Positions 1 to 64,000 of a stretch of 64,000 nt of DNA are shown one piece after another. A program made the translations under genes and the position numbers. Under the pieces are notes generated by a model. The model did not search any database and had not been told where the DNA came from. It was given only the letters and a program-made list of their open reading frames with translations. Within the stretch, counting starts at the first letter, position 1; each line of letters begins with the position of its first letter. The DNA comes from Catajapyx aquilonaris (Eukaryota): assembly GCA_000934665.2 (NCBI GenBank), contig KZ538222.1, positions 1-64,000 of the forward strand. The letters are read 5' to 3'.

Positions 1-895
1 ACATGCCATCGCTAAAAAGGAAAACTTTTGTATTCCATGTAAACCTTAGGATAAAGCCACACATACTGAGTTGTCTTATTTTGTACCTTTGCGGATTGTA
101 ACAGTAGCACGTAGCGTTTGTGGTTCATTCCCAAAAATAGGGAACAAGAGGGGGTTTCAATGAAAGTTGGAAGTATTATTTCGTCATGTTCCCATAAGCA
201 AGGGGTCATACCATTTTTTATTTTTTTTGTCAGTAATGGAACTGTTAACTATCCAGATTTCTTTCACTTTTTTATTCATGTCTATTCATTCTAGTGTTGT
301 TGTACTCTCCCACGCTTCATATCTTGTCACTGCAAGTTTTCGAAATCATACAAAGAAGCATTAGCTTTAGTGTTAAATTATAGTGAACAAGACATGACAG
401 CATGGAATATTCCAACTAAGTGTTCAAAAAGCAGCATTTTAGCGGATGAAAATCAGTTGCAGTCCAGAAGCTGAGAATTTTTGGAGAATCTTAAAGTTTT
501 TGTTTGTTGAGGTGATAGATTTTTTGGTCATGTGAAGCTGATAGATTTCATAAGTGCACACATATGTAGAAACAAAAAACCGAAATAAATTAATTTCCCT
601 CTATATTGTACCAAAATAAACCTAAACCCAACTAAATGTGGCTGCATTGAAGCGTCAGTGTGACCCCACTGCTGACTGCTGCAAGGGGCGTTAAAATGAT
701 ACATGTGACTACTGTGGGATTGTTAACATTGGTTTGAGTGGGTGCTGCATACCACATAAAGGGCAAGTTTGGGGGCAACTAGGTATGTTGGATGTTCGAA
801 GGAAAGTGGAGCGATGGCCTAGTGACAGGTTTAAAGGCTAAGCAACCTGTGTTTATATCGGAATGCAAGTAGTCATGCAATGCTCTTCTCTCTCA

Positions 896-966
896 GTCCC
901 TGTAGTTCAGTGGCAGAACACGCACTCTCGTGAGTGTGGACCTGGGTTCAATTCCCAGCAGGGGCA
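896..966 (+). tRNA. tRNA-like sequence (Thr-CGT-like; probable pseudogene or SINE head)
   Basis: Cloverleaf: acceptor GTCCCTG/CAGGGGC, D arm GTTC-AGTGGCA-GAAC, T arm CTGGG-TTCAATT-CCCAG. The anticodon stem CGCAC/GTGTG closes an 8-nt loop TCTCGTGA (non-canonical). No T-run terminator immediately downstream. Confidence 0.5.
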
Positions 967-1525
967 CAAGGGCGGAGTTTAGTGTGAGCTTGCTCGGAAT
1001 TTTAGGCGTGTCTTAAAATGTTACTCAAGAGACCCACCCACCGTGTGCACTAGTGATGGAAGAAGTCTTGCTGAACTAGGAGCAGTATTTGACACAACCA
1101 ATGCAGAATCTCAAGCTTAATCTCTGACCCTGGGTCTTGCTTGGATGTGCATGGCCCTTTGGCCAGAGGAGCTATGTACCCCACTGGTTTTAAGTTTAGA
1201 GCCCGAGAAAATTAAAATAGTTGGAAGTTATATGACTTAGAAAGCAAATGCATTTACATGTGTAGCGCTGTTGAATGTGTAACTATTTTAATAAAAGGGA
1301 CTTTTTTCTATAACAAGTGGATGTGATGACAAGAGGAAATAAAGGCATCTATTGTGTGCTAATTGAGTAGTTTGGGAATTATTCTGGAAAGTGGTTGTGG
1401 AACCCTGGCTCTAGCAACTCGGGATTGTGGTTCCAGGCACATATCCATTTGCTTTGTGATGGTGTTGCAACCTGGGTGTCTGCTGTTGGAGGTTATGTTG
1501 CCCATTATATGGTATGCAGCTGTTA

Positions 1526-1626
1526 TGCCTGGTTGCACCAACAAAATTACCGGTCCGATAGCTCCTAATGGACAGATCGGTTAACATGTGCTATCGGACC
1601 GGTAATTTTGTTGGTGCAACCAGGCA
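1526..1626. mobile_element. PIF/Harbinger-type hairpin MITE
   Basis: TIR TGCCTGGTTGCACCAACAAAATTACCGGTCCGATAGC with its inverse at the other end; TTA target duplication at 1523-25 and 1627-29; related copy at 29932-30060. Confidence 0.8.
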
Positions 1627-1947
1627 TTATTATTTTATATCTTCCCTGATATGAACAAGATATGGCAATTTTGGAATGAGTGGTTGCCATCAGGGTGGAC
1701 TGAGGGCAGTTAAGTGGGGTTTTTTGAGGGTATGTCTAAAGGATGAGCATTTGCTAATGAGCAAGGAAAAGTGAAAGGAATGGGCTTTTGAAGTAATGAA
1801 AAGCTCTCAACCAGGGACGGGAAATTGGATTTAGTTGATTAGTATTAACTAGTAATATAAAATCATAAATCCTACCCAAGTGTAATTGAGTTGATGTCTG
1901 GCATTTGACAAGATGGTGTGTATATGCACAATCCTCCGCAGATAATT

Positions 1948-2197
1948 GAGGGGTCGGGGATCAACAGGGGCAAAGTCCACTTGGAAAAACGGGTCGTAAA
2001 ATGAGCAAAAACTGATGATGACTTAACTTTCACTGGTACAATCATGAAACTTTTTCCGTCGGTATGTTGCTATAGCACATCTACGTGCAAATTTGCAATT
2101 AATACCCAATGATATTAAAATACACAATTGATGCACGTATTTGTGTTGCATCACCAGAAATGGACTTCGCCATTTTTGATATGACGTGAGACCCCTC
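1948..2197. mobile_element. Sola-like non-autonomous DNA transposon
   Basis: Termini GAGGGGTC...GACCCCTC; 4-bp AATT direct repeat on both sides. Confidence 0.6.
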
Positions 2198-4096
2198 AAT
2201 TCCGCCATTACGAATAGGAAGGAGAGATGGTGCAGGTAGGGTGGGTCATTACAGAACTGACAGTTTCCATTGCTTGTTGGCAGTCATTGTGGAAAGTCAT
2301 CACAGTCCTGCATTCCCCCCACTCATGGCAGAGCAGACATGAAGGAATTTAGCTTGGGTGGCAATAAGTAAGGAATTACATGAGTGTTTGCAGGAGTCCA
2401 CTCCCAGCAAAACGAGCAGTGTGTCAGAGTGACCAGCTTTCTGCAGCCCATATCTTGCTTGCTTTAAGTGCTACAGCTTGGGAGTGGCCAGTTGACAAGC
2501 TGCTGGAGGACCTTGTATTCCACTTGCTCCAGTTTTGCTGACAGATGAGCATTGCAGCTGAGGCACAGGGCGGAGTAGAAAGGAATGACTTCAGAGAGGG
2601 AAGATGGATGCATGCATCAGTCTGCTAGGATGTGCCATTTTAGGTAATTATTGTGTGTGTGCGTGTGTCGAGCATAATTATAGTAACTTGCCAGGGATAT
2701 TTGCCAAGCAAGTGTGTCAGTTATTCTTCACACTTGAAAGTGACATTGTCTAGCCTTGGGGCAGGTTGCGTGATTAATGGTAAATCCAAAATGAAATAGT
2801 GAATTACAAGCAGTGTAAATCCAACATTAATTATAAAATAGTAAAGGGAAAATCCCAGTTGATATAACATGGATATCATTTATCATGTTGGTTGGTGTCC
2901 AGGGGATGTTATGGTGAAAATTTGCAGGCTAGATGCTCAAGAAACAAAACTGAGGAAAAGGCACTTCCACAGGCAATACTTCCAACCTCGGAATAATTTA
3001 GTCTGTGTCTCGTGTATCTTGCTGATTTGCGGAGAGTTGACCCACACTCCTAAAATGACGACTAGAAGGGTCAGTCTCACCTCAATAGGATGCTAAAAAT
3101 GGCAGTCCTCATACAAGTCCTGTATAAATTGCGAGGCATATATACCACAATGTGCATGATAATTGTCACGTGCGTGCCGAGTCAAAATAATTTTGTTACT
3201 GTAGAAGTATAGAGAAATGAGGATCATTTATTTTAAGATATCCACAAACTTGTCACAAATGTCCAAAGAGAGGAAGAATCTTTAGTGATGTTAACCCCTG
3301 CTGTGCCCTATGCAAATACCACCTCTATGCAGGTAAGCATAGAATCATATATATGGTGGCACAATCCACTGTTATTGTGAACTCTTCCCAAAATGCCTGT
3401 CTGCAATGGTGTGAATGCACTCAATGCAGACATATCTGCAGCTTATCCTTAATCTTCTTCCAGATAGTCTGAATCGGGTTCAGGCCAGGAGTGTTTGGAG
3501 CGGTTCGGAGGCCACAGCAGTGTCTCAATCCCCCACCAATTGAAGAGTGGACATGCACAAGGCTCTAAGTGCCCATTTAAAAAATTGATTTTATCACGCT
3601 AAACTCTTCTATGACACATGGCTGATGCTGTAAAAAAGACTCCAACTGCCTAGCTTGACCTTGTCATGTAGTATCGCCAACTGACATATTCTTTAGAAAG
3701 GCTCTTAAGTGCCACATGTAGACATATGCAATGGCTTGTATGGTCTACAAAAGCATGGTGATAAGGAGTTATAAGTGTGCTGGGCAACTTAAAGTGGACA
3801 ACTTGAAGTACTCAAAAGAGGTCAGAAGACACGGACATATAGAATATGAACATTCCTATTCTGCCGTGTTCAAGCAGAATTTCAGCAGAGGAGTGTGCCT
3901 ATCTGCGGAAGATGCTGCCAAATCTATCTGAACAAGACTATAAAAACTTCCAAAGATCTTTGCTGGAGTGAGGTTATGTGTAGACCTTTCATTCATCCTT
4001 TGTATTTTGACAATTTGTGGCACTTACACTGTTCTATACAGGGTGAAAAGAAACTCGCGGGCAATCACCAGGTAGACTGATAGTACTCATACAACT

Positions 4097-4465
4097 TTTT
4101 TTTTTTTTTTTTTTTTTTTNNNNNNNNNNNNNNNNNNNNNNNNNNNNNNNNNNNNNNNNNNNNNNNNNNNNNNNNNNNNNNNNNNNNNNNNNNNNNNNNN
4201 NNNNNNNNNNNNNNNNNNNNNNNNNNNNNNNNNNNNNNNNNNNGGGTGGGTGGGAGGGGATGTGCAAAGTGCAAGTGCAATGTCTCTAATCGTCATTTTG
4301 TGAACTCCCCCGGGTGGCTTAGTCTGCCGGAAATTGCCACCCGAAACGAAGCCAGAGATGGCCCAACTCTGCACGAAAGAAGGTGGGAACCCCGGGTGGG
4401 GATTGAACCCGGGACCTTAACTTCCGTGGGCGCGCGCGTCACCGCGGCGCCACTCCGTCTCCCCA
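4097..4465 (-). mobile_element. tRNA-derived SINE family A, poly(A)-tailed copy spanning an assembly gap
   Basis: Head GGGGAGACGGAGTGGCGCCGCGGT...GGTTCAATCCC on the - strand; 15-bp TSD AGTACTCATACAACT at 4082-4096 and 4466-4480. Confidence 0.85.
4120..4243. other. assembly gap
   Basis: Run of N. Confidence 1.
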
Positions 4466-5084
4466 AGTACTCATACAACTAATATAGGGATGTGTAATTA
4501 GTTTTGGGCTCCGTTGCATAGTTAATGCGTACGACATCGTCAAAGTTTCGTGACTTCACGTCCTTTCTACCAGCTTCTAAGAAGCAAAAGTCAGTTCGAG
4601 GGCCTCCGGTCCCTTGCCTTGGTCCCCTAACACTTCGTCCATGTGCAAAAAAAGCGATCAAATCCCGTCAGAGCAAGAATCCTTGTACGACACCTGTGCA
4701 CTTTGTCGTTTTTGCCTCATATTCCACCATCCAGCCCTCTACACTTTAAGGGCACCGTACCCATTAACTACGCAACGGAGCCAAAAACTAATGGCACATC
4801 CCTATATTAGTTTTGCGAGTACTATCAGTCTACCTGGCGATTGTTCGCGAGTTTCCCTTCACCCTGTATAGAAGGTCGTAAGTGCCACAAATTTTCAAAA
4901 TAAAAAGGATGAATGAAAGGGCTACACATAACCTCACTCCAGCAAAGATCTTGAGAAGTTTTTATAGTCTTGTTCAGATAGATTTGGCAGCATCTTGCGC
5001 AGATTGGCACACTCCTCTGTTGAAATTCTGCTTGAACATGGCCATGGAACATTGCCATGCCACAATTTTATTCCCAACTGTGAA

Positions 5085-5328
5085 GGGAGGCGAAGTGGCG
5101 CTGCGGTAACATATGCGCCCTTCGTCTCGGGTGGTATTTCCGATAGACTAAACCACCCGGGGGACCTCACAAAATGACCAGATAATATTTGTCATTGCAC
5201 TGCACTTGCTCATCCCCTCCTGTCATCCTCCCTATCGCGTCCCTGGGTGAAAGGTCCACCTGTACTAGCATGTAAAACACAGCAAAATAAAGGTACTGTG
5301 CCGATGCCCAAGGGTGGTGCACTAAACC

Positions 5329-5385
<57 letters not shown>
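5085..5385 (+). mobile_element. SINE family A, internally deleted, (TTA)n tail
   Basis: Similar to 42114-42512; imperfect ~15-bp TSD TATTCCCAACTRTGA. Confidence 0.8.
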
Positions 5386-5387
<2 letters not shown>

Positions 5388-5625
5388 CCAACTATGAGAA
5401 GAAGGAACTACGAAATTGTTAAGAAAATTTTCAACTTGAGCAATCTATGTAGTATTTACTATGGTATAGTGAGAATAAATGAATATTCCATGCTCATGTC
5501 CTAAAAATGCTAGTTTAGTTAGAATAAATTCAATGAAGCCTACTCTATATTTGTTTATTCATACCTCTAGTCCTTCCTAGTTCAAGTCCAAATCAGCATT
5601 TACTATTTAACATGTATTTTTAAAA

Positions 5626-6075
5626 ATTATTATTTATTATTTATTATTATTTATTATTTATCATTTATTTTACCCTGTGATAGGCCTACATAGGCCCTGT
5701 TGGGGGGTGGTACACCACCATTGATTTTCTCGTCCTATTTTCTTTCCTCCGGTGCAAGGGGACAGGATAGGGATAATGAGGGGGGGACACTGGTGCAGGT
5801 GCAATGTCTCAAGTTGGGGGTCAGGTTGCAAGACAACCTCCTAGATGCGGGTCAGAACCCCCACCGACACCGCACCTCCTCATGGACAGGACAAGGATAG
5901 GAAAGGAAGGAATCGGCTGTGGCCTATTATTTAGGAAGCAACCCCGGAATTCTCCTGAGTAGACCGTGGGAAACCACAGAAAACCACGGTTAGGATTGCC
6001 GGCCCTGGGACTCGAACCCAGGACCTCCCGATTAGCAGTCGGACACCATATTCACTCCACCACTACTGCTTCGGT
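5626..6075 (-). mobile_element. tRNA-derived SINE family D
   Basis: B box GGTTCGAGTCCC on the - strand near 6007-6020; 3' part shared with family C (GCAACCTGACC...GGCCTATCACAGGGTA); A/T-rich tail. Confidence 0.7.
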
Positions 6076-6628
6076 ATTTAGACATGTATGGAAATTCTTC
6101 TGGCTCCATATGGGCCGCTCGTTTTCAATCTGCGGGCGTGGGGACTCCCGCAGCTCTCCATGTCAGTGCCTGTAGCTCCGTAACCCTTTCGTAGACCATA
6201 ATTCTGTTTGCATCACAGATAGAGGACACTATGCAGCGTATTTTGATATCAGATGACATTTGACTCTCGCCCTCATTTCAAAAACATTTATTTGCAAAAA
6301 TCTCGCTTTTTGGCATTAATTTGCACAGCTGTTGGAAAATGAACACGTTTTTCGAAAATAGGAGGCACATATGAAACAAGTATTACATCATGTATTTACG
6401 CTTTCATGTAATTGTAATAGGGGGGTACCCCTAAATGTGATAAAAGTACAATTAGCACCTGTAGATAGGCAACCACACATCAGCGGACCAAATCCTTATG
6501 GGACAGGTCATTTCTTGACCTGGACTAAAACATATTTCACACTCACCAATGGGCAAATTTTCTCGTGGAAAACATGCTCGGCTTCACATGGAATTGTCCC
6601 TATGTGTACATAACTGATTCATTGCATT

Positions 6629-7431
6629 CGAGGTGTGATCAAAAAGTTCCTGGACTGTGTTCATAAAAACAGTAATATTTACTTTAAGTCCTAATTTCCA
6701 CTGCCACCTTCACAGTAGTTACCTTGGGCACGTATACAACGATCCCGGCGAATTTCCCATTTTTGGAAGCACCCCCAAAAATTGGCCAACCGTAGCGTGT
6801 TCAGCACCTGCTGCGATTTTGCTTAGAGCAGTGGTCATGTTTTTTTGGTCAGGAAGTCCCTGACTATGCGTGAGGTGTATGCCGGCGGCATTGTCATGGT
6901 GCACCAACCAGTCTCTGTTGTTCCATATATCCGACCAATTGAACCTAAATCGTCTCAAACCATTGCAGTAAGATTTGCCGTTGACAGTTTTACCAGGAGG
7001 GAGAAACTCCATATGCACAATTCTTAAAATGTCAAAGAAAATGATCAGCATTGAGTTGATTTTGATGAGAACTTGGCGCGTCACTTTTGAAGGTGTTGAC
7101 CCACTCATATGTTATTGCTTGTCTTACAGATTGCTCATCAAAAGCCTTGTTCAGCATTCGGTGGGTTGCAACCGAAATTTTGTGGAGCTGGAAGCAAAAT
7201 TTAATACAAATCCTTTGCTCCCTAACATCAGCCATGTCGAAAAATCGCAGAAGCACAATAACATGGTGTCAAGTTAACTGCCGAAACTCGGAAACATGTG
7301 CACCTATGAAGACCATATTTTTCAGGCTAATAGCTGAAAGGTGCTCCTAGCTCCCCCTAGCGTCACAAGTTCGTACCTCCACCGGTTTGCACAGTATACC
7401 GAAAATCCAGGAACTTTTCAATCACACCTTG
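6629..7431 (-). mobile_element. internally deleted mariner element
   Basis: TIRs CGAGGTGTGATCAAAAAGTTCCTGGA / TCCAGGAACTTTTCAATCACACCTTG-TA; transposase remnants MADVREQRICIKFCF...YEW and MLIIFFD...EFLPPGKTVN...HHDNA. Confidence 0.9.
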
Positions 7432-8273
7432 TATGTACATTTTAATGCATATAAATGTAAGTAACACTGTTTGAGCTTATACCTGATTCAAAACATCATT
7501 GATGTAATTCATTCATTCAAATATGGGATTTTAAAAGAAAAGTTGCACTTATTTTCCACCCAAGATGAAGCCAGACTATTGCAACATGATGCACCTTAGT
7601 AACAAAACTATTAATCTATGCACATTAAATTTTTGAATATTCTACAATTTCATTATTTTTCTACCTGTAAATATGAAATAAGTAACTCATTTCAAGCACC
7701 AAAACCCCACTTGCCTCTGTGACTAGGTACTGGACAATCTTGGAAGATGCTCAAAAATGAGTCATTGATTGTCAACAAGGTAACTTTTCCTCCAGAACCA
7801 CCAAATGCTGTGTGTCGTTCATTGTAACAGTTTCTTGATGGCATCCGTCCCCTCTACACCTGACGTAATCGCTTATCATGACAGGCTGTATTTGGAATTG
7901 CTTGCCAAGAATTTGAGGATGAACATGAAGGTGCTTTGGTGTCTCATGTAGTGCATCATGCTAGGCTGAATTGAATTTCATCTTACAATTAGAGCAGCAC
8001 ATATTTCCAATAATGGACAGCACTGCCCCTGCATGTTTCAGCCTAATTCACCAACCTAATGTGATAGTTTCAGTTTCATTCATTTTGTTACTGTTTCATG
8101 ACAAAAATAGAGTATAGGAATGTTTGTTTTTTTTGTCCACAAAATAAATTTTCAACAAGACTCACATGCAGGAATCATGTTAATATTATATCATAAATGA
8201 TCACACGTTTCAAGGAATATATTGAAATCATCAAATATGTTTGTAATGAGACCTAAAAATTAGATACTGTCAT

Positions 8274-8675
8274 ATACTCGCAAAACTAATATAGCGATGT
8301 GCAATTAGTCTTGGCTGCCGTTGTGTAGTTAATGTGTACAGCGCCTTTAAAGTTTCGTGATGTCACATCCGCTCCGTCAGCTTCTATGAAGCAAAAGTCA
8401 GCATGAGGATCTCTGAATAATCCGGCCTTGTGCCCGTAACTCATCGTCCATGTGCAATAGGTGATCAAATTCCGTCAGAGTAAGAATCAGGATGTGACAC
8501 CCGTGCACTTTGTCATTGTTTACCTCATATTATACCATCTGGCACACTACACGTTAACAGCGCCGTATGCATTAACTACACAACGGTGCCCAAAACTAAT
8601 TGCACATCCCTATATTAGTTTTAAGAGTCCTATCAATCTACCTGGTGATTAGGAGCGAAAATCCCTTCGCCCCGT
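8274..8675. mobile_element. second copy of the 4039-4866 MITE (left end missing)
   Basis: Colinear similarity to 4466-4866; ends CGCCCCG-TA. Confidence 0.75.
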
Positions 8676-8775
8676 ATAATTGGGCACCTTGATAGAGGGG
8701 CAACAAGCTGATACAAAAAAAAACAAAAAAAACCTTGGGGCAAAATCTCTACAGTAAATATAGTGATGTGATAAC

Positions 8776-9031
8776 CGACACGGTGGCGGAGTGGTTAGCA
8801 CCGCAGCCTTCCACCTCTAAGGTCCCGAGTTCGATCCCCGGGTTGGACGGAGGATTCTTATGTGGATAGAGTTTCAATGGGTTCTCCCCGTGTTCGTGTG
8901 GGTTTTCTCGGGGTTCTCCCGTTTCCTCCCGCTATCAAAATCCATCACAGAGCAGGCAATGATTAAAGTCAGTTAAATAAAAGATGATCCCCTAAGAGGC
9001 CCAAGGAGGCCTAGCACGGGGTATCCATTAT
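8776..9031 (+). mobile_element. SINE family B (tRNA-Gly-like head plus V-domain-like body)
   Basis: A box TGGCGGAGTGG, B box GAGTTCGATCCC; 15-bp TSD TAGTGATGTGATAAC at 8761-8775 and 9032-9046. Confidence 0.85.
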
Positions 9032-9298
9032 TAGTGATGTGATAACTTGGTTGCACTGCCAAACACCACCACATTCTGTAAGTGCTATACTCACTTCTGG
9101 GTCTGTCAAGAAGGATGCAGAGTCACTCCAATCCAAGAAATTAGTTGTACCAATGTGAGAAAAGGGAGACAGAGTATTGTGACCATGAGATTTAACATAA
9201 CTTTTTCAAAACTCTTACATGGGATCCATCATATTATGATAACAGTATATTACATGATATAAGAACACTTAATGTGATGCCCTAATGTCTCTCTAGAT

Positions 9299-9521
9299 CA
9301 GTGGTTCCCAACCTGTGGTGCCTTTTCAGGGGGGTCATGCGGTGGCCGAGGTAATTTTTACTTGAAGCAATAAATCTTACAAGAAATTTTACCACTAAGG
9401 TTTTAAAAATATCTTGTAATGTCTACAATACGTTAATTTTCTACTAATACTTGGGGGTGGGGTTGGCAGGTTACTTGACTATCATGAAAGGTCACGACAC
9501 GAAAAAGGTTGGGAACCACTG
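9299..9521. mobile_element. hAT/Charlie-type MITE
   Basis: CAGTGGTTCCCAACC...GGTTGGGAACCACTG; imperfect 8-bp TSD CTCTAGAT/CTCTAGTC; sister copy at 53417-53656. Confidence 0.85.
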
Positions 9522-10043
9522 CTCTAGTCTAGATCAAGGTGCAAATGGCTTTCAATAAAAATACATAGTAATTATGTGTCCCCTTTTTGTTCACACTGGT
9601 TCTAATTTCTAAAATAAAAAGTCAGACAATCCTTTTCATGATTGTCAATAATTTTAATATTTTCAAAAATACATTGTCCCAGAAATAACATGCTTTATTA
9701 AGCGACAAGGTGCTTATGTACCAAAATCAACATCTAAGAATAGAGTTTACCCTTGAGTTTACCAAAAAATAGGAAGAAGTATCTTTTGCAAGTAAGTGGA
9801 TGGACTAGATACGTTTGTACTGCAGATTACAAAAATCTGGTTGATCTTCTGTTTTCATCCATGTCTCCAGAACCATCATTACATGCAAATCTTGATGTTC
9901 TATGTTACTAGTTGCACATAATGGGATGAATCAGAAAACCACTTTCACAGTGGTTTTACCAGGGTTCTGTAGGAAGGGATGTTCATCATGAGTAATACAA
10001 TAATTTCCCATGCATGTTAATTTTAAACGAATATGGCGGCAGG

Positions 10044-11031
10044 TCAGAATGGTGGCTGCCCACCATCAGCACTAATTAACTTACTCTTTCTGTGTCCTGT
10101 CTCTCTGGGCAGAGATCCCCTCGATTTAGGGCGTTCCCGTTCCTTCCTGACCTCGTATTCCTTCTTTGCCTTCAACTGCATTTTGACAAGCTGAAACATT
10201 GTTATTAGCAATCAATTTACATCAAAAACAAAAAATATTTTTACTAACCATGTCTGTCAACACCTCCACTTTCACCTCAAGCAAGTTATTTTGCTCTGTC
10301 ACCTTCTTGTTCTCCTCCAAGTAGCGTGTTGAAACATGTTGTACACCAGCGCGGCGGGCACGCTGCGTCTTCCTGCTGCCAGACCTCTCTCCTAATGCAT
10401 CTTCTGAAATATATTACAAGCTTGTACAGATTGGCATTATTGGCCTAGGCCCTAGAGCATCTTACCTGAAAACCACCACCCATCCTCCATGGTCCATAGC
10501 TGATCCCCCATAACCAGCTGAACTTCGTCTACTTCTTCCCCAAATTCCATATCGACCTGCACCGGATCAAGCATTCGATGCTGCTTAGCAAGCAATGTCC
10601 TCCGTGATTTCCTCCGTGGTGAGAAAGACATTTTTGGGGACCAGCTTATTAACTTGTTCGTTCTCACAAATTCACTTGGGGTCGCTGCAAGAATAAAATT
10701 TACAATACCACATGTTTCACATAAAATGTACACTACTGCCATACACTGAAAAGGCTGCACAATGTGGGATCCACACATACACCAAGTTGTATGTCTGGCA
10801 TGATGCACAACATTGTGGTTCCCTGTTCCAAGAGCTATTAGCTCTTATTGCTTATTTATATGTGAATTTATTCTATTTTATGTATGTCTGCCGCAGCCCA
10901 TTTCTTTTTCCATTAAAAAATCAACCTCAAAACCTCCACTTCGATTACCCACCGAACGCTGGTTCCGACCGATCTATCAGCGAGGTCCTCGAATGTCGGT
11001 CTGTCAGCGAGGCCCTTGAATGTCGCTCCAT
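10044..11031 (-). CDS. Cby: Chibby-family protein (beta-catenin antagonist / basal-body protein), ~199 aa
   Basis: Exons 11031-10953, 10684-10466, 10403-10249 and 10190-10044 join in frame with GT-AG sites. The product contains FSPRRKSRR...LDPVQVDMEFG...VQLVMGDQLWTMEDGWW...NKKVTEQNNLLEVKVEVLTDML, matching Chibby's FSPKK...ELGL...L.GQ.L.FENGQW and LEEENNLLRLKVDILLDML. A GTAAGT donor at 10084 means the C-terminus may splice elsewhere. Confidence 0.85.
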
Positions 11032-11139
11032 CTTGGCCCGCGGTTACACCGCTCTTCTTCTCTTCTTGTACGAATGTATCTGCACCACTTTCGATTTTTT
11101 CAGCGGTCCGATCCGGTCATTGTACGACCAGACCACCAC

Positions 11140-11165
11140 TCGCCGCAAGATGGCGTACAATGCGT
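11140..11165. promoter_or_regulatory. putative CpG-rich promoter core with a YY1-like motif
   Basis: CGCCGCAAGATGGCG about 120 bp upstream of the Chibby ATG, in CpG-enriched DNA. Confidence 0.35.
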
Positions 11166-12345
11166 TATAGCTAATACATATTCTGAAAGTAGCTTTGTAG
11201 GGCTACAAGCGCGCCGCCAGATACGAAGGAGGAAGAATTTCCAGTGACACCTGCTTAGAACGGACTTGTCGAAGTGGAATGTATACAGTGAAAAAGGGTA
11301 TTCTCTGTTCCTCGCAGTGCTCCACATCATTATGTCGTTTTAATATGTAACTCATGAGCGAGTAACTATTAATTTCGTCTTTATTAATAACTGCTATGTT
11401 AACCCATGCTGATGCTTCATCCAGTTTCAGATTCAGACAGATTCAGTGACTGAACCACGGACTTAAGATAATTTTGACAGATTTAGACAGCGAGGGACGA
11501 CAGTAGCCAGAAATCTTTCCTCGAGGTAAATTAATTCTGTATTTTAATGCTGTTAACATATGCAAAATGTGTGGAGGAGTATGGCTGTTGAGCGACAATA
11601 ACTCGCAGCAAGAGCTTGCTCGCAGTAACTTAATGCTGGGAGAACTTGTTGCAGGAGGTAACGGTTGGCATGGTATACCTGCCTGGTGACATGTGTCAGG
11701 TTATATTGGCATGACCCTCAATCATTGCAGGTGGTCAGTAAGGGCAAGTGTAGTGCACTCATTTCCAATTGATACAGGACCAGAACTGGATATCATACGA
11801 ACTTTATCTCTTTGAGGCGGGTTTCAGAGAAGAGGAGACAAGACCCAGACAATTGCTTATATAGTGCTGCTACTGGTATATGAGGGCAGTTTTTCATAAG
11901 TTGGGGGTCATAAGTTAGCCTACATGATTTAAATGCAGCTTTTATCAGAGGTAAACTATGCAGGGACTCACAAGCACAGTCTGAGGATAATTTTATTTGC
12001 CACATGGTAGGGTAATATTGTGCTGATAGTAGTAGTAGTTGATTGATTGATTGAGTAATGGTTTATTGGTGCAACAGCAGCACTGGCTATACTGCGCCAA
12101 GCACCTGTGACGTTGTAGGGCAGGCAATACCACCCCAACCGCAACGTTAAATGAACAAAAGGTTTTTTAGGGGTGCCTCCAGCGGACGCGCCCACGGACG
12201 TGTTACTGGTGGAGTCGGAAGAGGTGTACCCCCAAACTAGCCGCAGAGGTGGTGGCACTGGGTGCTGCACGGATGGCCAACGGACCTCTCAGATTCTTTT
12301 AAGGTCCAAAGTGTCATGTCAATGGGCGTAATATCAGAAACGCAT

Positions 12346-12347
12346 AC

Positions 12348-12394
<47 letters not shown>

Positions 12395-12735
12395 ATAATC
12401 CTGGGTAGTGCTTTCACGGTCCCCCTTGGAGTATATTGCATGGACCTTTATTGACCATTTTTATGTACATTGTACATGGAACTTATTCGCCCGGGTCCAC
12501 AGGCAGGGTAGATGGGAGGGGATGTGCAATGTGCAGTGCAATGTCCTTGCTATGGCCGTTTTGTGAACTCCCCGGGTGGTTAGTCTCTGGGAATCCCACC
12601 CGAGATGAAGCCAGAGGCCCAGAGATGACCACAACTCTGCACGAGATGAAGGGGGGAATGCACAGGCTTGGAATTGAACCTCTACCTGTGACCCTTACAT
12701 CCATGGGCGCCACTGCAGCACCACTCTGCCTTTCC
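12346..12735 (-). mobile_element. SINE family A, older copy with (CTA)n tail
   Basis: Reverse-complement similarity to 42114-42512; tail reads (TAG)n on the + strand. Confidence 0.8.
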
Positions 12736-13017
12736 TTGTGCTGATAGTACAATTTACACACCTACATCTGTTGTTGGGGGGGGGGTTATAGGGTGGCAGC
12801 TGATTTCATGAAATTGTCATGATGGTCTGGCCTCTGGGCAAGTGTTTTTAAACAAAGTTGGCAAAGTAGCTTGCATCTGGAGTTTTTGCCACCTGTAGTT
12901 GAGTTTTAAGAGATAACTGATCACCTTAGCACAGGCATTGATCACTAGGTTAGGCTAGGTTATGCTAGGTTATTGCAATTCCAGAAGTTATAACTGGACA
13001 GGAGATACCGTTGCAGG

Positions 13018-13235
13018 CAGCGCCAGATTTTCCAATAGGCAGAGTAGGCAATTGCCTAGGGGTGGCCGCTCTCCGGGGGCAGGCGCAAGGTGGAATATAT
13101 ATATATTTTAAATAAAATAAAATACAGCAGAGGGGAACACATGAGAAAAATGGAATTTTTAAGCGACATGTGGGGGGAGCGGGAGTGGCGGATCTCAGAT
13201 GCCTAAGGGCGGCCGGGGGGGTAAATCCGGCGCTG
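13018..13235. mobile_element. hAT-type MITE
   Basis: CAGCGCCAGATTT...AAATCCGGCGCTG; TSD GTTGCAGG/CTTGCAGG. Confidence 0.75.
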
Positions 13236-14498
13236 CTTGCAGGGTGTAACATGAAAGCCCACCGTGTGTTATAAATTAGTGACAGAAGCTTAATTATTGC
13301 CAGTTTTTTAAAAGGCCATTGAATCTATCAGGGAGCTGGGGGGGGGGGGGNGGGTCGAAAAAACTACATGCAAATTATTTATATTCTGCAAGGTTTTTTG
13401 CCTCTAGATTTCATTTGTCACACTTCTCTGACCCACTGCTAGGTCCCGCAGTACTTTTCCTCTTAATAATAATGCATGTAGAAATGATGGATAAACTATT
13501 GTTTATCCGCACCTTAACAACGTGGTCGGGGTCGGGCGGTCGGGGGGCCTCCCGACGGTTGGCAACGTTGCGTCGCAAACAATCGGGTGCCTTGATACTG
13601 CTGCCAGGCAAATTCGAATGCCTTCACGGTGGCTTGATGAAGTGTCGTTCTTTGGGTTAACGAACTGCAGCAACCATCATGGCTTTCATATTTCCCACCT
13701 CCTTCATTAATACTGTGGTCCTAGTACTCATCTGATCGGTTCGCATGGCAGGGGTAATAAGACGCCCTTTGTTGTGCTCTCCCGGCAACCGATTGTTTAC
13801 GACCCGGAGCCAACATGTTTGGAGCCCACCACGGCTTCCCAACCCTGCCGCGTCACTAGGTGCGGATAAACGATAGACTTTCCGAAATGATACAATATGT
13901 GACTCAGGCTTGTGCATAATTACCTATGTGTGTTTTCTGGTTTACTTGTAGAGGAAGAAAATGTAACAAGGTTATGAGGCTGTGAAGGAAAAGGGGGAGA
14001 GAAGTGGATATTTAGGACAGTTCTAGGGTGTTGTGGAGTCCCTAGCAGACTGGCCCTTTCATCATGGACATGTACTCAGACTGAGGGAATGAATGGGCCC
14101 AGAGATGAGGACTTGCCAGAAAAGTTGAAAATGGCGAACTTTTATATGCATCATGTAGTGCTGGTATGCAAATTTGCGGTATTGCAGTATGGTAGGGCCT
14201 ACTCCAGTTTTTAGTTGCAGCCACATGGAAATAAGAAAATAGATAGCTCACTGAGCTAGCTGACCACCTGTATCTTTGTAGGTTTTCTCTATGCGGTACC
14301 TTGGGAATATTTTAAAAAACACTGGCCAATGATTACATGTGGTCCTGTTTGGTTTGATATCACATGATCTAACATAGGGCTATAACATAACTTATATCAC
14401 AAGACAACATATTCTGCACAAAGTGTTAAAGGGTCTTCTATTGTGCATCTTTTCTGACAGATTTGGATGTGGAGATAATCTAAGAAGACTGCTTAGTG

Positions 14499-14768
14499 AT
14501 GTGGAACGAGAGAAGTGGAAAGCAATCTTCTGAACAGGAGGCACATGCATTCCTTCGGGAACGATTCCTCTTGGCAATGGCAAGCCTGGGAGATAGGACT
14601 ACATCTGGTCGATTCCAGCTAGCTGCAAACACAATGGTGGATGCCAAGTTTGTCACATGTGACCAAGATGTCAAGCATTTCTTTGTCTCTGACTTGAACA
14701 CACCCATTGGCATCGTCTCACACTCCATACTACGAGCATCAGACATTTTTCACTTCGACTTGCTATAA
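14499..14768 (+). CDS. Gemin7: Gem-associated protein 7 (SMN complex Sm-like subunit), 89 aa
   Basis: EQEAHAFLRERFL...FVTCDQDVKHFFVSDLNTPIGIVSHSILRASDI matches Gemin7 EQ.ARA.LRER.L...F.A.D.D...F.VS.L.TPIG....A.LR.SDI. An acceptor TTTCTGACAG at 14460 suggests an upstream UTR exon. Confidence 0.9.
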   Translation: MWNERSGKQSSEQEAHAFLRERFLLAMASLGDRTTSGRFQLAANTMVDAKFVTCDQDVKHFFVSDLNTPIGIVSHSILRASDIFHFDLL

Positions 14769-16085
14769 AAAGGCAGTTATGACTTTTGATAGTTCTGCCA
14801 CTGTTATAAACTGACCCTGGATACAGGAGAAATTTGCCCATCATGGAACTGCTGCTTTGTCCCAGTGCAGAATTTCCAGGTAATATCTGTTGCATGTAAT
14901 GGAAACATGTTTGGCAAAAACAGTTTTTGCAGAACACAGTGATTCCCTTGTAGCAGGTTTCAGTGTAGTAATAATAACCTCAGTAATGCTTTCACTCCTC
15001 TGGGATATATTTCATGGACATTTACTGTTTTGAATTACCGGTATACTTGCTGGAACGTTTTGCAAAATGTCCAGGTCCATGAGTAGGGAAGGGTGAATGG
15101 GGATATCTGCCAGAGATCCAAGTGGAAATGTATCCCTCTTCTGTTTAAAACATTTGGATGTCAGGCAGTCTTCAGTGGGGTAAGTCACTTGGGATTCTAG
15201 TGTACGACTGACTTCCATACAATACTACTAGTGACTTTTCAAGAGACTTACTCCTTGGTTGGATGTAAAGGCAATGGCTATTTGGATGTATTTTCTTTTG
15301 GAGGGAATTACAATGGAAGGCCAAAAAATTTTCTACCTAGGTATGAAGAACATGTGTTATAACTTACACAATGTCATTTTTTCTTGATGTAATCGCCCTT
15401 CATCTTAATGCACTTTCGCCATTTGTCTGAAAGTGATCCGATCCCACTTGAAAAATATTACAAAGTTTGGTCTGCAATCCATTGGTCTACCGCCATTTTC
15501 AATTCATTTTCAGCATGAAAACGACTTTCAGTTCTGTCAGGGATCAGAGTGGATGAAATATCAAATTACAGTTGAACATTATGGGTGATGTGGACCAGTG
15601 CGAAGCAATGAGTTACTGCTATTTATGACATTAAAAATTGATATTGAACGAGGTAATTGATGACGTATGTGATGTGGCAATATGCCCAAAAATTGACTAC
15701 TCCACCATAAGGGGAACTAATGGAATTTTCTTGAAATCATTGTCTGATTATGGAGGATTCTTCAAATCCCACATGACAATTATTGCCAAGTACACAAACT
15801 TACAAGAATTGCACCCCTGGTTACCACCTGCAAGCAACTCATCCAGCGGTGGACCTCCCCATTCTCCCCTCCCCTCCCACCTCCTGAAACAAAATTATTG
15901 CCTTCACAGACCATCAGTCATAAATGGAACACAGCTGAATTTTACGTTTTTATTACATTTTATACTAATATTTTATATGTAACTTTTTATCATTTGAATA
16001 TGTTTCCAAAACATAAGGAGTACATGTTTTTTTTGTGGTAAATCCCCACAGTGATCTGTTGTGGCATGTGGCGTTTGGAATAGCC

Positions 16086-16773
16086 TCATCGTCGAGGATT
16101 AGGACGCCCCCTGACGCCCCCTGTACGTCGTCCCTCAAGTCCAGTGTTTGCCTTCTTCAATCCCTTCCTTCCATACCCTTGGGGGCTGCTAGGTCCGGCA
16201 GGTGGTGCTGACTTCTTTCCCTGCACTACTTCCTTCATCTTTTGGACATCCTTCTCTATCTTCTGGTCTAGACGAGCCAAAATGTAGCACAGGGACTTCC
16301 GCATGCCCAAGCCGGGCTTCATGGCCTTCTTGCCTACTCTCGTCAGACGGTAGACACCCTTTTTCCTGCAGCCAACCAGACCATCTTTCAATGCCCCCTT
16401 CATTGCCAACAACAGCCTTCGATGGAACTCAACGTCGTCTGACATCTGCAGGAGTGGGGGCCTCACATATCACTCGATGTGATCCATGTCACAGCCTTCT
16501 CTTTGGCGTTCTGCTATGCATAAAAGGCAAAAGTGAAACAGTTTGCGGAAAGAATATTCAAGATAAAAATAATGAGTCACATTCTGCCATTTAAAATTTA
16601 ACCAATTGCCTTTAGAACATGCCTGCAATTATTGCTTCCATAATGAGGTGTCTATATGGGACACGTGGGAAGACTTGTGATGGCCTGCAACTCATTGGGC
16701 TCCAGGTAAGGGTCGGTGTGAAGGCAGGTGTATTTGGGCTGGACTGGGGCGAAAGTTGGTACCTCTTAGCCAT
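16086..16773 (-). pseudogene. linker histone H1/H5 (H15 winged-helix)-like gene with an in-frame TGA
   Basis: Exon 16773-16623 (...PRVPYRHLIMEAIIA), a GC-AG intron, then exon 16513-16086 (AERQREGCDMDHIE*YVR...EFHRRLLLAMKGALKDGLVGCRKKGVYRL followed by a K/R/G/P-rich tail). This follows the H15 pattern P.Y..MI.EAI...ER.G.S...I.KY...LK..V..G.L....G.F.L. TGA at 16472-16470. Confidence 0.65.
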
Positions 16774-17958
16774 CGTAGGATCTGGGTGAATCGGAACTAG
16801 AATAATTAATAAGAGACGGGGAGATTTAGAGGAGAGGTCCTAAATGTGCGTGTGACTTGGTCTGTGGTCACTAGGTATCTGAAACTTTGGAATAGGTTGT
16901 TGATATTGGATACGTCGGGTGGTTGTTCCTGGATACGTCTGTTGGGGCCGTAACTATGTACAGTGCAGGTCACCTAGGGAAGCGAGGACCCTGGATGCAA
17001 CTATATGCCAAATGTATTGAGTGATGTTGCCTATACCCTTGCATAGACCCTGCGGATGTTGGGATAAATCAAGGAAGGATGGAATCTTTGGGATGAGTGC
17101 CCCTTAGCCAAGAGCAGCAACAGTCTTCTTCATTCACTGTCGTATTAAAGACATATTGCAGTCCAGTCGTTACTTCTTCAAAAAATAATTACATTTTCAG
17201 AGGGGTAATGTGTACAATTTTACCATGCCATTTCTCTCTTGCATTGATTTAGATAGCTCCAGATTTCCTTTAGTATGATACTTGCATGAAAGGATGTCAG
17301 ATAGTGAGAGTTATAAGGTGTGTTGCACATACTGATTGAACTAGACTTTTATAAATGGTGATATTGACGGCATCCAAGAATGCATACGAAGAAAGGTGAA
17401 TTATTTCCCATAGAAGTATTAGCAAGCCAGACAGAAATACTGAAGGTGTATCATTACCTGAACTGCCAAGCCTTCAAAAAAGTTTGCCTGCTGTTTTTGC
17501 TGTCACATATCATGCACAGCGTGAGAGAAAACGTCGCCAAGCAAACTGTTGCTTTTTTGCCGGGCAACAAATCCTGAAAAGTCTGATAAAAACAGGGAGG
17601 TCGGTAATCACAGACACTACCTCTGCTGCATTTTCATTATTATAATCTACCCTTGATCATGACTGCTAATTTGATATAGAAGTGCTCTTAATAATAGCAT
17701 ATAATTATATCAGTCTGATGTTTTATCCTTTAGTTAAGCAAGTGCAGATACGGTGTTGCAATTAGTATATATCGTGATTGTAAATTATTGGTTTTACCTT
17801 ACTCTGAACCCCCCTGCATGTGATATATGTGTACAGGCCTACCAGCAGGATACTAGATTCGATCACCTACCTCTCCTCCCCCTCGCCATCCAGATATCGG
17901 ATTTAAGACGTTGTTTGCAATCATTGGCAGTGATAGTGCAGATGACAAACAGGAGACC

Positions 17959-18006
17959 ATGCATGCCATTGAATGGATTGTAATTTTGGCCTCCATTGGA
18001 AACTTG
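17959..18006 (+). CDS. candidate first (signal-peptide-like) exon of the polycystin gene
   Basis: ACCATG; MHAIEWIVILASIGNL followed by a GTATGT donor in phase 0, compatible with the exon at 19387. Not otherwise supported. Confidence 0.3.
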
Positions 18007-18409
18007 GTATGTATAATAATTATGCCGTTAATTAGAAGCTCTGGCAAAATATTAGGGCAAAACTACAATAAGAATATTATTCATGTGTTTGGTATTCATG
18101 AGTGTAATAAAAAAATATTTTTTAGCTGAGATGTGGAAAAGGTAAGATTTGTTTCCTACAATTATTTAATATTACATGTTACATCATGTAAGCTAAGAAG
18201 GATAGTGTAGAAAAGTGATGTGAAGCACATTAGACAATCATGTGCCAAAATAATTCCTGAAAAGGAAAACGTCATTATCATGTTATTTTTATGAAAAAGA
18301 AATTTAATTATCAAAATATGTTTAAAAAAATCATGTTTAATAAGTAGTAGTATAGAGTTTACTTTGTGTTGTGAGTCATCATCATCATCATCATCATCAG
18401 ACCAAAATA

Positions 18410-18762
18410 CAGGAAGTCCCCTGTCTACGAACGCGATTACGTTCCAGAAAATTCCATAAGTTGGATTTGTACGTAACTAGAATCCCTGAGGAACAGCACA
18501 TGTGCATATGCAGTGTAATGATGCTGCTTCAATGAACCGCTTATGTCATGTATGTTTGTTTAGAGGCAGGGAAGAACGTAGTTTCCCAATTATTTATTCA
18601 TTATATACAGTATTTATGATGAACTTCGTGTCTGTCAACATACGCAGAAGTGATTTAAAGTGGAGGAATAATTATAAATATTATCCTTATGCTTATGGAG
18701 AGCTTTGGGAGCCCGCACGGATCGCTGTAAGTCGGGTCGTTCGTAAACCCGGGGACTTCCTG
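18410..18762. mobile_element. pogo/Tigger-type MITE
   Basis: TA-CAGGAAGTCCCC...GGGGACTTCCTG-TA. Confidence 0.8.
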
Positions 18763-19386
18763 TACTGAAAATCCAGATCCTAAAACCAGCTGAAGGCAAC
18801 TACTGATGATTTTATTCTACAAAGTATTATGGTATGGCATTCTGGTTTATAACATAGCATATTTTCTCTTATATAAAACTGATATCATCCACAAAATAAT
18901 GGATTAATGCGATTAATTTCAAGGACACGTATAATAAAATTGTGCAACAAGTAGTGTTGTATGAAAAAGTATTACTACTTACCAAAAGTAAACACCCTTT
19001 GGTCGGTTTTTAAAAATCCAAAAAATTAAACATAGCCACATAATAGATCCTACCTTTAGCGATTCCTACCACTGCAATGTACACAAACTCCGTGTCGATC
19101 AGAGCATTATTTGAATTGGGGTTGGAACTGTGCTTTTCATTGCAACCTGAAACGACTATATTTCCACGATTTAATTCGACAAAATAAGAATGATTTAAGT
19201 AATGGGATTTGAAGACCAGAAATGCAGAACGATCCGTCTCATTGTGGTCGAAAAATTAAGTAGACATTGTAAAACGCAGACCTTGAAACGTACTATCTGA
19301 CATTCTGCTAAAGCAAGTGTAGCCACAGAGAAATCAAAAATATAATGAGAATCTCACCCCATTTTATTTTCAATATCTGAGTGCAG

Positions 19387-22300
19387 GATAAAGCTGTGTC
19401 TCACTTTCGTACAGGCTTGGAAGAAGCCACATGTTTGAAGGATGACTTGATGAGCCCTGCATTCTCTGCTATTCCTGGGGATTATCGTCCATTGTATGTG
19501 TCCGTTCCCCTTTGTAAAAAGCAGTGCAGTGCCATTCACATGGGTCTTTCAGGCATGCAAACTGGAAAACTGTGTCTGTGTGCATTTCACGAAGAAGGTA
19601 GGTGGCATTTTCTTTTAGTTTATTTATTTTTTGGTCAACTTTGTCATGGTCCACGTCTGTCCTGCGTCTGTCTGCAGAGTTGGTCGACAACAACAATGTC
19701 GATAAATGCCCAGAGAATTGTGGCAACAAATCGTGCGGTGGAATTGATGGCTTTACATCTGTGTATTTTTCGGACACTAAATTGCAGGACAGCCCGATTC
19801 GACTTCAGCTGACGAAACATGCCACAAGTCAGGTAAGTTTTGCGATTGCTCCTGATATCCAATATAGTATAGTTTTGATCCAGACCAGTAGGTCTATATA
19901 GCCTACTACATGCATGTCATTGCAGGTTAAGATCGCTGCGCAGGAAAATTTCGAATCGTTTCCTTTTAACTTTGGAGATGGTTCTCCAATAGTAACTGTA
20001 CATGCCCCGTTTAGTGCAATCTACAGGGTGCCTGGGATATATGAAGTTACAGGTTAGTTGAGAATTCTGGATGTGGTGTATTGTTCATGAAGCATTTAAA
20101 GCTCTTTTCTAAATGCTGTAAATTCATCCAGCGTTTGGAAATGGAGATGACATCACCACAGCTACATTCTCAGTCCATGATATAGAAAGTAAGTTAGAAT
20201 CAGTCGAGTGCCCCACTGTAGCTGAACCTGGCATTGAAGCGGCTTGTCGTATTACCATGACTGGCAGTTCTCCTCAGCTAACAATATCTCACAAAGAAAG
20301 CACAACGAAGTATATGCTCCCAGGTGACGGCATAATTCTTGAATAAGTTGCTACAACTTCATATTTAGGTCTGTACTTTGTAGAGGACTTGAAATACTAT
20401 AGATTTCATATCTTTAAAGGTTCCAGCTGGATAACGTATGGAATACCTGTGCCACGAAGTCACATGAGAGAAATTTCGAATTTATTCAAAGCACAAGTGT
20501 TGTTGGTTCATTGGCCTGTTAGGGAAACTGTCAAGATTATGCATGTGGAATATTTTGCAGTTTCCAAAGGATCTATAATACTAAAGGTGAGGTTTACTGC
20601 TCTCTACACAATTTTGCCAGCACTATTTCCTCAGTTGAAATAAAAAAAAATTATGTTTGGGTTATTTATTTTTCAATAGATTCATAAGTACAATTCATAG
20701 TGATCTTTCCCTCAATTTGAATCAAAAATTAATCAAATTGGCAGCAGCAAAATTACCAGTATTTTAAAAACTTCTGACTGGTAAGTCAAATGAGAGAAAA
20801 TTATCTCTGCAAAGGTGTGCAAAGAGTGAAGAGCATCAAAGAGGATAATAAAGCCACTCAAAATAATTTAGAGAGCACTAGTAGGCTATTTTATCTACCA
20901 TGATGATAAAGATAGCCTAGTGTTTTATCTATAATTTATTGGCAATGATTGCTGGATGATACGAATGCCGCCCTTTCTGGTGCTTTATCATCTTTGTAAC
21001 TAAATACAATTAATTTTTCTGGGTTAAAGTTTAACCAGAAATCCAGATATTTTACATTATTTTAACAAATAAGCCTGACAAAGTTACTGTGATAAAATAT
21101 CCTCTTATAATTTATATGTTTTACTTATCAGATGTATAAAATGTGCGACGAAGATTATTCTTGCTCTAATGGACAAAAAATTGGCGAACTGATTGTAGAA
21201 GAAAAAGAAAGCTATGTTCTGAAAGGTGGAAACGTTGACAATGTCTCCGTGAGCGAAGAAATAAGCAAAGAGCTTCTGGCACAACCAGGGTATCTATTTG
21301 GTTTTGAGTGTGTTGATGGATGCGTTGGTCACAGGTGGGTTCTTTCGGCAGTGTCCCAGAGAAAATATCCATATTGATATTTTTACTGGGAGAGTTATTC
21401 TAACTGATACTTGAGACGATTACTTGCAGATTGTCTTCTAAGGAGGAAGGCGATTTAGTTGGAGGGAAACCTTTTCCTGGGGAGCATTATTTCCATGTTG
21501 TAACCACGATTCCAACATCTGTGCAGTTTTTATACACATGCTCAGATCCTTCCACTGAAGAGGCGATTAAAATTAGTGTAATTGTAGTTCACTATATTAG
21601 GGTATGCTGACTAAATAACACTATTAGCATTGGTTTTTTTTTGTTTGTAGAGTGGACACACAATCGAAATACGCGTTATTTCATGTGAAATACCAATTGA
21701 CGATATATCACTGAAAGGAAATTCAGTTGCTGTTGTAGGAGAAAATGTGACATATTCTGTGTTTATGAAGAAAGGACTTCCTATCACTATACGTCAAGAC
21801 TGGGGTGATGGACATGTCGCTCATACACACTATCAAGGTATGAGAACTTTTTTTCATGGGGGTCTCCCATATTACTTGTAAGTCATCCACTGCTAGGCAG
21901 GAAGGGCTTGCTTCCCGACCACCAAAAATGTCAAGGGAGACCAAAGGACACCTTCACAAAAGTGATCGGGTGGAATTTTGCCCCACTGCTAGTTACTGCT
22001 AACTTAGCAGTACCATTTCCAACACTCCTCTCTGGTATACTGCTGAGTTAGCAGTAACTAGCAGTGGGACGAAAATTCCACCCATCCTCTGCTGCTTATG
22101 AGTTCGTCTTATGAAACATCCGGAATCTCGATAACTAAATAACTAAATGTATGCAGAGTGGTGGAGCAGGAGGACATAATGTATTGACGATAATTTTGCT
22201 ACATTTTTGTCCCTTTTCAGGGACAATAACAAAATTAGATAGTGCTAGAATTTCTCATGCTTATCAGGAGCCAGGAAACTATACTTTGATAGTATCAGCG

Positions 22301-25300
22301 AGTAATAGGCATCATGATGTCTGGACCCCAAATGCCACTTTAAATATCAGCGTGTCGCCACAATCGCCATGTGAATTGGCGCCTAAGAAGATTACATTTC
22401 AGGACAACCAAGGTGAAATTTCCCAGCTATAAGCCTGTTAACTTATCAAGAGGTTGTAAACTAATTTAGTGTTTTTTTTTCAGTACACGACTGCAAGAAT
22501 TACTCAGGGGTAGCTCATTTTCAGGGTGGCAATATCAAAACTGGGTTTCTCATAAGCAATAGAAACGAGGAGAGGAAGATTGCAGTGAGATCTTTGAGAG
22601 ATCAGGAAGTCTCTTTTCGTGGCCGTCATTGCTACCACCCTCAAGCTACTATTCTGAATCACTCCTTGGATTTTCTGCAGGCTCCAGGATATCTGACATC
22701 TGAACAGATTCGGTTGCAAACGAAGGTGCTAATTGATTGCAGCTACATCATCCATGCAAGGTAATCCATGTTTGTTATTGACTGGAGTGTGTATGTGACT
22801 AATATATTGCAATCTCTGCACAGAAAATATTGGAACATTTCTCGAGTCGATCAAATGAGTGGAAAGGCAATTGAAGTGATTGCCATAGACAAATGGTGTG
22901 AATCATGGAATCGATCCGAGTTGATAATTTCTCCTGGGTTTCTGCATCCTGGAACATATAGTGTCCAGTATACCATCACAATGAATGGTACGTTGTTGTA
23001 ATGCTTTGTCAGGTGTCAAGTTACAAACTAATGTTAATAAACATTAAGTTTCAGATTCTGAATTGCATTCTAATATGTTAAAAGGAACTGATTCTACTTA
23101 CATTCGAATCAAGTTAAGCCCTTTGGAGCCGTACATGTTCAATGGAATTGCCTCGCGACTTCGCGTAGGTGTGAACCAATCCATTCTATTCGAGCCTGGG
23201 TTGTGGTCTGTGGATCCAGGTGATTCAAAGGGTAATCAATTCACGCTCACATGGTTTTGTCAACCTGTAATAGACACGCAAACATCTAATGCTAGTGGCT
23301 GTTTTGGAAAAGGGCCCGGACAGTTGGCCTACTACTCTAAAGTGCTGAATTTGTCAGCTCGATGCTTCACTGATCCAATCGGACGCAGATTTGAAGTGAT
23401 CGCAGTCGTCGCCAAAGGGAGCAGACGTGCGACAGCACGCATTGAGTTAGAAATAATCTCATCCAGTACACTTTCTGTTCTGATTGAATGCATATCCTCT
23501 TGCATCAACATTGAAGGCAACATTATAGTAAATCCTAATTCGGGATTGCGCCTACGTGGCCGTTGTATTCCAGCATGCTCCACAGACACCGAATATGTAT
23601 GGACAGTATTCAATTCAAGCTGTGTCTTGTCACAATATGCGAAGAACAACCAGAGTGGAAGTGAAGTTGCCATACCAAAAGAGATTACTCAGAGTTCCAA
23701 AGAGTTTAGCGTCACTTTTATGGTAAGAAGCAGGGAGTCAGAAGCGTCTGCAACACTAGATGTAAGAGTGAACCAGACACCCAGAGGCGGCAAGTGTCTC
23801 GTCAATGCCACATCAGGCGTTACTCTTATTGATACACTCTTGATCACATGTGAATCATGGGACGATCCTGACGGGATATCTGAGTATTCGTGTCACTTGT
23901 TGGATGCTAAGGGAAGAAAACACCACATTTTAGCAATTAGCTGTATGCCAGTGGATGTGATGCTTCCAGTGGGGTTAAATCAGCTCTACTGCGACATTAT
24001 TGACAAGCTTGGAGGGTATACCCGAGTTCCAGTGGCCAACATCACCATGGATATTCCCAGTTTGGAAGAGTATCAAGATTTTTCCTCCTCAGGGAAACTG
24101 AAGAAATTTGCTGCGTTAGGAGATGTACAACAATTGATGACGTATTTTCAAGCGCAATCCTCTGTATGGCTTGCATCTAAAGCGTACCAGCTGAACATCT
24201 CACAGATTGGACACGACATTGAGTTCATGACTGAGTTGCTAAGCTTGGAAGCAAATGCAGCTACATTGGCGCAAATTAACGTTGTTTCTTCTTCACTGAG
24301 TGCCGCCTTATCTTACGTTTTTGTCGGGGATGACGGTCCTCTCGTAATTGGATTGAAAGCACGTGCCTATGCGACCAATGCCATTAAAATGTTGTCTGAC
24401 CACGTTAAGCACATTCCAATCACTGATCCACGTGAAATGGTGTACCTGATCGAGCACGTGGCGGAGGCGGCGCTAGCTCTTATGGTGAGCTCGGCGGCTA
24501 TCTTGCATAAGAAGAACTGTAGCTACATACCTTTCAGGGACCTTGAAACTGTCAATGAGTTAGATTATGACACTAATATAGAAGGAAAACTGGAATTCAA
24601 AATGCCTGTAGGACTGAACAAGCAACAATGTGAAAATATCTTGAACACACTGTCATATAAGGCGTCGAAAGAAACGCCACAAATTTTAGAATCACATAAG
24701 TTGTTATATCAGTCAGCTATTGACAAAATGGTGAGAGATGAACTATTGACAATGACCTCTGAACATGGGGTACATGTGCTACTAGCTAAAGTGCATCAAA
24801 TGAATTTGGAAAATCACATGTTAGAGCTTGGAAATGGAAATGTGTCATTTCCTAGTGGTATTTGCGTGGGGAACGAGGGAGATGTTTGCACTGAAAACCT
24901 TGCCATATCAGCAGTCAATTGGCCAGTTGTCACTCACAATCATGGTCCAACAACGAAGCTATTGTCCCACGATGGAAACGTAATGGATATTACCCTACTA
25001 AGCGAAGAACTGGAAGACCAAACTGTTAGTAATCTTAAGACACCTATTGTTTTGAACATTTCTAGAAAGGGACTGGACAGAATGTCCGAACCAGTTTTTG
25101 TCAACACGAGCCTGAAGTTGGAGGGACTGAGAGTGCCCATTATATATCATGCCTTCAACGTAACAAGAGAAGACTCAAGCATCACGATTGAATATTTCCT
25201 TAGTGACGATGTCTCCCATAATTTTGTTCTGTTGATGGATCACGAACGAATGCCCACTCTTGATAGTTTCCAATGGATTATACCACTGGCTAGCATTCAC

Positions 25301-28300
25301 TCTGATGGGAAAGCATGTTACAATATTTTCTTCAACAATGATATGGTTGGAAAAAGGACTGGACGATTTTTTGCTGGAATTGCAGAATTTGTCAGTGGAT
25401 TTAATTACAGTACCTCAGATACTAAGATCAAATTGGATCATACTCACCTGAGACGTCAATTTTCTACAGATTATTTCATTAGAATTTTTACTTCAGGATG
25501 TTACTATTATGATGACAATACAAACTCATGGAGCAGCTCTGGCATGAAAGTAAGTTAATTTCTCCAAAGTGTTCGTTAATGTGCATAACATGTTGCAATT
25601 TTCGCAGGTTATGAGATCGTCGTATTTGACAACGACTTGCGAAACTAATCATCTAACTTCTTTTGCCTCTGGATTCTTTGTTGAACCAAATACCGTTGAC
25701 TTCAATTATGTGTTTGCACATGCGAGTTTCACCGACAATCTAACAATTTATGTTTGCATAATTATTACATTGGCGTTATACATACTTATGCTGATTTGGG
25801 CCCGGAAGCAAGACAAGAAAGACGCTAAAAAGGTTGGTTATGATGGGGACAATTTCATCCACAGCTCACCCATCTTGCTATATTTCCAGCTTGTTTGTCA
25901 ACTTTTGCCTGATAACAATCCAAAGGACACTTATTTGTATGAGATGTTAGTTTGTACTGGTAACGCAAGTGATGCTGCAACAAGTTCTAAAATTTCGGTA
26001 GGCCTATGTCTTGCCATATCAAAACGTCAGACCTGCTTTGACCAATCATGCTTTGTTGTGCAGTTTATTCTGAGTGGTGAACTTGACGAGACTGAAGTAC
26101 GGACCTTCGGAAAACCAAGCAGCAATCTTTTTAGAAAGGGAGGAGCTGACCAATTCATTCTCTCTGTTCCAAGGTTAGCTAATTTTCTCAGTTCAGCATA
26201 AATAATATTCTAACTATAATATTATTTGCATCTTCAGGCCATTGGGGAGCCTTAATTATTTACACATATGGCACGATAACAGTGGAAAAGGCTGTCATGG
26301 ATCATGGTTTCTGAATCTCGTAGTTGTCAAAGACCTACAAACAGGAGAAACTTTTGAGTTTATAGCAGATTCATGGTTTGCAGTAGAGAAAGGCGACGGA
26401 GCAGTGAGTGCTTATTTTTAAAGTCTAAAATTATATTGTTAAATTGACGTTTTCTTTCAGATAAGCCGAGTTCTGCCAGTAGCCAGCATAGAACTGAAAG
26501 ATGACTTTGCATACTTGTTTCACAGCAATTCTCAAAAGAATTTACGTGATGGTCACCTTTGGTTCTCTGTATTTCTTCGTCCACCCAAAAGTCGGTTTAC
26601 ACGTGTACAGCGTGTATCGACGTGTGTATCTCTTATGTATCTTTCTATGCTAACTAACGCCATGTGGTATGACCGTACAAAAAGTGACCCTAAAGCGAGT
26701 GTTACGTCATTTGGACCATTTTCACTTTCACTTGAGCAGGTAAGGAGATGTAATCATATCATGAACAGCAAGTATAAAATACAGTATTTATGTACCGGTA
26801 CCACTTACCACGTACAGGTCGGCGTTGGATTATTATCAAGTATCATCATGTTTCTTCCGTCCCTTGCGATTGTTACGTTATTCAGAAAGTCCCGTCCGTA
26901 TAGGCTGCGTCCAAATCGTATTGCAAAAGCAGTCCATGAATCAGGTTTGCCAGGGTATTAGTTGTTACAGTGCACAAAAACACCATGCCATGCTATAAAT
27001 ATTATGAAATGTGCCTAATTTCTATTTTATTTTACAGAATGGCAGTTCCAAGGAACAGACACACAACATGGAACTAAAATTATTGGTCAAACGGACTCAA
27101 AACGCAACAGGTCAGGTCCAAATTAGTAAAGGCCCGTTTACACAAGGCCGCTGATAGCAAAATAATATAAGCTGTGGAGATCGCCCCGCCTCAGCACTCT
27201 GACTGGCTTATGTTTTGCTGTCAGCGGCCTCGGGTAAATGGGCCTTAACTTCATCATCACACAGTACACAAAGTTATATTTTGGCTTCTCATTTTAGGAA
27301 ACCAAGGTGTAGCTTACCATGGCCATTTCAATATGTAGCTTGGTTATTGGTGCTTTTGTGCATATGCGTTTCAATTTTTTTCTTGTGGAGCTACGGGATT
27401 CAATTTGGCAATGAGAAGATAAGGAAATGGCTGACTTCATTTTTAGTATCCCTGATGTCATCGGTTTTTTTGACAGAACCAATAAAGGTAATTTAATTTT
27501 CACAGGTTCACTGTATTGTGCACACTGATTTCCGCTGATTTCCGTGTATAAATGGAAATAGACTTACACTGGGTTATCGTCCATGACGAGCGAGTTAGTT
27601 TTAGTTAGTTAGACAATGTAGTAGTAGTAGTAGTATGGAGTGAAGAATATTTTTTGCAAAAGGAATAGTAAAACTATTGGCTATAAGCTTAAGACCTTAA
27701 GTGATTATTATCTCTTAAAGTGTTTGTTTCTACTTTTGTCAGGTGATACTTGCAGCCGTCATTTTCAGTCTCACTTGCAAATCAAATGGAAACCGTGTAG
27801 GTGACGATGACGCTGACTGCGATGAAGAAAATTTCACATTAGTTAAAAACAATCGTCAGAAACCTCCAGGTATGGTAATCATTTTGCAGATGATGATGGT
27901 TAACACCACCACTACCACCACCAATGACAACAACATGAATAATTAATAATGATATTAACATTAATAATTGACAGGCTTTCTGAATGTACGGCATGCACAT
28001 AAACCTACACAATCACAGAATGCCAGTATAAATCGCGATGCCAGAAGTGCCAGATTAAAGGAGATAAAAATGTGGTGGGTACCGATCATAACTTTAATGA
28101 ACAATACATGCAAACAAATTAATACTTCCATTGTTACATTATGTTAATTTTGAACTTTTTTAAAGGGAATTTGGCAATGAAATTGCAGCATATTCAGTGT
28201 TTCTGCTTGTTATCGTAATTTTATCATACGGTAATCGAGATCCTAACGGATATTATCTGCAGAAATGCCTCCGTGAGAGCTTCGTGGATCGACATAGATT

Positions 28301-31300
28301 TGCAAAAGTGAGTTGCTGCTTTGTAACCAGTACAGTGTGGAGTACAATGAATATGGTACATTCTTAGTTAGAATATGTGACTGAGGTGAAACCTGTATGA
28401 ATGCATGATTAACAGGTGAATAACACGAACGACTTGTGGCACTGGATACACAAAGCCGTCATCTCAGAGCTACACACACAAGCTTGGTATAATGCAGAGC
28501 AACCTTATGGCCTTGGGGGATTTTTGAACGACAAAGTTAACCGGCTCCTTGGGTATGGTGTCATTCGTCAGGTGCGGGTCAAGGCAAGCACTTGCAAGTA
28601 AGTTCTTAAAAAATTACAGCACTTTGCACGCTCCAGTAATTATTACTTATTAGTTATTACTTATTGAGTTACGGTTTTCTTTGCCAGGGCTCCTTCTTCT
28701 ATGACCCATTTTGGGACTAAATGTGCTGCCTACAGTCGCATAGTAAATGAAGACACACTTGATTATTGTGTTCGTTGGCAGTTTCCCAACAAGACAAGAC
28801 AATATAACTCAGAATGTTACTGGGAATCATTTAGGTGAGGCGATTATAGCGCATTTTTAATGGTTCCAAATGCTAAAAAGCTGGCCAATATCAATAAATA
28901 ATTGTCTTTTGTTGTGAGGGTAGTGCTTCACCTTAACGGTATCTTGCACTCAATCAATAAATAAAAATTGGGAAACAGTTTAATTCCTTCCTGGGTGAAG
29001 GTTATAATACTTTTTACTATTTTCTGATAAGTCATTAATGTATATTTTAGCTATTTTTATTTATTCATTTATTTATTTTATTTATTTAGCTACCCTGTTT
29101 CAGGGCAGGGCCCTCTTGGGGGGACACAACTCTCAGATACAGATAATCACCCATGTAGCAGTACTCTTAAAAATAAATCCTTTTCCCCACATTATCAAAA
29201 AAATTAAATAGACAGTATGCCACCTCTTTTGGCAGGTTCCCAAATAATAGGTGGGTCTTATCAGCGGGAAAAACCCTCAGATCTGACACAAAATTCTTCC
29301 TGGGCGTAATAAAGAAAGGGCAATTGTACAAGACATGATGCAATGAGAAAGTCTCGTGAGAGTTACACCAAGTACAGGGAAGTGTATCATTGAAAACAAT
29401 TTTCTGGCCGCGTATACAGGGTGGACAAACTTCAAGTGTCGTTTTATAACGGCGGCGATTAATAGCAGTGATTTTGCGATGACGTAGCAGCGACGTGTAA
29501 AATGTCCCACTTCGGCGCCATCGAAGTGGGCCATTTTACACGTCGCTTCTACGTCAATCGTAAAGCACTTCTATTAATAGCCCATATAAAACGACACTTG
29601 AAGTTGGTCCACCCTGTATATATTGAGGGGGATTGGTTTCTGAGGTTGGCCATCAGCCTTGTGATAGGCAGTGGTAAACAAAAGGCCAAATACCAAGGCG
29701 GAGAAGATTCCGGGACGAATATATTTTAGCTATTTAAGTACACGATTCACATTATTTTCCTAAACAGTGATGCAATAAGTAGAAACTACCTCAATTCTTC
29801 ATTGCCCTTAGTTATTGCATTTTACTATATTAGTTTAATACAGGGTCATCGAAAAAGAGTGTCCCAATTTGAAAACCCTATATCTCGGAAACATGTAGAC
29901 ATATCTGAAGATTTAAGTTTTGAAATGCTAATGCCCGATGGCACCAACCGAAATTACCAATCCGATAGCTCCTAATTGATCGTTATAGGAGCCCTTTTAA
30001 CATGTGCTAACGATCCGTTAGGTGCCATCGAATCGGTAATTTCGTTAGTGCAACCGGGCATAAGAAAGGTCTAAAGTTTTTATCTCACCTTAGTTTGTTT
30101 CGATATGAGCTTCATGTGTCGCTCGGAAGATTTAAAAGGCGGTAATCGGTGTTGTGCCAAACCCTCTCAATCATATCTGGAGTTACCGTTGCAATCCTAT
30201 CCCGTAGGTGCTGGATATCTTGGGTCTTTACACGACACACATTGTTCTTGATGATTCATATAAAAAGTCACCTCATCCATGAACAAACCTGTTGTAAGAA
30301 AGTTTCATTTGTTCAGCCTCCCAGTGTGCGAAGTATTTAATGAGAAGTTTCGCCATGCCTAGCCCCTCCAGAAGCCCAGCTCTTACCCCGATTGACTTTT
30401 TGTGTGGAGACACAATCATATGTATGGTGAAAAGATCCGGCATGCCGCAGCATTACTAGCACCTATGAGATAAGATTGCAACGGTAACACCAGACATGCC
30501 TGAGCAGGTTAGGCAAGACACAGATTACCGTATTTAAATTTTCTGAGTGACATGTGGAGCTCATATCGAAACAAATTATGGCAAGGCCAAAACTTGAGAC
30601 ACTTCTGATCATTTCAAAACTTAAAACATTAACATATGTCTACAAGTTTTCGAGTTATAATCGAGTTTTCAAATTGGGACATTCTTTTTCATTGCTGACC
30701 CTGTATAGCTTTCAATACTTTACGACAAGCAGTGAACCTTCTGATTTGCAGTATTGGTATGAATAAGACCTACTGGAAAGATTGGCCACATTTCTTTGAA
30801 GGGCACACCTGATTATGATTTCTCATAATTGTCCGTAATCAGTTTTCTTAAGGAAGCATTTGAGTTTATTCATGATTTTGTGCTACTACATGACAGAGTG
30901 CAGCTCACTAAATTGTGCAAGTGGTCAACCGCCTGGAAAAACCGATACGTACACATGTGCCGAACTGACAGAGGGAGGCATAATTATCTGTCAGTAATGG
31001 ATAACGCATTATTTTGGGAAAATCACTGGTACATCAATGTGGCTGTTCAAAAAATATATTGAGGTTCTCAAATTGGCAAGGATGTAGTGTGTAGGGTGCA
31101 AATTTTCTCAGACAAAATGGCATAATACTCTTCAATTAATAATGATGTCCATTATACTTGCTGTGATGTCATGTTGGTATCATATTTTGCAAACACCCTG
31201 CAGACTCTATTGATGTGCTCTGTTGATTGATTTTTAGTAAGCTTCATTTGGATAATTTTACTTTAACAATTGAAGGGGTCGGTGCAATACTGCCCTAACC

Positions 31301-32559
31301 CTCCCAAACCTGATTTCGAGAAAAACGCATTTGAAAGGTTGAGATGACCCATAAATCACATTTTCCATGGGACAATTTTCATTTCTACCCCAATATACAA
31401 GGCACTAATAAGGAACATTTACGTGCTATTATGATGATGATGATGCACCACCCACTCTAAGAATGAACAAAATAAGGTGGCCGCGTGTGAAAAAAAGGGT
31501 TAGGGCAGTATTGCATCCAACTTGTAATGCGAACTAAATTGGTCAAGAACGTATCACAAGTTAGTTTAATGTTCATATAAATGATATCAAATGAACTGTC
31601 GTGAGATGAGGAACATTTTGGTGGCAACTGGTTTAACCTAGAGTGTAAAATAAAAATGTTAAAAAAATCGCATTATTGAGCAAAACGGACACATTTCATA
31701 TTGTCCAATGTCATGGTTAAACACACGCTAAGGGTGTGGAATTAATATGGTAGGTATACATTGTCATTTGATCATTACTATACTGTTGAAGGACAACATC
31801 ACAGGTCAAGCAGTCTTGGAAATAAAACTTCTGAAATGTCTGTTTTCCACTAATTTGGTCATCTTTGGGGTCATTTTTCTCAGTGTGGGGCTGGGTCAAT
31901 TTTTAAGTTATCGCAGAAACGTCTTTTCATGCATAACACAGCGGTATAAGAACTGTTCACTTACCATGAATGGTTCACTCGAAACATCAAATAACGTGGA
32001 GTAGCCTATAGAGGGCTTTTTCCGACATTTCAGATTTATTATCTCCAAGTCTGCTTTACCTTGATGTTGTCCTGCAGTAGTAATGACTACTGATGATCAG
32101 ATGACAATGTACCTACCATATTAATTCCACACGCTTAGCATGTTTTGACCTTCAGTAGGCCACGGATCCTACTCAGGACCCCAGAAACCCAAATCAACTG
32201 TCACAATGTATTTAACAATGACATTGGACCATATGAAATGTGTCCGTTTTGCACAATAATGCGTTTTTTTTTAGCATTTTAATTTTACAATCTAGGCTAA
32301 CCCGTTGCCACCAAAATGTTCCTCATCTTACGTCAGTTCATTTGATATAATATGAACATGAGGGTACAACAATAACTTCACCTGAATAATGGTCCTTCCG
32401 GCTCCGTTGTTGCTGAAAGACGTTGCCATATCTCTGTGGGATTTTCACCTGGGAGACTCTTAACTTTATTTTTGGCAACACTTCAATGATTTTTATATCA
32501 AATTATGAGATGGTCGAGCCACCAAGTTGTCTGTCTTGACATGGAATGACCCATCTACG

Positions 32560-32616
<57 letters not shown>

Positions 32617-35600
32617 TTGCTGCAATGGACTACTACTTTGCACATCATCATTATCAGGATCGAACTCTGAATCTTAGGTACTCTCATCCACATCGGTGTC
32701 ATCAGGCAAAAGCTCACTATTTAAGCCCAACTGGTGAGACACAGCTGCTCGCAGCTGCATCCTGCGCGCTGCAATATTTGAAGACGGAGGGTTAGGGCGG
32801 TTTTGCTGCAGAAAAGGCATTCATAACCTTGCAGCAATAAAAACATTGTTTGATTTCTCACTGACAAATGGCAGAAACTGGACAATCTCAGTGTACTTTA
32901 TTAGATATTTGAGTGTAGTATATGGAAGTGCGCGAAACTCAATTTGTGTCATTTGGTGGGTTAGGGCAGTATTGCACCGACCCCTTCAATTTCTCAGTGA
33001 TTGTTGTCATGAAGACAGTACCCTACTAAAATAGCAAAAAGGCAGAGCTTCTGTAAATGATATGAAATAGGCTGTATTTATCGTATGAGCAAGAAAAATG
33101 GTTCCACGTGTAGGCTAGATAAGTTATTGTTATCATTAAAATTGTTGCGAAAAATTTGTGATATTGGGCCAGCTTTTTCAGGATTTACGTAATTCAGGTT
33201 TTTAAAATGAGGTGTCACCATCAGATACAAGACAGCTGAAGAATTGGAAGGATATCCTCTGGTAGGACACATAGATGCTTACAGTGGTGGAGGATACGTC
33301 GTACCTCTGCGAGGAAGGCAGGAGGAATTGAAGATGCAGCTCAAAAACCTTCAAGCTTATGGTTGGATAGACAGTCGCACTCGGGCTATTATTTTAGAAT
33401 TTTCTACTTACAATTCTCAGGTACAGTATATACTTGTACACCCATAAAAAAATGGCTTGCTATGCGAAAGGTCCCGGGTTCAAATCCCCACCCGGAAACA
33501 AACCTTTCACTTGCATCAATTGGTCGTGACCCGCGCCTAAGGAGGCGTCTTGGCAACCTGACCTCCTGGGGGACTGCACCTGGCCCACCGCTGGACAATG
33601 CACCTGCGTCCCCTCCCCAAATCCCCAACCCTTACCCTATTTCCTAGTACTTCTTGCACCAGTGATTCGAAGTAAAAACAATTAGAAAACTGTATGGTGG
33701 TCTGCCACCCCCCTATAACGACCAAGTAGTTGTATCACGGGGTATTTTTTGTTTGTTTTTTTGTTTTGATTTTTGTTTTGAAAAAGCTCAACCTACTTCT
33801 GTCAACTTCACCTGTTTCAGTATAATAATAGTAACAAGATAATTTTGCGTAATTTTGGGGTTAACATTAATGAATGCTTGCAAAAATAGGGATGACATGA
33901 TGAAATGCATTTTTACTATGGCTATTGATATTTCAGGTAAATCTCTTCGGAATAGCTACAATGATGGCAGAGTTCCTCCCTGGCGGTGGGGTACATCCAT
34001 TTTGGCGCTTCGATGCAGTGCACCTCTTTCATTATAATGAGGGCTTCGGTCTCGTCCTTCTCATTTGCGAGTTCGCTTTCGTCTTGTTCATTTTTTATTA
34101 TACCTACCGTGAGGTTTCGAACATTCGCAAACTGAGGAAACAATACTTCTTTGACTACTGGAACTTCGCAGAACTATTTTTCTTAGCAATTTCATATGTC
34201 ACGTTTGTTGTCTATATTTGGCGTTACTTTGCGACCCGAGCTGTTACTGAGACATTTTCTCGGACACATGGAAATGGTTATATTAAACTTCAATTTACTG
34301 GGCTGCTGGACGATATATTCGGCTACCTGATAGCTTTTATCATGTTTATATCGCTTCTCAAATTCAACAAGTTGTTTCGCTTTAATAAGAGAATGGGCAT
34401 TTTGGGTCACACACTTCGAAAATGTTGGGATGATTTGCTTGGGTTCTTCGTGGTATTTTCCATCCTTTTCATCACTTATGTTCAGTTCTTTTACTTGCTT
34501 CTTAATGACGACATGGAAGAATATTCTAATTTTATATCGGCGCTAGAGACATGCTTTACGGCCATGCTAGCCAAATTTGACTTCGAGGACATGCAGCGTA
34601 CTTCTACAATGGCTGCCGTTGTTATATTCTTCTTCACGTTAACCACCACCTACTTTATGATCAGCATTCTTCTGATTATTATAATAAATTCTTTTGAGAA
34701 GGTAAGTGTGCTCAAGTATGTCTGAATTACTACATTGTGTAATGTGGACAATATGTGTGGCTTTATGCAGGTGAAGCGTGACATTTCCAGCCACCCCAAC
34801 GAGTATGAGATCATTTCTTTCATGACAGAACGATTCAAACGCTTTCTGGGATTGAAACGCAGAAATGCAACTGTTCATCCCGCTGGCAATGGCGAGTGTG
34901 TTGCCAAAACATTGGAAAACGACGAACAGGTGAGAAAATAATGAAATAGTGTGTCTGGTTGTAGTGTACTATGGGCGCCAAAAGAATTGACCGGAGTTGA
35001 TGGGTATATGGTGCTATATACCCATCAAATCCGGTCAATTCTTTTGGCGCCCATAGTACATGTCTTGTTCAAATTATTTCTGCAGTTTTTCCCTAAGCAA
35101 TTACACTGCCATAACATTCCATTTAAAAAACACCCTGTCAAGTGTGCTTCCCTCCGAGCGAAAATTGGGTTGTCGCCCTTTAATTTTAATTGAGAACGCA
35201 TTAGTGTAGTGTGTATAATATGTAGAAGGCAGTTCATCGGTCGAGTGGACCCGATGGCAGAGGAGGTGGGGGAGGGAAAAAGGTGGGACGGTGCATAGAG
35301 GCTCCTTCCACCAAGGACTTGGATTAGTTACGGGAGTACACATATTCCCTGCTGGCGTAGACTTGGGAAACAGTGGTTACTGAAGCATGCGTGTGTAGTG
35401 CACCCACTGAAATCGTAACTTTCTTTCTTGCGACAGATATCTCAACTACCTAATAAAGTGGATGCATTTTTGGAACACGTGAACAACATCTACTTTGATG
35501 GGATGTTGGATTTGAATGGAAAAGAGGCCCTAAAACACATGTATCGCGAAAAACATCACAGGCCCATCTTCAGTGCTGGTGATGGAGGCAACAGTAGTGT

Positions 35601-35691
35601 AGCCCAACGACCATTGCGCCACCGCCAATCAGCCTCCACGTTTATACAAAGGGGAAGCACCCCATTCCCTCATAGTAATTCTACACAATAA
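19387..35691 (+). CDS. polycystin-1-family (PKD1/REJ-like) receptor-channel, ~2,620 aa, 29 exons found (start exon uncertain)
   Basis: Phase-consistent exons: 19387-19597, 19678-19832 (WSC: C..C...CLC...C...CGG...SVY), 19926-20052 (PKD: NFGDGS..Y..PG.Y), 20132-20323, 20420-20586, 21132-21334, 21430-21577, 21651-21837 (DWGDG), 22221-22412, 22484-22760, 22824-22987, 23055-25549 (REJ/GAIN), 25608-25832 (GPS HL^TSF, TM1), 25890-25997, 26064-26173, 26238-26403 (PLAT, WHDNSG), 26461-26739, 26818-26944, 27038-27110, 27298-27487, 27743-27869, 27975-28074, 28166-28307, 28416-28597, 28688-28834, 33225-33420 (YSGGGY, WIDSRTRA), 33937-34701 (channel TMs), 34771-34929, 35437-35691. Sum 7,869 nt = 2,623 codons. 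Confidence 0.93.
21968..22083. mobile_element. hairpin MITE of unclear superfamily
   Basis: GGGTGGAATTTTGCCCCACTGCTAGTTACTGCTAACTTAGCAGTA with its inverse at the other end; ATC on both flanks. Confidence 0.65.
27130..27245. mobile_element. PIF/Harbinger-type MITE
   Basis: TAA-AGGCCCGTTTAC...GTAAATGGGCCT-TAA. Confidence 0.8.
29417..29616. mobile_element. fully palindromic Tc1/mariner-type MITE
   Basis: TA-CAGGGTGGAC...GTCCACCCTG-TA; ~95-bp arms around a GCGCCA loop. Confidence 0.85.
29841..30703. mobile_element. fold-back Tc1-like element with a nested Harbinger MITE (29932-30060, TAA TSD)
   Basis: TA-CAGGGTCA...TGACCCTG-TA; 30095-30215 is an inverted copy of 30455-30575. Confidence 0.8.
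31272..32987. mobile_element. Sola-like DNA transposon derivative containing a long-IR element (~31570-32360)
   Basis: 29-bp TIR GAAGGGGTCGGTGCAATACTGCCCTAACC; AATT TSD; internal inverted arms at 31570-31785 and 32075-32360. Confidence 0.7.
33453..33745 (+). mobile_element. SINE family C-related, 5'-truncated
   Basis: GGCTTGCTATGCGAAAGGTCCCGGGTTCAAATCCC; GGCAACCTGACCTCCTGGGG; ends TATCACGGGGTA. Confidence 0.75.
34969..35056. mobile_element. palindromic MITE
   Basis: TGTA-CTATGGGCGCCAAAAGAATTGACCGGA...TCCGGTCAATTCTTTTGGCGCCCATAG-TACA; near-perfect hairpin. Confidence 0.8.
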
Positions 35692-36288
35692 TCATTCACG
35701 ACTACAGAGAAAGATGTTTTGCGGACAGCACCAAGTTGTTACCTGTTTGCTTGCTTGTTATGAGTAGTAATGATTGTGTACGCATGAGTGTATCGCACTG
35801 AAATACTAAAATTATTATTGTATCGTGAATTGCATACATTGACGCCTTGTGTGTCTCCAACACTGGTTTAATGGAAGTTATAATCAAATCGAGATTAAAT
35901 AAATTGCAGCATTTTTCCTTCAGTGACATTGCTGGTAATTATTGGGAAAAAAAGTGCCAATGCTTTTGACATTCCTGTCAGGGCTAAACACAGTTTACGT
36001 AAAATGCAACCTCGCAACCAGCAGGTAATCAAAGTGCCTCAGTATCATCATGCATATCTGCTATTCTCAGAGTCGGATTTAGGTGTTTGATGCACTGCGT
36101 AACCTGCCGTACCCCACCCCACCCCTTTCCAGTGACATTATACAGCAGTCCTACGTGAATTGCACAACATTTGAAATAGCAGCCTACTGTACGAAGTAAG
36201 GTGACTAAGGGTCCCATTAATTTAATTTAATTTATATTTTTTGCTCTGGGGAGCCTGACCTATTTTCCTCATCACATGTTTCTATGTA

Positions 36289-36429
36289 TCATCAGTCCAA
36301 AAAGAACTGTCCCAGTCATCCTGACGTGTGGGCTGGCCGCTCGACACACACCATGTAAGTTACATGGTGTGTGTGGAGCGGGCAGCACACACATCAGGAT
36401 GACTGGGACAGTTCTTTTTGGACTGATGA
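36289..36429. mobile_element. palindromic MITE
   Basis: TGTA-TCATCAGTCCAAAAAGAACTGTCCCAGTCATCCTGA...inverse-TACA. Confidence 0.8.
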
Positions 36430-36891
36430 TACAGTATCAGCCACACCACTCTGGCCACATGATGACACAAATATTCATGCAGGGTGGATACAAGATTGTC
36501 TTCCTTGTAGAATCAGATTCCTCTCAAGTGCAGTATCGATATTCATGTAGTCTACCGTAAACAATATCGATATTTACACATTAAAACAGGTTGTTCCAAG
36601 TTTGTGGGGTCTTTTCGGAGATATGTAATATGGCTCAAATTATTTTCTCACACTGAGGGTTGTCCAGCAACAGAAATTGGTCCCTTACAAATAATTTTTG
36701 TAAAACCCAGATATTCTGCTACCTACAGGCTGCACTCTTACTATACACAGTAGGAGGAGAAAGAGTGGTGGTATATCCAGGTATCTCTGAATGTTTATTT
36801 CTACAGCCTGGGGGATTGGATGGATGACAGTTGGTAATATATTATTCTGGACAATTTATACTGGGGGAGTGGTAGGACATGCACTTAACAG

Positions 36892-39800
36892 CTAAAACCA
36901 AATACGGTAGTTCAAGTCCCACTTATTTTTTCTCTTCAGTTCTCGGAACTCTACTGCATCCGCCTGAGTGATCCCATTACATTTTCTAATTTTCAACACT
37001 CTGTGTGGATTTTTCAGCCCCAGAAGCCTCTTAATAGGGGCTGACGTGACATTGTGGCAGTACTCCATCTCCCACTCATGCAGATCCTCAAATTTGTTGC
37101 ATGCCAATACATCAGCCATCAGCTGATCTGTAAGGCTTGCTGTGAATCGTAGTTTCACATGAGTAAGTTTTGGTGACATCAGGGTGGCTTTCAAAGTGGA
37201 TTCTGATCCATCAACACTTTGCATCGCTTGAATCCCTTGCATCCCTTGAATCTCGCAATGAAATTCTAGCCTGCGGAGATTTGGAAATAGGACCTGGGGA
37301 TCCATGATGGTATGGTAGGTGGTGATTTCCTGGAGGTGCAGATGGGTGATCTTGGACCACTGCAAGCCAATTAGCTCTGCATTCACACAGGGGAACCCCT
37401 CAAGGTGTAAGACGGAGAGGGTCTCCAAGTGGCACTCTAGGACTAGCATCACAGAACGGTGGAAGGGCTCCCATTTCACCTGGCACGAAAAATGCAAGAT
37501 TTACCACACAGAAAAAAAAGGTCCTTAAAGGAGCACTACCTCAAAAATAAAAACTTGAAATTGTACTTTTAAAACATCACAACCTTCAAAAAGCATGCTG
37601 GTGAACATCAAAAAATCTTTGGACCTTCCAAATGGAAGACGGATTTTCAAGGTAATAAACAGGCGAGAGCAGGTGGCTGCATGTGATGTCAAGAGTAAGG
37701 CCGGTTCACACGTGGCCACTTTCAGCAGGGCCGCAACTAGGGGGGGGCGAGCGGGGCGCGTGCCCCGGGCGCCGTGGGTCAGGGGGCGCCGCGGTGCGGC
37801 GCCCCCTGACCCACGGCCCCACTTCCAAAAATAATAATTTTCCATTAAACGCGAAGACTGAAGGAGACGTGTTTTTTAAAAAGAGGCTAGAACCCGTCCC
37901 AAATAGTATCATTTGTCACCTTTGGTATAGAGGCATAATGTGATATTTGGCGTCAAACAAGACATATTATATTATATCTGTGAATGTGATAGGTTCCAAA
38001 ATTTCAAATATTTTCCCACAGACAGTAATAATATTTAGAGTCCGGATTCTTAGGCAACTGCCTGAACAGTTGGGATGGTTTTGTGAAGAGATCTATCTGT
38101 TTCATAAGTGTAGGATGTGGAAAATGAAGGTTTTATAGTGCCTAAAATGGCCTATAGTTCAGGGTTTTGGGAACAATTTTGCCTATTCTGGCTTTTTGTG
38201 CCTTTTCTTGCCTACTTGGCTTTTTTGGATAGTTTCGAACTTTTTGAAGCAATTTCGGGACTTTTTGGGCTTATTCCTTCACAGGCGTGTTTGGTTTTTT
38301 GAGGAGTATTTTTTGTGCTCCTGAAAGGACCAAAATCGTGCAGAAGTCATACGAATCAGGTTTCCGTGACACGTATTCCAAATATTTTTCTAAATTTTCC
38401 TCTGATTGGAAAAATATTTGGCAACATATTGTGCAAGTCTGGTGCAAGTGGAAACTGACTATAAGCGGTAGAGTCCAGAGCAAGAGTCTTTTGCCCAAGT
38501 TTTGTGATTTTATGTCACTTTATCGTTGTTATTTGGTTTTTCCTATGGTTTGCGAGCTTTATTTATACTTTAGGCCTATAAAATTATTCTGGCTTTTTTA
38601 TTTTCTGTAACATTCCTCCATATGCCCAAAAAAATAAACTTTTTGTGCCTATATGAGGTTTTTTCGTGCCTAAAAATCTGGACTCTAATAATATCTACAC
38701 AATATTCACTGTCACAATTAATCACTAAATAATACAAAAGAAGAGGGTAGTGTGTTTGGACTCAGAGTGTTGCAATGATGTGTTTATGTTTAGGATTGTT
38801 TTATTTTCAATTTTTTCCAATTTCTCCTAGTTATGACAGAAATTTGTAAGAATACTCTTGAAGTCCCTTCAAAATGACTATAAGCAGGTAACGAGTCTAG
38901 GTAAGAAAGCTTGCGAAATTCTTGAGAAAGATTTTTTTTTTTTGGAAAAAGGGCATCTTTGGTACCTAAAGTTTTCAATGGGTGTATTTAGTCAGCATAA
39001 TGTTTTTTTAGAAAACATCCATTGAGTGAATGATTTTCTGCGTCTTCTGTGGAAATAGTCTAATTTTTTTTGCAACGTATCTTGCAAATATTTCATATTT
39101 TTCCACTCGTAAACAAAAAACCACAAAATATGTACCTTTTAACTCCTAATTCATATTACTATGTTCAGATTGGCGGTTCTCTTTTGTATTTTTTTGATAG
39201 GAATTAAAATAGTATAGTGTGTAAAATAAATATTAAATGTTCTATCGAACCAAAATCAAAACAATTAAAAGTAAGATTAATACTTTGAACTACAATTTAA
39301 AGAAATATTGCTTTGAATGAAATATGCCCCTAAAATCATCCTTTAGACCTCAATGTTAAAATTAAGTCAGGAATTATTATACATTGAAAACTTCGAATTC
39401 CCCGGTGTGGGGGGGGGGGGGGGGGNCTTAGTTTGCCCCGGGTGACAAAGAACATAGTTGCGGCCCTGCTTTCAGTGGCAGCAACTGGCCACAGCAACTG
39501 ACCACTTTAGAAAATACATAGGATTGAATAAGAGTGTGGCCAGCGGCCACATGTGAATGCTCTCATTCAATCCTGCGTATTTCCAAAAGTGGTCAGTTAT
39601 TGCTGTGGCCAGTTGCTGCCACTAAAAGTGGCCACGAGTGAGCTAGGCCTTACTCACTTCAACAGTGCAGGATTTGCTTTTGTCACCATTCACGGCCATG
39701 TCTGACGCTTTTGTCACTGTGAGATGTAACCATGGTCTTAGAATAGTAAGGTCTGGTCACTCCCACTTAGGGTCCTGACGGGGTGGTTTGCGGCAGGTGG

Positions 39801-42443
39801 CCGAGTACTAGCGCTTTTCAGGCGCGAATAGACATTTGCGCCTGAAAAGCGCTATCACGTCGGCCACCTGCCGCAAAACGACCCGTCAGGCCCCCCAACG
39901 CGGTAAGAGGGGGAGTGTCCAGACCATAGATGCAACTATATCAAGCAGGAGAGTTCGAGTGTTGCTTTTTGTAGCACTTACAGGGTCATAGAGCTCTAAA
40001 TGGAAAGGTCAGTGCCGAGTGAAAAGGGTGGCAAGTGAGACCATAGGCTACGTAAATCTAGTGTCAAGAGACTGTTCAGAAAACCTAAATATGTAGCAAA
40101 TCACAGCTTCAGAATTGCTTTAATGTATGAGGTGTTTGGAAAATGTGATAAAAGCATGATACCAGATGTAGAGGACAACACACTGAACCCAAAAAGGCCA
40201 TGTTATAAATATTATGGCTGAATTACTATGAGCCCAGCACCAGCAGCAGCATTTGGTCAAAAGTTATAAACAGCAAATTTGGTAAGCAGTGATTTGTACT
40301 ACGGGACGCAAAAACAATGTCCGGGGAGAGTCTTCGTTCAGCCTAGTGGAGGCAAACCATTGCACAGATGTGTACACACACACTTGTGTGTACGTCCGTG
40401 CTTATCTGCTGAGTTTCTTCCCTCCTCCCTTAGCTACCCAGGTGCAATGGGTTGCTTCCGCAAGGCTGAACGAAGAATCTCCCCGGACATTGTTTATGCG
40501 TCCGATAGTACAGACCGAAATCTAGTAAGGGTGGAGAAATACCTCCCTGGCTCAGTTTGACATGTGCCTATGTATTAATATTCCAAATTCGCGAGAATAA
40601 TGTACAATGCGCATCCAGAAAGTAAGTACGTTTTTTAAAATTAGAACAACTACCAATTACCCCCAGAATTAATATTATGCACATATGAAAGGTCCAACTG
40701 TCTGCTTTTTTTTTCAACATAATTTCTAGCCAAATATAGGCATTTGCCATAGAGTTACAGAAGATTTTGTATGCGTGTGTCATAGGAGTTTGCCGCCAGC
40801 CATTTCCCAGCTGGACTGCAACTCCTCGTCAGCGTCAAACCTCTGATTCGCATGCCATTTCTTCATGTTCATGGACAGGTGGTAATCACTAGGCTCTAAA
40901 TCCCTGCTCTAAGGAGGGTGATCAAACAATTCTTACTTGAATTGTTGCGGCAGGGTTCCAATACGCAAGGCAGTAAGCAGGCGGGCATTGTCGTGCATGA
41001 AAAACACTTTGGAATTGAACATGCCGCAGAATTTGTTCAACCCAAAGGATTATTGTGAGATATTACAGAGGTTAAGGATGGCCATTCAAAAGAAACGTAG
41101 TGGCATGCTCAATTCAAGTACAGGGTGTCCCTAAATTATTGTCAACTTTTGAAAGCTGCTTAATTTCTATTAGTTGCAGTGTGCAATGACAAGACATATA
41201 TAGAACGAAAGACCACATTTGGGAGTTTTTATTGCACACAGAAAAGTTGGTTCCGCACTTTGCCGCGAGGCACACAGGGCCACTCCACAAAATGGTGTCT
41301 CCCGAACAGAAAACGTTCCGTGTCCTGCAGTTTGCAAAGCTTGGTTCGGTAGTTAGTGTTCAGCAGGCCTTCCAGCGACAGTACAGAGGACATTACGCCC
41401 CTCCCTACAAATCTACAATCACATTCAACGGTGGTTCCAGAAGTTTCAGACGACAGGATGCCTTTGCAAGGGCAAGGATCGGCGGATCGGACATGCCTGT
41501 CAGTAAGATCTGGTTTTTCCCCAGTGGCCACCAAGGTCTCCCGACCTCACCCCATGTGACTTTTTCCTCTGTGGGTATATGTAAAGGACCAGGTCTTCGT
41601 ACCACGGCTACCTACCAGCCTGTGTGAGTTGAAACACAGGATTGTTGCTGCTGTGGAATCAATCACACCAGACCTGCTGGCCTGTGTAGAGAATTGGACT
41701 ATCATGTCGTGTGACGAAAGGTGCTCATATTGAGCACTTGTAGTGTGTGCAATAAAAACTCCCAAATGTGCTCTTTCGTTCTATGTCTGTCTTGTCATTG
41801 CACACCGCAACTAATAGAAATTAAGCAACTTTCAAATGTTGACAATCATTTAGGGACACCCTGTATTTTTCTTGAGTGACAATGCCGCCACGCCACATAC
41901 TGCCTTTCGCAATGAAACCCTGCCCCAACAATTCAAGGGAGAATAGTTCCCTTAGAGCAGCGATTTAGAGCCTAGCAATTACCACCTGTCCCTGTACACA
42001 AAGAAATGGCATGCAAATCAGAGATTTCACAATGACGAGGAGTTGCAGTCCAGCGGGGGAATGGCTGACGGCAAACTTCTATGATATACATTCTTCTACA
42101 TATACAAAATCATGGGGAGACGGAGTGGCGCCGCGGTAACGTGCGCGCCCACGGATGTTAAGGTCCCGGGTTTGATCCCAGCCCGGGGACACCCCCTTCA
42201 TCTCGTGCAGAGTTCTGGGGTCGTCTCTGGCTTCGTCTCGGCTCTCGGGTGGTATTTCCACAGACTAAACCACCCGGGGGAGTTCACAAAATGACCAAGC
42301 ACCGTTACCGCACTGCACTTGCACATCCCCTCCTGTCATCCTGCCCATGGGCCCGGGTGCTTCGAATATGGTTCCACAAAAATGTACTGTTCGATTGAAA
42401 ATAAAGGTCCGTGTGATGCCCTTGGGTGAGCACTACCCCAACA

Positions 42444-42506
<63 letters not shown>

Positions 42507-44739
42507 ATAATAATATACAAAATCATCTGTAACTCTATGACAAATGCCTAGATTTGGCTGAAACCTATGTTGAAAAAAAGTAGACAGTTGAACCTCTCAG
42601 ATGTGCATAATATTAATTCTGGGGGTACTTTGTAGTTTTTCTAATTAAAAAATGGAACTTACTTTCTGGACGTGCCTCGTAGTTTGGATGTTTGGATGTA
42701 CAGATTCAAATTAAAAGATACAAAGAGAACCTGATAAATAACAGCAATTTGGAATAGCACAAAACCTGATGCAATTAACAACTCAGTCCATTCAGCCATT
42801 TTATGAAGTTCTCTTATTATCTTTTATTCAGTACTGTAGTGTCCTGGCAATCTGACTGTTTCTGTTGCCCTGACTGCCAGGATATTTACGTTGTATAAAT
42901 ATCCTGGGTGCTGTTTGTATATGTGGTGAGTTCTGAGTCCTGCTGGATGGACGCAGTGTATCATAGTCCTGAATAAGAGTCCATACTGGTTGTTATACAG
43001 TACTTTCTCCCATGTGTCCCTGTGTTATTTTTTTTTTGTGTCTCTGACGACTAAGATGTGGGACATTACAGTACTAAATGAGTAGCAGTGAGCTGCCATC
43101 ATCATTATTATACTAATAAGGCAAATGATATGTAATCATGAATCAAACAGGGGCAGTGAGGCATTCCTCAGTCCCCATGATACTTCATGTTTGGAAAAAT
43201 CCCTGCTCACTACCATTATTGCTATTAAGAACTTTTTGCTCGCGCTTTGCAGCTGTTGTAACCCAGCAGTAATTTTTATAACAAAAAGTAGGAGGACATT
43301 GTTGTATTTTTCCAAGCACCCTGCATTCTTATAATCGTTCTCACTTAGAGCAACAAAAAAACACCTTTTTACAACTATACAAATCAATGGGATATCTTTG
43401 GTCTTACCTGCTCAGTACGTGGTGCATACCATCTCACAGAAAATTCTACAAGACCCTTCGTCTTTTGTAGTGGTACTAAAATGTCTCCCTTCGCCAAGCA
43501 GAGCCTGGTGACTTCAACCCTAGTAACTTTTTCGCAGGCATTCAGACAAAGATCAAGGGTGTCAATTGATGTGCCCCTCTGGACCTCAAGGTAAAGATCC
43601 TGCAGTGGCCTTGTATTCTTGTTCCCTTCTAATCTTCTCTTCTGGATCTGCTCAAGCACGGTTGCGGTGTCACAGTGCTGCAAAGATTGCAGAGCCGGCA
43701 AGTTTTCTAGTGCAGCTCTCACTCCCTCTGGTCCCACTTTGGTCCCTCCAAGCAGCAGGTGTGTGAGTTTCCTGCACTGGCCACTCCTCCTGTGGTCACC
43801 AGAGCCATTTCCATTGGCCACACAAAGACTTTTAATTCCAGCATCTGTCATTTGCTTGCAGCCTGTCAAAATCAACGTCCTAGGGCACAGAAAAATTGTG
43901 GTCAATCAGGTGTGGTTAAAACTTATTCCAGAACACAGGTGATGAATGATACCATTTTGAGTATGCCATACTGTATTTTCAATGTCAGAATTCATTGATT
44001 TCAGAATGTTGATAATGGAAATCAAGTGATGTCAATTTTTCCTTCTGTACATTACACTGATGCAAATGCCCCATATGGGACAGGCCATCATTTGAAAATG
44101 AGGCTGCCTGTCATACGTACATTGCATATGGCCTTATTGTTTAACCAAACAGGAAATGATAAATAGGACATGCTGGAATTGTCACTGTATCATTTGTGGT
44201 ATGACTCACTTGAGGTTAACAGAATGGGCTCCCAAGCAGGTCAGAACATCACTTGTTAATAGCGAGAAGGCCATGTTGAATTCTTGTAGATTCAGAAGTG
44301 ATGGGATAGCCATCTTGAGGGGCACGTCTGATATGTAGTTATTATAAGATACATTCAACGTTGTGATACTGGTGCAATGGGATCCCATCAAGTCTAGTAC
44401 AAATGGTAAGTACTCGGTACCCCTGTGAGAAACATCAAGCTTGTACAAATGTGGGACCAGTAGTGCCTGCACATTATGCCTTTGGACCTGCTTCTTCTGG
44501 TCAATCAGAGTGCGGATAATCTGATTCATCAGAATAGTCGCTTCAACAAAGGAAGACAATCAGGTTAGTCATATATTACTCACCAGAGAAATATTGCACT
44601 TGACCTCTTAGCAGCACTTACGTATTTTATGAAATGGGCTCGTGGGAAATAAGTCCTTATTCGACCACCTGTCTATATTTAGGGAGATGTTGTGCAGGCA
44701 GACCTCCTGAAGGCTCTTGGGAGCCACTTTCTGAGGCAT
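36892..44739 (-). CDS. F-box/leucine-rich-repeat (RNI-like) protein, ~502 aa
   Basis: Exons 44739-44622, 44540-44210, 43879-43408 and 37479-36892 are phase consistent (1,509 nt). N-terminus MP...PKSLQEVCL...I..N (BC-box-like) and IPTILMNQII; Cys-containing LRRs LKTLILTGCKQMTDAGI, LTHLLLGGTKV, LKIRKCNGIT. Extra exons in the 5.9-kb intron cannot be excluded. Confidence 0.8.
37726..39468. mobile_element. non-autonomous DNA transposon with CAGGGCCGCAACTA TIRs and a 7-bp TSD
   Basis: 14-bp TIR; CTTTCAG at 37719-25 and 39469-75. Confidence 0.8.
38036..38687. mobile_element. hAT-type non-autonomous element
   Basis: TAGAGTCCGGATT...AATCTGGACTCTA; TSD ATAATATT/ATAATATC. Confidence 0.75.
39747..39928. 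repeat. GC-rich palindromic element (probable MITE)
   Basis: CCTGACGGG..TTTGCGGCAGGTGGCCGA..AGCGCTTTTCAGGCGC with its inverse. Confidence 0.7.
40299..40508. mobile_element. long-TIR MITE
   Basis: TGTA-CTACGGGACGCAAAAACAATGTCCGGGGAGA...TCTCCCCGGACATTGTTTATGCGTCCGATAG-TACA. Confidence 0.75.
41121..41863 (+). mobile_element. internally deleted Tc1/mariner-superfamily element
   Basis: TA-CAGGGTGTCCCTAAA ~120-bp TIRs; N-terminal remnant MVSPEQKTFRVLQFAK...VQQAFQRQY and WPPRSPDLTPCDFFL motif. Confidence 0.88.
42114..42512 (+). mobile_element. SINE family A, full length, (TTA)n tail
   Basis: tRNA-like head; 14-bp TSD ATATACAAAATCAT at 42100-13 and 42513-26. Confidence 0.9.
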
Positions 44740-45367
44740 GTTTGCGCTCGCTGGCGGGAGAGCAACGGGTAGTGTCCCTGCACGATTGCTCCTCCTCCCT
44801 GGGAACCTGGTCGTTTGTCTCCCTACTGGCGTGTCACACCTGTCCTGGCCGCACCCACCCACTGGCTGTGGTGCACAGGTGCTGGGTGGGGTTCGAATCC
44901 TCCGCAATGTGCACTGTCGGTGAGCCTGGATGTGCGTCGGTCAGAACTCGGCCGAAGCTGTGGGGATGGAACAGCGGGATGGACTTTCGAAATATTCGAA
45001 TCTGACAGGGGTGGACTGGAGTGGAGGGGTGAAGGGCGACAAGTAGGCAACGTCGCAAGTATGATTTTGCTCACATTCGGCTGTGGTTCGGGTAAGGTTC
45101 GGGCTGGTTCGGGCTTCGGGGCCATGGGCTTCGCACGGATTCGGGCTCGGGCCGGAGGGTGCGTTCGAATGGGTGTCACGCGATCTGTAGTACGGTTTAT
45201 GAACATTTGGTTATGAATTAGTACGGTACTGTTAAGAAGGAAGAGGCAAATTCGAACACCACGAGGGTTTCTACCTGGTTTCTATGCAGTGTGGTTGGAT
45301 GAATCATTGAATGATAGTAGGGCAGGCTGTACCAACATAACCTGACGTAACCTAATATTCCAAAAGC

Positions 45368-46246
45368 GTCTCCCCAGAGCCAGCACGACCTCGCCTGCGC
45401 CCCATCGTGCGGGAACAATTGTGCGGGCTGTGCGGGAGTGCCGGGAAGCGCAGCGCATGCGCCGTTCCGTTCATCGCCGATCCGATCACTCCATCTGATA
45501 ACTGCTACTCCGTAGCAGCTACTGCGATTCCGCTATCCGCTATCCGCTATCCGCTATCCTGCTATCATATACGGTTGTTGTCACATCCGTACGTAGGGCT
45601 ATACGCTGAGGATAGGGCTGTATACGCTGAGGATAGGGCTGTACACGCAACGAGTGAAGGTTAGGTTAGGTTAGGTTGGGTTAGTACATCGTACCCCTAC
45701 CCCCTGCCCACATCAAGCAGTGAAAATTAATATTCCAGCACTGAAAATATCAACACGCTCGCCCCATCCACGTCATTTAACGGCGGCCTGACCTCTGCGC
45801 TATACAGTATAAGAACCCCCATCGGAAGGAGCCTTCGCAGCGATGGCTGCTGTAGCGTATTGCTGGTTAGCGCGCTCGCCTATAGAATAGAAGGCTGTAG
45901 GTTCGCGTCCCAGTTAGGCTTCTTTTTTCCCCCCTCTTTTTTCGTCGTCTTTTCTTCAGTGTCTTTTTTTCCCTCCCTTCCTCCTTATTTTTATCCATGA
46001 ATTTATTTAGTACCGTACAGTACCCCACCTGCAGGAAGTATTGTCAGTCACGCGTCATTATATGGCGAAAATGCAAAGATACCGAGTCGCAGAATAGCGC
46101 AATAGCTGTAGCGGCTGCTGAGTAGCAGCTACACAGCTCTGACCCCCCCNCCCCCCCCCCCCCTTCTCTCTTCTCAGCTTCCCGGCCCTCCCGCACGATG
46201 GCGCGCAGGCGAGGTCGTGCTTAAGTCGTGCTAGCTGTGGGGAGCC
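45368..46246. mobile_element. TIR element with internal tandem repeats, (TTAGG)n and a tRNA-like cassette
   Basis: AGCACGACCTCGCCTGCGC.CCATCGTGCGGGA near 45382 and its inverse near 46189-46221; (CCGCTAT)n; a 21-bp tandem pair; GGTTAGGTTAGGTTAGG near 45659. No clear TSD. Confidence 0.6.
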
Positions 46247-46596
46247 GTTTGTAATATTCCGTGGTATCGGCGAGAGAGCCATCTCTGGGTATTTTCTCGA
46301 ACTAATGTGAGCAGCGGCCATATTGTAGAAATATAAAATTATTCCGAGTACAGAGTTAAGCCTTGGTTTCCAGCATTTTACCAACTGGCAACTGCCACCC
46401 CCTAAACATATATGTTTCCATAAATGTGCAACTCCCCCTTCCTCCCCCTCCCCCCTCTACAGAAAACATACACTCTGTACGGCCGCAAAAATGGTTCAAT
46501 AATTGACACAGAAAATGCACGGAAAAAATTGATGATTTGGCACCTAGTTCGTCTTTTTTTTCCATTTTCGCCCAAGAAAATAATGACTTTTACGAC

Positions 46597-46870
46597 GGGC
46601 GACACGGTGGCGGAGTGGTTAGCGCCGCAGCCTTCCACCTCTAAGGTCCCGAGGACCCGCGAGTTCGATCCCCGGATCGGACAGAGGATACCTATGTGGA
46701 TAGAGTTTCGATGGGTTCTCTCCGTGTTCGCGTGGGTTTTCTCGGGGTTCTCCCGTTTCCTCCCACTATCAAAATCCATCACAGCGCAGGCAATGATTAA
46801 AGTCAGTCTATTAAAAGATGATCCCCTAAAAAGCCCGAGGAGGCTTATCACGGGGTATCCATTATTATTA
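46597..46870 (+). mobile_element. SINE family B
   Basis: Closely similar to 8776-9031. Confidence 0.85.
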
Positions 46871-46899
46871 TATTACGGTATTATTATTTAAAAAAATAA

Positions 46900-47255
46900 G
46901 GGGAGGTGTGGTGGCCGTGATGGTAACGTCTCGGCTTGCTGTGTGAAAGGCCCCAGGTTCGATCCCCGCCTGGGGAACTTTCCTTTCACCTGCGTCAGGA
47001 GGGTCTCTGACCTGCACCAAGGAGGTGTCTGGCAACCTAACCTCCTGGGGAACAGCACATGACCCGTTTTCAGACGTACACTTGCACCCATGTTCCCTCC
47101 CCGAAAATCCCTATCCTTACCTCTTGTCCTTTCATCCTTATTGCACCGGTATTAGAAGAAAATAATAAGAAAATTGAAGGAAAATGGTGGTAATCCACCC
47201 CCCTATAAGGGCCCATGGCCCTAGCACGGGGTAACGTATATAAAAAAAATAAAAA
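46900..47255 (+). mobile_element. SINE family C, full length
   Basis: Head GGGAGGTGTGGTGGCCGTGATGG...GGTTCGATCCCC; tail GGCCCTAGCACGGGGTAACG followed by an A-rich run. Confidence 0.85.
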
Positions 47256-48312
47256 ATGACTTTTACGGCGAGTTGAAGTGAACGGAAAACGGCGTTTCCG
47301 AAATAATGTGAATTTGATTAACATGGCGGAAGGAATCGCGAGATAATAATCGGACACATTTCTGAGGCCGTGTGTCCACAATATTTTAATGCAATCGTGT
47401 CGAGTATGGTAAGGCCAAATCTTTGCGCGCGTTTTTCGAGCTTAACATTTCGCGACAAAAAAATTAAATTCCGTACGAAATGAGTTACCATATTTTTACT
47501 GCTGCGCCCCTTTAATCCCGGGTATTCCCCCTGCACATCTGGACAGAACTTCGTCAATTATTATCCATCTTGAAATGTATCTTTCAATGTGCGGTCGCGG
47601 AACAAATCAATGAGCTCCTCTCGTTCATAAGTAGTCAGGTTTTCCCTTGTAAACTCACTGAAGAAATTTAGAACCTATTGGACCTTTGCAATGTCAATAT
47701 CACCGAAACATATCAGCAAAACATACCAGTTATCACAAAGTAATTTTTATATTGCATCTGCTTCTCCTGCATAGCTTTTTCCTTCAAGCTAATGTAAGTT
47801 GTAGTGCAGCTTGATTGCGGCTCCGTAGGGTAGCGAGGTCGGTATAAATAAAAGGGGCTTCCGCTGATAGATAGAGGAGAGCGTCAGGGCGAACCACGGG
47901 GCGAACGTTGCTAGATTTCTCTTACCGAACTATGGCTCAAACCATGCAAGAGCTGCTCAAACATAAAACTCGTATCATACACAGTGTTCACCAATTTTTC
48001 TATTTTAAATTCTTCATTATTGCGCATAAATTGAAAAAAAAGAGTGGAACCCAGGTCCGCAACCCCGCTGGGGGTCGCGACCCACCGGTTGGAAACCACG
48101 GTGTTAATGTTTTACTCAACAGATCAGCACAATTAATACGCGAAAGCCAAAGTCACCCCAAAGTGCACTCCTTTGGCTTGCGACAACTCCTTCGTCCTAT
48201 CCAATTGATGATTATTTATCACTGTAGGCCGGCCATATAATGCAACATATCTGTCCGGTCCCTCCCATACCTCTCAGAGCAACACAATCGCACAAAAAAC
48301 CCTATCCGCACT

Positions 48313-51156
48313 GTGAAATGCCTACAATCCGCTCAAATATTCACGGTAGCAAGCTACGGCACTATGCACGCAACAAGATACAAGTTCTACTGGAATGAAG
48401 TACGTATTGACACAACATCCTCGTATAAATACCTGGGCGTGATCTTTTCAAGTTCCGGTAAATTCAGAAGAGCTGCGGAAGAGTTGATAAAAAAGGGCAA
48501 AGCTGCATTTATGGCAATGTGGCCTATATTACTTAAACTTCAGGTTCGAAATTTCGTCATAGCAATGAAATTATTTAACGCCCGCATAGTGCTCATATGT
48601 TTTGTACAACGCGTTCATTTGGGGTTTGGAATAGCCTACTTTTGCAATACTTGATCAAATTCAGAGTTTTTACATTAAAAAGTTCCTACAACTTCCTCGT
48701 AACGCTGCAGGATATTTTGTGCATTTCGAAACGGGGCGTCGCACAGGGATCTAGATCCGGAAAACCCTGGTCACAATTATACTGTAGTTATCATCCTAGA
48801 AGGATAAAAATAAGTGTTTAGGGGGTTTCCTAGTCTCCGAGTACGAATTTGAAGTCAGAATTGTCAAATTATTGACAGATGTTCACGTACAGGGATTGGA
48901 CAAAATAATAGGGGAAAAATAGGGGTTGAATCTTTGCGTCTATTTTCTTGGGAAAATGTAAAGGTTACAAAGATGCCTTTTGCTCACTTTTTAAGCTCAG
49001 TCGATGTAAATTTGTGTAGGTAGGTTGATGACGCAAAAATCACGAGACGGGGAGAAAAACAAAAGATGAACGATACACCCCAGACCCCATTTTTGACCAG
49101 AGTGTCCCACCCCTTTTCATTTGAAAACGAAAACATTACAGATTTGAACTTGACTTGGTTTTAAAGGTCCATCGATGTCTCATATTTTGGTATACAGATG
49201 GATAAATAATAATCACATGATGGGGGCGGAGAAAAAAATGAAACAACACCCCCAGTGAAAGGCCCCAGGCTCGATCCCCGCCTGGGGAACTTTCCTTTCA
49301 CCTGCGTCAGGAGGGTCTCTGACCTGCACCAAGGATGTGTCTGGCAACCTAACCTGGTGCTCCTGGAGAACAGCACATGACCCATTTATCGGTATTACAC
49401 TTGCACCTATGTTCCCTCCCCAAAAATCCCTATCCTTACCCCATGTCCTTTCATCCTTGCACCAGAGTTAGAAGAAAAAGCAGAAAATTGCAGGAAAAAT
49501 GGTGGTATTCCACTCCCCTATAAGGGCCTATGGCCCTATCACGGGGTAACGTTAAAAAAAAGTACAGGAAATTATTATAACGACAGCCCAAAAATAAACT
49601 ATAGTAGATGATTAGTTCCTCAAGACTTGCCTTTCACTCGCACGCACACCAAAATATATTCCCTCCTCTCTCTAGGTCTAGGAAACATAGGAAGTAATGT
49701 ACGATATCAACAGGTATCAATGTGTCACTGGTCAGTTTGGCCACACTTCGAATTTCTCCCCCCTTCCCGTCACTGGACTCCAGCCCGTGCACTATTTGTT
49801 TCAGGCATTAGCTCGAGCGCGAGGGTGGAAATACCGCCACGGCGAAAATTACGAATTACGATAAAATTAGCGCATTTTAGCAGCTGGACTTTGTTGACCC
49901 TTCACCTACACACTATTTCGCACATTACGCACCAAAAATGAAAATGTCCTTTTTTGTCCATTTTTTGTATGACTCGATTTAATTTTTGAAACGACACATT
50001 TGAACTGCTATACCAAAATTCGATTTAATCATTAAGTTTATAATTTACAAAAATGAAATATGAACAATTTTGCAAGTAAATGTATACTCTACAACACAGT
50101 GTAACCAAAATTACCGTTGACATATGTTTCAGAACATTTAGCAAATGGTTAAAATAGGCCTGCCGCGCATGTCTATTCAGAACAACGATTAACCCCAAAT
50201 TTAAATGCCTCCGCGCTGCCTAATACCTTTTTTTTCAGGAACAAACCATAGGCCAGAGCATAGCTCCATTATCATAGATTATGCAGGCATGAATGGGAAT
50301 ATCTGACTTCAAATTCAAAAATTCTGATTTTGTCCAGGGTTTTTCGAACCTAGATCACTGTGCGTCGTCAGTTATCACTCAATGTAAACAAACATTTATT
50401 AAAATGGCTAATTAGATTGGAATCACTCCCGGCAGAATCCCTGGTTAAACGATGTTATCGCTATGGAACTTCAGAGTTCAGACGCGAAGCCATCACTAGC
50501 GTCCCATTGGGGCAATTTGGCGGATTTTCAGTTTAGGACGATGGGAACTACAAGACAGCATTGGCTGGAAAACAGACTACAGATCCCTCTATCTGGGTTA
50601 ATAACCACATACATAGACTCATTGATTCAACAAGACTGGTCAGATCTGGCGCATTCACGGCGATACTCCAATTATTACGAACAGTGGAAAACTACCCCGA
50701 CAGCTGAGCTCTATTTTGGTCACCAACTTCCCGTGCCGCAACGAATCAAACTACCTCTTAATTCGGGGATACAAATTCAGAATTACCCCAGAAGAGAAAT
50801 GTTCCTTGTGTTATGAAGCAGACCCGTTTAGCTTACACCACATCATAGTACTTGTATTCATGCTCATTTTTTTCATACGCCAGGAAAATACACAGTCTGT
50901 ATAACTGGCCTGCTGTCCCACCTGACTCGACTTACTCACTGTTAGACAACCCACCGGCAATGCAAATATACAACCTGTTTTCCTTTTTTACCCATGCTGT
51001 CAGACTTCTGAATCATGCAGATATCGTATTATGAGTAATAGTCGAGGGAAGGGCCTAGCCCCCATCTCCGCAATATAATATTCCTTACAATTATTGTACA
51101 GAGTGCTTTTTCCCTACCTGCACAAGGGCCCACAAAGCCTTGCAGGTTAATAAAAC

Positions 51157-51238
<82 letters not shown>

Positions 51239-51240
51239 AT
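48313..51240 (+). mobile_element. 5'-truncated non-LTR retrotransposon (LINE) interrupted by a Transib
   Basis: RT C-terminal motif YKYLGVIFSSSGKF; FYIKKFLQLPRNAAGYFVHFETGR|RQLSLNVNKHLLKW reads through once 48742-50367 is removed; CSLC...HH motif; AATAAA then (ATT)n tail. Confidence 0.85.
48742..50362. mobile_element. non-autonomous Transib element (contains a SINE C copy at ~49255-49560)
   Basis: CACAG(G/T)G termini, ~30-bp TIRs, 5-bp TSD CGTCG at 48737-41 and 50363-67. Confidence 0.85.
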
Positions 51241-52337
51241 ACTGTTTTAAAATGGCAACAGTTCATTGTAATTATTTTAAAGCATTTTAATTCCTCACGT
51301 CACGGTTCCAGGGTTAATTTGGGCATCTTTTGAGTCAATTTTCTCAATGTGGGGCTGAGTCGATTTTAAAGCGACATAATTACCGTATGTTAAAAGAAAT
51401 GTCTTTTAATGCATAACATAGTGGTATAAGAACTGTGCACCTACCCTGAGCACTTGAGCAGTTCACCCGAAACAAATTTTTCAATGCAGAATATATGGGC
51501 ACAATTTACGATATTATTGTACAGTAAAATTCACTACAATTTTCCACGAGATGTTGCAGAAAATTGGTAACGCTCTCTTTGGCCTTTAATGCATCCCTGG
51601 CCCTGAGTCTAACGAGGGTTCGACTGGTTCGACTCCTCTGTAATCACCCACAGATATAGTGTACTCTAACAGAGTGTTGACAAACAGACGGGGGCGGGTT
51701 TGTTACTTCAACTGACGACATCAGTGGTTTCCTTTTGATTTAAAAAAAGGCCCAACTGTCCGACACCGTTACTTCAGTAAGCTTCGGTAAACTTTGAAAA
51801 CGGCGCGTCGGCCTACCGGTAGGATTAGAAAGCAATGTCCTCATGTTCTTCGATCTGGTGGACACAAATGGAACTAGATCAGTTCTGGTCGGATCTGGTG
51901 AAGTTATAGTCTGACAACCTGCACGACCTATCCCAAGGGCCAGGTGTGTGTCCTCTCAAGCCATGTAGCATTGACTGTCGGTTCGGTTTTTCATTGTTAT
52001 GCTTCGAGGCAGCCTCAATGGCCTGCTTGGGGTAGGACGAATAGTTGGAGTTGTCAACTGGAAGCCACTGACTGTAGTGATCTGGAAACAACCTTGTGTG
52101 TTCAGCCGTGTGTAAGTTGTAAGAATTGGCACTGTGGCTTTAGATATTGCTGTGTGCGTAGTTGTGTACTATGCATGGCTGGATGGGCAGTAGTGACATA
52201 GTAATGAGTTGCATGTACTGCTGCTCAATATGTTGTGAACATCACTTTTGGTACGCTTTTGCAGTCAGTGGCTGCCATCAAAGATAAACACATGTGGAAT
52301 CACAATAATGGCATTTTGCTACTGGCAGGATTATGTC

Positions 52338-52341
<4 letters not shown>

Positions 52342-52383
<42 letters not shown>

Positions 52384-52724
52384 TGGGTAGTGCGGACCTC
52401 TTTCGAGGTATTACACGGACCTTTATTTATTTTGCAATTTTACATACAGTTTTCGTCGCAACGCCCTGGTCCACGGGCGTATGGGGAATGGGAGCTTCCC
52501 AAGGGAGGGCGCTCTCATGTAGTTTCTAGTCATTGCAGACCCTCTTAAACACCAGACCTTTTCTCCTGGCCCCGAGCAGAGAAGGGAGTGCAATTCTGCT
52601 CCGGCATGTCGGGTGAAAAGCGGAAAAAGACCCGGCCAAGCAGAGGTGACGGGGACGGGATTTGAACCCCGGCCTCCCGCTTGGCTGGCCAGCGGCGTAA
52701 CCGCTAGACCACCATGCCTCCCTG
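52342..52724 (-). mobile_element. SINE family E (different head and body, family-A-type tail)
   Basis: Head GGGAGGCATGGTGGTCTAGCGG...GGTTCAAATCCC on the - strand; 14-bp TSD GGATTATGTCATAT. Confidence 0.85.
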
Positions 52725-52790
52725 GGATTATGTCATATTAATTTACTTGACTAGTTACATGCTGTTAAAGATCAATATTGATGAGGTTAA

Positions 52791-53063
52791 CCTGGAACCA
52801 TTGTGTGGGGTCTTTTAGGACCCCAAGGAAAAAAATGCGTTAAAATGATCATTACAATGAACTTTTGCCATTTTTTACAGTATATGCAGGTTTATTTTGA
52901 ATTAGTGATCATTTTAGGCATTGTTAATTTTACATGTACATGGTCAATACATTGAAATGTAGCCTATTATATAATAATTAATAAAAATTAAAATATGGTG
53001 GGGTCTGAAAAGACCCCATGGCACGGTTGCCGTAATACTCGTAGGCACGGCACGGTTCCAGGG
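52791..53063. mobile_element. piggyBac-type MITE
   Basis: TTAA-CCTGGAACC...GGTTCCAGGG-TTAA; a solo end of the same type near 51300-51317. Confidence 0.8.
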
Positions 53064-53416
53064 TTAACAGAGTGGGTTTGTGAATTGCTTTCATGTTGTG
53101 TAATTCATCAGGCATGTTGCAAGTGTTCCATCTAGTGATATATTGCCTCTCAACACTTTTTATAATTTAAAAACATAGCAGTGGTGATGATTCACACCAT
53201 GAAGACTCCGAAGAGATTAAAATAACATTACATCTGTATGTTTGGGTCATTATCAACATGTTCTAATTACTTGTTAAGCAGTTGCAATTATACTTAAAAG
53301 GCAGCCTAGTCGTCTGGGGAAACATCTGGATGGTTGCTACATGTTCGCATCAAAATTTTGTGAATGACAGACAACTTGACACTGCTGGACAATACTAATG
53401 TGGTCTTAGTATAGTT

Positions 53417-53656
53417 CAGTGGTGTTCCCAACGTGTGGGTCATGATCCCCTTGGGGGTCGCAGTTATTTTTACTTGCAATAAATTTGATTGGAAATTGCA
53501 CTATGAAAGTTTTTAATAAACACGTACATATTTTAATACTGTGTATGTCCGCACTACACTAATCTTCTACTAATAGTCGGGGGGGGGGGGGGNTGGGGGT
53601 CCGCAGGTTACTTGACTATCATAAAAGCACGACCCGAAAAAGGTTGGGAACCACTA
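53417..53656. mobile_element. hAT/Charlie-type MITE
   Basis: Sister of 9299-9521; TSD GTATAGTT/GTATAGCT. Confidence 0.8.
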
Positions 53657-53805
53657 GTATAGCTCTTGTTCTGCAGGTATTGGTGTCAAACATTTTGGGC
53701 AGTTTTTATTGTGCTCATTGTGATATGTGGTTATGAAGTGGCATTTTGAAGTAGTAAAATGTTTGTTCTTGTTACAGAGCTGTTGTGCATTCGCACGCCC
53801 GAAAC

Positions 53806-56800
53806 ATGGCATCATCTTCCGAAGGGGTATGCAATCGCTTGTCACAGGAAAAGTCACCTTATTTGTTACAACATGCCTCCAATCCTGTTGACTGGTGTGT
53901 ATTTTTACTTCTCTAATCACTATATTGACAGCCCGATTCTGCCACTCATACAATACGGTAGTTTAATATGAAAGTCTATATAAAAATAATAATAAATAAT
54001 ATATTAAAATAATGGTCCAGACCTGGAATTTCAGAAGGCGGTCAGTTGACCCAAACCGACCCCCCAGTAGATTCATGTGGGGGCGCGCACCAGTGCCAAA
54101 TTCCCAGTATGGCGGAGACTTTGATATTAAACTACCGTCAACACAGGGCTCGGTTGGAAGAAACAGGGGGCTGGCCTGATTTGTCAGGTGGCACCACTAG
54201 TGGGCAAACTTTGAGCTGGCAATATAACAGGAAGATGGATACTTCCTGCAACTAAAATCCTGAAACTATAGCTTTTTTTTTTTAAAAAAATTAATTTAAT
54301 TTTTAGATTTTTTAAAGTGAACCCTGTGATAGGGCCCAAGGCCCTCTGGAGGGGGGGGGGGGGTTGGAATACCACCATATGGTGACTGCAAAGTGCAAGT
54401 GCAATGTCTCTGATTGGTCATTTTGTGAACCCCCCGGGTGGATTAGTCTTGTGGAGATTCCACCCGAGAAGAAGCCAGAGATGGCCCAATTCTGCATGAG
54501 ATGAAGGGGGGAAACCCCAGGCTGGGATCAAACCCAGGAAACTATAGCTATTGCTTTCACTTGGGTTGTGGTGATACACTGTAACTGTTAGCATTTCTGA
54601 CCCATTGAATCCAGTTCTAAATTCTGAGAAGGATATGAATAAACCCAAGTACAGGTACTCCTCGTTACGCGGGGATTGGTTCCAGCAACATGCGGTGTAA
54701 AGTGAAAAAGGCTTAAAACGAAACAAAATTATAATGCAAGTAAATGAGATAGGTTCCAAAATTTTCAAAATTTACCCACAGACAATAATAATATTGCAGT
54801 TTTCAATGCTCAGCATTTGAAGCATTTAATACACATGTTTAACCCTCAGAGCCTGGCAGGATATTTGAATTTTAAAAAATGCTCTTTAGTAAATTATGTA
54901 TGACCCCAAAACAATGTTACAATAAAATATTATATAGGAAAGTTATACATCAATGCTTAGCATAGACTTGGGGCTCTTAAAAAAAATTATGCAAATTTGG
55001 TGGTCACTTGATCATGTCGGCCATTTTGAATATATTATAATTTTGTGTTAACGGATGGTAATCAATATTAACTAATATTTCTCAAGTTAATCATCAAAAC
55101 TCAGCCAACTTTTTCTGAGTGATAGTCTATAGCCCTAATTTACAAATGCAATCAAGAAACATCACAAAATACTTACTGTAGATATTATTGATTATGAGGG
55201 CGACACGGTGGCGTAGTGGTTAGAGCCGCAGCCTTCCACCTCGGAGGTCCCGAGTTCGATTCCTGGGTCGGACGGAGGATACTTATGTGGATAGAGTTTC
55301 GATGGGTTCTCCATGTTCACGTGGGTTTTCTCGGGGTTCTCCTTCGTTCGATGGTAATGATGGTTCCAATGGACCATTCACAACAAGAAATTCATTGAAA
55401 TTCATACCTAGGATGGATGATTAAATGAAGCCTAATATTAGCAACTAATACATTTTGCCACTAAAAGTAACTGCCGGGGTCCTATCCTTGGTGTGTAATT
55501 TGGGAAATTTGTACACAAATAGCTCAACCATACAATCATACAAGGAGTGATCAGAAAGTAAGGTCTCCAAGGCTGTAACGTTTATTCTGTGTGAACACTA
55601 ATGACGAAACTTACAGGGTACATGAGGACAATGGACATCTACTTTTCTACATAGTTTCCACCCCGAAGAATGCACTTATCCCTGGATGTGTGCGGACGGG
55701 CGTTGTCGTGGAGAAGGATGACCCCAGCAGTGAGCAATCCTGTCGCGACTATCAATTCGGAGAGATATGCAGTGACCCTGGCGAAGTTGCAGAAGGCCAT
55801 CAGGTGGAAACGACCAGGATTGCTCGCTGCTGGGGTCATCCTTCTCCACAACAACGCCCGTCCGGACACATCGAGGGACACCATGGCTTTGCTGAATGGA
55901 TACTACTGGGAAGTTCTTCCTCACCCACCCTATCGTCCCGATCTAACCCTCACAGACTATCCCTTATTCAGAGCCCTGAAAGCAGACATGGCAGGTCAGC
56001 ATTTCCGAAGCGACGATGAGGTGAAGAAGGCTGCGTAACTGGTGCTGTCAACAGGGCACCCCTTTCTATTGGGAAGGGATTGAGAAACTGGTCTGGCGAT
56101 GGGATAAGTGCGTTCTTCGGGGTGGAAACTATGTAGACAAGTACCTGTCCATTGTCCTCATGTACCCTGTAAGTTTCGTCATTTGTGTTCACACAGAATA
56201 AACGTTACAGCCTTGGAGACCTTACTTTCTGATCACTCCTCGTACTTGCATAAACCATTAACCCACACCAGTAATTATACTGGAATTTCATTTTATGAAA
56301 ATGCCACAGATGAGTAGTGTGACTCTGACCTACAAGGCCAGAGAAATCAGAGCCTCTTGTCATTACTTATTACCACATGAATTATTACCACAGATAAATT
56401 TTTTAAAAACATTTATCAATAAATTATCAATGAGCCCAAATAAGGCCCAAGATGTGACATAAGTGCACACTGGACTTATTGGCTAAATAAGCAAACCTGA
56501 GTGTTGCTTCCTTTTTGGATCACCTTGCATTCATATGTATACAGTATACTGCACATCCTGTTCCAATTGAGGTACAGTAAAACTTCTATAAGTCGAACTT
56601 CCTGGTTTCTCCCACAATCAAAATTCATCACAGTGCAGGCAATGATTAAAGACGGTTCACGAAATCCATTATTATATAATTGATTATGCTTGAGCGTATG
56701 CTAAACGTACCGTTGGTGCTCAGGGGATAATGCCCAACTGTTGGGGGAGACTCTTTCTACCAAAGTGTCTGGTGGTGGTTGCCTATAGTTAGAGTGGGCT

Positions 56801-59800
56801 TTGGGTGATCTTATCTGACATACTAGGAAAGTCAAGCCAAATTTTGTGTTATGACTAGAACATTTTTCCATCAGGGAATTATACTACTAACATACTTTTA
56901 GTGTTGTACTTTGTTTCTGCTAGTTAATGCACAACTTTCTTTTGAAGAGAAGCACTTCAGCTCACAATATGTTGGCTTTTGTAACGAAAAACGTCAAGAG
57001 GGAACAGCTTGCTAAAGGGTAGAAAGCAAAGGATGCTACTTCAATAAAGCCTTTGATATTTGAGGGGTGTGGTAGGAAAATGTGACAACTCTAATTTTTG
57101 ACCTGAACACCTAGCAACTACGTAAAAGACATGACAGACACTTAGGTATACTCCAAGTTCACTGATCATACATGAGCCGGCAACACGGACTACATAAAAA
57201 CCCACATTTCCTATGATTTATGAAGAGAATGCAAACTTCAATTCGCTCTCCTGAAAAATTACACTATTGTGGGTTGTCCTGTTTTTCCACCACACCCCTC
57301 ATTAGTGATATTCTTTCAAAAATAATGAGTTTTTGTTAACCTGTTAGTTTATTCTCTCCATATATTTAAGAAAAATATCTAGGTTTAAATATAGAGTGAA
57401 GAGAGTAATTGATTCGTGTGTCTTACATCTGCTAAGCTTTATGATTACGTGAATTATATTTGAAAGGGTCCCCAACGGAAGATGACATTTCTTGCTTTTT
57501 GCCCCTTCAATTTTGTTCTCACTTATTAATACTGGTACTTTTTTCAAGGTATCCATGGGGTGAAGAGGCCTTTGAAAAAGCCAGGAAGGAAAACAAGTTG
57601 GTGTTTCTCTCTGTTGGATATTCCACATGTCATTGGTGCCATGTCATGGAAAGAGAGAGTTTTGTAAATGATGACATTGCAAAAATCATGAATGAAAACT
57701 TTGTGAATATCAAAGTTGATCGAGAAGAGCGACCAGATGTGGATAGGCTCTACATGACATTTGTGCAGGTGCAACAATAGAAGTAAAATTGCCAGAGAAG
57801 ATGTTATATGTTTAATTATTTTTTTTGTAGGCCACCACAGGAAGTGGAGGCTGGCCTATGAGTGTGTGGCTCACACCAGATTTAAAACCCATCTATGGAG
57901 GCACTTACTTTCCCCCAGATGATCGGTACTTTGGTCAACCAGGCTTCTCATCCTTGCTGAGGACCTTGTCGCGCCAGGTAACTACCGTAGGCAGCCTTCG
58001 ATAATAGGAAAAATTTCTAATATTCATTATCAAGCCTTGTTGACATGAGTGAAGTGGATTTTAATGTGGTGAATAATTGTACTGAAGAATAAATTAGAAA
58101 ACAATTTGGAGTTAAATAGGAAGTTAAAACACTTTTTAGTAAAACATGTGGAGCAAAGTGCCTTCATTACATTTTTGAACAATGGATCCTGCCTCTTTAT
58201 AGCTGACATTTCAGTGTAACATATCACATTAAAATAATGTTACCATGTTCCTTTGGTTGTAAAAAGTGCTTAAAGAATCCACGCCAAATACTGCGTAATA
58301 TGAGCACACATTGTGGCACCAACTTTCCGCTGTTGATGTACACAACCTCTATTCCAAGTGAGGCACTTGTCATACCATAGTGCTAGATTTTGTATGCCTG
58401 TGTTGAGGACACTCACTGCAAAATCAAATCTTTCATCTCTTTGTCTCTCCCCAGGCTCTCACTTACAAAAGTTGTTTTTTTGAGGTTGTGAAACGTACAT
58501 GGTGTGGCTAAATAGTTCGGTGAATGTTCGGATATCTTGAAGGCAAGGCATGGACAAGTTTGACCATTCACCGAACTTTTTAGATGCACCACATATTCTG
58601 TGCATCATTGGAACAGTAGGAGAAAGTTGAAAATTGTGTACTTGGACTGTTTAAGAATTTTAGGCAGCACACATCTAAGGACTGGTTTGTAGTCACACAT
58701 TGAAGTGTGTCCTTCTGAACAGTTCAAGTGGGGCATCTTTGAGCATTCTACATACAGTCGAGACCATGCAGCAAGTAATTAACACTTAGCTCTCTACTTT
58801 AAAAAAACTTTGGCAATCAAGAGACCAAGAGATGAAAGATGTGGTTTGGAAGCGAGTGTGTCTGACATAGGCATGCAAAAACTGGTCCTTCTTAGTGTAA
58901 ATGTCAGACCAGTTGACATGGTGATTGTGTGTAATAGAAGTTATCATGCTGCATTTTTTGGGGGAGGAATTCTTCGAACATTTTAAAACACAGCTAAATG
59001 ATTTTTGCTTTCTGGATGCAGTAATAACATTATTATGGCACAGACACAATGAAGCACCTCATGGAAATAAAAACTTAATTGAATTAATGAGAGAGTGACC
59101 TAAAAGCCCTTAATTCATTCTTATGAAATTGATTGAAATTACCATTAAATAGGGTGTCCAAAGTGGTATGTAGCACTCTAAATATTGGTTACATTCATAA
59201 TTTTAACGAGAGTCACTTCTTATAAAAGAAGCCAATTTGTTGGCATTTGAACTATTCCCACTGAACTTCTCACAGCCAATGCTTATGCATACAGTGTCCC
59301 TATTCACTGCACCCACAGTTTTTATTTACCCTAATTTGACCGTATTTTTTAGGTATATAATTTTAATAGCCAAATTTGGCCTGTCATACTGGTGCATTTA
59401 TTATAATAGCAATTCTCTGTTTACAGTGGAAAGAAAATCCTCAGCGATTTCTAGAAAATGCTGGTAACATCATTGAGATATTAAAGAGAACTGTCCGTAA
59501 CAAACATAATCCAGCAGCAGTCTTGAATGTACCTGAGGAAATATCTGCCAAGTTGTGCATGGAGCAACTGAGGAAAAGTTATGAGCCTCAGTATGGAGGA
59601 TTTTCACAGGCTCCCAAGTTCCCCCAGCCAGTCAACTTTAATTTTCTGTTCCACTATTACGCAAGTAATCCTAACTCAGAAGATGGGAAGAAAGCACGAG
59701 ACATGTGTCTCCACACTCTAAGAATGATGGCAAATGGAGGAATTCATGATCATGTTTCTCAGGTTTGTGGCCATTTATTAATCATTGGTATTCTGTTGCA

Positions 59801-62391
59801 GTACATTACAAGCCACCATATTTTTTTACGTATAAGAACAGACCCATTCAGATGGCACACACAATTCTCATACTAATCTTTCCTTACTTGTCTGCTATGT
59901 TCAGTCATGAGCATAAAGATGTGTAAGGTAGACCAGAGCTCTTCCTCTGATCTACTGTCCAGATCTTTATACTCAAAACTGTACTTTTCTTAATTTTTAT
60001 AATGAGTGTCCAAACTGATGGTTGTTGTTTGCATTCTGGCTGGTGCAGGGGAGAATACAGAGGGAGAATTCAAACTCAACATTGTTCCAGGTGGGATTGT
60101 AAGAGAGAAGCCATGCCCTCTACCTGACCTGCTCAATCCCCATTTGTGTACTTTGGTGAAAGTCAATTACTTCTGACTTGAAATTAATGAAATTAAGTCA
60201 CTGAATTTGGGTGGTGGTGATTGGCCCAGCTGAGCTTGTTTTTGGGGATTATTTAGAGTATGAAAGTTGTGTGTGCTGCCAAAATAGGCATTAATTATTA
60301 AACAGTACTCAGATCAGATTTATTTTGTTTGTTTTGGAAGGGATCAGCAAAAGAATCGTGCTAGAATCATTATCAACATCAAACTACAACAAAAAGGGGC
60401 AGTAAGTGATGAAGTGGTTCTGTCACACATCGCCCGAAACAAACTCGCCCGATGCAAACTCGCCTGATATACTGGTACAAACTCGAGCAGTCCTTGCATG
60501 TACTGTACCGGTATATCGGGCGAGTTTGCATTGGGCGACTTTGCATCGGGCGAGTTTTCTACGGGCGAGTTGTCATCGGGCGAATTTCAGTCTGGCGAAT
60601 ACGCATCGGGCGAATGTGCATCGGGCGAATTGGTATGATACCGTGATGAAGTAGATGCAAGTTTGTTTGCAAGTACTGTATGGTCTGACAACATGACACA
60701 CAAATACAGACAGTAGGTGACAAAGTTAAGATGCCATCTTGGAATATTCATTACTCTAAAGCCGCCTCCACACTGGCTTTTTTTCTCACTTGGAAAAGTC
60801 TCGTTATGAGCAGTTGCAAGAAAATGAGGCAGTTTGGAGCACTTCTCCTATTCAATTCATGATTTCACGTGTGGACTTGAAAGATTTACACTGTACTCCC
60901 GATTATCTGGGGGCAGATTATGTGTTTCAGATTATCCATGCATCGCCCCAAAAAAAAAAGTCTGAAAAATGTCAATATATCTCGTAAATGAAGATATATG
61001 ACAGACTTTTTCTAGAAGACAAGCTAAAAATCTATAGTAAGATTCATTATTTTGATTATACGTTAGTTAAAACAGCATACATTATGTACATTAGTACATT
61101 AAAACCTATGAATAGCCCATTTTTGCAGTATTTATGACTATTTTCCAATTATCAGTGTTTTCCGATTTTCTGGTGACACCTGTGCAGCCATTAGCCCAGG
61201 TAATCGGGAGTAGGCCTACAGTGTATTTATATTTCTCTGTGAGTATCCATGCAAGTGGCCCTCTCCCCATTGGTTCTCCCTCCGCTCATGCTCAGTTCTT
61301 TGCCGTCCCAAGGAGAAACACCCTATCTCCAAAAATAGTATGGGTGAAGGTCATGTGCAGGTAGCGTGCATGCCCTGCACTAATCCCCATGCCGTTGGCC
61401 ACACTTTGTCAGGGTCAGCCCGCCGAGACTGTGCTCCCACTGGCAGGGTGGCCACTGACCAGATGCTGGATTTTCTCCGATTTTTTCCACTCTAGGAGTC
61501 TAGGGTGGAGCACACACCGGGAAAAGAGGGAGAGGAAGGAATACGGGAATAACAGGACAATCCATGGAGGATTTTTCCCATGCCAGAAAATAAGCCAGTG
61601 TGGAGTAGGTTTAAAAGGGCATTTTCTGAAGTCACAGGTTTTACAAAGAGGATCACTACCCTGTGAACATTTAACAGATGGAGAGTGGACTCATCCCTCA
61701 CTTAAATTTGCAGGGGCAACCTGCTCTAATTTTAAGGGAGCTGGGCTAGCTTGTGGAAGTATGTAAGCTACTGACTTTTAAAATATTAAACCCATTCAAA
61801 AGGACATTGATATAAGTACATAAACATAGAACACACAGTCATACAGGAGATTTGTGAGGTATTGAAGACCAACTCATTAGGTAGGCCTAATACATGCCAA
61901 ATTATAGTGTTGTGTACTTTGTATTCAAAATGGTGCATTATGAAAAATTCAGGTGTGGTTGTCAATTATTGTGTCACGAGTTAATAAGACTAAATTAAAT
62001 GGGAACAACTGAATAATTTCACAATAATGGATTGCTGAGGATGCTTCTAAGAGACTGGCATACTGCATGCACTGAAACTAAAGAAAACAGAAAAATGCCA
62101 CTGAAACATCACATGTAGGCCTACTAACTGCCAATTTAAGCATTGCATTTGCTAAAACCCAATAAGAAAACTTTGTCATGCAATTTTATAATATGAACTT
62201 CTCATTTTTAGGGCTTTGCACGTTACTCAACAGATGACCACTGGCATGTACCCCACTTTGAGAAGATGTTGTATGATCAGGGTCAGTTAGCTGTGGCCTA
62301 CACAGAAGCCTTCTTAGCAACAAAGGATGAATTGTTTGCCAGTCTTGTTCGAGACATTTTGACCTATGTGTCAAGGGATTTGAGTGATCAG
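53806..62391 (+). CDS. SPATA20: spermatogenesis-associated protein 20 (thioredoxin-like plus six-hairpin domain), 5' part; continues beyond the window
   Basis: Exons 53806-53894 ([30 protein letters not shown]), 57549-57768 (YPWGEEAF...[16 protein letters not shown]...[11 protein letters not shown]), 57831-57977 ([11 protein letters not shown]...GGTYFPP), 59427-59762 ([10 protein letters not shown]...GGIHDHV), 62212-62391 ([21 protein letters not shown]); all phases fit. Confidence 0.95.
54318..54540 (-). mobile_element. SINE with family-A body and family-C/D-type tail
   Basis: Body GGCTTCTTCTCGGGTGGAATCTCC...CAAAATGACC joined to TGGTGGTATTCC...GGCCCTATCACAGGGTT. Confidence 0.75.
55199..55345 (+). 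mobile_element. SINE family B, 3'-truncated
   Basis: Matches the first ~145 nt of the 46597 copy. Confidence 0.8.
55541..56242 (+). mobile_element. fold-back mariner derivative
   Basis: TA-flanked ~140-bp inverted arms; transposase C-terminus TINSERY...KRPGLL...LLHNNARP...HPPYRPDL...DY.LF. Confidence 0.9.
57062..57300. mobile_element. Sola-like MITE
   Basis: GAGGGGTGTGGT...ACCACACCCCTC; flanks ATTT/ATTA. Confidence 0.6.
60416..60642. mobile_element. Mutator/Foldback-like MITE with 15-bp subterminal repeats
   Basis: 10-bp TSD GTGATGAAGT at 60406-15 and 60643-52; GG...CC termini; TCGCCCGA repeats facing TCGGGCGA repeats at a 15-bp period. Confidence 0.8.
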
Positions 62392-62900
62392 GTTAGTGGA
62401 ATACCTGATTGTTTATTGTCGGATTTGATCCCTACAAGGGACATTTTTCTGAAATAATCTACTTGAACTAGTGCACCCGTAGCCAAAATTTGGCAAAAAT
62501 GCATTCCCCCTGCCGGCCACCTACCCAGCCACCCTTCCCCTCGGCCCGATGATTTGGTGGAGTGACCAGAAGGTGGCAGCACTCACCAAGGCCCCCTACC
62601 TCCCTCCGTCCCACCCACCGGGGCATTCCAGACAGAGGGAAGAAAAAAATAAGACGATTATTATAGAGGGAATATGAAAGAGCGATCCTAGAATGTCTTG
62701 TGGCCATTATCACTCCTTTATATGGTATAATTGCAACTCAGTGATTTTCTCCACTAATTTGGCATAAACGAGGTGAATTGGTAGAGATCGTAGTGTTAAA
62801 AGATGAGATTACAAGTTTTGAGTGGTAAGTAGAAAGAGTTGAAAGAGAGCAATGGAAAGGAGTACAAAGATAGGTGGAGTCCAGCAGAAGTGTTGTAGAC

Positions 62901-63330
62901 CAGTGGTCCCCAACCTTTTTATCGCCCCGGACCGGTCAACGTTTGATAATTTTACCACGGCCCGCTGAGGGGGGGGGGGGGGGGGTAGATTGTTTTGATT
63001 TAATAATTCTCATTTTATTGTACTTAAACATGGCTTCAAAATAAAATATAGTTACACCAAAAAATGAATATAAAGTGATTGAACATGTCACCTCACTTGA
63101 ACGCAAAATCAATGAGAACCCTGAGCTTGTTTCTTTGCAACGAGACGGTTCCATCTAGGGGTATAGCGTTGGAAATACCCTGCCAAGGCCAGAAATACCG
63201 TACCACGGCCCCAGATGAGACGATATATCAATAAATGTAGAAAAAAATGAAATGGGAATAATTGGGCGGCCCGGTACCATTTGATCCACGGACCGGTACC
63301 GGTCCGCGGCCCGGGGGTTGGGGACCACTG
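62901..63330. mobile_element. hAT/Charlie-type element, young
   Basis: Perfect TIR CAGTGGTCCCCAACC and perfect 8-bp TSD TTGTAGAC. Confidence 0.9.
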
Positions 63331-63647
63331 TTGTAGACCATCTGCTGCATGCATATCCTGAAATTCCTGTCCAGTATTATAGCAAGTTATTTTATATGAC
63401 AAGAACAATTGGTAACAAGTAATTTTGACAAGAATGTTGTTGCATGGCTGGCTGCCTGGCACACACAGCCACCATAACTTGAGAGACTCATGTCATAGCG
63501 CAAAACATTTGCATATTTGCTGCAATTGTTGACATACGACATCATTAATGAGTACATTGATATGCACGAGTTCATTATTGCACCCATATCAGCAAGAAGT
63601 ACGTGTATAACAAGTGCCTTGGGAATAAGGCCAAAGCATAAGCACTA

Positions 63648-63829
63648 GGGGCCGTACACATATTACGTCATCGTCGAAGGGGGGGAGGGGGTTTGCTACC
63701 TGATGACCAAAGATGACGAGAGAAGGAGGGGGGGTCCAAGTTGGGATGAATAAACCAACCAAACACTNNNNNNNGGGGGGGGGGTTCAAAAATGTCACAA
63801 ATTGGATGGCATAATATGTGTACAGCCCC
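63648..63829. mobile_element. MITE (Harbinger-like)
   Basis: GGGGCCGTACACATATTACGTCATC...GATGGCATAATATGTGTACAGCCCC; CTA on both flanks. Confidence 0.7.
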
Positions 63830-64000
63830 CTAGCTTGGAAATATTGCAGCCACACCAGTGCAGTGGTCTTTGATTGTCCTCCTGCTCTACATGCCACTTT
63901 GATTGCTACTCTGCAATATTATAATAATTGGGTAAGTGCACCGCCCATTGATGAGCATCTGGCATGGTACCTTTATTTGCTTTTAGGTGTACAGCTACAT

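Follow-up and report, generated by a model that had tools for sequence, protein, structure and literature searches.

A linker-histone-like locus with a predicted GC-AG intron and an in-frame TGA is probably a recently inactivated member of an H1-derived protamine-like family

The linker-histone-like gene on the minus strand of the window (the whole 64,000-nucleotide stretch analysed here, contig C394 of an animal assembly of 286 Mb and 20,583 contigs) is probably a young duplicated and recently inactivated pseudogene of an H1-derived protamine-like (PL) family. Its intron, of the GC-AG type, appears to be a lineage-specific gain with the acceptor in a duplicated target site, a feature absent from the original prediction for this locus, and we consider it likely, with good confidence, that this intron arose through an insertion and that selection maintained its splicing. 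The same prediction had named recent pseudogenisation and a null allele among its explanations of the premature TGA, and these are the leading readings here as well; the TGA is found in contigs of three sequencing runs, and GC3, CpG content and tail charge are all reduced relative to the family.

The predicted anatomy was borne out, since the ATG at 16773, the GCATGT donor, the two NAGNAG acceptors and the one in-frame TGA all lie at the positions that had been given for them. The intron starts with GCATGT at 16622 and may end at TAG (16514, proximal) or CAG (16511, distal), with exon 2 beginning at 16513 or 16510; both joins are in frame to the terminal TGA (16088-16086), and the spliced model contains a single internal TGA at 16472-16470, which is codon 65 or 64 depending on the acceptor. 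Further intron signals are the lack of any AG from 16585 to 16515 (a 70-nt AG-free zone), a branch-like TTCAC at 16537 and a pyrimidine tract. The features of the locus are as follows:

16774 to 17130, minus strand: upstream region, promoter or 5' UTR candidate, duplicated together with the gene (85% identity to the copy on C2197)
16623 to 16773, minus strand: exon 1 (151 nt), with the ATG at 16773, an S/T-P-rich N-terminal arm and helix 1 of the winged-helix domain, ending in CAG at 16623
16511 to 16622, minus strand: predicted GC-AG intron (112 nt, or 109 nt with the proximal acceptor), donor CAG/GCATGT, acceptor TAGCAG
16519 to 16621, minus strand: AT-rich insert forming the body of the predicted intron (103 nt)
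16511 to 16518, minus strand: 3' copy of the 8-nt direct repeat CATAGCAG, coinciding with the NAGNAG acceptor; putative target-site duplication
16086 to 16510, minus strand: exon 2, with helices 2 and 3 and the wing of the winged helix, the linker, an eroded G/K/R tail and the terminal TGA
16470 to 16472, minus strand: premature in-frame TGA in helix 2, context GAG TGA TAT
15949 to 15954, minus strand: AATAAA polyadenylation signal, in a context common to C285 and C160 and altered in C2197

The gene is flanked by Gemin7 (14484-14768, plus strand) and by a PKD1-like gene starting near 19381 on the plus strand. The latter (19381-34725) is large, encodes WSC, PKD, REJ and polycystin-channel domains and stands head to head with the H1-like gene. 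Elsewhere in the window there are leucine-rich-repeat exons (36892-44559, minus strand) and a DUF255/thioredoxin-like gene (57445-59876, plus strand), which we take to be SPATA20-like.

The genome contains five intact H1/protamine-like relatives of 151-288 residues, three of which (C285, C160 and C299) were found by searching with the other two:

C285, L044 1318-1965: intact, intronless, R/K-rich tail
C160, L045 1414-1947: intact, intronless, R/K-rich tail
C299, L080 (-): intact, intronless, R/K-rich tail
C1593, L026 1486-2048: intact, two exons with the intron after the domain, long K/R tail
C4602, L024 from about 1288-1327 to 1929: intact, two exons with the intron after the domain, long K/R tail

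General H1 profiles did not detect the window gene in the following scans. Its two exons, scanned separately, gave no row for Pfam PF00538 (Linker_histone) at E<=10, the locus is absent among the 33 matches of a PF00538 search of its own genome, and a profile built from the canonical H1s of the genome alone left the spliced model undetected, with 149 of 2000 shuffles scoring as well. Profiles made from the relatives do detect it: that of C1593 and C4602 gave the spliced model 30-34 bits over positions 1-73 (best of 2000 shuffles 7.4 bits, none reaching the score), and that of the three closer, intronless relatives gave 49-51 bits over positions 2-76 (best of 2000 shuffles 8.3 bits, again none reaching it). 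With this second profile exon 2 alone scored 30.5 bits and rose to 49-51 bits once exon 1 was joined; exon 1 by itself matched profile positions 2-13 at 9.2 bits. Consistent with this, a genome-wide search with the C160 domain recovered the locus at E 7e-5, BLASTP within a seven-sequence set aligned the window protein to C160 and C285 at E 1e-15 to 1e-17, and a nine-row tree placed it, on a long branch, in a clade with C160, C285 and C299 (support 94/92).

The connection to H1 passes through relatives in the same genome. C1593 and C4602 exceed the PF00538 cut-off (40.5 and 43.4 bits), C285 falls below it (E 0.00096), and C160 and C299 have no Pfam Linker_histone match. The modelled domain of C1593 (pLDDT 86.7) has H1/H5 globular domains and the MORF winged helix as its best structural matches (TM 0.74-0.82, E 0.001-0.009 for ranks 1-12). 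For the exon-2 piece of the window gene, with helix 1 left out, the model is weak (pLDDT 68, pTM 0.49), with the recognition helix and the wing visible as a helix at 27-42 and a hairpin at 46-56, and its top three matches, the H1-type winged helices MORF WH, H1.0 and Hho1p GII, are not significant (E 0.36-0.52). A Pfam match to Mrr_N (E 0.02-0.1, below cut-off) was dismissed as a generic winged-helix echo. From the relatives' profiles, the tree, the Pfam matches of C1593 and C4602 and the structural matches of C1593, the locus can be assigned by homology to an H1-derived protamine-like family, with exon 1 supplying helix 1. Thus, the H15-like domain originally proposed stands as homology over the whole globular domain, established via relatives in the same genome, and fails as a direct Pfam match of the separately scanned exons; the reading as an H1-derived, protamine-like gene with two exons is supported by the family profiles and the tree.

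The winged-helix head expected of a PL sperm nuclear basic protein (SNBP) is present by homology in the window protein, and what the protein lacks is the open frame and the protamine-like tail. Its last 60 residues contain 27% R+K and 12% R, compared with 42-60% R+K and 27-52% R in the five intact relatives. The R/K/G-rich tail that had been described is thus mildly basic, and relative to the family it is depleted of arginine rather than enriched. The 30-50-residue Arg/Lys-rich stretch by which PL proteins are recognised in the accessible text of PMC13148410 is missing. A sperm chromatin-packing role of the ancestral gene would follow from the architecture of the family.

Outside this genome we found little. 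Word-indexed protein database searches with the C1593 and C160 domains returned no relatives, since none of the 72 candidates for the first domain and none of the 11 for the second reached E<=0.01; this is weak evidence of their absence. With exon 2, phmmer against 1.84 billion representatives gave three matches, all to repetitive proteins lacking an H1 domain and judged to be chance, and the single ESM Atlas match of the window protein (0.77) is a lead only. Our literature search found no paper on this locus, which is no proof of absence from print. Within the genome, six fragments or stop-bearing pieces, L061 (C3208), L062 (C1938), L071 (C6720), L056 (C6373), L057 (C4854) and L083 (C724), look by eye like decayed members of the family of the window gene, which suggests frequent birth and death. 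There are also many canonical H1 copies (L005-L033), several with nonsense codons or frameshifts, an H1 domain that continues into an H2A-like frame (L020), and an internal exon on C1449 (L034 1417-1791) whose H15-like domain lies right at the Pfam cut-off and which probably belongs to a larger chromatin protein.

A second copy of the window gene, extending from about 17130 to the 3' UTR, lies on C2197. It is heavily damaged: insertions of 2, 5 and 4 nt shift the frame, one codon is nonsense, and 290 nt are deleted, a loss that is also present in the run contigs. We rejected the possibility that it is the other haplotype: over 14 kb compared, the two loci have in common only the gene region and dispersed repeats, and contig depth is similar. 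Since the flanks are unrelated over this distance, C2197 is a paralogue, and the divergence between the two copies is about 15-20%. C2197 keeps the intron at 92% identity, with identical ends, the GC donor and the TAGCAG acceptor being unchanged, and therefore the GC donor is older than the duplication.

None of the five intact PL relatives has an intron at this position, and canonical H1s are continuous there. C2197 carries the exact 8-mer CATAGCAG at the end of the exon and again at the end of the intron, and in the window the 5' copy of the repeat is eroded to GCAG (4 nt, 16626-16623). The five matching bases beyond the splice-site CAG have a chance probability of about 0.001, and the end repeats of two other family introns measure 1 and 2 nt. 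The direct repeat in C2197 points to intron gain by insertion, the NAGNAG acceptor apparently being the duplicated target site itself; because of this, splicing to 16510 would remove the insert and one repeat exactly. A third copy of the insert, 90 nt long and beginning at the same 5' end, is present on contig C906 (L003 1090-1600), where it adjoins a short tandem array and a long near-perfect hairpin. Three genome searches each gave three matches, at two independent sites, as lower bounds. The insert has ends of the form CAT...ATG plus an 8-nt sub-terminal inverted match, and 24-30% of shuffles fold as well. Since only three copies were found and the inverted ends are not significant, it does not appear to represent an introner family, and an active introner or MITE was rejected for the same small copy number. 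Retro-loss of an ancestral intron was also rejected, given that several losses would be needed and that C285 shares upstream motifs with the window gene. These motifs, near 16961-16949 and 16871-16864 in a five-way DNA alignment (the second also in C160), together with the polyA context shared with C285 and C160, argue for DNA-level duplication from an intronless ancestor. Short motifs, GTACATAG, TCAACA and GTGACCAC, are kept upstream in otherwise diverged members (L044 about 1160-1285, L045 about 1290-1350) and may belong to a testis promoter or 5' UTR element that the family has in common.

It could be argued that the insert was never an intron, that it killed the ancestral gene, that both copies have drifted since, and that the target duplication happened to create the GC-AG pair. 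In favour of this, the donor is non-canonical and has T at +4, C906 carries a 90-nt copy of the insert, and the window copy has a long branch and AT drift. We consider this improbable, mainly on the evolution of the window copy. Without splicing, the frame ends three codons into the insert. Taking the neutral rate from the non-coding DNA between the copies (12-15 non-triplet indels in 625 nt), 5.5-6.9 frameshifts are expected per neutral lineage in 576 coding nt, and the window copy has none (P 0.001-0.004 over four gap settings; 0.0001-0.008 from the upstream region alone), a test that is open to ascertainment, as this copy was picked as the intact-looking one among several decayed copies. 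Restricted to the ATG through the domain (332 nt of verified frame), 3.2-4.0 frameshifts are expected (P about 0.02-0.04). All three polarisable upstream indels are on C2197, and the window locus may for this reason simply gain few indels. The linker resembles C299 in a multiple alignment, pairwise BLASTP with composition adjustment gives no significant alignment to C299, and the tail frame is not firmly tied to any relative.

Other measures agree with a gene that was translated. Indels between the copies are multiples of three in six of nine coding cases, compared with eight of 23 non-coding ones; of 46 differences 17.5 are synonymous, a share of 0.38 where 0.265 would be expected (P 0.04, with 83 codons included and 7 omitted because of gaps or stops); and omega is about 0.59 overall and 0.47 in the domain. 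The identity of the intron ends in the two copies and the retained polyA signal likewise favour past function. The 70-nt AG-free zone and the pyrimidine tract also speak against an insert that was never spliced, and because C4602 uses a GTATGT donor, T at +4 is evidently tolerated in this genome. The absence of frameshifts where about 5.5-7 are expected thus argues that the GC-AG intron was probably spliced. In the domain the window copy has 17 derived substitutions and C2197 three (P 0.003; 23 versus 3 before dropping four sites misaligned at an indel and two at the stop), and this excess fits long relaxation as well as adaptation. The synonymous share of the window copy's own changes is borderline (8 of 17, P 0.055), its GC3 is 0.57 as against 0.75-0.85 in the relatives, and its CpG observed/expected ratio is 0.5 as against 0.8. 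Taken together, these measures are consistent with a gene that remained translatable while it was relaxed or diverging, and that later acquired a stop.

This stop, at 16472-16470, aligns with the K that precedes Y in helix 2 of H1, as had been predicted. A sequencing or assembly error at these bases is extremely unlikely, because the contigs assembled separately for all three runs, which derive from one sample, show no differing letter over 15500-16537 (depth 19-27); the points in favour of an error are the fragmented assembly (20,583 contigs) and the possibility that the runs are the assembly's own source. The contig over the TGA is unbroken, and its depth equals that of a neighbouring contig (27.2 vs 26.5, 26.2 vs 26.2 and 18.7 vs 18.1). 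A further run, X5, covers just 15674-15850 of the window. Contigs drop rare variants, and the TGA is seen in one sample.

The proposed origin of the TGA from CGA did not find support. At the aligned position C285 has AGC, C160 and C299 have GGC, none of the five intact relatives encodes arginine there, and the residue is variable among relatives (S, G, G, E, T, K). In C2197 a 4-nt insertion lies at the site, and the codon reads AGC, CGC, CAC or CAG according to its placement. A CGA-to-TGA change is possible but unsupported, because even the shortest path from AGC or CGC to TGA takes two substitutions. As 1.7 nonsense codons are expected under neutrality and one is observed, the TGA does not date itself.

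The TGA could also be a segregating null allele, the gene being functional in the species and the sequenced sample homozygous for the nonsense allele. This, the main rival, is rather unlikely but deserves consideration, given that there is only one lesion in 576 coding nt, that promoter motifs, splice signals, polyA signal and the invariant residues of the family are all kept, and that the reads come from one sample. Against it, the contigs of all three runs hold no second allele and depth is level, although contigs drop rare variants, and GC3, CpG and tail charge are eroded.

Recoding of the stop would make the locus a "pseudo-pseudogene", with a full-length testis protein produced by tissue-specific readthrough, by A-to-I editing that turns UGA into a Trp codon, or by selenocysteine insertion. 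Before as well as after the TGA the frame and the key residues of the domain are preserved, and because the position is variable in relatives, many residues would be tolerable there. We nevertheless consider recoding highly improbable. An Rfam search of 14500-17500 gave four weak matches at E<=10, none to a SECIS family; a simple scan of 16085-15600 found no SECIS-like core; and RNA folding around the TGA found no structure beyond shuffles (26-67% as stable), although divergent elements could be missed by scans of this kind. Stops in the context UGA-U leak less than those in UGA-C, and ADAR editing is disfavoured by a G on the 5' side. The genes of the family, moreover, terminate normally at TGA. 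To the fuller version of this idea, a living, fast-evolving H1-derived germline chromatin protein that depends in testis on both GC-AG splicing and a recoded UGA, we give very little credence; if true, two leaky steps would tune or restrict output. Skipping of the stop through other in-frame AGs (before 16438, 16384, 16336 and 16333) was rejected since each removes helix 2 or more, the nearest of them sitting 7 nt behind an out-of-frame CAG, and re-initiation at the ATG at 16446 since its product would be without helices 1 and 2. If the gene is transcribed and spliced, its product would now be a peptide of 63-64 residues. This would include the arm and helix 1 but only a portion of helix 2 and, judging from the structure of H1, should not form the DNA-binding fold.

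Inactivation of a young duplicate, the reading that we prefer, can be set out as a sequence of four events. An intronless PL gene like C285 or C160 would first have been copied at the DNA level together with its promoter and polyA signal, whose motifs are present in the flanks. About 104 nt of AT-rich DNA would then have been inserted at the end of helix 1, with the 8-nt target duplication seen in the repeat: the exonic CAG would have come from the first repeat copy, the GC donor from the start of the insert and the TAGCAG acceptor from the second repeat copy, with splicing to the distal CAG taking out the insert and one repeat exactly. After a second duplication the C2197 copy decayed and the window copy kept its frame, the latter most likely being spliced by the U2 spliceosome and translated while it evolved fast and lost its arginine tail. 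Finally, a nonsense change in helix 2, seen in one sample and presumably fixed, would have left the 63-64-residue peptide lacking a complete DNA-binding domain; the five intact paralogues presumably cover the function.

In this reconstruction the locus documents, neatly but without surprise, how genes of a sperm-chromatin family turn over, and it includes one well-resolved intron birth, in which a duplicated target site would have become a NAGNAG acceptor and the end of an insert a GC donor. The two copies together suggest that a non-canonical new intron is tolerable for a long time in a fast-evolving gene. For the evolution from H1 to protamine in this lineage C160, C285, C299, C1593 and C4602 are better targets, and only proof of recoding would make the window locus itself important.

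Among known systems, the accessible parts of the literature describe H1/H5-derived PL sperm nuclear basic proteins in Nasonia (Nv-PL1/Nv-PL2, PMC13148410) and Pteromalus (PpH1V1/PpH1V2, PMC10264595), as well as insect SNBP precursors (PMC12216123). As described there, the insect PL proteins share with the window family a winged-helix head and a basic disordered tail, a 177-216-residue size class, a polyA signal and fast evolution, and the wasp variants also contain introns, as does the window copy. The intact C160 and C285 fit this description well. Unlike the wasp PLs, the window copy has a premature stop and is without the 30-50-residue R/K stretch, and the likeness observed is one of architecture rather than sequence. 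In those accounts the wasp PL genes are mostly single-copy, whereas here there are at least five intact relatives and several decayed pieces.

For the intron, the closest parallels are the newly gained introns of Daphnia pulex, which the available text of PMC4202315 attributes to staggered double-strand breaks and which include one GC-AG case among 120 derived introns. Like the window intron, they consist of a short insert with direct repeats at its ends and are absent from relatives. The Daphnia introns are, according to that text, cDNA-checked population polymorphisms, whereas the splicing of the window intron is deduced from its evolution; the window gain would also be older, going back before a duplication whose copies now differ by about 15-20%, and the genome contains an additional, incomplete copy of its insert. 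In introners, as far as the accessible text of PMC9860276 goes, target duplications of 3-9 bp supply a splice site, GC donors reach up to 50% in some families and splicing restores mRNA length, as we propose for the window intron. Introner families are given there as having 5 to over 2000 copies, whereas for the window insert three copies at two independent sites were found, and its inverted ends are short and non-significant.

The turnover of the window family resembles the birth and death of sperm chromatin genes in Drosophila, where SNBP genes are described, in the available portion of PMC9917458, as undergoing duplication, fast divergence and repeated pseudogenisation. The Drosophila proteins belong to the HMG-box type and are tied to sex-chromosome conflict, whereas the window family is H1-derived. 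Pseudogenisation by a stop codon is a known turnover route for sperm-type genes such as this one.
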